From assembly GCA_032128375.1 (NCBI GenBank), contig JAQBGU010000003.1, positions 1-39,258 on the forward strand: DNA of 39,258 nucleotides, given 5' to 3'. Below the pieces are notes generated by a model. That model ran no database searches, was not told the origin of the DNA, and worked only from the letters and a program-made list of their open reading frames with translations. Below, piece after piece: positions 1 to 39,258 of the stretch. Made by a program: the position numbers and the translations under genes. The number at the start of each line of letters is the position of its first letter. The first letter of the stretch is position 1. The stretch comes from Deltaproteobacteria bacterium. Its GTDB lineage: Bacteria > Myxococcota_A > UBA9160 > SMWR01.

Positions 1-378
1 CCGCTGCAGGGTCGCGATCTCGCGAAGTGCGCTCGGAAGGTTCAGTTCTTCGAAGGTGCGGATCTGCAGCGGGATGACCCGAAGCACGATGTTGCAGCAG
101 CGTCGCTGCCGGGAAATGTTGACCCGGAAGCGGCCTTCACCCGGGAGCTCGAAGGCCAGATCGATTTCGTTGAATTCACCGGTTTCCGAGCGCGGATCGC
201 CTTCCAGCAGGATCCGGGCGATCGCTTCGGTGTCCTTGGCGGTCAGAACCTTGTATCGAAGTTCGACAAGGTCGCCGTTGAAGCGATACAAGGGTAGATA
301 GTCCACTTGGAAGTGGATATCTGATGCGCCTTTTTCGATACCAAGCCGCAGGAGCCGAAACAGCTTCTCGCGATCCAT
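1..378 (-). CDS. pilT: Type IV pilus retraction ATPase PilT/PilU family, N-terminal part (runs off window)
   Basis: My translation from ATG at 378: MDREKLFRLLRLGIEKGASDIHFQVDYLPLYRFNGDL...EIDLAFELPGEGRFRVNISRQR...VLRVIP. It has the PilT N-domain motifs ASDIH and GRFRVN. Missing from the ORF track because it is truncated. Confidence 0.88.
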   Translation of the reverse strand, partial: MDREKLFRLLRLGIEKGASDIHFQVDYLPLYRFNGDLVELRYKVLTAKDTEAIARILLEGDPRSETGEFNEIDLAFELPGEGRFRVNISRQRRCCNIVLRVIPLQIRTFEELNLPSALREIATLQR

Positions 379-554
379 CGCGTTTCACCCTCCGCGAGGA
401 TGGAGTGTTAGATCCCAAACTAGGACCACGATCTGTATCGGCGGTTCGGCCCCCGGCTTGACTCCCGAATGCAACGATCGGGATTCGAACACCGATGGCG
501 TTCGCTAGGCTTGCGTCGGTGGACCACGCTGGATACAGGAAGGGATGCCGTAGG

Positions 555-1079
555 GTGAGAACGATCCAGAGACTGCGGAAATTCGCGTGGCTGGGAGCTG
601 CCAGCTGGTTCGCATTTTTCTGGGTCGCGGCATCGAATGCAATCGCCTTTGCCAACGATGAGCCGATGGCTGAACCGATGGCTGAGCCGATGGCTGAGAA
701 AGCGCCGGTGGTTTCGTTGGACAAGCTGCTGATCATCCCCGACTCGGTCAAGATCGATGTCGAGCGACGAGGCGGCGCAACGCGCTCCGAGTGGCGCGAG
801 CGTTTTGCCGCAGCGAACGCCGCCGTCGCCGAGGGAAAGCAACACCTCGACGCGTCGCTAGCCAAACTCACCGACTTGGCCGAATCGGGGGGGAATTGGA
901 AAGTTTCTGCTCCGGGCTCACAGGCCAGCATCGACGACACCACGCCGATGAACTTCGGGCTCAATCAGCAGATCCGGCGCGACCGCGAGGCGGTGGAACG
1001 CACCGAAAGGGAACTGCTCGACCTGAAAGTGCAGGCCAACTTGGCGGGCGTCCCCGAAGAATGGTGGATGGAGCGCTGA
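555..1079 (+). CDS. Secreted hypothetical protein with coiled-coil C-terminus
   Basis: ORF 495..1079. GTG at 555 follows a GGAAGG RBS and begins a signal-peptide-like stretch (..WVAASNAIAFA), then EPMA repeats and a helical region ending AGVPEEWW. Confidence 0.65.
   Translation: MRTIQRLRKFAWLGAASWFAFFWVAASNAIAFANDEPMAEPMAEPMAEKAPVVSLDKLLIIPDSVKIDVERRGGATRSEWRERFAAANAAVAEGKQHLDASLAKLTDLAESGGNWKVSAPGSQASIDDTTPMNFGLNQQIRRDREAVERTERELLDLKVQANLAGVPEEWWMER
660..698 (+). repeat. 12-bp tandem repeat x3 encoding (EPMA)3
   Basis: gagccgatggct gaaccgatggct gagccgatggct gag. Confidence 0.85.
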
Positions 1080-1166
1080 CCCACATTCTCGCCCGGGATA
1101 GCTGGCCCCGATGGGTCTGCGTCGTCGGACGTCGAGTGATTCGAGGCCTCGGGTGACGTCACTTGG

Positions 1167-2330
1167 CTAAACTCTCTGCGTAGCCCACGGCAACACGGCA
1201 AGAGCGGGTAAGGCCATCACGGCCGTCAACGCGAAGTACGCCGAGTAGCCGACGCCCTCAGTTATGAACCCCGAGAAACTTCCCGCGACTGCGCCGGGCA
1301 GCGCGTATGCGGCGGTGAGCAGCGCATACTGCACAGCGGCGTTCTCGCGCTGACAGATGCGCATGAGGTAGGAGAGAAACGCGGTCGAGACCATGCCGCC
1401 ACAAAGCGATTCGATCGAAGCCGCCGCGTACACGCCGGCACGCCCAACCTCGGGGAAGGCGGCGACTGCGGCGTATACCAGATTGGAAACCAACGCGAGC
1501 CCGCCGAGCCACCACAGACTTCGAGAGATCCCCGCGCGGGCGACCACCCAACCACCCGTGATGGCACCTGCCAAATAGAAACCGATGCCGAGGCCTTTCG
1601 ACACGAGTCCGATTTCCTCGTTGGAGAAACCGGCATCGATCCAGAACGCGCTGAGCATCGGACCCATCGCCATATCGCCGACTCGAAACAACATGACGAA
1701 CGCAACTACGGCGGCACCGTTGCCGTCTCCGATCCAGCGTCGCAGTGCCGGCCAGAGTTCACGCGCGGTGGGATGAGAGGCCGCGACGCGCGGCGCTCGG
1801 AACACGCCCACCGCCATCGCTGCGCTCGTGGCCGCACCGAACAGGAACGTCGCGCTCCAGCCGATCCATCGCGGCAGCAACAAGCCTGCTGTCGCCAGCA
1901 GCATGCCTGCGCGGTAGCCCATGGCCTTGGTCGAATTGACAGGACCTTCCTCGCCCCGATCGGTCAATCCGATCGAGTAGGCGTCGATCGCAACGTCCTG
2001 GGTCGCAGATGCAAGGCAATAGCACCAGAACGCGCCCCAGAGAAATGCCGACATGGGTTGTGGATCACTGGCGGCAATGCACACCAACGCGGCGCTCATC
2101 GCCGCCATCGACCCGCAGATCCATTGGCGTCGCTCGCCGAACCGATCGATCAACGGGGACCACAGGACTTTCAATGTCCAGGCAAAGCGCAGGCTCGCGA
2201 GCAATCCTATCTCGGCCAACGGTGCCTCGTGCCGGCGCAGATAGATCGCCCACAGGTCGTGGACCCCCATCGGGAAGCCCTCGATGACGTAGACCCACGC
2301 AATGATCGGAAGTTTTTGTCGAAGATCCAC
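1167..2330 (-). CDS. ampG: AmpG-family MFS muropeptide permease
   Basis: Hydrophobic 387-aa MFS protein with AmpG motifs WTLKVLWSPLID, SATQDVAIDAY, GYRAGM and AAVQYALLT. Confidence 0.85.
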   Translation of the reverse strand: MDLRQKLPIIAWVYVIEGFPMGVHDLWAIYLRRHEAPLAEIGLLASLRFAWTLKVLWSPLIDRFGERRQWICGSMAAMSAALVCIAASDPQPMSAFLWGAFWCYCLASATQDVAIDAYSIGLTDRGEEGPVNSTKAMGYRAGMLLATAGLLLPRWIGWSATFLFGAATSAAMAVGVFRAPRVAASHPTARELWPALRRWIGDGNGAAVVAFVMLFRVGDMAMGPMLSAFWIDAGFSNEEIGLVSKGLGIGFYLAGAITGGWVVARAGISRSLWWLGGLALVSNLVYAAVAAFPEVGRAGVYAAASIESLCGGMVSTAFLSYLMRICQRENAAVQYALLTAAYALPGAVAGSFSGFITEGVGYSAYFALTAVMALPALAVLPWATQRV

Positions 2331-2510
2331 CCCACCCCCCGCTCAGATTCTACGTGTCCCGGCGCGCCAGGCGCCCACAGCGTTTCAGTCGACGCCGAAT
2401 GCGAAGCTGGCTAACGTCGACCGCTTCGCGCCACCGCAGTGCCAGGCCGATCTCGGCCGACGCAGGCGGTGGTCGCCATCAAGTTCATACAAGCGGGGGA
2501 GACAGAAACG

Positions 2511-2651
2511 ATGCAAGACGACAACGATCGAAAGGACGTAGGCAAGGCAGACCGGGTTTCGATGCTCTACATCGCATTCGGTGTGCCTTCGATCATCATG
2601 TTCATGGTCGTGCTGTTTGCGATGACGCGCTGGTTCGGCATTCCCGCCTGA
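2511..2651 (+). CDS. 46-aa single-TM small protein
   Basis: GGGGGAG RBS then ATG at 2511; MQDDNDRKDVGKADRVSMLYIAFGVPSIIMFMVVLFAMTRWFGIPA; GC3-rich codons. Confidence 0.6.
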   Translation: MQDDNDRKDVGKADRVSMLYIAFGVPSIIMFMVVLFAMTRWFGIPA

Positions 2652-2826
2652 CCGCCCGCCTTGTGCGGTCGAACGTCTTGCATTCGCGTTGCAGTCGCCT
2701 GGGTGGGCAGCTTGTACCGAACATGCCCGCAACGGCGCCGATAATTCCTACCCGAGATTTTTGATCAGCTAAAACAGCCACTTAGAACTAACGACGGATG
2801 AACGCCAGCCGATATATCCCCATATC

Positions 2827-3534
2827 ATGGGGAAAGCAACACGTCGATTCGAGATTTCGGCAGCGTCGACCCTGGCGTCGGCTCTGTTGCTCGGATTCGG
2901 CTGCACGACAGGGTCTTCCGGGCTTACCCACTACGCGTATTTCGTGAAGCCGGCTGCCGATGACGCATGGAGCCACAAAATTTCTTCGTGGCAGGCCCGC
3001 GAGCGCAGCGATCATCTCAGCGGATTGTCAGCCGTTTCGGTGCCCCCGGACGCTACAAGCGCCGACACGTCGAGCAGTGCGCTGCGCGACAAATACAAGG
3101 CGTTTCGCGGCGATCGCAAGCGCGAAATGGCTCGGGAACTGGCCGACTGGATCCAGCAGCAGGCGCGTGAACACTACAAAGCGGACGGCCCGATCGATCA
3201 CTGGGCGACGCTCGAAGAGACCTTCGTGCAAAACGGTGACGACTGCGACGGCCTCGAGTTGCTGACTTACCACATGTTGCGCGACCTCGGCTTCGGAGCC
3301 GATGAAGTTTTTCGCTCGATCGTCTTTCGAAAGAAGGATGGTCAACATCACATGGTGACGTTGTGGTTCGAGGATGTTGATGACCCTTGGGTCATCGATC
3401 CCACCGGAGCAATGACCTCCGGCATGCCGCGCATGTCCGAGGTTCCCGGTTGGGCTCCGCTGAAGGTCTTCACGGAAGATCGAGACTTCACGGTCCACGC
3501 GGAGCGGCGTTCCGAGCAGTTCGCCCAGAACTAG
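2827..3534 (+). CDS. Transglutaminase-like cysteine peptidase (BTLCP/LapG-like) lipoprotein
   Basis: Lipobox LGFGC; DHWAT.EE, GDDCDG (Cys), HHMV (His) and WVIDP (Asp) give the Cys-His-Asp triad. Confidence 0.75.
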   Translation: MGKATRRFEISAASTLASALLLGFGCTTGSSGLTHYAYFVKPAADDAWSHKISSWQARERSDHLSGLSAVSVPPDATSADTSSSALRDKYKAFRGDRKREMARELADWIQQQAREHYKADGPIDHWATLEETFVQNGDDCDGLELLTYHMLRDLGFGADEVFRSIVFRKKDGQHHMVTLWFEDVDDPWVIDPTGAMTSGMPRMSEVPGWAPLKVFTEDRDFTVHAERRSEQFAQN

Positions 3535-3574
3535 AAGCTCGACTTCGAGACGAAGTTTCGGGTGGAAGTGGTGA

Positions 3575-3615
3575 GCTTCGACACTGCTTCGACGCTTCGA
3601 CGCTTCGACGCTTCG
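3575..3615. repeat. 8-bp gcttcgac tandem repeat between convergent genes
   Basis: Copies at 3575, 3586, 3594 and 3602, with a partial copy at 3610. Confidence 0.8.
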
Positions 3616-3624
3616 CGACCGAGC

Positions 3625-5703
3625 CTACTGCTCGATTTCGAGATCCAGTTGCTTGCGTTGTTGCTCGGCGCGCTGTCTTGCGCGGGCGCGATCCGCATCG
3701 ATCTGTAGCATCAATTGGCGGCGTACGGTTTCGGCGTGTTCCTGCTCTGCGGCGACCCGCTGGATCTTTGCGTCGCGCAGGCAGTCTTCCAACAGCCGGT
3801 TGTGTCGGATGGCCAACTCGGGGGGGACCACCGCAGGTTGGGCCGCCGGTTCCGAGATGACGCTGACGTGGCGAAGCGTCTGGCTGCCATCCGAAGCGCG
3901 GGCCGCAACTTCGATTTGATTCTTGCCTGCAGTCAGCTTGACGAAGCCGCCCCAGCTCCCATCGGCGGCAATCCGAAACGGCGTCGCGCGGTCGCCCGTC
4001 GTAATGCTCTGGACGATCACGTCCTCGAGGTTGGCGAAACCGACTGCGTCGATGATCTCGGACAGCTCGCCCGGATGGCGAACCGGCGTGAAGTAGCCGT
4101 CGGTGATGTCTGCCATCGCCACGGCCGCGATGGGTCGGTTGACCGCAAGGGGTCCGATCGCGAACGAATGGATCCGAACGCCGAGAAGTTTCGCTCGCTG
4201 GGCCTCGCGCTCCACCGCCCGATAGTTGTCGGTTTTCGCGGCAACGCCGTGCGGAGCCGTCGGCTCGCCATCGGTGAAAAAGAACATCAGCTTGGTCGTC
4301 CCATCGTGGACTTCCGAGCGTGCGCCCTGCAGGCCGTTCAGTTCTTGGAACCCGAATCGGACGCCAGCCGCCATATCCGTCTCGCCAGCCGAGCGATCTT
4401 TCAGCACAAGCTCGAGGGCTGCTTCGACGCGAGAAAAATCGTGGGTCAGCGGGCTGCGCGTGACCGCGGCCGGCATGGCTTGTCGAGTGGGCCGCTGATC
4501 GCCATGGCCGCCACCCGGCGTGCCACCGGCGAACGTGACCAGTGCGACGCGGGTCGACCGGGGGTCGAGCCCGCGCAGTAGCTGCCGGGCGGCGGCTACC
4601 TCGGCGGCCAGGATCGTATCGCCCGGGTCGGTCGTGGGTTCGCCGAACAGCGAACTCATCCGCCCCATGTGGGGCGTTCCAATCACGCCATTGCCATTGA
4701 TGTCAGAGCCAGTCAGGTCTTCGGTGGAGCCGGAGGTATCCAGCACGATCGCGACGTCGAAGTGCTGCGATGCTCCCTCCAGCGCGATCGCGCGTCCGGC
4801 GACAAATGCGCCACAGGCCGTGTCGGCCATCACGACCCCGTCGCTCGGATATTCGATGGTCAACTCGATCTGGTCCGGGTCGGGTTCCAGTGGAAGGATG
4901 ATCGGCTGAACCGCGCTGCGCGCTTGTCGGCCGGCGCTCGAACCGCCCGCGACTGATGCGGGTGGGGCGGATCCGCGAAATCGCTCGAAGCTCAGGTCGC
5001 GCGGGTCTATCACGCGGTTGTCGAGGGCATCGCGCACGCCGCTGATCGGCGCGGCCGTCACGCGTGGCAGGCTGCGGTTCGGGTCCGCCGCTTGGACGAT
5101 TCCAACGACCCGGCCCGTACTCTGCGAGAGAACCGGCGCGCCGCCCCAACCGCGCAGGCTCGTGGGCGCGTCGAGATCTATTTCGATCCGATCGTCGGAC
5201 ACCTTCGCGACTACGCCAGTGAGCTCGCTGGTCGGCTCGGAATCGCCGATCGGAATTCCCAGAATCCGGACCCGCGATTTGCGCTCGACCGGTTCGGAAT
5301 CGATCGTCAGCGTTCGAATCGCGGTTGGCGCGGCGTCGAGAGAGTAGACAAAGTAGTCGTCGCGAATCGTTGCGCCGTGTGTAGAAAACGGAACCCCCGG
5401 CGGAACCAAGAATCCGCGAGAATCCGCGACCGATTGCGTCGAATTCCCGAGTCGGAACTCGACTTCACCCGCCGCGGCCAGGTCTTGCCGGTCCAGCGTG
5501 TGAGCCGTTCCGACTGCCGCAACGCCTGCCTCGCTGGGCGTGGCGATGAAAAACACGATGCCCAGATTTTCCGGGGCGCCCGCCGAGCGGAGAACGGGCC
5601 TCGCGACAGCGGGCGTGCTGGACTCGGCGCGGGCTGGGATACCGAGCAGCACAGCACATGACGTGGCCACTGCAACAGACAGGATTCCGTTCGCACGAAA
5701 CAT
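3625..5703 (-). CDS. Secreted protein: trypsin-like domain + VWA domain + C-terminal coiled coil
   Basis: Likely start is ATG 5703 (MFRANGILSVAVATSCAVLLGIPARAE, signal peptide). TAH and G-x-x-G-A-P-V...GRVVGI are trypsin-like motifs; MIDAS DTSGS, ETD and FTDG mark the VWA domain. The longer upstream ORF extension overlaps the exonuclease gene. Confidence 0.78.
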   Translation of the reverse strand: MFRANGILSVAVATSCAVLLGIPARAESSTPAVARPVLRSAGAPENLGIVFFIATPSEAGVAAVGTAHTLDRQDLAAAGEVEFRLGNSTQSVADSRGFLVPPGVPFSTHGATIRDDYFVYSLDAAPTAIRTLTIDSEPVERKSRVRILGIPIGDSEPTSELTGVVAKVSDDRIEIDLDAPTSLRGWGGAPVLSQSTGRVVGIVQAADPNRSLPRVTAAPISGVRDALDNRVIDPRDLSFERFRGSAPPASVAGGSSAGRQARSAVQPIILPLEPDPDQIELTIEYPSDGVVMADTACGAFVAGRAIALEGASQHFDVAIVLDTSGSTEDLTGSDINGNGVIGTPHMGRMSSLFGEPTTDPGDTILAAEVAAARQLLRGLDPRSTRVALVTFAGGTPGGGHGDQRPTRQAMPAAVTRSPLTHDFSRVEAALELVLKDRSAGETDMAAGVRFGFQELNGLQGARSEVHDGTTKLMFFFTDGEPTAPHGVAAKTDNYRAVEREAQRAKLLGVRIHSFAIGPLAVNRPIAAVAMADITDGYFTPVRHPGELSEIIDAVGFANLEDVIVQSITTGDRATPFRIAADGSWGGFVKLTAGKNQIEVAARASDGSQTLRHVSVISEPAAQPAVVPPELAIRHNRLLEDCLRDAKIQRVAAEQEHAETVRRQLMLQIDADRARARQRAEQQRKQLDLEIEQ

Positions 5704-5815
5704 GGCGCGTCGACGATACGAGGTTGTGTCCGCGCTGTCATGACGCGAAGCGGAGCCTGTGTGGTAGGCTGGTTTCGACCCGCCCCGCTCCTCGTTCCTC
5801 TGTGGTTCCCAGTTC

Positions 5816-6730
5816 ATGCAATCCTCGTTCATGCGAGACTCCAAGCCCGCATTGATGCGGCGCTCATTGGTCGAACTGCGCGCGACGGGCCAACCGATTG
5901 GGCTCGTTCCGCTCGCGCAACGTCTGTTGGCGGTGTCCACTCCGCTGGCTCCAGAGTTGGCGAGGCGGGTCGTCGCGATGGCTCTTGGCCGGCCGGCCGC
6001 TTCGCTGCCAGACCGATTGCACCCGCGCGATCTGCGTCTCGACGGAGAGTTCGATGTCGCCGAGATTCCGATCGAAATGGCGGATTGGGTGGTGGTCGAT
6101 CTGGAGACGACAGGTCTCGCGGCGACGGGTGCGTCGATTTTGGAAATCGGGGCGGTTCGCATCTCGGCACTGCAGATCGTCGACCGATTCGAAACCCTGG
6201 TGCGACCACCCGGAAAAATCCCGCAGGCAATCGTCGCACTGACTGGAATCTGCGATGCAATGGTCGCCGAAGCGCCCACGACGCGAAGCGCACTTCGCGC
6301 GTTCAGAAATTGGCTCGAGATCACGCCCATGGCACCGTTCGTCGCGCACAACGCGGGTTTCGACCACGGGTTCGTGAAGCTCGGACTGGAAGCCTGCCAA
6401 CTCGCAGCGTACCCCGGCCCGGTCGTGTGTACGCGGAAGCTCGGCCGTCGGCTGGTTCCGGAGCTGGGCCGGTACAACCTCGATGCGCTGTGTGCACACT
6501 TTGGCATCTCGAATCGGTCGCGACATCGTGCGCTCGGCGATGCCGATGCCACCGCGATCGCACTGATCGACATGCTTCAAATGGCGTTGGGCGGTCCCGA
6601 GATCCGTACCGTTGGGGAGCTGATCGATCTCAACGATCGCCCGCCGCGCAAGCGCAAGCGTGAGTCGAAGCGCCCGGTGCGAAATCGGGCGGCGTCTGCA
6701 CCCAGAGGCCAGCGTCCGCGCAATCGTTGA
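5816..6730 (+). CDS. DEDDh 3'-5' exonuclease (DnaQ/Pol III epsilon-like)
   Basis: DLETTG, AHNAGFD and HRALGDA motifs. Start could also be ATG 5831. Confidence 0.88.
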   Translation: MQSSFMRDSKPALMRRSLVELRATGQPIGLVPLAQRLLAVSTPLAPELARRVVAMALGRPAASLPDRLHPRDLRLDGEFDVAEIPIEMADWVVVDLETTGLAATGASILEIGAVRISALQIVDRFETLVRPPGKIPQAIVALTGICDAMVAEAPTTRSALRAFRNWLEITPMAPFVAHNAGFDHGFVKLGLEACQLAAYPGPVVCTRKLGRRLVPELGRYNLDALCAHFGISNRSRHRALGDADATAIALIDMLQMALGGPEIRTVGELIDLNDRPPRKRKRESKRPVRNRAASAPRGQRPRNR

Positions 6731-6884
6731 TCGCGTGTGATCCGTATCCATCTCGGGCTGCTTCTCGGCAGAACGCGCCATGGAGTGCACAGAAGACCCC
6801 CGAATCTGACTCCGTTGCGGTGCGTGGCCGCAACGGCAACAAGCGGTCTCGCAGCTGGCAGATGGACGATGCGGGGTGCGGAGG

Positions 6885-8210
6885 TTATGGCGCCGAAGTG
6901 CCGAAAGCTGGGACCGGTGGGCCTCCCAGCGGGCGCTTCTGCCCCCGCACGGTGGCCAGCACATAGGGGCCTTGCGGAATGACTGCAATTCGACCGTGCT
7001 CGCCGATGTGCGCCAACCCGCGTGCGACCCCGTCAGCTGGCGAACGCACAGCCTCAACCAACAGCTCCGCGGCCGCTTCAAAGGGCAAGCCATCGGTGTA
7101 CAACAGTACCCTGGCACGCCGACGAGCCTGACACAGGTGCTGAACCATCCACTGGTCGACCACGAAGAACTGGTCGTCGAGGAGTTTGGCTTCGAAATCT
7201 TCTGGGCTCTCCGTTTCGCGGATCAGCTTTTCGAATGACGGGCTACCGATTCCCTCCGACAAGGACGCGCAAAGCAGAATCACACCGCCAGGTCGAACGA
7301 TCGAAGAAGCCGCACTGATACCTTTGATGGCCTGATAGAAGCTCGCGTCGAGCGGGTGTCCGCCTCCGGATGCAATGACGAAATCCGCGTAATCGTCGAG
7401 CGCAACGTGCGATTCGGTCTCGACGAATTCGATTCCGGTGCTGTGGGCGGTCTCGGGATGTCCACAGAACACAGCGGCGACCCGCCGATCCCGATCGAGC
7501 GCGACGTTGACCAGGAAGTCGACACCGACTTTGCGCAGCACCTGCATGAGACCCTTGTGCAGCGGGTTGCCCGTGATGATGCCCGGTCCGATCTGGCGTT
7601 CGAGCATCGCGGGTCCATGGGCGACCCGAATCGTCTCGACCGCCGCAAGCCCCGGGCAGACGGCCTTGCGCCCGCCCGAGTAGCCGGCCATCAGATGCGG
7701 TTCGATCAGCCCGGTGATGATACGTAGGTCGCTGTCCAGGAAGAACCGGTCGATCAGAATCGGAATGCCGCCCGCGGTTTTTCCGAGATCTCTGTGAGAG
7801 TCGAGGTCGCGGGCATCGTGTTGAACGATTCGAATGCTGCGCGCGATCTCGGTGCCGAGCATCTCGTCGAGTTCGCCGGGCGTGCACGCGCGATGCAGCC
7901 CGGTCGCGACCTGGATCGTGACGGCCTCGGCTGGCAGGCCTCCCTGGTCGAGCGCATCGAGAACGGGTGGTATCAGCAGTGCGTTGGGGACTGGGCGGGT
8001 CCGATCGGAGATGACGATGACCGCGTCCTTTCGGCCCCTCGCCAATTCCCGCAGCGGAGGCGCGTCAATCGGCCGCTCGATTCCGATGCGCAGCGCTTCT
8101 TCCGGCGACTCCATTGGGGCTACGGATTTTTTCTCGACACGCTCGATGATCCGGTCGTCTGGGAGCGAAAGCGAGAGGGCGGTTCGACCGTAATCGAGTT
8201 CGATGTCCAC
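6885..8210 (-). CDS. larA: Nickel-pincer-dependent lactate racemase LarA family
   Basis: Start GTG 8210 (VDIELDYG). Motifs SDRTRP, ATGLHR, EPHLMAGYSGGRK and FYQAIKG. Confidence 0.88.
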   Translation of the reverse strand: MDIELDYGRTALSLSLPDDRIIERVEKKSVAPMESPEEALRIGIERPIDAPPLRELARGRKDAVIVISDRTRPVPNALLIPPVLDALDQGGLPAEAVTIQVATGLHRACTPGELDEMLGTEIARSIRIVQHDARDLDSHRDLGKTAGGIPILIDRFFLDSDLRIITGLIEPHLMAGYSGGRKAVCPGLAAVETIRVAHGPAMLERQIGPGIITGNPLHKGLMQVLRKVGVDFLVNVALDRDRRVAAVFCGHPETAHSTGIEFVETESHVALDDYADFVIASGGGHPLDASFYQAIKGISAASSIVRPGGVILLCASLSEGIGSPSFEKLIRETESPEDFEAKLLDDQFFVVDQWMVQHLCQARRRARVLLYTDGLPFEAAAELLVEAVRSPADGVARGLAHIGEHGRIAVIPQGPYVLATVRGQKRPLGGPPVPAFGTSAP

Positions 8211-8312
8211 AGCCCTAACGTATCCTGACAGCACGCACGATGCCAAGCTCCGTGGTACCGTCGAGCCCTTCGAGGGGGACCAAGAGACGTGCGAGGGTGT
8301 AGCAACCCGATC

Positions 8313-8390
8313 AGAGCGGGCGGATGAGAGCGGGCGGATGAGAGTGGGCGGATGAGGGTGGGCGGATGAGTGTGCACGGATGAGAGTGCG
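8313..8390 (+). repeat. 14-bp tandem repeat (agagYgggcggatg) x5 ending at the amidase start codon
   Basis: Units start at 8313, 8327, 8341, 8355 and 8369, plus a partial unit at 8383. Confidence 0.9.
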
Positions 8391-9168
8391 GGAAGCGCTG
8401 GGTGTGGGTGTCGTTTGTTTGGCCGCAGCCGGCCTGCCAACGTCGAAGTCATGGCCGAAGGAGAGTCCGTCACCGAATCTCTTTGACATAGTCGTGATCG
8501 ACGCCGGACACGGCGGGGAGGACAAGGGCGCTCGCAGTTCAGCGGGACTGCTCGAAAAAGACCTGGTTCTCGATATTGCGAACCGAGTTGCCGAGAGCTT
8601 GCGCATGAGCGGGCTCAGCGTCGTGATGACGCGCAAAGACGACCGATTCATCGCGCTGGAAGAGCGAACTTCGATCGCCAACGACGCTCGGGGAGACCTG
8701 TTCGTGTCGATCCACGCGAACGCCACACCCGATCCGAAAATTCGCGGAATCGAGACGTTCTTCCTGGCTCTCGACGCCAGCGATGACTCCGCGTCAGCCG
8801 TAGCGACGCGAGAGAACCGGTCGTTCGGCGGCAGATCACGAAAACCGAGCGACGATGCGTTCATGGCGATGATCGGAGACCTGATCGTCACCGAGCACAT
8901 GGAGGAATCCAACGAGTTCGCGCGGCTCGCGCAGGCCGAACTCGCGATCGGATCAGCGGCCCGAGGTGTCAAGCAGGCTCCGTTCGTGGTACTCGAAGGG
9001 GTGCAGATGCCCTCTTCGCTGGTCGAGATCGGTTTCTTGACCAACCCTCAGGACGAGAAACTCTTGAGCGGCTCGCAGGGCAGGGATCGGATCGTCGCAG
9101 CGTTGGTTCGGGCAACTCTGGAATTCGGGCGTCGTTATGACGTTCGGCGTGGCGGCGGTAAACGCTAG
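8380..9168 (+). CDS. N-acetylmuramoyl-L-alanine amidase (Amidase_3)
   Basis: IDAGHGG, EKD, SIHAN and LVEIGFLTN motifs; N-terminal signal peptide. Confidence 0.93.
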   Translation: MRVREALGVGVVCLAAAGLPTSKSWPKESPSPNLFDIVVIDAGHGGEDKGARSSAGLLEKDLVLDIANRVAESLRMSGLSVVMTRKDDRFIALEERTSIANDARGDLFVSIHANATPDPKIRGIETFFLALDASDDSASAVATRENRSFGGRSRKPSDDAFMAMIGDLIVTEHMEESNEFARLAQAELAIGSAARGVKQAPFVVLEGVQMPSSLVEIGFLTNPQDEKLLSGSQGRDRIVAALVRATLEFGRRYDVRRGGGKR

Positions 9169-9205
9169 AGTGCGCGGCGGCACAAATGTTTCGAGGGGGG
9201 TGATC

Positions 9206-9937
9206 ATGAGAATCGACGGGCGAATGCTCGACGACCTGCGTTCGCAGCAAATCACGCCGGACTTCACGGAAAACCCGCTGGCGTCTGTGCTGTGCGAGAT
9301 GGGTCGAACGAAGGTGATGTGCACGGTCAGCGAGGAAACGTCGGTGCCGCGCTTCCTGCGCGGTACGGGCCGCGGTTGGCTGACCGCCGAGTACTCGTTG
9401 CTGCCCGGTTCTACGGATACTCGAGTCGACCGTGAAGCCGCCAAGGGGCGCCCGTCCGGTCGCACCCTCGAGATCCAACGCCTGATCGGTCGCAGCCTAC
9501 GGGCAATCGCCGACCTCAGCGCGCTCGGCGAGCGAACCTTGTGGGTGGATTGCGACGTGTTGCAAGCGGACGGCGGCACGCGCTGTGCTTCGATCACAGG
9601 CGCGTATGTGGCGGTCGCGATCGCGGTCAACCGGTTGATTGCACGCGGCGACTTGAAACGCAGCCCATTGCGAGATTCGGTTGCGGCGATCTCGGTGGGG
9701 ATCGTTGGAGGAGATGTCATGCTCGATCTCGCGTACGCAGAAGATTCGCGCGCGGATGTCGACATGAACGTGGTCGCGACAGGTTCAGGTCGTTTCGTCG
9801 AGGTACAGGGAACCGGTGAGGAAGCGACGTTTTCGAGACAGGACCTCAACGCATTGACGGACTTGGCGCTGCGGGGGGTAGACCAGCTCGCGAAGATCCA
9901 GCTCGATGCCATCGAGCGAGCCGCTCAGACACAGTGA
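9206..9937 (+). CDS. rph: Ribonuclease PH
   Basis: MRIDGR start; GWLTAEYSLLP, GRTLEIQRLIGRSLR, DGGTRCASITG and DMNVV. Confidence 0.97.
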   Translation: MRIDGRMLDDLRSQQITPDFTENPLASVLCEMGRTKVMCTVSEETSVPRFLRGTGRGWLTAEYSLLPGSTDTRVDREAAKGRPSGRTLEIQRLIGRSLRAIADLSALGERTLWVDCDVLQADGGTRCASITGAYVAVAIAVNRLIARGDLKRSPLRDSVAAISVGIVGGDVMLDLAYAEDSRADVDMNVVATGSGRFVEVQGTGEEATFSRQDLNALTDLALRGVDQLAKIQLDAIERAAQTQ

Positions 9938-10542
9938 CCGCACAGATCGTCCTCGCAACCTCGAACGCGGGCAAATTGCGCGAAGTCCGGGAGATTCTCG
10001 CCGACCTGCCACTGGACTTGTTGTCGATCGCGGATTTCCCGGGGTTCGTATTCCCACCAGAGGGCGACGACTACGAGCAGAATGCGATCGCGAAGGCGCG
10101 CGCAGCGTCCAACTTCAGCAATCGCGTCGCGATCGCCGATGACTCAGGGCTCGAAGTCTTCAGTTTGGGTGGTGCTCCCGGGCCGCTATCCGCGCGTTTC
10201 GGCGGGTCGAATCTCGACGACCCTGGACGCGTTCGAGCGCTGCTTGCTGCGATCGAACGCCTGCATGGAGAACAACGCCGTGCGCGATACGTCTGTGTTG
10301 CTGCGCTGACGAGCCCGGAAGGCGACATTGTCACCGCCTGGGGCGAGTGTGCAGGGCACATCCTCGAAGTGTCACGTGGACGAAGTGGTTTCGGCTACGA
10401 TCCGATCTTTGCGGTGGACGGGAAGGGCGCCACGATGGCAGAACTTACCGCGGTGGAAAAGAATCGAATCTCCCATCGCGCAGTCGCATTCACCGCCCTC
10501 AGCGATGCGATCCGGGTAAATCTGGGGCTGGACCTGGATTGA
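9934..10542 (+). CDS. rdgB: Non-canonical purine NTP pyrophosphatase RdgB/HAM1
   Basis: ATSNAGK, ADDSGL, GFGYDPIF and KNRISHR; GTGA overlap with rph, the usual gene order. Confidence 0.96.
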   Translation: MTAQIVLATSNAGKLREVREILADLPLDLLSIADFPGFVFPPEGDDYEQNAIAKARAASNFSNRVAIADDSGLEVFSLGGAPGPLSARFGGSNLDDPGRVRALLAAIERLHGEQRRARYVCVAALTSPEGDIVTAWGECAGHILEVSRGRSGFGYDPIFAVDGKGATMAELTAVEKNRISHRAVAFTALSDAIRVNLGLDLD

Positions 10543-10554
10543 GCTGGTGCGGGG

Positions 10555-10848
10555 CTATCGCGCGCGACTCCAATTCTCGCAGCGCTCATACGGCGTTTGA
10601 TGATTGGGGTCGAACTGAGAGATCAGCTTGCGCAGCCGTCGCGACGCGCGAGGCGCGACGGCCAGCCCATGTTCGCCGAGAAACGACGACATCGCGCTGT
10701 CGATGAATGCGAGCGCTTGTTCCGTCGTGATTGCGTCCGGGTTCCAGCCGAGGTGGTGCAGCTCGAGCCACAGCGCGTAACGCGGGACCAACGTTTCCGC
10801 CGCAAGGGAGATTTCGGCAAATAAGTGGTCGAACAGTCGCCGGTTCAA
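10555..10848 (-). CDS. Hypothetical protein (~97 aa)
   Basis: 3' part of ORF 10555..11544 that fills the rdgB-sigma gap. TTG at 10848 follows a GGAG RBS; the product (NRRLFDHLFAEISLAAETLVPRYALWLEL...) looks globular. Confidence 0.55.
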   Translation of the reverse strand: MNRRLFDHLFAEISLAAETLVPRYALWLELHHLGWNPDAITTEQALAFIDSAMSSFLGEHGLAVAPRASRRLRKLISQFDPNHQTPYERCENWSRAR

Positions 10849-10943
10849 CGTGAGGGGCTCCAACAGCTGGCATTCTGTTAGTGGCTCCAGCGCTTGAATG
10901 GTGTCATTGCGAAGGATCGATGACGATTCTGTCAACCCGTGTT

Positions 10944-10969
10944 GTAACCGATGACCGCGGGTTGGCGTA
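10944..10969 (+). promoter_or_regulatory. Putative ECF (SigF/EcfF-type) autoregulatory promoter GTAACC-N16-CGTA
   Basis: GTAACC at 10944-10949, exactly 16 nt of spacer, CGTA at 10966-10969, about 24 nt before the sigma ATG. Resembles the GTAACC-N16-CGAA motif known for NrsF-associated ECFs. Confidence 0.7.
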
Positions 10970-10992
10970 GATAGGGGAGTACGGTCCTTCAT

Positions 10993-11565
10993 ATGAGCGA
11001 CGAGCGGGAAGACCGCTGGCGTATCTGGATGCTCGCCGCGCAACGCGGAGATGCGCCCTTGTATGAAAAGCTGCTGATGGAATTGACCCCGTATCTGCGG
11101 GGCTTCGTTGGGCGTCGACTCTTCGACCCGACTGCTTCCGAGGACGTCGTGCAAAACGTGTTGCTCTCGCTGCATCGCGCTCGACACACCTACCGACCGG
11201 AGAGGCCGTTCAGTCCATGGCTCCACGCGATCGCCCGAAACGCGGTCATCGATTTCGCCAGGCAACGAACACGCAGGATGCACCGCGAAACTCCCTTGGC
11301 TGCCGACACTGTCGCAGAACCCGCAGTCGACCCGGTCGAGCCGTTCGAACGACGGCTGCCCCAAGCGCTCACGGCTGCGCTCGCAGCACTCCCCGACAAG
11401 CAGCGAGAGGCTGTCGAGCTGATTCATATCGCCGGACTGACGGTTGCCCAAGCGGCCAAGCGAGCCGGCGTGACGAAGTCGGCTCTCAAGGTCCGGGCAC
11501 ACCGGGGGTACCGTTCGATGCGCGCCAGCCTGGATCGCCTGCACGTAGAGGAGGACGAATTGTGA
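10993..11565 (+). CDS. ECF RNA polymerase sigma-70 factor (NrsF-associated)
   Basis: AAQRGD, EDVVQ..L.SLH..RHTY.P.RPF.PWL.AIAR, and region 4 ALKVRAHRG. Confidence 0.92.
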   Translation: MSDEREDRWRIWMLAAQRGDAPLYEKLLMELTPYLRGFVGRRLFDPTASEDVVQNVLLSLHRARHTYRPERPFSPWLHAIARNAVIDFARQRTRRMHRETPLAADTVAEPAVDPVEPFERRLPQALTAALAALPDKQREAVELIHIAGLTVAQAAKRAGVTKSALKVRAHRGYRSMRASLDRLHVEEDEL

Positions 11566-12221
11566 ATCGGCGATTCACAGAGGAACTCGTTGCCGATCTG
11601 GCAAGGGACCTCACTCGCGTGCGACCCGTGGCGCGGCTTCGAGTGGTCGGCGCGACCGCGCTTACGCTGTGGGGTGTCGTTGTCTGGTTGGGTTGGCTGA
11701 TCGACGGCCATTCACCCGCACTCGCCAGTTGGTCTTGGGGCCACTATGCGGGGCTGGTCGGACTGGGGGTTGCCGGTCTCGGTGGGCTGTTCGCATCGCT
11801 TGCGAGCGCGATTCCGGGCCGAGAGGAAACAGCAGACCGCGGCCGCAACGCGGCCGTCTTGGGAATGGTTGCCGCGCTGGCCGCGGGAGCATGTTATGCC
11901 TGGGGACCCGACAGACTATCGTACCCGGGCAGCCTCGGCTGTGTTGCGCGGAGTATCGCGATGGGGATCGCGCCGCTGTTGATCGTAGGCCTGTTTCTGG
12001 CAGGTGGCGCGGTCGGAAAGCTGCGGATGGCATCGTACCTCGCGCTGGTCGGCTCGATCGGTCTCGGCGCGCTTGCCGTTCACGCGATGTGCCCGATCTT
12101 GACCGGCGGGCACGTATGGCTCGGCCATCACATCGGTCCGCTCGTGATTGCCACGCTGGCGTCGTTCCCTCTGGCATCCGCACTGGCCCGCGGGTCCGCG
12201 CTCAGCCCGAATTCGAACTGA
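11562..12221 (+). CDS. NrsF/DUF1109-family membrane anti-sigma factor
   Basis: GTGA overlap with the sigma gene; N-terminus TEELVADLARDL..VRP, about six hydrophobic segments, Cys in LGCV and MCP...H...H. Confidence 0.8.
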   Translation: MNRRFTEELVADLARDLTRVRPVARLRVVGATALTLWGVVVWLGWLIDGHSPALASWSWGHYAGLVGLGVAGLGGLFASLASAIPGREETADRGRNAAVLGMVAALAAGACYAWGPDRLSYPGSLGCVARSIAMGIAPLLIVGLFLAGGAVGKLRMASYLALVGSIGLGALAVHAMCPILTGGHVWLGHHIGPLVIATLASFPLASALARGSALSPNSN

Positions 12222-12261
12222 CGGGGGCGCGTCGCCGCTTCACAGCGGCGAGATCGCCGTT

Positions 12262-12816
12262 ATGTTGGGTCACGTGAGTGAGACCCGATTACTGATCATC
12301 CGACACGCAGAATCCGAATGGAACGCCAGCGAACGCTGGCAGGGACAAGGCGATCCGCCGCTTTCGGCTCGCGGTCGCGAACAGGCGCAGGCGCTCGCCG
12401 ACAAACTGGCGGGTGAAACGATCGGCGCGCTGTACTCGAGCGATCTGGCTCGGGCCGTTGAAACGGCGACGATCCTCGGTGCCCGCTGGGGATTGCAACC
12501 ACAGTTGAACCGAAACCTGCGCGAGCTCGACATTGGCGAGTGGACCGGTTTGACCCGCAGCGAGATCGAGATGCGGACCGCTGATTTGCTGGAGAAATTC
12601 GAGGCGGGGGAGCCGGACGTTCGACCCGGCGGCGGAGAGTGCCGTCGCGAAATCCGCATTCGGATTCGCCGCGAGATGGCCCAGATCGCCGCCGACCACC
12701 CGTCGGAGAACGTCGCGATCGTGACGCATTTGGGCGCAATACGAGCGCTGTTTCCCGGGACGGAACCTGCGAATGCCGATTGGCGCTGGGTGGACGCTTT
12801 GCGGCTCCCCGTCTGA
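12262..12816 (+). CDS. Histidine phosphatase (phosphoglycerate mutase-like)
   Basis: RHAESEWN, WQG, SSDLARA, LRELDIGEW and VTH motifs. Start could also be GTG 12274. Confidence 0.9.
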   Translation: MLGHVSETRLLIIRHAESEWNASERWQGQGDPPLSARGREQAQALADKLAGETIGALYSSDLARAVETATILGARWGLQPQLNRNLRELDIGEWTGLTRSEIEMRTADLLEKFEAGEPDVRPGGGECRREIRIRIRREMAQIAADHPSENVAIVTHLGAIRALFPGTEPANADWRWVDALRLPV

Positions 12817-12938
12817 CTCCTACCGCGTATCGCAATCGACTCTAATATGTGTAGACTCGCCTGGCCATCGCAGTCGGAATCCTGGCCGGCTCGCGAAATT
12901 TCGCGGTTCGCCATCCACGAGGGAGACCGGATGCGGAA

Positions 12939-13742
12939 TCAGTCGACGAATCGATCGAAGAGTTCGGGTGATACGAAGCGGCGCTTTCCTTCGAGGACAC
13001 AGTTCTTCTGCCAGAAAGCGCTGAATGAGAGTTCGAGGAAGTTCATGTAGGGCCGAACGTCCGGCGCGGAGTGCTTCGCGAGTGCTTCGAGGAAGAACTC
13101 GCGCTCGGGTCCGAGCCAGCGGACAGAGGCCTTTGCGGCCCCCGAACCGACAAGGATTCGCGCGCCAATGCTCTCGATGTCGATGCCACGAATGCGCCCG
13201 TCGGCGCAGACTACGAAGTTCTTTCGAATCGCATCGGTGCAGTCGTACCCGATCCACACGGCTGCCGGTGTGATTCGATCCACCATGGCATCGAGCTCAC
13301 GATGTCGGGTGGCGCTCAGTATGCCCGCCGCCTGCAGGAATCCGAGGTCGACATGCAGCGCGTGGTTGTAGTCGGTCTGCGAGGTTTGAACCAGTTCCGA
13401 ATCTCGGGAATTGAGCACCGCGAGAAGCTTTGCGAGCTTGTCGAGGGACTCGCGATCCACCTCGCGCAGCGGCTTACCCTCGATGTACTCGACCCACAAC
13501 TCGTTTTCTTTGCGCAGGATCAGTGCGGGGTAGATCCCGTCGGGCCCGAAAACCCGCAGGTTCGCAGCGCAGCTGTCGGCTTCGAAAGAATCCGCCATGC
13601 AGACCCGTTTGACGGTATGGCCATTGATCTCGACGCGATACACGTTCTGGTTTCGTGGCGGGCGATTGCCGAACCAGATCGAGAACCGGTTGCGAATTCG
13701 CCGGCTCAGGGGATGCAGTGATTTTTGCGGAAGGCGCAGCAT
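12939..13742 (-). CDS. Protein-kinase-like fold phosphotransferase (APH/LPS-kinase-like), divergent
   Basis: N-lobe NVYRV..VKR, hinge WVEYIEG, catalytic-loop-like TDAIRKNF (DxxxxN) and IDIE (DxE). Likely start ATG 13742. Confidence 0.55.
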   Translation of the reverse strand: MLRLPQKSLHPLSRRIRNRFSIWFGNRPPRNQNVYRVEINGHTVKRVCMADSFEADSCAANLRVFGPDGIYPALILRKENELWVEYIEGKPLREVDRESLDKLAKLLAVLNSRDSELVQTSQTDYNHALHVDLGFLQAAGILSATRHRELDAMVDRITPAAVWIGYDCTDAIRKNFVVCADGRIRGIDIESIGARILVGSGAAKASVRWLGPEREFFLEALAKHSAPDVRPYMNFLELSFSAFWQKNCVLEGKRRFVSPELFDRFVD

Positions 13743-13999
13743 ATCGGGATGAGACCTCGAATTCGGACCATAGGACAAAGCCGGCCCGAGCGAATTCCCG
13801 ACAAGCGCGTGGATTTCGGATCTCGGAGGCGGCTGCGCAACCAGCGTCTGGTTGGCGTGCGGTGGGTTGAGCCCGGGTAGATCTAGACAGCGAACTCTGG
13901 CGATCCGGTGCGGTCTGGTCGCCCCCGGGCTGAATCGCCCGTAGACTCCGCCGCGTATCGTCCCTGCGCTGTCCTTGCGCTCTGAGGAGACAGGTTCAA

Positions 14000-14686
14000 T
14001 TGATGGATTTTCTACAATGGCTCTGGTACGACGCGCTGCTGCGCGACGTGGTTGTGCTCGGCACCTATCTCGTGGCCGGAGGGTTGCTCGGCGTCTACGT
14101 GCGCACGCTGTATCGACGCTTTGCCGGTACCGTGTCGAATCGCGACAGCTTCAGCCGCTCGTTTCCACTGCTGACGCTGTCGACCATCCTGGTGATCTTC
14201 GTTGTGAAGTCCTCGTTGGCGCTTTCGCTGGGCTTGGTGGGCGCGCTGTCGATCGTGCGGTTTCGAGCGGCCATCAAGGAGCCCGAGGAACTCGTTTACC
14301 TGTTTTTCTGCATCGCGACCGGCCTCGCGATCGGGGCCGAATACTTCGCAGTGGCCGCGATGGGCACCGTCGTATTCACGGCCTTCGTTGTAGGCTCGCA
14401 CCGAGCCCGCGCTCGGCTCGCCGGCGGAGGCGACCAGTCGCTACTGCTTACGATCTCAGGCGAGCTCGCCGACATCGGCGCCGACTCGCAGCAGGTGATG
14501 CATCTGCTAGGTGAGGTGGCAGGCCCGTTCTCATTGCAGCGCTTCGACGTAGATGGAGGCCACGTCCAGTTGCGCGCGGTCATCGAGCCTCGCGGAGCGG
14601 ACGAGGTCGGTCCGATGTTGACGGCGCTGAGCGATCGCCTTCCGGCGTGCCGGATCTCGTACGTCAACCTCGAGAGCCTGCTCTGA
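14000..14686 (+). CDS. DUF4956 membrane protein
   Basis: Signature SSLALSLGLVGALSIVRFRAAIKEPEE; GAGGAG RBS. Confidence 0.88.
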   Translation: MMDFLQWLWYDALLRDVVVLGTYLVAGGLLGVYVRTLYRRFAGTVSNRDSFSRSFPLLTLSTILVIFVVKSSLALSLGLVGALSIVRFRAAIKEPEELVYLFFCIATGLAIGAEYFAVAAMGTVVFTAFVVGSHRARARLAGGGDQSLLLTISGELADIGADSQQVMHLLGEVAGPFSLQRFDVDGGHVQLRAVIEPRGADEVGPMLTALSDRLPACRISYVNLESLL

Positions 14687-14715
14687 GTCCGCGAGGCGCA
14701 AACGAAGTGAGTGCG

Positions 14716-15495
14716 ATGCAAACCCCGGGATCGAACGCAGTGCTCCGTCCGGCCGACTCGGGCGTCGGCTCGGCTTCCAGTGCGCCCGATGAAGTGACTG
14801 CGCAGCGCCGCGAGATGAAATTCGTTTTCGATGGCAGCCGCGTCGATGCGCTTCGCGATGTGCTCGAAGTAAACGCGCGCCGTATCGCCTTCGGCGACGG
14901 CCCGGTATCGCGGGTAAACAGCATCTACTTCGACGATCATCGGCTCAGCTCGGCCGCAGAGTCGCTGGCGGGTGTCTCGCGGCGCGTGAAGCTGCGGCTG
15001 CGCTGGTACGACGAGTCTTTCGCTCGCCGCGGACTGTTCTTCGAGGTGAAGCGCAGATCTGGACAGGTCATTTCGAAGGACCGCACGCCGTTGGAAGCGA
15101 CCGATGCGATCGATCGGATCCCCTACGACCAGCTCACAGCTTGGCTCAGCGAGGTGCTTGATCCGGAGACCGCCGCACGCTTGAACCTGCGCCCGATCCC
15201 GACCGCGCTCGTTTCATATCAGCGCGAGCACTTCCGCGATCGCGATTCGCCCATTCGACTCACCCTGGACTACCGGATCGAGGGCTTCAGCCAGCTGGGC
15301 CTGCAGCGGCCCGCCCGCCGGGCTGGCGTCGCGCTCGATCGCCTCGCGGTCGTCGAGGTGAAGACGCTTGCCGCGGACGAGCATCAAGTACGGCGTCTGC
15401 TGTTTCCGCTGAAGCCCCGGCTCGCGCGCTGCTCGAAATACGTGCACTGTTGTCTGGCCGATGGCCTGGGCGCTGCACTGCGCGCTACCGATTGA
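14716..15495 (+). CDS. VTC-domain polyphosphate polymerase-like protein (CYTH/TTM fold)
   Basis: RREMKF, SIYFD, KLRLRWY, FEVKRR, YQRE, RLTLD, VEVK and SKY motifs. Start is GTG 14707 or ATG 14716. Confidence 0.88.
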   Translation: MQTPGSNAVLRPADSGVGSASSAPDEVTAQRREMKFVFDGSRVDALRDVLEVNARRIAFGDGPVSRVNSIYFDDHRLSSAAESLAGVSRRVKLRLRWYDESFARRGLFFEVKRRSGQVISKDRTPLEATDAIDRIPYDQLTAWLSEVLDPETAARLNLRPIPTALVSYQREHFRDRDSPIRLTLDYRIEGFSQLGLQRPARRAGVALDRLAVVEVKTLAADEHQVRRLLFPLKPRLARCSKYVHCCLADGLGAALRATD

Positions 15496-15507
15496 GCGTG
15501 GCGCGCG

Positions 15508-16857
15508 GTGGGTGACCTTCGGCTCTACGGACCGTGGTTGGGCGGGTCCCTGTTGGTGCTCGCCGTGGTGGTGACGGGCTCGGTCATCACCGACCCGGTG
15601 CCGCCGCGCGAGCGCGGTCTGCCAGATCAACTCTTCGTCGCAGATGCGAAGCTGCGTCGGACACTGCGTTCCTTCGACCCGAGCGGTTTCGAGGACAAGC
15701 CTGTCGCTGTTGGCGGCGCGGGGATGTCGCTGAATCTGGAACTCGATCCCGACGAATTGTTGCTGCGCTTCGATAAGCGCAACCGCACTCGGCTCAAGCT
15801 GCGACGTACGGACGCATTCATCCAGTTTGGCGATGGAGGATACCTTCCAGCGACTGCGCGGTTGCGCGGCGCGACGACGCTGCGCAATGGCGACAAGCTG
15901 AATTTCGTGGTCGACTTGATCCGCGCGCAGCTGTTCGCCAGTGGGGTCGCCATGAAGAGGCTCCTCTTGATGGCAATGATTCACGATCCACACCAGATCG
16001 TGTCGTTGTTCGGTTACCGGATTTTCGCCGACCTCGGCTTGTATCCTACTGACGTGCAGTACGCGCGCCTGTCCCTGAACGGTGAGCCTCAGGGCATGTA
16101 CCTGCTGGTCGAGCCGCCCCTTGGGGGACTGCGCCGCCTGTATCCCGACCTCGTCGCACTGTACCGGAGGAAGGCGCTCGGGTTCTACAGCATCGCGTGG
16201 CAGAAGAAAGTTCCCGGTGTCGAAGCATCCATCACCGGCTTGCGCGAAATTCGGCGCCAGACGCAACTCGATGACCCGCTTGCGCAATACTCCGAACACA
16301 TCGATCTCGACGCGTATTTCCGCTACCTCGCGGCCAACACCATCTTGTTGAACGAGGACATGCAGGCGGAGCTGTTCTTCTACGAGCGCCGCGCCGACGT
16401 GTCGCATCCCGATCCCCTTCGGCTGATGGCCTGGGATCTCGAGGACATCGGATCCGCCGAGGGGAAGCCGGACGCAGTGGCGGACCCGCTGATCTTCTCC
16501 GGCCGCGACCGCATGGACTTTCACGCCCACGAGCAGCCTCGCCTGCGCGCCCGCTATCGGGAAGTGCTCGCAGAGTTACTTCACGAGGTGCTCACGCCCG
16601 AGTACATTTCGTCGCTGCTGCACACGGTTCGCATGCTGCGAGATGGTCTGGACGACGGTCTGCCCGAGTCGGTGCAGGCAGAGGCACGGCGCGCGCGGGC
16701 AACGTACGCCGCAGAACTGGAGGAACGTCTGCTCGCGCGTCACGCCGAGTTGGTAGGGTTGCTGGCATCGGCCACGGAGTCCGGCCGGCAAATCCCCGGC
16801 AGGCGTCCGGGCCACCCGATGGGTGCCCAACAGCTGGCCGCGGCTCGAACGGAGTAG
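15508..16857 (+). CDS. CotH-family kinase, membrane-anchored
   Basis: N-terminal TM; RLRGATT, LSLNGEPQGMYLLVE, IDLDAYFRY, N.D and WDLE motifs; adjacent to VTC and DUF4956. Confidence 0.78.
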   Translation: MGDLRLYGPWLGGSLLVLAVVVTGSVITDPVPPRERGLPDQLFVADAKLRRTLRSFDPSGFEDKPVAVGGAGMSLNLELDPDELLLRFDKRNRTRLKLRRTDAFIQFGDGGYLPATARLRGATTLRNGDKLNFVVDLIRAQLFASGVAMKRLLLMAMIHDPHQIVSLFGYRIFADLGLYPTDVQYARLSLNGEPQGMYLLVEPPLGGLRRLYPDLVALYRRKALGFYSIAWQKKVPGVEASITGLREIRRQTQLDDPLAQYSEHIDLDAYFRYLAANTILLNEDMQAELFFYERRADVSHPDPLRLMAWDLEDIGSAEGKPDAVADPLIFSGRDRMDFHAHEQPRLRARYREVLAELLHEVLTPEYISSLLHTVRMLRDGLDDGLPESVQAEARRARATYAAELEERLLARHAELVGLLASATESGRQIPGRRPGHPMGAQQLAAARTE

Positions 16858-16867
16858 AGATCAACGC

Positions 16868-18076
16868 ATGGCGAGGATCGCATCGTTGCCTGGCAGGCAT
16901 CGCCATTTTGCCATTTTCTTGCGCTCTCTCGGCGGCGGTGGGGGAGCCGAGCGCGCGATGGTCAATCTCGCCTGCCGCCTCGTCGAGTGCGGTCATCGTG
17001 TGGACCTCGTGCTGGGAGTTCGTGAGGGCGCGTTCTTCGATGAGATTCACCCGGATGTGAATTTGGTGATTCTGGGGCGGCGTAGCGCCTACGCGGCGTT
17101 GCCTCGGCTGTTGCGCCGGCCGGGTAGTGCCTGGCGCATGATCCCTGCGCTGATGCCGCCGAATCCTCACTGGGTGTTGGGGTGTATTCCCGCGCTCAGC
17201 GACTACCTGAAGCGCGAAGAGCCGGACGCCATGCTGTCTGCTCTGAACTATTCGAATCTCGCCGCGATCTGGGCCCACCGGCTCGCCGGCGTTCGAACCC
17301 GCCTGGTGGTGAGCGAACGCAACACATTGTCGCACCGTGCCAGCACTGGGCGTCGGAATCAACGGCTGCCTGGGCTGATCTCCTACTTCTATCCATGGGC
17401 CGATGGCATCGCAGCCGTTTCCGACGGAGTGGCGGACGACCTGGCGGAGACAACAGGTCTGCCGAGGGAACGAATCACCACCACCTACAATCCGGTCGTT
17501 TCGCCAGGTCTCGCCGAGCGCGCTGCACAAGCGGTCGACCACCCGTGGTTGTTCGACGATTCGGTCCCGGTCATTCTCGCTGCGGGCAAACTACGCGAAC
17601 AGAAGGGCTTCGATACGTTGATTGCGGCATTTGCGATGCTGAGGAATCAGCGGGCCGCGCGTCTGCTGATTCTTGGCAGCGGCGAGTTGCAGGTTGCGCT
17701 GGAACAACAGGTGCGCGCTGCTGGCATCGACCGAGACGTGGAGTTCTGCGGATTCGTCGAGAATCCATTCTCCTATATGTCTGCGGCCTCGCTATTCGTG
17801 CTGTCTTCCCGCTGGGAGGGTTTGCCCGGGGTGCTGATCCAGGCGATGGCGTGTGGCTGTCCCGTCGTGAGTACCGATTGCGCGAGCGGACCCAGAGAGA
17901 TTCTCGGCGACGGTGTCGGGATCCTGATACCGGTCGACGATCCGTCCGCGATGGCCGAAGCGATGGCGTGTGCGCTCGATGCGCCGAGAGATTCGGCGCG
18001 CCTCGTCGAACGCGCGCAACGCTTTTCGGTCGAGCGTTCTACTGCATTGTATGCGGATCTCTTGTCAGGCACGTAG
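16868..18076 (+). CDS. GT4-family glycosyltransferase
   Basis: GGGAER, SERN, AVS.GV, GKL..QKG and SSRWEGLPGVLIQAMACG.PVV. Confidence 0.92.
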   Translation: MARIASLPGRHRHFAIFLRSLGGGGGAERAMVNLACRLVECGHRVDLVLGVREGAFFDEIHPDVNLVILGRRSAYAALPRLLRRPGSAWRMIPALMPPNPHWVLGCIPALSDYLKREEPDAMLSALNYSNLAAIWAHRLAGVRTRLVVSERNTLSHRASTGRRNQRLPGLISYFYPWADGIAAVSDGVADDLAETTGLPRERITTTYNPVVSPGLAERAAQAVDHPWLFDDSVPVILAAGKLREQKGFDTLIAAFAMLRNQRAARLLILGSGELQVALEQQVRAAGIDRDVEFCGFVENPFSYMSAASLFVLSSRWEGLPGVLIQAMACGCPVVSTDCASGPREILGDGVGILIPVDDPSAMAEAMACALDAPRDSARLVERAQRFSVERSTALYADLLSGT

Positions 18077-18198
18077 ACGGCTCGCCCAGTGAAGAACCTC
18101 ATCTCCAACCCGTCACTGGTGGCTAGATTCACATCATGGCCCTCTTGGATACCGAGCTCGTCGAGCAGTTCGAAGCAAACGCAGCGCTCGAGGTGGGC

Positions 18199-18897
18199 GT
18201 GACCCGCGCGTGGCAGGTGGTCGAGCGCATTGACGGCCCAGACGGCTGTCTCGAGTTGCGTCGCCGGGGTGACCGCGACTTCTTGATCGCGCTCGACCGG
18301 CGCGTATTGATGAACGCCATGGCGAGCCGCTCCGAAAAAGCGCTGGGGCGAGCCGCCGCAGAATCGACTGCGGGTTCCAAGTCGCCGCAGGTACTGATCG
18401 GCGGCCTGGGCATGGGGTTTACGCTGCGCGCTGCGCTCGACGTGCTGCCAAACGATGCGCGCGTTTTCGTCGCAGAGATCGAACCCGCGGTGGTTCGCTG
18501 GTGCGAAGGCCCGCTCGCTGCACTGACCCAGGCTGCGGTCGCCGACCCGCGCGTCGAAGTGGCGATCACAGACGTGGCCGAGACGATCCGGCATAGCGAC
18601 GGCCGCTTCGACGTGATCGCGCTCGACCTCTACGAGGGTGTCCGGCTTCCGAAACGCGGTACCCAAGACCCCTATTACGGCGACGAGGCGCTGCGCGTGA
18701 TGTGCCGAGCGCTGCGCGTCGGCGGCAGTTTTGCGCGCTGGTGCGAACAGGCTGACTCCAGGTTCGAGCGTCGACTCGCTCGCGCAGGGTTCGAGTTCGA
18801 GCGCCGCAGTGCCGGGCGCGGCGGACGCAAGCACGCTGTCTACCTCGCTCGCCTGAAGTCGCGCCGCGAGCGACAGCCTCAACCCGTTTCGAACTAG
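18199..18897 (+). CDS. Spermidine synthase-like SAM-dependent methyltransferase
   Basis: LELRRRG..DFLI, VLMN, VLIGGLGMGFTL, AEIEP.VVRW and FDVIALD. Likely start GTG 18199 (ORF track gives 18136). Confidence 0.8.
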   Translation: MTRAWQVVERIDGPDGCLELRRRGDRDFLIALDRRVLMNAMASRSEKALGRAAAESTAGSKSPQVLIGGLGMGFTLRAALDVLPNDARVFVAEIEPAVVRWCEGPLAALTQAAVADPRVEVAITDVAETIRHSDGRFDVIALDLYEGVRLPKRGTQDPYYGDEALRVMCRALRVGGSFARWCEQADSRFERRLARAGFEFERRSAGRGGRKHAVYLARLKSRRERQPQPVSN

Positions 18898-19080
18898 AAG
18901 TCAGACCGAAGCTGGGTCGGGCGACGACGTGGAGGTTTTCGCCGCGCAGCAGGCAATATTTTCCGGAACTGGAGACGTTCGCAAACTCGGCGCTGAGCGC
19001 CGCAGCGATTTTCGCTGGGCGACGACTGGTTCAGATGCTATAGCCGGATCTCACATTTCCAATAACTGGAGGATTCCAGG

Positions 19081-19560
19081 ATGTCGAAATTGTTTGCCCT
19101 CGTTCCCACCCTGCTGACGAGCGTGGCCCTCGTCACGGTAGCTGCACCCTGTCTCGGGCAGACCGCGACCGACGAGATCGAGATGGTCAGGAGCGTGATC
19201 CAGACGGAGCGCAAGGCCGTCGTGGCGACGAACATGAATCTCAGCGAGGCCGAGAGCGAGGCGTTCTGGCCCGTCTACAACCAATACGCGGCAGCCATGC
19301 GTGAGGTGAATGACCGTCGCGTGAAAATCCTCACCCAGCTCGCCACTGACATCGCAACGCTGACGGACGAACAGGCGCTCGACCTCCTCGACGAGTCCTT
19401 TGAGTTTCAGGCGAAGCGCGCGAAGGTGCGCAGGTCGTACCAGAGAAGATTCGGGAAGGTTCTGTCCGGTAAGCAGGTCGCTCGCTTCTACCAGATCGAC
19501 GGCAAGATCGACACCATGATCGACTTCGACGTCGCGCGCGCCGTCCCGCTCGTGCGCTGA
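19081..19560 (+). CDS. Secreted helical hypothetical protein
   Basis: GGAGG RBS, signal peptide, L..AE..AFWPVY..Y motif, GC3-biased codons. Confidence 0.75.
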   Translation: MSKLFALVPTLLTSVALVTVAAPCLGQTATDEIEMVRSVIQTERKAVVATNMNLSEAESEAFWPVYNQYAAAMREVNDRRVKILTQLATDIATLTDEQALDLLDESFEFQAKRAKVRRSYQRRFGKVLSGKQVARFYQIDGKIDTMIDFDVARAVPLVR

Positions 19561-19599
19561 CCGCTGCTTTGGAGCTTGGCAGGCTACGAAGACGGGCTT

Positions 19600-19962
19600 C
19601 TACGTTGCTTCCGCCGGGACGATCACATTCACCGCGAACGCCAGCCTCTCTGACACTGCGAAGTTACGCATCGCGTTGATCCGAATCTGTTCCTGTTCAC
19701 CGGGGGGGCTTGTGCAGTCGAGTTGGATTCGGACGGCCTTGTCGGCGTATTGCGGGTATTGATCGACGAGGTGCCCGTCGAGCACGTAGCTCACGTAGCT
19801 GTTGTATTTCTCGTCGAGTTGCTCGAGCTGGTCCGCGACGCTGCCCCAGGCGCGTTCTTCGAGCATCAGGAGCACCACCTGGTTCGCCTCTGCGTCCAAA
19901 CGGATCAGGTCGATCACATGGGGGTTCTGGATCCCGCGCGGTTCGGGTTCTGCTTCGCTCAT
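19600..19962 (-). CDS. DUF6572-like protein
   Basis: IQNPHVIDLI, L.M.E.R.W and L.EK.NSY..Y..DG.L...YP pattern. Confidence 0.6.
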   Translation of the reverse strand: MSEAEPEPRGIQNPHVIDLIRLDAEANQVVLLMLEERAWGSVADQLEQLDEKYNSYVSYVLDGHLVDQYPQYADKAVRIQLDCTSPPGEQEQIRINAMRNFAVSERLAFAVNVIVPAEAT

Positions 19963-20116
19963 GTCGATCCTTGAAGCCCTCCGGGAGGTTTGGCTGTTGC
20001 GGCCAGCGGCGGGATGATACGATTCGGCCCGCGTACTTCAATCACCAGTCTCACCAATTCACCGAGGCGTGCTTCGCAGCGGTGAACCTCTAATCGCAAC
20101 GCGGGAGGGACCCCCC

Positions 20117-20536
20117 ATGGGCATCGCAGATCGCTACCAGGCCTACGCCGAGGCCTTCGAAGAGAGCTACCTGGATGACGACTGGTCTCGCATCGAGGCG
20201 TATTTTACGCCGGACGCAGTCTACGAGGGCGACCCGGACGCGCAGGGCCGCGACGCAGTCATCGCGAAGCTGAAGGGCGGGGTCGACGGCTTCGATCGCA
20301 AGATGGACAAGCGAATCCCGGACTTCCAGCCGCCGACGGTCGATGGCAACACTCTCGTGATGAAATGGACGGTCACCTACCCAAAGGCCGGCGCCCCCAA
20401 CCTCGTGATTTCGGGTGTCGAAACAGCCGTGTTCGAGGGAGACCGCATCGCGCGCTTGCGAGACGACTTCGACCCGGCGGCCCAGAAGGCGATGGGTGAA
20501 TGGATGGCGGAACACGCAGCCAAGCTCGAGAGCTGA
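20117..20536 (+). CDS. SnoaL/NTF2-like protein
   Basis: GGAGG RBS and ATG 20117; FTPDAVYE..., GRDAV, and C-terminal G.E...FEGDRI..L.D. Confidence 0.78.
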   Translation: MGIADRYQAYAEAFEESYLDDDWSRIEAYFTPDAVYEGDPDAQGRDAVIAKLKGGVDGFDRKMDKRIPDFQPPTVDGNTLVMKWTVTYPKAGAPNLVISGVETAVFEGDRIARLRDDFDPAAQKAMGEWMAEHAAKLES

Positions 20537-20549
20537 ATCGAGAGCTGAA
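20526..20549 (+). repeat. 12-bp duplication including the stop codon
   Basis: tcgagagctgaa tcgagagctgaa. Confidence 0.8.
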
Positions 20550-20606
20550 TCGAAAGGCTCCGGCAACAGAAGGGCCCGAGAAGTCGCTGGTGGGAAGCGG
20601 CCGCTG

Positions 20607-21401
20607 TCAGTTCGACTTGTCTTGCATCGCACGCCGAATGCTCGCCATGATGTCGTCGGCTCGGGGCAGCCGGCGCAACGCGCCGCCGCCGTCGATATGG
20701 ATATTTTCGCCGGTGACGAACGCTGATTCGTCGCTGGCGAGGTAGAGGACCGCGTTGACGACGTCCTCGATCTCGGGGAGTGCGCCCAACGGCGTCTCGG
20801 CGATCAGGGCTTCCTTCACGCCCGGCGTGGCCAAAAGCTGAGCGATCATAGGTGTCGCGACGGTGGTCGGTGACACGACGTTGACTCGGATGCGTTTCGC
20901 ACCGTACTCGGACGCGGCGATTCGCGACGCGTGATTCATGCCGGCTTTCGCGCCCGCATAGGGTGCGTAGCCCTCTGCGACCAGCGTTCCGGTCAGCGAC
21001 GATATGGTGACGATCGAGCCGTCTTCGCCCATCGCGTTTGCCATGTGCTGGATGAAGTAGAGCGCGCCGGTGAACTGAACGGCCACCATTTTTTCGACGC
21101 GTTCTGGCTCGAGGGTCGCGATCGGGCAGTTGTCCTCGAAGCCCGCCGAGTTGATCGCTACGTCGAGGTGCCCGAGCCGATCGACCGCGTGTGCGGCCAG
21201 GGCTTGGATGTCCGCGAAGCTCGACGCGTCACACACACGACTCTCGACGCCGAGTTCGTCGGCGACCTGCTTCAGCCGATCGGGGCCGCGTGCGGCGATC
21301 AGGACCTTCGCACCCTCCGCGACGAAACGCCGTGCGATTCCCTCTCCGAAGCCACTCGAGCCGCCCACGACTACCGCGGCCTTTCCGTCCATTCTTCCCA
21401 T
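20607..21401 (-). CDS. Short-chain dehydrogenase/reductase
   Basis: GGSSGFG, NSAG, ISS, YAGAK and DGG. Confidence 0.93.
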   Translation of the reverse strand: MGRMDGKAAVVVGGSSGFGEGIARRFVAEGAKVLIAARGPDRLKQVADELGVESRVCDASSFADIQALAAHAVDRLGHLDVAINSAGFEDNCPIATLEPERVEKMVAVQFTGALYFIQHMANAMGEDGSIVTISSLTGTLVAEGYAPYAGAKAGMNHASRIAASEYGAKRIRVNVVSPTTVATPMIAQLLATPGVKEALIAETPLGALPEIEDVVNAVLYLASDESAFVTGENIHIDGGGALRRLPRADDIMASIRRAMQDKSN

Positions 21402-21479
21402 CGATCTTCCCCTTCTGCTGAATTCCGATCTCGGACCTGGCTGTGGGTTCTCGATGGCCCTGAGATTCCGTACTCGCCG

Positions 21480-23165
21480 CTACGCAGATGCCTCGACGGC
21501 ACGATCGCCTGGCGCTGAGGTAACGAGCATCCGGAGCCCTTCGAACATGACCCAGATGTCGAGCGCCAGAATCAGCGCTCCAGTCGCCGCGAGCAGCCAT
21601 TGGTCTGCGAAATTCGCGAAGTAGCCTTGTAGTTCACCGAGCATCGCGATGATGGTCGCCACACCGACAAACAGCATGGGCACCACGGTGTAAACGATGG
21701 GCCGCCCGAGTTTTCGCAGCCAGACCGACACGATGAGTAGCGTCACCGAGGCGACCAGCTGGTTGGTCGTCCCGAACAGCGGCCACAGAATCAAGCCGCC
21801 TTGGCCGCCCGCCTGGGTGACAGCGAGCAGCAGCGCTGCGCTGATACCCGCAATGCCCGCAACAAAGCGATTCTGCAGCGCGCGCACCCCATAGCTCTCG
21901 GCGAGTTCCGCGATGATGAGCCGTTGGATGCGTGCGCCGGTGTCGAGCGACGTCGCCGCGAATGCGATCACCATGACGGCGATGAAGGTCTTGGCAGATT
22001 CGACCGGAATCCCGAGCGCCGCCACGAAGTTCCCACCACCTGAGACGAACGCATCGAGTTTGGCGCCGAGTCCCGACGCCGCACCCCAACTCGCGTAGTG
22101 GCTCGACCACTCTGTCTCGCTCGCGAAACCGGCCGTCGCGGCCAGCACCGCGAGCAACCCGAGTGAGCCTTCGCCGAGCATGCCGCCGTAGCCGATCGCG
22201 CGCGCGTCCGTCATGCACGAGACCTGCTTGGATGTCGTTCCCGAAGACACGAGCCCGTGAAACCCCGAGATAGCGCCACACGCGATCGTGATGAACAGAA
22301 ACGGGATCATCGGTGGCGCGCCTTCCGGTGACGGGTTGATGGCCGGTGCCTGGATGGTCGGATGCAACACCAACAGTCCCAGACTCAGAAGGCCGAGGCC
22401 CGTGATCAGTTGGTGAGAGTTCAAGTAGTCGCGAGGTTGCAGCAACATCCAGACGGGCAGCACCGACGCCACCAACGAGTAGGTCAGTAGGATCCAGACC
22501 CAGGCCGTGACGGAGATATCGCCGATCGCGGGAAACGCGCTGGCGAAGCTGTTGCCGTACAAGATGGCCGCAAGGAGCAGCGCGTAGCCGATCAGCGACG
22601 GCCAAAGGATCGGGACTCCCCGCCGGTGCACGAGCCAACCCAATCCCATCGCGACGATGATCTGCACGTTGATCGGGAAGATCGCGCCCGGATTGCCGAC
22701 GAAGAGTGTTCCGATGATGAACGCAAACACCGCCAACACGATCCAGATCAGAATCGAGATGATCACCAGGAACGCAGTTCGCGCGCTCGGGCTCACGACG
22801 CTGCCGGCGATCTGGCCTATCGATCCGCCGCGGTGTCGCAAGCTGATGACCAGCGCCGAGAAGTCGTGGACCGCTCCCATGAAGATGGTACCCACCACGA
22901 CCCAGATCAGCGCCGGCAACCAACCCCAGATGACGGCGATCGCCGGGCCGACGATGGGCGCGGCTCCGGCGATCGACGTGAAATGGTGGCCCCACAGCAC
23001 GTGCTTCGGGGTGGGCACGAAGTCGACACCGTCTTCGAACTCGCGGGCTGGGACCGGCTCGCCATCGGTCAACTGGAACAGCGAGCGGGTCAAGAACGCG
23101 GCATAGAACCGATAGCCGAGCGCGAATGCCGCGAACGCGATCGCTGCGAGGACGGCGGCATTCAT
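21480..23165 (-). CDS. cstA: Carbon starvation protein A family transporter
   Basis: DGVDFVPT, GHHFTSIAGAAPIVGP, LLQPRDYLN, IACGAISGFH and WPLFGTTNQL. Confidence 0.95.
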   Translation of the reverse strand: MNAAVLAAIAFAAFALGYRFYAAFLTRSLFQLTDGEPVPAREFEDGVDFVPTPKHVLWGHHFTSIAGAAPIVGPAIAVIWGWLPALIWVVVGTIFMGAVHDFSALVISLRHRGGSIGQIAGSVVSPSARTAFLVIISILIWIVLAVFAFIIGTLFVGNPGAIFPINVQIIVAMGLGWLVHRRGVPILWPSLIGYALLLAAILYGNSFASAFPAIGDISVTAWVWILLTYSLVASVLPVWMLLQPRDYLNSHQLITGLGLLSLGLLVLHPTIQAPAINPSPEGAPPMIPFLFITIACGAISGFHGLVSSGTTSKQVSCMTDARAIGYGGMLGEGSLGLLAVLAATAGFASETEWSSHYASWGAASGLGAKLDAFVSGGGNFVAALGIPVESAKTFIAVMVIAFAATSLDTGARIQRLIIAELAESYGVRALQNRFVAGIAGISAALLLAVTQAGGQGGLILWPLFGTTNQLVASVTLLIVSVWLRKLGRPIVYTVVPMLFVGVATIIAMLGELQGYFANFADQWLLAATGALILALDIWVMFEGLRMLVTSAPGDRAVEASA

Positions 23166-23230
23166 CTAGCCATTTCCTGAGCCACAGCGCAATTTTCAGC
23201 CCATTTTCCAAACCGTTGCTCAACCATTGG

Positions 23231-24955
23231 CTAAGCCAGGTTACCCGTGTCAAAAGGCACAGCGCCCTTGCCGCGCAGGACGTTTTTCAAAAGCTTTCCT
23301 GCGGCGTTGCGGGGCAGCGGCTGCTCGGTGAATGCGACGAACTCTGGCACCTTGAAGCGTGCCATGTGTTCGGCGACGTGCGCCTGGACTGCGCGCTCGG
23401 TCAGCTGTGATCCAGCCACACGGCGCACGATTGCCTTGACGCGTTCGCCCATCTCGGCGTCGGGGACGCCGACCACCGCGGCCTCGTCGATTTCTGGATG
23501 GTCGGCCAGGCAGTTTTCGATCTCGCTGCAATAGACGTTCTCGCCGCCGCGCAGGATCATGTCCTTGGCGCGGTCGACCACGAAGTAGAAGCCGTCCGAG
23601 TCGACATAACCCAGGTCTCCCGAGTACAGCCAGCCGTCGACAACCGTTTCGGCGGTAGCGTCGGGGCGGTTCCAGTAGCCCGGTGTGATGGTCGGACCGT
23701 AGATCAACAGCTCCCCGAGTTGGCCAGTCGGCATCTCAGTGCCAGCTTCATTCTGGATCTTCATGTCGAGAAACGGCATCGGTCGGCCAACCGACGTCTT
23801 GCGCGACAGCAGGTCCTTGCCGCCGTTTACTGTGGCGACGCCGTGGGTTTCGGTCAGCCCATAGGCGTTGGCAAAGCTCGGCTCGATCGGCAGCACCTCG
23901 CGCGCCTTCTCGATCGTCTCGGGCGGCGTCGGTGCGCCGCCGAACGAGACGGACCGCAGGCTCGACAGGTCGTAGTCGGCGACTTTGGGCGAATGCACGA
24001 CCCGGTGCAGCATCGTCGGAATCGCACCCCACAGGCTGATCTTTTCGCGCTCGATCAATTGCATGCACTGCTCGGGATCGAACTTGCCCTCCAGGAACAC
24101 GAGCTTCGCTCCGACCGTCATGCCGACGCAGACGCCCGAGTGCAGGCCGCCGACGTGGAACAGCGGTGAACTCAGCAGCGAAGCTGGCTGCGCGCCGGTA
24201 TTCGGCAGCGGGGTTGCGCCGCCCGAGATGGCCCCCGCGACGCTGCTGAAGACTACGCCGAGGACCTGCGAGATCGTTCCGCGATGGGTGGTGATGCAGC
24301 CCTTGGATCGACCGGTCGTGCCCGACGTGTACAAGATCACGAACGGGTCGTCTTCGTCGATTTCGACCGTCGGCGGGTGTTCCCAGGGTTCGAGCAGCTC
24401 TGCGATCGGGATCGTCCCGCTCGGCGGTGTGTCGCCGATGTAGAAGACTTTCTCGAGGCTCGGGATCTTTCCCAGCAGCGGCTCGACGCGCGGGTACAGG
24501 TGATCGTCGACAACCAGCATTCGGCTGCCTGAATCGTTCAACCCGTACTCGATCTCTTCGGTCGCCCACCAGCCGTTGAGTCCGACGCCAATCGCGCCGA
24601 TCGACGTGGCGCCGAACAGCGCCATCAACCAGTCCGGACAGTTGTACGACAACACGGCGAGCCGATCGCCCTTGCGCAGGCCGTGCTCGGTCAGCCCGCG
24701 CGACGCGCCCCAGACGCGCTGGGCAAAATCGGCGTAGCTGATGCGTCGGTCGCCGTGAACCAGGAAGTCCTGATCGCCTCGGGCAGCCACGTTGACGATC
24801 TTTTCGCGCAGCGACTTTTCGCGATTCTTGAACGTCCGGACGTTTCGGCCGTTCATCGTTTCGGTGACGATTTCGAATGGGCCTCCCGGCCCGGTCAGGC
24901 TTGCGACGGCTTCGTTGTACGTCGGTGAAGGGTTGGGCGAAGAGTCAGGGGACAT
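23231..24955 (-). CDS. Class I adenylate-forming enzyme (acyl-CoA ligase)
   Basis: YTSGTTGRSKG, YGLTE, SGDLG, RGGENV and GKLLK. Confidence 0.93.
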   Translation of the reverse strand: MSPDSSPNPSPTYNEAVASLTGPGGPFEIVTETMNGRNVRTFKNREKSLREKIVNVAARGDQDFLVHGDRRISYADFAQRVWGASRGLTEHGLRKGDRLAVLSYNCPDWLMALFGATSIGAIGVGLNGWWATEEIEYGLNDSGSRMLVVDDHLYPRVEPLLGKIPSLEKVFYIGDTPPSGTIPIAELLEPWEHPPTVEIDEDDPFVILYTSGTTGRSKGCITTHRGTISQVLGVVFSSVAGAISGGATPLPNTGAQPASLLSSPLFHVGGLHSGVCVGMTVGAKLVFLEGKFDPEQCMQLIEREKISLWGAIPTMLHRVVHSPKVADYDLSSLRSVSFGGAPTPPETIEKAREVLPIEPSFANAYGLTETHGVATVNGGKDLLSRKTSVGRPMPFLDMKIQNEAGTEMPTGQLGELLIYGPTITPGYWNRPDATAETVVDGWLYSGDLGYVDSDGFYFVVDRAKDMILRGGENVYCSEIENCLADHPEIDEAAVVGVPDAEMGERVKAIVRRVAGSQLTERAVQAHVAEHMARFKVPEFVAFTEQPLPRNAAGKLLKNVLRGKGAVPFDTGNLA

Positions 24956-25039
24956 GGGATCTCGGTAGTCGATGAAGGGTTCGATGAGAGTTCGATCAGG
25001 GTTCGCAGTAAAAAATCGGTTGGACGCCGCCGGCTCGGT

Positions 25040-27427
25040 TCAACCGCTCGCGGGCAAGGCTACCATGGAAACGCGGTTCACACGGCTCGGTTGACGCTCG
25101 GGTGGTCGCTCCGGCTCCACCGAGGAGCCGCCGACCGAATCCGCGAAGTCGATGTAGATCGGCGATGACCAGGCCCGTTCGCGGGCTTCGCTCAGACAGT
25201 CGTCGTCTCGATCCGTTTCGAAATTCTGATGGCACGCGTCGACCGCAATGCACTCGCCTTGCTGGTCGAGCGTGCAACGCAGCCCCCCGGCGTTGATGAT
25301 CTGGCTGGGCTCCTCGAGCACGCGCACGTAGTAGACCGAGTCGCGCGCGAAACTTTTGTCGTCGAATTCGACCACGCAGCCGGACGGATCGCGCGGACAA
25401 TCGAAGCTGCGCCACGGGTCCTCGATCAAGGAGGCCACCGGTTCGTTCGGCGTCTGCTGTGGGCGAATCCGGACGACCTCGACCCGGTCGATCCGGCGCC
25501 GATTCTCGCCTGGGAAATCACACTCGTCTGCGCACAACGCGCCGATGCGATCGGGGCCCAATGCGTACAACGCGTAATCCGGACAGCCGGGGCGTTGTAC
25601 CAGAGAGCCCGCTGCGCGCACTCGGAACCGCGGGGTGTCGATCATGGCCAGTTCGGAACCCATCGGCGCGCTGTGATCGGCGTTCACCCCGTGTGGAGTG
25701 GGCGGGTTGATCAGGTCGAACCAGAGCAGAATTTTCGTGCCGCTGGTCGCGTAGACCTCGCGACGTTTCAGCCCATCCCAAATCGAGCGTCGGTCGCGGC
25801 CACTGGTATGGACTGCGGTGAGCCCGCCAGCGCTGAGGAACGAACTGGTGCGCTCGATTTCGAAGCTTCCCAATCCACCGAAGCTGCCGGCTTCGAGGGG
25901 TTGGCTGGCAATCCGGTCGCCTCCGCGTCCAAGCACCGTGTCGAGCGCTGCGGGCGTCTCGAACTTCAGCCCGTCGACGAAGAAATTTCGGTTGAGCTGC
26001 TTGTAGCCGATGCCGGGTTTCGCCTGGTGGCCATCGCTCGCGGCGACGAAGCCGAAGCGTGTGCGCTTGGGTCGCGTATCTAGTTCGGCCGCGCGGGTCT
26101 CGTTCGCATCGCCGGTCTTGTCGGCTGCGCGAAAGTGCGAGATCGCTGCCACGTACTGTACCGAATTGCCCGGCCGGTGATTGAATGCCGGCAAAAAACA
26201 GTCACGACACTGTCCGGAATCGAGCCAGTCGTCGGGACGTTGGCCCGGCACGACTTGGAACCCCCGAGTCCCGGTATCGACGTAGCGTTGGCGAGTCAGC
26301 ACCGCTCGCTGCTCGCAGACCTGCGCATTTCCGCCCGCCGCCGTGCAGCGCTCGCGCATGATCTCGCCGGCACGCCAACACGAGGGCAGGTAGTCGGGGC
26401 GCGGTGCGGGGCACTTCGGCGAACCGTCGGCTGCGGTCACGACGGACCGCCAATCGCGGTATTGCTCGGCGCTGCCGTGCCCCGAATAGACTTCGAACAG
26501 CGTTTGCAGCGCGGGGTCGTCCTGCTCGGTCCCCAGCTGTTTGTCCCAGCTCGAGCCGAGCGGCGTATAGAACCCCCAGCTGGTGCCATGCGGGATGACG
26601 ACCGAATCGCCTCCCCATTCGCGCAGCTTCCGAAACAGCACGGCCGGTGTCGGCGCGATTTCGCGACAATTTCCGGGCAATTCGCTGGTATGGACATCTT
26701 CCGCACAAACGGGCACTTCACTGCGGTCCTTCATGTAACGCGCGAAGTCGAAGTAGCGCTGAGGGGAACGCTCGAGATCGAGCAGCGCGAGGGCGCCGGG
26801 CCCGCTGGCGCCGCCGACCGCGAGCGCGATGGGTTCGGCGATCGGCCGCTTCGGAACGAGGTCGCTGGCCGTTTCCAACAGCACGATGTTCTTGTGGCCG
26901 TAGTGGCTGGCGGCCGTTTGACCGACCTGCGTCCATTCCCAGCCCAGGAACGAAACCAGGTCGGGTCGCTCCGGATCGCCGGAGCGCGCATTGCAATCTC
27001 GGATCGACTGCTGTGTTTCGTGCCAGTGTTCGGGGGTCAGGTTCGAGGCGTGATCATTGATCGACCAGAAGTCGAGCCCCGCGCAATAGCGCGCGAAATC
27101 GCAGGCATCGGCCGGCGGGTGTGCGCCGGTGCCGCCGAAGATCGGCAGGCTGGACGCGAACGCATCGGTCGAAAAAGTCGTGTGGACGTGCAGGTCGCCG
27201 AACAAGATCTGGCGCCCCCGCGGCACGCCCAGCGCAGCGGCGCGGGCACCGCGCGCAGCTTCGCGGCCGAATACGATGCCATTGGGAATGGCCTCGCCGC
27301 GAATCTCGCCGGGACCTTCGTGCTCACCGAGCAGGCCCCAGGAGATCTGGTACAGCATCCACAACGCGACGGCTGCGAACGCGACTGCTGCCAGCGCGAG
27401 TCGTTTCAACGCCAGCGCGGTAGCCAA
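25040..27427 (-). CDS. DUF3604 (PHP-like metallohydrolase), membrane-anchored/secreted
   Basis: FGDLHVHTTFSTDA, NDH, GWEWT, IPHG, SDGH, EVYATSG and ERAWSSPI. Confidence 0.85.
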   Translation of the reverse strand: MATALALKRLALAAVAFAAVALWMLYQISWGLLGEHEGPGEIRGEAIPNGIVFGREAARGARAAALGVPRGRQILFGDLHVHTTFSTDAFASSLPIFGGTGAHPPADACDFARYCAGLDFWSINDHASNLTPEHWHETQQSIRDCNARSGDPERPDLVSFLGWEWTQVGQTAASHYGHKNIVLLETASDLVPKRPIAEPIALAVGGASGPGALALLDLERSPQRYFDFARYMKDRSEVPVCAEDVHTSELPGNCREIAPTPAVLFRKLREWGGDSVVIPHGTSWGFYTPLGSSWDKQLGTEQDDPALQTLFEVYSGHGSAEQYRDWRSVVTAADGSPKCPAPRPDYLPSCWRAGEIMRERCTAAGGNAQVCEQRAVLTRQRYVDTGTRGFQVVPGQRPDDWLDSGQCRDCFLPAFNHRPGNSVQYVAAISHFRAADKTGDANETRAAELDTRPKRTRFGFVAASDGHQAKPGIGYKQLNRNFFVDGLKFETPAALDTVLGRGGDRIASQPLEAGSFGGLGSFEIERTSSFLSAGGLTAVHTSGRDRRSIWDGLKRREVYATSGTKILLWFDLINPPTPHGVNADHSAPMGSELAMIDTPRFRVRAAGSLVQRPGCPDYALYALGPDRIGALCADECDFPGENRRRIDRVEVVRIRPQQTPNEPVASLIEDPWRSFDCPRDPSGCVVEFDDKSFARDSVYYVRVLEEPSQIINAGGLRCTLDQQGECIAVDACHQNFETDRDDDCLSEARERAWSSPIYIDFADSVGGSSVEPERPPERQPSRVNRVSMVALPASG

Positions 27428-27909
27428 CGAGTCGCGAGGTGCGCGCCCGCCAGTGCGGACACGCCGCCCAAGGTGTCGAGAAGCACATCGGACGTCGCGC
27501 CCATCCGATCAGACGATTGGGCTTGTCGCCATTCGTCGACAGCGGCCACGGCCACCACGACCGCCACGCTCGAGAGCGCACTGCTCCATCTCGACCAGCC
27601 ATAGCTCAAGCGCCAGGCGCGAATACACAACAGGGCGAGGATCCCGTACTCGACGACGTGCGCTGCCTTGCGGATTGCGAACTGGACCGAACTGAGCCAG
27701 TCGGCGCTGGACTCGGGGAACAACCAGTGCAGTAGCGGGCCCAGCAAGCGCGAGGTCTCGCTGTTGGAAAAATGGTCGCCTCCAAGCGACTGAATCATTG
27801 TGATCCACAGCGCGACGCATAGCCACGCAACGCCGCGCGAGGTGGGGGGGGCCGCAGGGAGGGGCGCCGAAGATTTTCGCGCCTGTTGCGGCAATTCGAC
27901 GGACCCCAT
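27406..27909 (-). CDS. VanZ-family membrane protein
   Basis: IRKAAHVVEYGILA, DEWRQ...R.G and DV.LD motifs. Likely start ATG 27909. Confidence 0.82.
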   Translation of the reverse strand: MGSVELPQQARKSSAPLPAAPPTSRGVAWLCVALWITMIQSLGGDHFSNSETSRLLGPLLHWLFPESSADWLSSVQFAIRKAAHVVEYGILALLCIRAWRLSYGWSRWSSALSSVAVVVAVAAVDEWRQAQSSDRMGATSDVLLDTLGGVSALAGAHLATRWLPRWR

Positions 27910-27966
27910 CGCGGCGCAGCATAGCCGACGCCGATCGCCTCGATGGCGGGGTATCCTGTCGCGTTG

Positions 27967-30207
27967 ATGACACAGCTCTCCATCGGACTCGTCTACGACT
28001 TGCTCGGCTCTTACCCTCGGCAGCGGGCAGATCCTCCCGATGTCGATGCGGAATATGAGCCTGAGGAGACGGTTTGCGCACTCGAGGCCGCGATTCGATG
28101 GCTCGGCCACAAGCCGGTGCGAATCGGCAACCCGGATGCGCTGTTGGCCCGCATCGGCAAAGGCGATTTGCCCGCACTCGATGCTGCGCTGAACATTGCC
28201 GAAGGGCGCGGCGGACGGAACCGTGAGGCGTGGGCGCCGGTCCTGTTGGAGATGGCGGGCATTCCGACGCTCGGTTCCGATGCGCTGACTCTGTCGCTGA
28301 CGCTCGACAAGGCCTGGGCGTTGACGCTGGTCGCAGAGGCCGGCGTTCCGGTCCCAATGCGCTGCGTGCTCGAATCCTCGAACCAGGCAAAAAACGTTGT
28401 ACTACCGGGGCCGTTTCCGCTGTTTGTGAAACCGAGATGGGAAGGAACTGCCAAAGGCATCAGGCGGGCCTCGAAGGTCGCGGATCGCGACGAGCTGGCG
28501 CGTGAGGTCGGGCGTATTCGCGAAACCTACAACCAGCCTGCGCTGGTCGAAGAGTTTCTGCCGGGTGCCGAGTACACGGTAACCGTCGTTGGGAACGACC
28601 CACCGCGTGCGCTGCCGGTGATTCAGCGCGCGCTGGACGCGGCGACCGGAATCGGGATTCACGCGATCGACGCGGAAGCACCGCCCGAGGGATTCCGTGC
28701 GGTCGTGCCGGGCGAGCTGACTGCGACGCTCGAAGCCAGCCTTGCCGAGCTCGCGGTGCGCGCTTATTCAGCGCTGGATTGCGTGGACTTCGCGCGCGCT
28801 GACTTCAAGTTGGACCGCTGCGGTGAAGTGAGATTTCTCGAAATGAATCCGCTTCCGACCTTCGCACCCGACGGTACGTTCGGTGTCCTCGCCGAACTCG
28901 AGGGTCGCCCGCTCGAGGCACTGCTCGGCGAAGTCATTGCGGCGGCGCTGGTGCGTCTTGGACTTGAAGGGGAAGGATTTCACAGGGAAGGATTTGACGG
29001 GGAAGGATTTCACGAGAAAGGGTTTCACAGGGAAGGATTGCGCGGGAAGGGGTCGCGATGGGCAGGGCTTCGAGCTGAGCACGTCGCGGCGGACCCTGCG
29101 CCGGCAGCGGCTGCAATGAGTGCGGCCGGGACAGGCAGCGATGAACGCGACTGGGGTTGGCAGATGCGCAACCGCATCCGCACGGCGAACGATCTGGAGC
29201 GCTACGTCCGGACGACGCCCGATGAGCGGCACGCCATCGATGCGCTGGCCGACCGCTTCCATTTCGTGATCACGCCCTACTACGCATCGCTGATGGACCC
29301 GGACGACCCGGAATGCCCGATTCGCAAGCAAGTCGTGCCGCGCAGCGCGGAACTCGACGACCCGGTCGGGTGGGATCCACTCGATGAAGTCGAGCACTCG
29401 CCGGTCAAGAACGTGATTCGGGTCTACCCCGATCGCATTGCATTCTGTGTGAACAACGAATGCGCGCTGTACTGCCGCTTTTGCCTGCGCAAGCGCATGG
29501 TCGGCGAACCGGACTGGACGATGAAAAAGCGCGAGCTGAGCAGCGCGCTCGACTGGATCCGCAGAACACCGGAAATCCGCGATGTGTTGTTGACCGGCGG
29601 TGATCCGCTGGTGTTTTCGGACGACCGCCTCGAATGGTTGCTCAGCGAGCTGCGCGCGATTCCCCACGTCGAGATCATCCGGCTCGGCACGCGCTTGCCG
29701 GTCACGCTCCCCTACCGCGTAACAGATGAGTTGTGTCGCATGCTCGAACGCTTCCATCCGATCTGGGTCAACACCCACTTCAACCATCCCAAGGAACTCA
29801 CCGAACAGGCGGCAGAGGCCTGCGATCGCTTGACGCGAGCCGGTATCCCGGTCGGCAACCAGAGCGTGCTGATGCGCGGCATCAACGACAGCGTCGAGGT
29901 GATGAAGGAACTCTGCGAAGGACTCGTGCGATTGCGGGTCCGGCCGTATTACTGCTACCAGGCGCAGATGCTCGAGGGCACCGGCCATTTTCGCGTGCCG
30001 ATCGAACGCGGACTCGAGATCTTTCGCTCACTGCGCGGTCGTACCAGCGGTTTTGCGATCCCGCTGTTCGTGCTCGATACGCCGTACGGAAAGGTCCCTG
30101 TCACCTATCCTTACTATCGCGGCCGGGAGGGCGACGAGGTCGTCGTCGAGAGCTTCGACGGCAGAATCTGGCGCGAGCCCAACTCACTCGATGATGGCCC
30201 GTCGTGA
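27967..30207 (+). CDS. Fusion: D-Ala-D-Ala-ligase-like ATP-grasp domain + KamA-family (lysine 2,3-aminomutase-like) radical SAM domain
   Basis: One uninterrupted frame. N-half has NIAEG..GRNRE, GSD..TL.LTLDK, VKP.WEG.AKGI, EEFLPG.EYTV and FLEMNPLP. C-half has W.WQ..N.I, ITPYY, CALYCRFC, LTGGDPL, RLGTR.PV, THFNHPKE, NQSVL..GIND and PYGKVP. Confidence 0.88.
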   Translation: MTQLSIGLVYDLLGSYPRQRADPPDVDAEYEPEETVCALEAAIRWLGHKPVRIGNPDALLARIGKGDLPALDAALNIAEGRGGRNREAWAPVLLEMAGIPTLGSDALTLSLTLDKAWALTLVAEAGVPVPMRCVLESSNQAKNVVLPGPFPLFVKPRWEGTAKGIRRASKVADRDELAREVGRIRETYNQPALVEEFLPGAEYTVTVVGNDPPRALPVIQRALDAATGIGIHAIDAEAPPEGFRAVVPGELTATLEASLAELAVRAYSALDCVDFARADFKLDRCGEVRFLEMNPLPTFAPDGTFGVLAELEGRPLEALLGEVIAAALVRLGLEGEGFHREGFDGEGFHEKGFHREGLRGKGSRWAGLRAEHVAADPAPAAAAMSAAGTGSDERDWGWQMRNRIRTANDLERYVRTTPDERHAIDALADRFHFVITPYYASLMDPDDPECPIRKQVVPRSAELDDPVGWDPLDEVEHSPVKNVIRVYPDRIAFCVNNECALYCRFCLRKRMVGEPDWTMKKRELSSALDWIRRTPEIRDVLLTGGDPLVFSDDRLEWLLSELRAIPHVEIIRLGTRLPVTLPYRVTDELCRMLERFHPIWVNTHFNHPKELTEQAAEACDRLTRAGIPVGNQSVLMRGINDSVEVMKELCEGLVRLRVRPYYCYQAQMLEGTGHFRVPIERGLEIFRSLRGRTSGFAIPLFVLDTPYGKVPVTYPYYRGREGDEVVVESFDGRIWREPNSLDDGPS
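28966..29070 (+). repeat. In-frame 15-bp purine-rich repeat (xxEGF) x5-7 in the fusion linker
   Basis: gaaggggaaggattt cacagggaaggattt gacggggaaggattt cacgagaaagggttt cacagggaaggattg, then two degenerate units. Confidence 0.88.
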
Positions 30208-31760
30208 GCGATGCATCGGAGCAAGAGCGATCGACCGGTCTTGCCGCCGCCGCGGTGCTGCTGGCGCTCAGTGCGGCGCTGTCTCGGTTACTCGGCTTGG
30301 TTCGCGAGCGAGTCATCGCACACCAAATCGGTGCCACCCAGCAGGCCGACGCTTATGGCGCGGCGTTCCTGATCCCCGACATCCTGAACTATTTCCTGGC
30401 TGGGGGCGCGCTGGCAATCGCGTTCATTCCGCTTTACTCGAGCGTGCGTGCGCGGTCCGGCGACGCGGCCGCCGGGGCTTTGTTCGCCAGCGTATTCGGG
30501 ACGATGAGTGCTGGCGCTGTGGTTGCGACCGCGATCCTCTGGTGGCAGGCGGAGCCGTTGGTGGGGGTTTTCTTCGCAGGTTTCGACCCCGACACACAGC
30601 TGATGACGGTGCGGCTGGTGCGGATCCTGCTCCCCGCGCAGATCTTCTTCGTAGCAGGGGGGATCTTGCGCGCGGTCTTGATGGCACGAGGCCGGTTCGC
30701 GAGCCAGGCGCTCGGACCGCTGATCTACAACGTCGGGATCATCTTGGCGGGGGGCATGTGGGGATCCCGCTTTGGCGCCGAGGCGTTTGCATGGGGTGCA
30801 TTGGCGGGCGCGGCGGTGGGTCCATTCGCGATTCCGATGCTCGAGGTCTGGCGCGACCCAGAGCTGCGCCCGCGCGTTCGCATCGCGCCGCTCGACCCCA
30901 TGCTGCTGCGTTACTTGGCGATGGCTGCACCCATCATGCTCGGCGTCAGCCTACTCACGGTAGACGAGTGGTACGACAAGTATTTCGGCGCCGGCCTCGC
31001 GGAGGGAACGGTCGCATACCTCGGCTACGGACGCAGGTTGGCCCAGGTACCCGTGGGTGTGATCGGGCAGGCCGTTGCGACGGCGGCCCTTCCCACGCTG
31101 TCGCGGCTGTGGGCGGCCGGCGATCGCGAGCAGCTCGATCGGATCTTGTCGACGACGCTTCGCACTGGCTTGGGGCTCGGGGTTCTGTGTGCGGCCGGAT
31201 TGTTTGCGTTTGCGCACCCGGTCGTCGTAGTGATCATGGAGACGGGTCGATTCGGCGCCGCCGACAGTGACCGGGTAGCGGGGCTGGTGGCGATCTTTGC
31301 GGTAGCTGTCCCCGCGTGGATCGTGCAACAGATTGCGGTGCGCGCCTTCTATGCGCGAGGTCAGATGTGGTTCCCGATGTTTCTGGGGACCGGGATCGCG
31401 CTGGCGTTCATTCCGCTGTATGTGGTGCTCGGGACCGACGCTGAGGGGCTCGCTAGCGCAGGCGCGATCGGTATGACGACGAGTGCACTGGCCACGCTGG
31501 GGTTGGCGCGCGTGCGTCACGGTGGGCCGCCGCTCGAGCCGATCGCTTCGAGTGCTGCGAGATCACTGCTCATCGCGGGTGTTGCGGCGGCGGTCGGCGC
31601 ATGGGCGGGTGGATGGTTCGAAAGCGCACTGGCGACGCTGGCATCCGGTGGCGCGGTCTTCGCGCTGGTGTGCGCGCTCGGGGTGTGGTCGATCGGCGAC
31701 GGGCCGTTGCGCGAAGCATTGTTGCGAGCGGCAAAGCGCGTCACCGGGCGCTCCGGATGA
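30204..31760 (+). CDS. murJ: Lipid II flippase MurJ (MviN)
   Basis: [18 protein letters not shown]..., GAL..AFIP, RRL.Q.P.GV.G and RAFYA; GTGA overlap with the upstream fusion. Confidence 0.9.
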
Positions 31761-31767
31761 ACCCCCG

Positions 31768-34700
31768 ATGAGCTGGGAGTTCTGGATCGATCGGGGCGGG
31801 ACGTTTACGGACTGCATCGGGCGCGACCCCGATGGCGCTCTGCATGTGTGCAAGCTGCTGTCTTCGGACACGGCGCCGGTCGAGGGAATTCGCGCGATTT
31901 TGCGGAGGGCAGGCGTACTCGAACCGGACGCAGCGGTTGCTCCCTGCCGCGTGCGCCTGGGAACGACCGTGGCGACCAACGCGCTGCTGGAGCGGCGCGG
32001 GGCGCCTACGCTGCTCGTTGCGAGCGAGGGGCTCGGCGATGTGCTCGAGATCGGCACCCAACAGCGACCCGAGTTGTTCGCGCTCGCGATCGCGAAGCCG
32101 GCACCGCTACACCGCCAAGTGATCGAGGTCGCGGGTCGCGTCGACGTTGCCGGCGAGCGCCGAACGCCGTTCGACGCCGCTGCAACGCGGGAGGCGCTGG
32201 TTGGCGCGAAACGGGACGGCATCGATTCGGTCGCGGTGAATCTGATCCACGCATACGCGTTTGCGGACGACGAGATCGCGATTCGCAAAATTGCCGATGC
32301 ACTCGGCTTTGGTTACGTGAGTCTCTCGCATCAGGTGGCGCGTGAGATGGGGTTTTTGGCAAGAGGTGAGACAACATGTGTTGACGCCTACTTGACGCCA
32401 CTTTTGAGAATTCACGTGAAGGAATTGAGCGCAGCGCTGCCCGGCTCCGATCTGCGCTTCATGCAGTCTTCTGGCGGGCTGACCGACGCCGCACGCTTCA
32501 AGGGTCCCACAGCACTGCTTTCCGGGCCGGCCGGCGGGGTCGTGGGGGCGGCCAAGGTGGCGGCAGCCGCGGGTTTCGACCGCGCGATCGGCTTCGATAT
32601 GGGAGGGACGTCGACTGACGTTTCGCTGTTGCGCCGTGGCCAGCTCGAACGCTCGTTCGAAACACTGATCGGTGGCGTGCGGGTCAAGGCTCCGATGCTG
32701 CGTGTGCACACGGTGGCGGCCGGAGGCGGATCGCTGTGTCGCTTCGATGGAATCCGGTTGCTGGTGGGGCCACACAGCGCGTCGGCCCGGCCCGGTCCGC
32801 TGTGTTATGGCCAACCCGACGCGCGCGAACTGACGCTGACCGACTGCAACTTCGCGCTGGGACGGATCCAGCCCGATCGATTTCCGTTCCCGTTGGTTTC
32901 AGAGCCAGTCGAAGCGGCGCTATCGACGATGGTCGCGAAGTTGGCGGCTGAAGGTCACGAACTCGACCGCGATGCTGTGGCGGCCGGTTTTTTGGAAGTG
33001 GCCAATGCCTGTATGGCGGACGCGATCGCCGAGGTGTCCGTTGTTCGCGGCGTGGATCCGAGGGACTGCGCGCTGGTCGGGTTCGGCGGCGCGTCGGGCC
33101 AGCACGTGTGCGCGATCGCCCGGTCGCTCGGAATTCGCACCGTGCTGTTGCACCCCTTTGCCGGGATCTTGTCCGCGTACGGAATCGGCATGGCGGACGT
33201 GAGCTGGGATGGGCAGCGCGATGCGGGGCGCGTCTTGCTCGGTTCGATCGCCGCTGCTGCAACCACATCGCTTCCCGCATCCGTTGCCGATCGACTCGAC
33301 GAACTCGAGCGACAGGGCCGCGCCGCCATCGCCGCCGAGGCGCCGGACGCCGAAGCACCGCTCCGTATCGAACGGCTCCTCGATCTGCGCTACCGGGGTA
33401 CCGAGACGCCATTGAGTGTCGCGGAGCCCGACACCGGCAATTTCCAAGCGGCCTTCGAGGCCGATCACCAGACGCGTTTCGGCTACACGCGCCCGGGCCG
33501 ACCGGTGGAAATCGTGACGGCGCGAGTGAGGGTCACGGTCTCGCGAGAAGCCTCGAGCGGTTCCTCGAAAGAGCCCTCGAGCGGGTCCTCGAAAGAGCCG
33601 ACGAGCGGGTCCTCGAAAGAGCCCTCGAGCATCCCCTCGAAAGAGCCGTCGAGCATCCCCTCGAAAGAGCAGGTCGAGTCGCCTCGGAAACCAGACCCGT
33701 TCGCGGTTGTGCCGGAAGCGCTGCGCGTACAAAGGGTCTGGTTCCCAGGACTCGGCCGAATCGCCGTACCCGTGTACGACCGCAGCGCACTCGAGCCCGG
33801 CTGCGAATTTCGCGGGCCCGCCGTGGTGCTCGAAGACACTGGGACGTTGATTCTCGATCCGGGCTTCAGCGCCCATCTCGGCGCCGAACAGATTCTGGTT
33901 CTGACCGACGAAACCGGCGCTCGCCGCGCAGAAGTCATCGACTACTCGCGCGCTGACCCCATCCGGCTCGAGGTCTTCGGCAACCGGTTCATGTCGATCG
34001 CCGAACAGATGGGCGGCGTGCTGCGCAATACCTCCGTATCGACCAACATCAAAGAGCGACTCGACTATTCGTGTGCGGTGTTCGACGCGAGCGGTGGCCT
34101 GGTCGCCAACGCGCCACACATTCCTGTGCATCTCGGCGCGATGGCGGAGACCGTTCGCCATGTCCGATTGCGGTTTCCCGGACTGGGTCCCGGTGATGTC
34201 GTCGTCACCAACGATCCGGCGGCCGGTGGTTCGCACCTTCCCGACGTAACGGCCGTCACACCCGTCTTTGCAAAAGATTCCTTCGAGAATTCCTTTCCGG
34301 GTCATGACGACGGCTCGGCCCCGGACTCTGACAGCCACCCCGCGCCAGCCTTCTTCGTTGCGAGCCGCGGTCACCACGCCGATATCGGGGGAGTGACGCC
34401 GGGTTCGATGCCGCCGGATTCTCATTCATTGGAAGAAGAAGGCGTTGTGCTCGAAGCTTTTCTCGCGGTTCGCGCCGGGCGCTTCGACGAACAGCATCTG
34501 CGCGAGCGGCTGACGGGCGCGCGCTACCCGGCGCGAAATCCAGACGACAATCTGGCGGAGATCGAGGCGATGGTTGCCGCGAACCGCTGCGGAGAGCGGC
34601 TGCTCGAGGAGATGATGGCCGAGCACGGTCGCCCGGCGATCGAGATGACGATGGCGCAACTCCAGCGCGCTGCGGCGCAGAAGGTGGGCCGAGAAATTGG

Positions 34701-35637
34701 ACGCCTGCCCGACGGCCGCTTCGAGTTCGCCGACCAGATGGACGATGGCACACCGGTCTGCGTGGCGCTGACGATTGCTGGGCAGCGCATGCTGATCGAT
34801 TTCTCCGGCACCGGTGCGGCGAGCCGCGGCAACCTCAATGCGCCCGGCGCGGTCGTGCAGGCCGCAGTGATCTACGTTCTGCGCGCGCTGGTAGCAGAAC
34901 GTATCCCGCTCAACGGCGGCTGCTTGGAGCCGGTCGAGATTCGGATCCCACCAGGCTCGCTGCTCGACCCGCCGGCGGGTTCCGCGGTGGTAGGTGGCAA
35001 CGTCGAAACATCGCAACGCATCGTGGACGTACTGCTCGGAGCGCTTGGGCGGGTAGCGGCGAGCCAGGGAACCATGAACAACGTGGCGTTTGGCGACGAG
35101 ACTTTCGGCTATTACGAAACGATCGGAGGTGGGGCTGGCGCGGGCGACGGCTTTGCCGGCGCGTCGGGCGTCCACACCCACATGACCAATACCCGGATCA
35201 CCGACGCGGAAGTGCTGGAGGCCAGGCATCCGGTGCTGCTGCGCGAGTTCCGGCTGAGGCGCGGGTCGGGCGGAAACGGACACTGGCCGGGCGGAGACGG
35301 GTTGGTTCGCGAGTACGAATTCCGCGCGCCAGTCACTGTCTCGTTGCTGACCGAGCGGCGAACCACGCAACCCTACGGGCAGCGAGGGGGCGAGCCGGGA
35401 ATGTCGGGCCGTAACAGCGCGATTCGAACCGACGAAACGGTTACACCGCTTCCCGGCAAGGCACGGATTGAAATGGCGAGCGGCGAGCGCCTGCGAGTCG
35501 AGACGCCCGGAGGCGGCGGCTTCGGCGAAGTGGATCGGTCCCCAGCGGAGCGCGCAGGTTCGCAGGTGTCGACACGGACGGGTCGCCGCACTGCGCTCGG
35601 CGAGGGTTGCGAGACGCGACCGCGCTCCGTACTGTGA
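31768..35637 (+). CDS. ATP-dependent 5-oxoprolinase / hydantoinase A-B fusion
   Basis: [68 protein letters not shown] and TPGGGG. Start ATG 31768. Confidence 0.93.
33551..33670 (+). repeat. 24-bp in-frame repeat x5 ([16 protein letters not shown]) inside the oxoprolinase
   Basis: Units start at 33551, 33575, 33599, 33623 and 33647, all ending cctcgaaagagc. Confidence 0.92.
35607..35635 (+). promoter_or_regulatory. Putative sigma70 promoter for tRNA-Lys
   Basis: TTGCGA-N17-TACTGT ending 11 nt before the tRNA. Confidence 0.45.
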
Positions 35638-35646
35638 CGCGACGGT

Positions 35647-35722
35647 GGGCGCGTAGCTCAATTGGCAGAGCAAGAGACTCTTAATCTCTAGGTTGAAGGT
35701 TCGATTCCTTCCGCGCTCACCA
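35647..35722 (+). tRNA. tRNA-Lys (anticodon CTT)
   Basis: GGGCGCG/CGCGCTC acceptor stem, anticodon stem AGAGA/TCTCT with loop CTCTTAA, GGTTCGATTCC T-arm, encoded CCA; 76 nt. Confidence 0.96.
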
Positions 35723-35724
35723 CT

Positions 35725-35784
35725 GTAGTTCGGCGTAGTTCGGCGTAGTTCGGCGCAGTTCGGCGTAGGTCGGCGTAGGTCGGC
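35725..35784. repeat. 10-bp tandem repeat gtagttcggc x6 directly after tRNA-Lys
   Basis: Three copies of gtagttcggc, one gcagttcggc and two gtaggtcggc. Confidence 0.92.
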
Positions 35785-36080
35785 GCGTATTCGCGAGTCG
35801 ACGCCTGTTCGGTGGCTTTCTTGCGGCGCCGGCGGAGTGATCGCGGCGTGCGGCCGCGAGAACTCTCTGGTTCGAAATCGGCGGGGGCGGCGTCGACCAC
35901 TCGCCGTGCGAACCCGAATCGATCGGAACGTCCATCTCTGCTTGCATGCCAAAGGAAGGCGAATTGCAGTTGAACGAGTCGTACACCGCGCTCGATACTC
36001 TCGAATAGGTTTGCACTGTTCTGCGCCGAAGCGGTGGCGCGCATGTGCTTACGCTCGGTTTTTTGCGAAGATGATTCCGC

Positions 36081-37307
36081 ATGCGCCGAACCGATCGGTT
36101 CAGACCTTCGCGCCACCAGACGGCACTGCTCGGGGCACTTCTCGTTGCAACGGCGCTCGGCGCCTGCAAGCACGACGTCTACCCGGACTTCAATCCGCCC
36201 ATCGTCTGTTCGACCCGAGCGGCCATCGAACGGTCCGTCTTCTTCATCGGCGACGCGGGTGCGCCGGAGCTACCCGACACCCCGCCGGGGTCTGCCGACA
36301 CCCTCGTCGACCCGGTGCTGACCGCACTGCGGCGCGACGTGGCGGAGCGGGTCGCCGAGCTGGGTGCGGAGCGCACGGCCGTCGTCGTACTGGGTGACCA
36401 TATCTACCCGGCGGGCATCGGGCTTCCGGGCGAGCCGGGTCGCGCACAGGGTGTTCGCGTGCTCGAGGCGCAGATCGCGGCCATCGGCGAGGCGCAGGGC
36501 CTGTTCACGCTGGGAAACCACGACTGGGACCAGGGAAGCTCGGGGCGAGGCTGGGAGGTCGCGAACGCCCAGGTGGCGTTCCTGGGTTCGCGCGCGTCCA
36601 ACATCTCGGTCCACCCGTCGGACACCTGTGCGGGCCCCGAAGTGGTCGACTTCGGCGAGTCGCTTCGCTTCGTGTTCATCGACCTCTGGGCAGCTGTCTA
36701 CCAGACCGACAATCCGGACAGTCAAACGCAGTCTCACTGTCGTCTGGAAGCCGGCGAGGGGAGGATCGCCAAGAAGGTCGTTGATATTTTCGCAGACTCT
36801 GCGGACCGCAAGCTGACCCTCGTGACTCACGCGCCGATGATGACGAGCGGTCCTCATGGCGGCTATTTCCCGTGGCGCGAGCACGTCTTTCCGCTGCGCG
36901 TCTTCCACCGCGATCTGTGGATCCCCTTGCCCGCGATCGGCTCGATCTTTCCGCTGGCGCGAATATTGGGAGTCACTGACACGGAAATGATGAGCGCGAC
37001 CTACCAGGCGTACATCGACAGCGCGAAGGCGATCTTTCGGCCCGGCATGCCGGCACTTGTCGCTGCAGGCCACGAGCACAGCCTACAGCTGCACGTCGAC
37101 CCCACGGGCGTGATGCACGCTGTGAGCGGGGCGGGCAGCGCGAGCAGGGTCGACTTCGTCCGCCAGATGAACTCGGACTTGATGTCGCTGGCAAGGCCGG
37201 GCTACATGCGCCTCGACAGCTACGTGGACGATAAACTGCGGCTCGATGTCCTGGCGCTCGACGACGACATGCAGCGCAGGTTCGTGTACAGCACCTGCAT
37301 TCCGTAG
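36081..37307 (+). CDS. Calcineurin-like metallophosphoesterase lipoprotein
   Basis: Lipobox LGAC; GDAG, GDHIYP, GNHDW, THAP and GHEH motifs. Confidence 0.85.
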   Translation: MRRTDRFRPSRHQTALLGALLVATALGACKHDVYPDFNPPIVCSTRAAIERSVFFIGDAGAPELPDTPPGSADTLVDPVLTALRRDVAERVAELGAERTAVVVLGDHIYPAGIGLPGEPGRAQGVRVLEAQIAAIGEAQGLFTLGNHDWDQGSSGRGWEVANAQVAFLGSRASNISVHPSDTCAGPEVVDFGESLRFVFIDLWAAVYQTDNPDSQTQSHCRLEAGEGRIAKKVVDIFADSADRKLTLVTHAPMMTSGPHGGYFPWREHVFPLRVFHRDLWIPLPAIGSIFPLARILGVTDTEMMSATYQAYIDSAKAIFRPGMPALVAAGHEHSLQLHVDPTGVMHAVSGAGSASRVDFVRQMNSDLMSLARPGYMRLDSYVDDKLRLDVLALDDDMQRRFVYSTCIP

Positions 37308-37373
37308 CGCGGATGGCTGGGTCACAGGCCGCACCCAGCTCAGCGCCAGAAGCCGATTGTCGTTGACGCTCCG

Positions 37374-37402
37374 TTGACGCTCCATAGGCTGACCTCTACG
37401 CT
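37374..37402 (+). promoter_or_regulatory. Putative sigma70 promoter for tRNA-Leu
   Basis: TTGACG-N17-TACGCT. The -35 box lies in an 11-bp duplication (cgttgacgctc x2), which creates a second TTGACG-N16-TAGGCT. Confidence 0.6.
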
Positions 37403-37414
37403 GGCCGCTGAGTG

Positions 37415-37501
37415 GCCGGGGTGGCGGAACTGGTAGACGCGGTGGCCTTAGGAGCCACAGTCCGAAAGGTCGTGCAGGTTCGAGTCCTGTCCCCGGCACC
37501 A
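37415..37501 (+). tRNA. tRNA-Leu (anticodon TAG)
   Basis: GCCGGGG/CCCCGGC acceptor stem, GTGGC-CTTAGGA-GCCAC anticodon arm, long variable arm, GGTTCGAGTCC, CCA end. Confidence 0.96.
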
Positions 37502-38083
37502 TCGCCACCACCCGCGCCACCACCAGCACTCGTGTTGACTCCGCCACTCGCGTCGCTTGGTGGCCGATAGCGGGTGGGGACTGCACCGAGTGCACGGAGC
37601 ATGAAGACTGTCGTGCATCCTGCCCGCGTAGAAGTCCCATCTCGTTCGTACACCAGGTGGTGCAATATGCCCAGCGCCTTACGCTCCGGCTGCGTAAGGG
37701 CTGTGGACGTTTCCGTCTTCGCTACCAGAGCCATCCCGTTGCGCGACAAGGGCAACATCGCGACCCAAAGAGCGATCGGAAATCGCTGACCCGAAAATCA
37801 GTACGAACGCCAACTTCCGATTCGGACTGGGCCGCATTCACAAAAATACGCGAATCCGCCCGGCACTGGCGTGGCGCGCACTCCAGCCGCTATAGATGCT
37901 GGGCAGTCACTGGGAAATCGCTCCTGGCTACTGCGGTATGGAGCATGGCTCCAGCTGCTGATGACGGATACCGCTCGAAACTGCTGAGTTGGACCTTCTG
38001 ACGCGGCATTTGGGCAGCTTCTGGAACGCTTTCGGTTGGTTGATTCACGCTGCCCAATCACCCCTTCCAATCCGGTCTATCTG

Positions 38084-39258
38084 ATGAAAGTCACGACAAG
38101 AGACAAGAACGAACAGAACGACACAAACCAAGACAAAGCCAAACGGAAATCCGCCGTTTCGGTCGAGACGCTCGAGCAGGGCCCGATTTCGCACACGATC
38201 GAGGTCGAGATCGACGCAGCGCGGGTCCGGAAGTTGTTCGATCGAGCGTTTCGAGAGCTCGCGCGGGAGACCAACGTCAAGGGATTCCGGCCCGGCAAGG
38301 CGCCGCGGTCCGTGCTGGAGCGTATGTACGGCGCATCGATCGCCGAACAACTCGAGCAGAGGCTCGTCTCGGAGACCATCGTCGAGGCGCTGGAACTCGC
38401 CGAGATCGATCCAGTCGCGGAGCCGACGATCGAAGCCGGCAAACCGATGTTGGGGGCGAACTTCAAGTACACCGCGCGAGTCGAGATTCGCCCGACGATC
38501 GCATTGCCCGATCTGTCGGGGCTTCCGGGCGTGCGGCCGGAAGTTCATATCGAAGACAGTGAAGTCGAGGAGCGCCTGGAGACACTACGCCAGTCGAGTG
38601 CACCGCTTGTCGAAGCGCCAGAGGGCACCGCGATCGCAGACGGGCACACAGCGACGATCGATTTCGTCGGCCGGATCGATGGGGAGCTGTTCGAAGGTGG
38701 CAGCAGCCAGGGTGTGTCGATCGAAATTGGCAAGGACCGATTCATTCCCGGCTTCGAACAGCAACTGATTGGAGCACGGGCAGGTGACGACCGCGAGCTG
38801 AACGTCAGGTTTCCGGGAGACTACGGGAACCCCGACGTCGCGGGAAAGGATGCGGTATTCGCCGCGCACATCGTCGACATCCGGAGCCGTCAGGTCGCGG
38901 ATCTCGATGACGACTTTGCCAAGGACATGGGCGAGTTCGAGTCGCTCGCCGCGCTTCGGGAGCGGATCGGGGCGGACCTCCAGGAAGAGGCGGAAGAGAA
39001 GGCCAGGCGCCAGGTGCGCGCAGAGCTGTTCAAGCAGCTCTCCCGGCGCGTCACCTTCGAGCTGCCTGCCTCCCTCGTTGAGCGCGAGATGGACCGCCGG
39101 CTGGAGGAGTTCGCTCGCCAGCTGACGTCCCGGAACCTCGACCCCCGCGAGGCGGGGATCGATTGGGCGCAATTCCGTGAAGCACAACGGGAGCCGGCGC
39201 GGGACGCTGCGGCGAGCGCCCTGTCCTCGCGCTGCTTCCCGGCGATCGCCGGGCCGAT
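38084..39258 (+). CDS. tig: Trigger factor (partial, runs off window)
   Basis: My translation from ATG 38084 contains the ribosome-binding signature KGFRPGKAP, the FKBP domain (IDFVGRIDGELFEGG, FIPGFEQQLIG, FPGDY) and LDDDFAK. Downstream of tRNA-Leu, a common arrangement. Confidence 0.95.
   Translation, partial: MKVTTRDKNEQNDTNQDKAKRKSAVSVETLEQGPISHTIEVEIDAARVRKLFDRAFRELARETNVKGFRPGKAPRSVLERMYGASIAEQLEQRLVSETIVEALELAEIDPVAEPTIEAGKPMLGANFKYTARVEIRPTIALPDLSGLPGVRPEVHIEDSEVEERLETLRQSSAPLVEAPEGTAIADGHTATIDFVGRIDGELFEGGSSQGVSIEIGKDRFIPGFEQQLIGARAGDDRELNVRFPGDYGNPDVAGKDAVFAAHIVDIRSRQVADLDDDFAKDMGEFESLAALRERIGADLQEEAEEKARRQVRAELFKQLSRRVTFELPASLVEREMDRRLEEFARQLTSRNLDPREAGIDWAQFREAQREPARDAAASALSSRCFPAIAGP

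Follow-up and report, generated by a model that had tools for sequence, protein, structure and literature searches.

In a deltaproteobacterial genome, a gene encoding an ATP-grasp ligase fused to a radical SAM aminomutase lies directly in front of murJ, the gene for the lipid II flippase. Does the fusion protein supply this MurJ with a modified cell-wall precursor, or do the two genes serve separate purposes? It had been predicted that the operon places a β-amino acid in lipid II or another lipid-linked glycan, that MurJ exports the product and that an oxoprolinase encoded downstream supplies or recycles the substrate. The locus was examined in the window, the whole 39,258-nucleotide stretch that was analysed (GCA_032128375.1, JAQBGU010000003.1:1-39258), and compared with related loci.

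Gene order and junctions

The following features were located.

27406..27909, minus strand: gene for a VanZ-family membrane protein, with 167 aa counted from the ATG at 27909 (PF04892 and NF037970)
27943..30207, plus strand: fusion ORF, 754 aa (PF07478, Radical_SAM, LAM_C and TIGR00238)
27943..28977, plus strand: ATP-grasp ligase domain with the Ddl fold, aa 1-345 of the fusion (PF07478)
28960..29050, plus strand: in-frame 15/30-nt tandem repeat forming the interdomain linker of the fusion, with EGFHR-like units (Tandem Repeats Finder)
29128..30207, plus strand: KamA-family radical SAM/PLP 2,3-aminomutase domain, aa 396-754 of the fusion, signature Gln/Asp (TIGR00238)
30204..31760, plus strand: murJ, lipid II flippase gene (PF03023, TIGR01695)
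31768..35637, plus strand: fused HyuA/HyuB ATP-dependent hydantoinase/oxoprolinase-family gene, 1289 aa (Pfam Hydant_A_N, Hydantoinase_A and Hydantoinase_B)
35647..35722, plus strand: tRNA-Lys(CTT), at the end of the gene string (Rfam RF00005, 72.9 bits; ARAGORN)

All four protein-coding genes and their junctions are confirmed as originally described. The GTG of murJ (30204-30206) and the TGA of the fusion (30205-30207) overlap in a GTGA, and the oxoprolinase ATG at 31768 follows the murJ stop (31758-31760) after a gap of 7 nt. The VanZ-family gene is divergent, with a spacer of 33 bp when the fusion is read from 27943 or, with the ATG at 27967 as its start, the 57 bp that had been reported. 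The ligase::aminomutase fusion was borne out by Pfam and TIGR00238 domain matches on the 754-aa ORF. The tRNA-Lys gene, 10 nt 3' of the oxoprolinase stop, was absent from the original description.

The two halves of the fusion protein

Pfam matches on the fusion were Dala_Dala_lig_C (PF07478, 86.6 bits; aa 143-332), Radical_SAM (aa 505-653) and LAM_C (aa 696-747); no Pfam match to Dala_Dala_lig_N was found in the ligase half. An AlphaFold model of this half (pLDDT 84, pTM 0.83) gave Ddl structures as its best Foldseek matches, with TM scores of 0.62-0.71 over 327-388 alignment columns and 18-25% identity. The ligase aligns with Ddl at the catalytic R/D/E/N residues, and alignment A1 shows no variation at its R285, D287, E300 and N302. 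As modelled and aligned, the ligase half is predicted to have the three-domain Ddl fold with an intact ATP-grasp catalytic core. This fold and these residues are shared with Ddl, VanA and VanG; nevertheless, the low identity, the missing Dala_Dala_lig_N match and scores under all Ddl and Van cut-offs set the window ligase apart, as does its omega-loop region (aa 239-255), which was modelled with low confidence and is unlike that of Ddl. Assignment as a Ddl equivalog was rejected, the NCBIfam models being far under cut-off (NF002378, 104.9 against 243 bits; TIGR01205, 89.7 against 245.65). Nor is it the housekeeping ddl of the genome: a separate canonical ddl is present on another contig, with a 229-bit PF07478 match compared with 90 bits for the fusion.

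The linker repeat (28960-29050) was resolved by Tandem Repeats Finder as 5.5 copies of period 15 or 3.1 copies of period 30. Logan contigs from all three runs holding this DNA break within it, so that its copy number rests on this assembly; as the period is a multiple of three, a copy-number error would leave the frame intact. In a related strain (run X4) the letters differ before 29073. Fused genes also occur outside this assembly: 16 full-length fused homologues with 50-85% identity were found in other metagenomes, and a genome of the same family (G283) gave a 67% identical match over residues 9-747 with no stops.

The aminomutase half scored 334.9 bits with TIGR00238, above the cut-off of 199.2, which assigns it to the KamA family. 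All equivalog cut-offs were missed: glutamate 2,3-aminomutase (Eam, TIGR04368), the top-scoring model, at 441.8 against 650 bits, AblA at 441.5 against 525.4, arginine 2,3-aminomutase (TIGR04468) at 416 against 600 and EpmB at 234.7 against 369.3. Members of TIGR04468 were found neither in 301 Myxococcota genomes nor in the control genomes. Alignment with the Clostridium subterminale lysine 2,3-aminomutase (LAM) KamA, PDB 2A5H (398 bits, residues 15-363), showed that the CxxxCxxC motif is kept (CALYCRFC opposite CSMYCRHC), as are the PLP lysine (the lysine of a GK pair, opposite LAM Lys337) and the equivalents of Asp330 and Arg134. These residues point to an intact catalytic core. The window protein differs from 2A5H in having Gln for Asp293, a loop two residues shorter before the PLP lysine, only part of the C-terminal domain, and a fused ligase.

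Asp293 and Asp330 are presumably the side-chain (lysine-binding) positions of LAM. They read Asp/Asp in 2A5H, Lys/Asn in 10 of 10 glutamate 2,3-aminomutases scoring above the equivalog cut-off, and Gln/Asp in the window. Neighbouring loci yielded 100 KamA matches at which the two positions were read: 54 Asp/Asp, 45 Gln/Asp and one His/Asp. The Gln type carries the motifs YQAQLLEGT and LDTPxGK, compared with YQCD... and DAPGGK in the Asp type. Gln/Asp is thus a third active-site signature among KamA-family aminomutases, new here. Eam illustrates that both positions appear to shift with substrate, and since Gln/Asp matches neither the lysine nor the glutamate type, the substrate may be neither. 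Lysine 2,3-aminomutase (AblA/KamA equivalog) was rejected as an assignment on its score and the Gln at position 293, although Asp330 is kept; glutamate 2,3-aminomutase was rejected on its score and signature. EpmB was likewise rejected on its score, with efp found in none of the 126 loci fetched.

The ligase and aminomutase as a unit

In most of the Myxococcota order to which the host belongs, ligase and aminomutase are separate neighbouring genes; a few members have them fused. In the ligase tree, a clade of 48 rows (support 100) contained 43 ligases paired with a Gln-type aminomutase and five whose loci lack a partner; no ligase in it was paired with the Asp type. Gln-type aminomutases accompanied by the ligase formed one clade of 43 rows in their own tree, made up of 29 from Myxococcota (support 99) and 14 from Rhodothermota, Balneolota and Bacteroidota, with two changes of the Gln label. 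As judged from these trees, the ligase co-diverges with the Gln-type aminomutase.

The link to murJ is limited to one lineage. By tblastn of the fetched flanks, murJ, the oxoprolinase and VanZ were found in 0 of the 14 loci from the other three phyla, and no cell-wall genes were present in the six of these loci whose neighbours were Pfam-scanned. Those neighbours comprise TrkH/TrkA, an NhaC-type antiporter, FadL, GDSL lipases and a conserved membrane-anchored protein without a Pfam match. A wider relative of the pair, in which a KamA-family aminomutase gene adjoins two Ddl-like ligases, the second fused to a GNAT domain, is found in other Myxococcota and across many phyla, there without murJ. 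Its "ligase 1" is homologous to the window ligase (34-42% identity), and fusions occur there as well. It differs in that its aminomutase is Asp/Asp and precedes the ligases, whereas the window clade has a single ligase, placed first, no GNAT domain and the Gln/Asp signature.

The explanation that we favour, with moderate confidence, is a self-contained two-enzyme module that makes a β-aminoacyl amide and lies ahead of a housekeeping block. The aminomutase half would move the α-amino group of an amino acid to the β carbon. The ligase half would then convert a carboxylate to its acyl phosphate and link the β-amino acid to a partner through an amide bond, giving a soluble β-aminoacyl amide or dipeptide. 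Fusion of the domains suggests that the β-amino acid is passed between the two active sites. Within the order, the module stands in front of murJ, with the 5-oxoprolinase usually next and tRNAs and trigger factor beyond, and co-transcription of the module with this block is probable; murJ, the oxoprolinase and VanZ would not be steps of its pathway. Against this reading stand the characterised enzymes most closely related to the ligase, all of which belong to cell-wall synthesis (Ddl and Van ligases), the VanZ gene divergent from the module in 11 of the 20 loci of the order, and the MAG L085, where a 62% identical ligase lies after a MurB-like gene and has no aminomutase near it.

AblA/AblB, in which a lysine 2,3-aminomutase and a β-lysine N-acetyltransferase make the osmolyte N-epsilon-acetyl-β-lysine, offers a parallel. 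There too a KamA-family aminomutase is paired with one amide-forming enzyme that modifies the β-amino acid at once, and both systems have hosts from saline habitats. The differences are a GNAT partner in place of the ATP-grasp ligase, an Asp/Asp signature and the AblA cut-off, which the window aminomutase misses. One paper links ablA and eam to osmoprotection (PMC9337991). The presence of the pair in salt-loving bacteria without cell-wall neighbours suggests that its product is probably a small compound rather than a new precursor of the cell wall. That it acts in stress or salt responses is a guess drawn from its hosts (marine sediment, Salinibacter, Rhodothermales, Balneolales) and from ion-transport genes nearby.

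It is possible, though doubtful, that the substrate is still lysine, that Gln leaves specificity unchanged and that the module is a reduced form of the two-ligase and GNAT cassette, making a β-lysine amide. The retained Asp330, PLP lysine and carboxylate-binding Arg are consistent with this, as are the level scores of the AblA and glutamate models and the homology to "ligase 1", and Gln could hydrogen-bond an ammonium group. Against it, the Gln type is confined to one clade with few origins, both motifs differ from those of the Asp type, and both positions switch with substrate in glutamate 2,3-aminomutase. Moreover, according to a review, change of an active-site Asp in LAM gave alanine 2,3-aminomutase activity (PMC9850924).

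murJ and its neighbours

The operon murJ scored 225.8 bits with PF03023 and 237.1 with TIGR01695, barely above the cut-off of 235.55. The next MurJ match in the host genome reached 52.6 bits. Five relatives, of which three have closed or almost closed genomes, likewise had a sole full-scoring murJ (202-242 bits), followed by matches of at most 75. Because no second full-scoring murJ was found in the host or these relatives, the operon copy is the housekeeping flippase and not a dedicated exporter. All 20 genomes sampled from the order carry the ligase-aminomutase-murJ string; they are kin and do not represent 20 independent events. The gap between aminomutase and murJ, estimated from coordinates, was below about 130 bp in 17 of the 20, and MurJ identity was 44-57%. 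So tight a link looks operonic and could reflect a functional tie. Synteny in the order also reaches trigger factor and an AMP-ligase, however, and since it spans unrelated genes, shared descent accounts for part of the conservation. Four genomes of the order (2.2-3.9 Mb, 91-95% complete) without any KamA-family match keep murJ-oxoprolinase-trigger factor, showing that the block does not need the module; they may represent secondary losses.

Four cavity arginines of E. coli MurJ, R18, R24, R52 and R270, are taken here to be essential, with that numbering. On alignment with 7waw, the operon MurJ keeps the equivalents of R18, R24 and R270, and has Asn at the equivalent of R52 (12-letter segment, compared with PNLLRRIFAEGA). 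The same pattern was found in 33 of 33 order MurJs read, and the four genomes lacking the module share the unusual motif.

The VanZ-family assignment is supported by PF04892 (42 bits against 30.1, E = 1.7e-10) and NF037970 (58.2 against 20). Of 20 order loci, 13 have a homologue, which in 11 is divergent and within about 700 bp. The Pfam-scanned genes of the window included no VanH, VanX, VanY, VanRS, MurF or Fem-type gene, and a Van-type glycopeptide resistance cluster was rejected, there being no VanH, VanX/VanY or VanRS beside the ligase.

These data bear on whether the module alters a peptidoglycan precursor or other lipid-linked glycan in this order, which we consider unlikely. The ligase could provide an alternative dipeptide for MurF, or add a β-amino acid to the stem peptide in the manner of D-aspartate ligase with its racemase; the single MurJ would flip the modified lipid II, with VanZ in the same envelope function. 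The best precedent is Enterococcus faecium, in which a D-aspartate ligase, working with aspartate racemase, acts on UDP-MurNAc-pentapeptide. As in the window, an amino-acid-converting enzyme accompanies an ATP-grasp ligase, although for the window pair such a substrate is hypothetical. The GTGA overlap, the string kept in all 20 order loci with mostly short gaps, the divergent VanZ, the Ddl fold with its Ddl and Van matches, the MurB-like neighbour in L085 and the unusual cavity motif of MurJ all favour such a role, and a canonical ddl elsewhere means that the second ligase could be specialised. Opposed to it are the lack of a second or dedicated murJ, the absence of cell-wall neighbours in the scanned loci of three other phyla, the retention of murJ with the same unusual motif in the four genomes without the module, the lack of VanH, VanX, VanY, MurF and Fem-type genes among the scanned genes of the window, and a synteny that extends to trigger factor and the AMP-ligase.

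The cell-wall interpretation in the original prediction is thus mostly not supported. Its domain calls, its tight co-directional string and the conservation of that string stood, whereas a dedicated non-canonical lipid II pathway, with MurJ as its exporter, was not supported. To refute the prediction, murJ had to be the sole housekeeping copy and its link to the fusion had to lack conservation; the former is true, the latter only outside this order, so a cell-wall role particular to the lineage is conceivable.

The oxoprolinase gene matched Hydant_A_N (168 bits), Hydantoinase_A (282) and Hydantoinase_B (632), contains a 24-nt repeat in five copies (33551-33686), and has the fused N-methylhydantoinase 7hk5 (372 bits) as its nearest solved structure. 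No match to PxpA was found in the host genome, so a housekeeping 5-oxoprolinase is needed, for which this gene is the best candidate; it is probably the ordinary 5-oxoprolinase of the cell. A part in the pathway, opening or recycling a lactam of the β-amino acid or product, or releasing glutamate from 5-oxoproline for the ligase, is very unlikely. The gene does start 7 nt past murJ, and 16 of 20 order loci have it downstream, by estimate close to murJ in 13, and its family includes a lactam-opening caprolactamase (PDB 6yra; NF050156, 321 bits against a cut-off of 1000). Nevertheless, it is missing from 4 of the 20 module-bearing loci, in three of which trigger factor follows murJ instead, stays with murJ and trigger factor where the module is absent, and is near the module in none of the 14 loci fetched from other phyla.

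Least probable of all is that the pair β-aminoacylates a protein (EF-P, as EpmA/EpmB, or a carrier, as LysX/LysW) in place of a free small molecule: LAM_C is matched at positions 3-58 of 127 only, most of the domain being missing as in EpmB (a trait described for YjeK in PMC2821294), the host EF-P has Lys at its loop tip (KPGKGG) and two Rhodothermota ligases match tubulin-tyrosine ligase weakly, but the EpmB score, the loci free of efp, a VanZ-fusion spacer too short, at 33-57 bp, to hold the ORF of a small carrier, and a ligase closest to free-amino-acid ligases all argue against it.

Alongside the favoured soluble module, one bolder combination is worth stating, improbable as we hold it to be. 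The Gln/Asp aminomutase would make a β-amino acid other than β-lysine or β-glutamate, the fused ligase would place it on a peptidoglycan precursor in this order, and the single diverged MurJ would flip the product. If true, the cell wall of this lineage would carry a new modification specific to it, made by enzymes recruited from a soluble-metabolite module.

Gene content of the locus and the fused pair

As judged on the sequence, the gene content and junctions described in the original prediction were correct: a divergent VanZ-family gene, a ligase–aminomutase fusion, a murJ overlapping it and a closely spaced oxoprolinase. The features are as follows.

Features of the locus (window coordinates)
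27406–27909, minus strand: VanZ-family gene
27943–30207, plus strand: gene for a 754-aa fusion protein with a Ddl-like ATP-grasp ligase half and a KamA-family radical SAM aminomutase half
30204–31760, plus strand: murJ, whose GTG overlaps the TGA of the fusion
31768–35637, plus strand: fused HyuA/HyuB oxoprolinase-family gene (1289 aa), starting 7 nt past murJ
35647–35722: tRNA-Lys(CTT), 10 nt past the oxoprolinase stop
37415–37501: tRNA-Leu(TAG), before the trigger factor gene

The spacer between the VanZ gene and the fusion is 33–57 bp. Rfam found no riboswitch in the whole window, the two tRNAs being the sole matches. Between 27300 and 36200 neither promoter-like sites (1 versus a shuffle mean of 1.1) nor terminator-like sites (6 versus 7.2) were in excess. 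The G+C content of the window is 60–68%, and its nearest relatives by proteins in public data are Myxococcota MAGs. Its DNA is present in three metagenome runs from a single marine-sediment study, which may be its source. Elsewhere in the window lie a LarA-like gene (6885–9044), a row of DUF4956, VTC-domain and CotH-kinase genes (14000–16857) and a CstA gene (21480–23165).

Sixteen full-length fused homologues were found in other metagenomes (50–85% identity), and a stop-free, 67% identical match over residues 9–747 occurs in a genome from the same family. In most relatives the ligase and the aminomutase are separate adjoining genes. The linker of the window fusion is an in-frame 15/30-nt tandem repeat and differs in a related strain. 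Logan contigs of the three sediment runs (X1–X3) stop at 28995 and resume at 28970, inside this repeat, and none spans it, so that its copy number is without independent confirmation; as the period is 15, a wrong copy number would keep the frame. A 24-nt in-frame repeat (five copies, 33551–33686) separates the HyuA part of the oxoprolinase from the HyuB part; like the linker of the fusion, this domain junction is marked by a short tandem repeat. A 10-nt repeat (six copies, 35725–35785) is located just past the tRNA-Lys.

The aminomutase and ligase as a unit

The aminomutase half passed the KamA family model (334.9 bits versus a cut-off of 199.2), and the genome of the window has no other KamA-family gene. 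It scored below the cut-offs of all four models for lysine, glutamate, arginine and EpmB equivalogs; the arginine 2,3-aminomutase family had no match in 301 genomes or in the control genomes. Alignment with lysine 2,3-aminomutase (LAM; PDB 2A5H, 398 bits) showed that the iron-sulfur motif, the PLP lysine and Asp330 are kept, while the position of LAM Asp293 is occupied by Gln. In LAM, Asp293 and Asp330 hold the lysine epsilon-ammonium, an assignment checked indirectly through glutamate 2,3-aminomutases: those above cut-off, from Bacillota, have Lys/Asn at the two positions in 10 of 10 cases. The 100 KamA matches in the fetched loci comprised 54 Asp/Asp, 45 Gln/Asp and one His/Asp. Compared with the Asp/Asp and Lys/Asn of the lysine and glutamate types, the Gln/Asp of the window aminomutase is therefore a third signature. 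According to a review (PMC9850924), LAM acquired alanine 2,3-aminomutase activity when an active-site Asp was altered. With the Gln/Asp signature, the substrate of the window enzyme may be neither lysine nor glutamate.

The ligase half matched Dala_Dala_lig_C at 86.6 bits and reached 90–105 bits with Ddl models, against cut-offs of about 245. Its AlphaFold model (pLDDT 84) matched Ddl structures over the whole length, with TM scores of 0.62–0.71 at 18–25% identity, and the catalytic R, D, E and N of Ddl have aligned counterparts. Residues 239–255, aligned with the substrate-covering loop of Ddl, are unlike Ddl and have low model confidence. Whether the genome also has a canonical ddl, a question raised by the original prediction, is answered by a separate gene elsewhere (229 bits). 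From sequence and model, the ligase half is predicted to be a Ddl-fold amide ligase and not a Ddl.

In a FastTree phylogeny of the 100 aminomutases, the Gln-type enzymes with an adjoining ligase form one 43-row clade, with 29 rows from the Myxococcota order of the window (support 99) and 14 from Rhodothermota, Balneolota and Bacteroidota (56–66% identity to the window). The ligase tree contains a 48-row clade with support of 100, in which 43 members have a Gln-type partner and none an Asp-type one; for the remaining five the partner is absent from the fetched stretch. In a widespread, more distant relative of the pair, two ligases come after an Asp-type aminomutase, and the second is often GNAT-fused; this arrangement is found in other Myxococcota, Chloroflexota, Planctomycetota, Cyanobacteriota and Bathyarchaeia. 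In a MAG labelled Rokubacteria, a MurB-like gene is followed by a ligase with 62% identity to that of the window and by a GNAT gene (L085:8606-11546), and an aminomutase is absent within 10 kb. No efp was found in 126 fetched loci. In the literature searched, which mostly excludes subscription journals, no account of the pair was found.

Linkage to murJ within the order

Apart from the genome of the window, 54 of 63 order genomes had a match at an E-value of 1e-130 or better, and 20 were sampled. Conservation of the neighbourhood, a check proposed in the original prediction, was observed inside the order, with ligase, aminomutase and murJ on one strand in 20 of 20 genomes, although these are kin and the loci are not independent events; the link was absent from the fetched flanks of the 14 Gln-type loci in other phyla. 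Estimated from coordinates, 17 loci have less than about 130 bp between the aminomutase and murJ; one other has about 300 bp, and the last two have 1.5–3 kb.

A second murJ, about which the original prediction asked, was not found at full score in the genome of the window (226 bits, next 53). Five relatives, of which three have closed or nearly closed genomes, likewise have a single full-scoring murJ (202–242 bits; the next match scores no more than 75). Four order genomes (2.2–3.9 Mb) with zero KamA-family matches still have an unchanged arrangement of murJ, oxoprolinase and trigger factor, and the synteny also takes in the trigger factor and an AMP-ligase, both unrelated genes. On this evidence, the murJ beside the pair is read as a lineage neighbour and the housekeeping copy. 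In one MAG (L094:9500-16197), a VanZ gene is divergent from a ligase followed by murJ, 88 bp away, and oxoprolinase, and the aminomutase is absent; outside this locus, the sole KamA-family match of the genome is sub-threshold (183.6 bits). A second, looser proximity of KamA and murJ genes occurs in another Myxococcota family (L074, L076 and L083), as a one-strand string of NadA, Asp-type aminomutase, CBM9 protein, MazG and canonical MurJ without a ligase.

Compared with the solved structure 7waw, the window MurJ has a variant cavity motif instead of the PNLLRRIFAEGA of canonical MurJs. The order motif is PD(I/L)LN(Y/H)xLAGGA (window 30375–30410, aa 58–69), versus the canonical PNLLRRxFAEGA. 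The equivalent of E. coli Arg52, an essential residue, is Asn in the window MurJ and never Arg in the 33 order MurJs read. The same variant motif occurs in the four module-less genomes, and three MurJs of another Myxococcota family have the canonical one. The variant is order-wide, independent of the presence of the module.

Sixteen of the 20 order loci have the oxoprolinase gene past murJ; the other four lack it, with the trigger factor gene following murJ in three of them. It is kept with murJ in the module-less genomes. PxpA had no match in the genome of the window, at 91% completeness, and there is only one other HyuB gene. The closest solved structures are a fused N-methylhydantoinase and a caprolactamase, for which reason sequence leaves the substrate unfixed; a housekeeping 5-oxoprolinase would be the simplest reading. 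A VanZ homologue was found in 13 of the 20 order loci (directly divergent in 11) and in none from other phyla, and is probably another lineage neighbour of the pair.

Proposed role of the module

In the fetched flanks of the 14 Gln-type loci of other phyla, MurJ, oxoprolinase and VanZ had no match, and a Pfam scan of six of these loci found no cell-wall gene. Pfam neighbours in those six were TrkH/TrkA, an NhaC-type antiporter, FadL and lipases. In Rhodothermota loci (L100:12334-13734, L102:12339-13859; also L101 and L103), a conserved 440–506 aa protein follows the pair. Its N terminus has hydrophobic stretches and its middle is long and of low complexity; it is membrane-anchored and has no Pfam match. 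The copies from Salinibacter and Rhodothermales share 42% identity, and the protein was not found in the genome of the window (query P0068).

The original prediction placed the operon in the peptidoglycan pathway, with a beta-amino acid entering lipid II and exported by this MurJ. The single housekeeping murJ and the loss of the link in other phyla argue against this role, which is now considered unlikely; it retains some weight because the operon-like link to murJ is tight within the order and the closest characterised relatives of the ligase are cell-wall enzymes. Close operon linkage to murJ, when it is confined to one order and involves a housekeeping flippase, does not amount to evidence for a cell-wall pathway.

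On balance, we lean towards a self-contained aminomutase–ligase module that would make a beta-aminoacyl amide; it is fused in the window and heads a housekeeping murJ block in one Myxococcota order. From its hosts and neighbours, a role of the module in salt or stress adaptation can be guessed at. The Gln-type clade has cultured carriers, Salinibacter altiplanensis AN15 and Roseithermus sacchariphilus MEBiC09517, which make the question testable. If this reading is true, two enzymes, conserved as a pair and in some cases fused, would form a route to a beta-amino-acid amide not described before, and a third KamA active-site signature besides the lysine and glutamate types would imply a wider substrate range for the family.

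Follow-up and report, generated by a model that had tools for sequence, protein, structure and literature searches.

Few substrates are known for the radical enzymes of the KamA class, with lysine, glutamate and arginine represented among the curated models tested here. The lysine 2,3-aminomutase of Clostridium subterminale (KamA/AblA; structure 2A5H) is the only solved relative found by sequence (E 2e-118) of the aminomutase described below, and is also the top fold match to it, with 46% identity. In the Clostridium enzyme Arg134 presumably binds the substrate carboxylate and Lys337 holds PLP, and we take Asp293 and Asp330 to hold the epsilon-amine of the lysine side chain. A KamA-type enzyme also occurs with an ATP-dependent carboxylate–amine ligase in the blasticidin S cluster, where by annotation BlsG and the ligase are encoded two genes apart; this ligase, we assume, attaches beta-arginine. 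Adjacent KamA-like and ATP-grasp genes are found as pboF-pboG in the Pbo cluster of Pseudomonas syringae, a likeness by description (PMC8473136); there the genes are separate, the ligase is modelled on an L-amino acid ligase and the cluster is a larger NRPS cluster. In AblA/AblB a beta-amino acid is likewise made and then capped as an amide to yield N-epsilon-acetyl-beta-lysine (PMC1224877), although the second enzyme is an acetyltransferase and the substrate is lysine. The aminomutase reported here is instead fused or paired with a ligase, and no GNAT acetyltransferase was found among the 36 open reading frames scanned in the window (the whole 39,258-nucleotide stretch of DNA that was analysed), neighbours on both sides included.

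The fused gene occupies positions 27967–30207 on the forward strand and encodes 746 residues, or 754 if read from ATG 27943. The start at ATG 27967 agrees with a protein alignment of relatives, and there is no stop between either ATG and the TGA at 30207. The protein comprises a Ddl-like ATP-grasp ligase domain (27967–28965), identified by profile match, residue conservation, structure model and fold search, a disordered linker (28966–29115) and a KamA-family radical SAM/PLP aminomutase domain (29146–30192), identified by profile, alignment to 2A5H and fold search. Pfam matches of both kinds, Dala_Dala_lig_C at residues 135–324 and Radical_SAM and LAM_C at residues 497–645 and 688–739, bear out the single stop-free frame for ligase and aminomutase described in an earlier note on this DNA. 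The same note called the KamA domain complete, which holds for the catalytic part and not for the C-terminus, where the final 50 residues are lacking and the alignment to the 416-residue Clostridium enzyme stops at its residue 363. A model of the whole chain has high confidence for both domains, pLDDT below 50 for residues 338–388 and an overall pTM of 0.51, and in a fold search it most resembles lysine 2,3-aminomutase 2A5H and Ddl enzymes. Comparison with a genome of the same genus (dS 0.7–0.8) gave a dN/dS of 0.13 in the ligase half and 0.075 in the aminomutase half, and such low values indicate purifying selection on both. Promoter and terminator scans yielded chance-level counts (1 against 1.1 and 6 against 7.2, respectively), and plasmid searches returned nothing above 60% identity.

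The aminomutase half passes the KamA family model (TIGR00238, 335–338 bits against a cut-off of 199) and fails each of the specific models, namely glutamate 2,3-aminomutase (TIGR04368, 444 against 650, the highest family score by a hair), lysine 2,3-aminomutase (TIGR03820, 443.5 against 525.4), the arginine 2,3-aminomutase BlsG (TIGR04468, 419 against 600), AblA-like 2 (TIGR03822, 312 against 396) and EpmB (TIGR03821, 237 against 369). Six other domains with glutamine at the position of Asp293 also lie below every specific cut-off. Alignment to 2A5H places the CX3CX2C motif (C499, C503 and C506), followed by L507 (Thr133) and R508 (Arg134), at 29461–29490 on the forward strand, Q667 (Asp293) at 29965–29967, and the short loop from D704 (Asp330) to the PLP lysine K709 (Lys337) at 30076–30093. 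Hence Cys125/129/132, Arg134, Asp330 and Lys337 are kept, whereas Arg112, Leu118, Thr133 and Asp293 are replaced by Val, Ala, Leu and Gln, and the loop before Lys337 is two residues shorter. BlsG has the same shortening of the loop relative to the lysine enzyme, but carries Thr133/Asp293/Thr330 where this domain has Leu/Gln/Asp, and there are no nucleoside genes at this locus. Glutamate 2,3-aminomutase is alike in fold and cofactors, although its Gln133/Lys293/Asn330 and long loop are absent. This changed pocket was missed in the earlier note and is a more telling feature than the fusion.

The pocket was surveyed in 303 aligned KamA-like proteins, 270 of them scorable, a set that was gathered with this protein as query, includes near-duplicates and is not a census. 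Leu or Phe133 with Gln293, Asp330 and a short loop is found in 139 of the 270, and all 139 have Ala118, Arg134 and Lys337. The lysine pattern Thr/Asp/Asp at positions 133, 293 and 330 accounts for 76, one of which passes the lysine cut-off; Gln/Lys/Asn accounts for seven, including one that passes the glutamate cut-off; and Thr/Asp/Thr with a short loop accounts for three, two of them annotated as BlsG. With the proteins that pass a family cut-off or carry a BlsG annotation as controls, the three positions track the substrate. We infer that the aminomutase has a new specificity, being by the tests run neither a lysine nor a glutamate nor an arginine enzyme, and that it would catalyse a 2,3-amino shift on a substrate that probably has a neutral side chain able to form hydrogen bonds. 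A coherent aminomutase clade with a different pocket is tied to an unstudied Ddl-like ligase. Neither the fusion nor the clade is described in the literature searched on KamA with ATP-grasp or Ddl, a search with weak coverage of '2,3-' names, subscription papers and bioRxiv supplements. In their accessible parts, PMC8473136 and PMC12361552 report neither the fusion nor the Gln293 clade, and related work, again as far as accessible, holds no description of the fusion (PMC11284099, PMC6522883, 10.1101/2025.11.21.689712 and 10.1101/2025.07.31.667836).

By fold and by its ATP, metal and acyl-phosphate residues, the ligase half is predicted to be an ATP-grasp carboxylate–amine ligase. All 50 aligned ligases share the catalytic residues K115, K155, E202, R277, D279, E292 and N294, and 49 of them have E195; the family-specific residues D25, E29, T35, E79, R84, R86, E87 and K163 are likewise found in every one of the 50. 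When the ligase was modelled alone (pLDDT 95, pTM 0.92), the best folds among 48,161 chains were Ddl enzymes (Z 28.9, rmsd 3.0, 301 aligned), with RimK and LysX/ArgX ranking below them at Z 23. Ddl and Van ligases thus have the fold (Z 25–29), ATP, metal and acyl-phosphate residues in common with this domain. However, the FYDYEAKY loop of Ddl aligns with IHAIDAEA, and the motifs that we take to be those of D-Ala-D-Ala ligases (the GGxSxEH start, HG and the omega loop YEAKY) are replaced by YDLLGSY, EG-RNRE and HAIDAE. No match to the N-terminal Ddl domain was found in the ligase half, which also fails TIGR01205 (89.8 against 245.65) and PRK01372 (104.9 against 243) and is far below the listed Van models. 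A Ddl with the ordinary motifs, by which it was judged, is encoded on contig C50 of the same genome, and the Ddl N-terminal domain is present in five of five Rhodothermota genomes tested; a role as a replacement for Ddl was therefore rejected. The blasticidin S ligase is barely alike (25% identity over 173 residues, E 8e-4). By the tests run, then, the fusion protein is neither a Ddl nor a lysine, glutamate or arginine aminomutase, and the public labels 'lysine 2,3-aminomutase' as well as 'D-alanine-D-alanine ligase' are wrong for these proteins. The Atlas search returned generic Ddl-family names only.

In the alignment of 50 ligases, Q220-R221, G230 and H232 occur in 47 of 47 that are paired with Gln293 enzymes and in none of the three paired with lysine-type enzymes. 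More distant fused proteins with Gln293 (P0022, P0027 and P0029–37) nevertheless have ligase loops like those found beside lysine-type enzymes, so these residues mark a clade and are not a rule. Longer ligase relatives, 120 of which were listed, contain ATP-grasp domains only (671–735 residues, 31–40% identity), with no further kind of partner domain among them, and probably represent tandem ligases.

Of at least 575 matched genome loci, the best 80 were surveyed. In these 80 the two genes are split at 66 loci and fused at two, and 12 have no ligase at the locus; four of the 12 have fewer than 300 bases upstream, and in the remaining eight cases the genome encodes the ligase elsewhere (57–65% identity). 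The ligase stop and the aminomutase start overlap by four bases at 49 of the 66 split loci. Most loci come from metagenome-assembled genomes of Myxococcota, UBA9160 among them, and the carriers' sources are soil, fresh water and sea. Among 61 relatives, 50 have both genes, five have the ligase only (two of them partial), one has a partial aminomutase only and five have neither. The close pair is confined to the order of the source genome in a 151-genome sample of its phylum, and the clade, present in most sampled genomes of this uncultured order, has been passed to other phyla. Both genes are present even where they are unlinked, in six of six Rokubacteria-type genomes, in two of two marine genomes among those first examined and in three of three further genomes. 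A 151-genome sample of the Rhodothermales phylum includes 13 genomes with a close aminomutase, 12 of which also have a close ligase (on distant loci in four), and none has a close ligase alone. Among 121 genomes of the Rokubacteria phylum, the aminomutase is found in five and the ligase in four of these five. Since kin are not independent, these counts are descriptive and not a test. Co-occurrence of unlinked genes in Rokubacteria and Rhodothermota indicates that the aminomutase and the ligase serve one pathway, and this conclusion is well supported.

We consider it moderately probable that the fused protein converts a neutral, hydrogen-bonding amino acid into a beta-amino acid, which it then joins to an amine. 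With SAM, PLP and a 4Fe-4S cluster, the KamA half would shift the amino group from C2 to C3 in an L-amino acid that is neither lysine nor glutamate, and the ligase half would use ATP to phosphorylate the carboxylate of the resulting beta-amino acid and couple it to an amine. The product may be a small beta-aminoacyl amide or dipeptide that stays in the cytoplasm as a protective or storage solute, and the linker would set stoichiometry and proximity only. The bifunctional enzyme proposed in the earlier note survives as a one-pathway aminomutase–ligase, a form well supported by the catalytic residues, the repeated fusion, the coupled pairs and the unlinked co-occurrence. Conversion of glutamine to beta-glutamine is a tentative first guess for the substrate, since Gln293/Asp330 is the donor–acceptor mirror of Lys293/Asn330 in the glutamate enzyme, and a donor together with an acceptor would suit an amide. 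Citrulline, arginine and N-acylated lysine or ornithine would come next in view of the roomier Ala118 and the BlsG-like short loop. In Methanohalophilus, beta-glutamine is among the solutes known (PMC1224877). With the whole two-step pathway in one gene, a single expression and an amino-acid panel would reveal both the substrate and the amide product.

The larger pocket space also admits the reverse order of steps, in which the ligase would first acylate a side chain (for example the lysine epsilon-amine, or a gamma-carboxyl group) and the aminomutase would then isomerize the alpha-amino-acid end of the conjugate. The replacements of Asp293 by Gln and of Leu118 by Ala, the latter in all 139 signature proteins, and the shorter loop would fit a larger uncharged side chain, and the ligase comes first in the operon, although the order of the genes is a poor guide to that of the reactions. 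Three relatives (completeness 96, 87 and 88%) have cleanly lost the aminomutase and kept the ligase, murJ and oxoprolinase genes, and the ligase has a dN/dS of 0.20 between two of them; an intact ligase after three such losses suggests that it can be useful alone. However, no close ligase was found in three fragmented genomes that carry the aminomutase, one of them 83% complete, which leaves the asymmetry in doubt, and the same ligase family also precedes lysine-type (Asp293/Asp330) aminomutases at six loci. On balance we regard the reverse order as unlikely.

The neighbouring genes bear on another reading, in which the ligase would put the beta-amino acid into or onto a peptidoglycan precursor, as a MurF dipeptide or a side-chain addition, and MurJ would flip the product. 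D-aspartate ligase is a precedent for side-chain addition to such a precursor, and the ligase has a Ddl fold. The fused gene's stop overlaps, at GTGA, the start of murJ (30204–31760, forward strand), the sole murJ match in the genome; in the best 80 of at least 575 loci, murJ lies within 600 bases downstream at 56 of the 68 with room for it, and it adjoins the ligase even when the aminomutase has moved or been lost. In addition, the ligase stands directly behind a second murB copy in 11 of 21 genomes of one Rokubacteria family, and a DgcA/dipeptide-epimerase-like gene, below the family cut-offs, lies directly upstream of it in two Rhodothermota genomes. Each of these associations is nevertheless limited to a single lineage. 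Two Rokubacteria genomes have the second murB and neither gene of the pair, nine of 11 Rhodothermota regions have unrelated neighbours and no epimerase-like gene among the open reading frames inspected, and MurF is present in the source genome besides its normal Ddl. The neighbours were also singled out post hoc, and because a whole cstA-vanZ-ligase-kamA-murJ-oplA-tig block is syntenic in the order of the source genome, adjacency to murJ is expected. We therefore hold a role in the cell wall to be quite unlikely. Still less probable is the fuller proposal that the Gln293/Asp330 clade combines a new specificity, be it for glutamine, for citrulline or for a conjugate already ligated, with a Ddl-like partner that loads a cell-wall precursor in uncultured Myxococcota, Rokubacteria and Rhodothermota. 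If true, it would mean a new peptidoglycan building block; we know of no such beta-amino-acid building block.

Other members of the block are a divergent VanZ-like gene (27406–27900, reverse strand, start approximate), matched at 37 of the best 80 of at least 575 loci, and a hydantoinase/5-oxoprolinase-family gene (31768–35637, forward strand), a frequent downstream neighbour in the order of the source genome only. The latter was rejected as a pathway member, as it occurs at 35 of 57 loci among the same best 80 and in one order only. Beside the pair there is no conserved transporter, regulator or salt-linked gene, which counts against the preferred reading.

Fusion is the minority layout of the gene pair. 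A match from end to end without a stop was found in four of 61 genomes, the source genome included, and 27 full-length same-order fusions were found among 120 listed protein clusters (99–100% query coverage, 41–85% identity), so the relatives are not uniformly two-gene systems. A tree was built from 44 concatenated pairs, picked from 109 to span a larger tree. One clade in it (100/100) holds five fused rows including the present one and joins with three split pairs (97/95); a separate clade (100/100) unites six other fused rows, and a further fused protein groups with a split pair (100/99). A single origin for all 14 Myxococcota fusions, a group defined by the fusion trait after the first tree had been inspected, was rejected (p-AU 2.8e-8). 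On this phylogeny the fusion appears to have arisen several times. Singleton fusions may be assembly errors. Fusions in the reverse KamA–ligase order also exist, with lysine-type pockets, as do more distant fusions. The linkers of 15 fused proteins are 13–89 residues of unrelated low-complexity sequence. The fused architecture that the earlier note singled out thus exists, but it is not a special architecture with chemistry of its own, since most relatives use two genes and the linkers are unrelated; fusion as such is ordinary evolution.

The repeat- and Ala-rich character reported for the linker was confirmed, with 5.5 copies of a 15-base tandem repeat at 28970–29050, encoding (R/G)EGF(H/D) units, and an Ala-rich stretch after it. 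The repeat has no counterpart in the sister fusions, is peculiar to the source genome, which holds 371 strong tandem arrays, and by this comparison is a late insertion. As a cause of the fusion it was rejected, because there is no net frameshift within it and the sister fusions do not have it. The in-frame ATG that overlaps an out-of-frame TGA (29117–29119) at 29116–29119 is also present as reported and resembles the stop/start overlap of the split relatives. It is absent from the fusion in the same genus, so the overlap may be due to chance, and an internal start at 29116 was rejected as not conserved there.

The minority status of the fusion, the small frameshift that would suffice to produce it, the random linkers, the many tandem arrays of the genome and the survival of the ligase in three genomes that lost the aminomutase would all fit an operon shared by history only, with the fusion a tolerated accident of the 4-base overlap in a repeat-rich genome. 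Without a shared pathway, however, unlinked co-occurrence in two distant phyla and fusions in both orders are difficult to account for, and we consider history alone very unlikely. A near-neutral fusion is itself compatible with the preferred reading, in which a beta-amino acid is made and then ligated.

That two genes were joined through misassembly of the repeat is scarcely credible, since the fusion recurs in four sister sequences whose linkers differ, and another strain from the same study (run X4) lacks 30 linker bases and stays in frame, even though contigs from run X1, possibly the source sample, break within the repeat. The X1 contigs are identical to the window over 27800–28995 and 28970–30400, with zero differences or gaps, and a 1-nt indel in the linker was looked for and is not present in them. 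The fusion is confirmed as real and not an artefact: it is a selected, repeatedly evolved fusion of an uncharacterized two-gene pathway drawn from the KamA and ATP-grasp families. As no single contig from the read runs covers the whole repeat, the count of 15-base units may be off, but any number of them leaves the frame intact.

Ligase and aminomutase genes that lie in the same reading frame and are separated by a single TAG codon were found in genomes G052 (contig C53, positions 1449-3761; loci L005/L106) and G466 (contig C77, positions 4870-7065; locus L274), and such pairs may represent a stage preceding fusion. A GC-rich element, GREAAAQRAAGERS, recurs inside the linker of the second fused clade (proteins P0006-P0014; L003:2497-2640 and L065:1567-1657). 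Copies of it, often in both orientations, are present at further sites in L003, L020, L087, L279 and L049; the linker element is a REP-like dispersed repeat translated in frame. No match to it was found in the genome that carries the window (G000).

Other KamA fusion partners include LD-carboxypeptidase (S66), the phosphotriesterase family, an intein with a LAGLIDADG domain and GNAT domains (proteins P0210, P0280, P0205, P0159, P0172 and P0177). Many Myxococcota proteins of ∼700 residues (P0301-P0420), with names that include Anaeromyxobacter, Archangium and Stigmatella, contain only ATP-grasp domains among the matches listed, and are probably tandems of two Ddl-like ligases. Loci L130, L133, L139 and L147 encode more distant members of the KamA group in which residue 293 (2A5H numbering) is His and the loop is short, as observed in L130, L133 and L147; a search of all these loci for the ligase gave no match.

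In one family of Rokubacteria, a second murB is located outside the cell-wall cluster, and downstream of it come the ligase gene and then one of the carboxymuconolactone-decarboxylase family (L212-L216; G061:C13:62937-63938; G063:C8:1870402-1871403). These Rokubacteria also have another cassette, in which two Ddl-like ligases precede a more distant KamA-like gene (L199-L203, L208). The ordinary Ddl of G000 is encoded by a solitary gene (C50:43530-44825). In the cell-wall cluster of G000 (C107:131849-137500) no Ddl match was found downstream of murB, where the next long ORFs presumably correspond to ftsQ, ftsA and ftsZ.

Elsewhere in the window, additional short tandem arrays (659-698, 3586-3615, 8309-8388, 33551-33686 and 35725-35785) are both intergenic and intragenic, one being inside the oxoprolinase gene. 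The reverse strand encodes a 982-residue protein with trypsin-like and vWA domains (3625-6573) and a lactate-racemase-family protein with a long N-terminal extension (6885-9044). The forward strand carries a row of DUF4956, VTC-domain, CotH-kinase, GT4 glycosyltransferase and spermidine-synthase-like genes (14000-18897), and a 408-residue ORF lacking a Pfam match (36081-37307) that has one paralogue, on contig C166.
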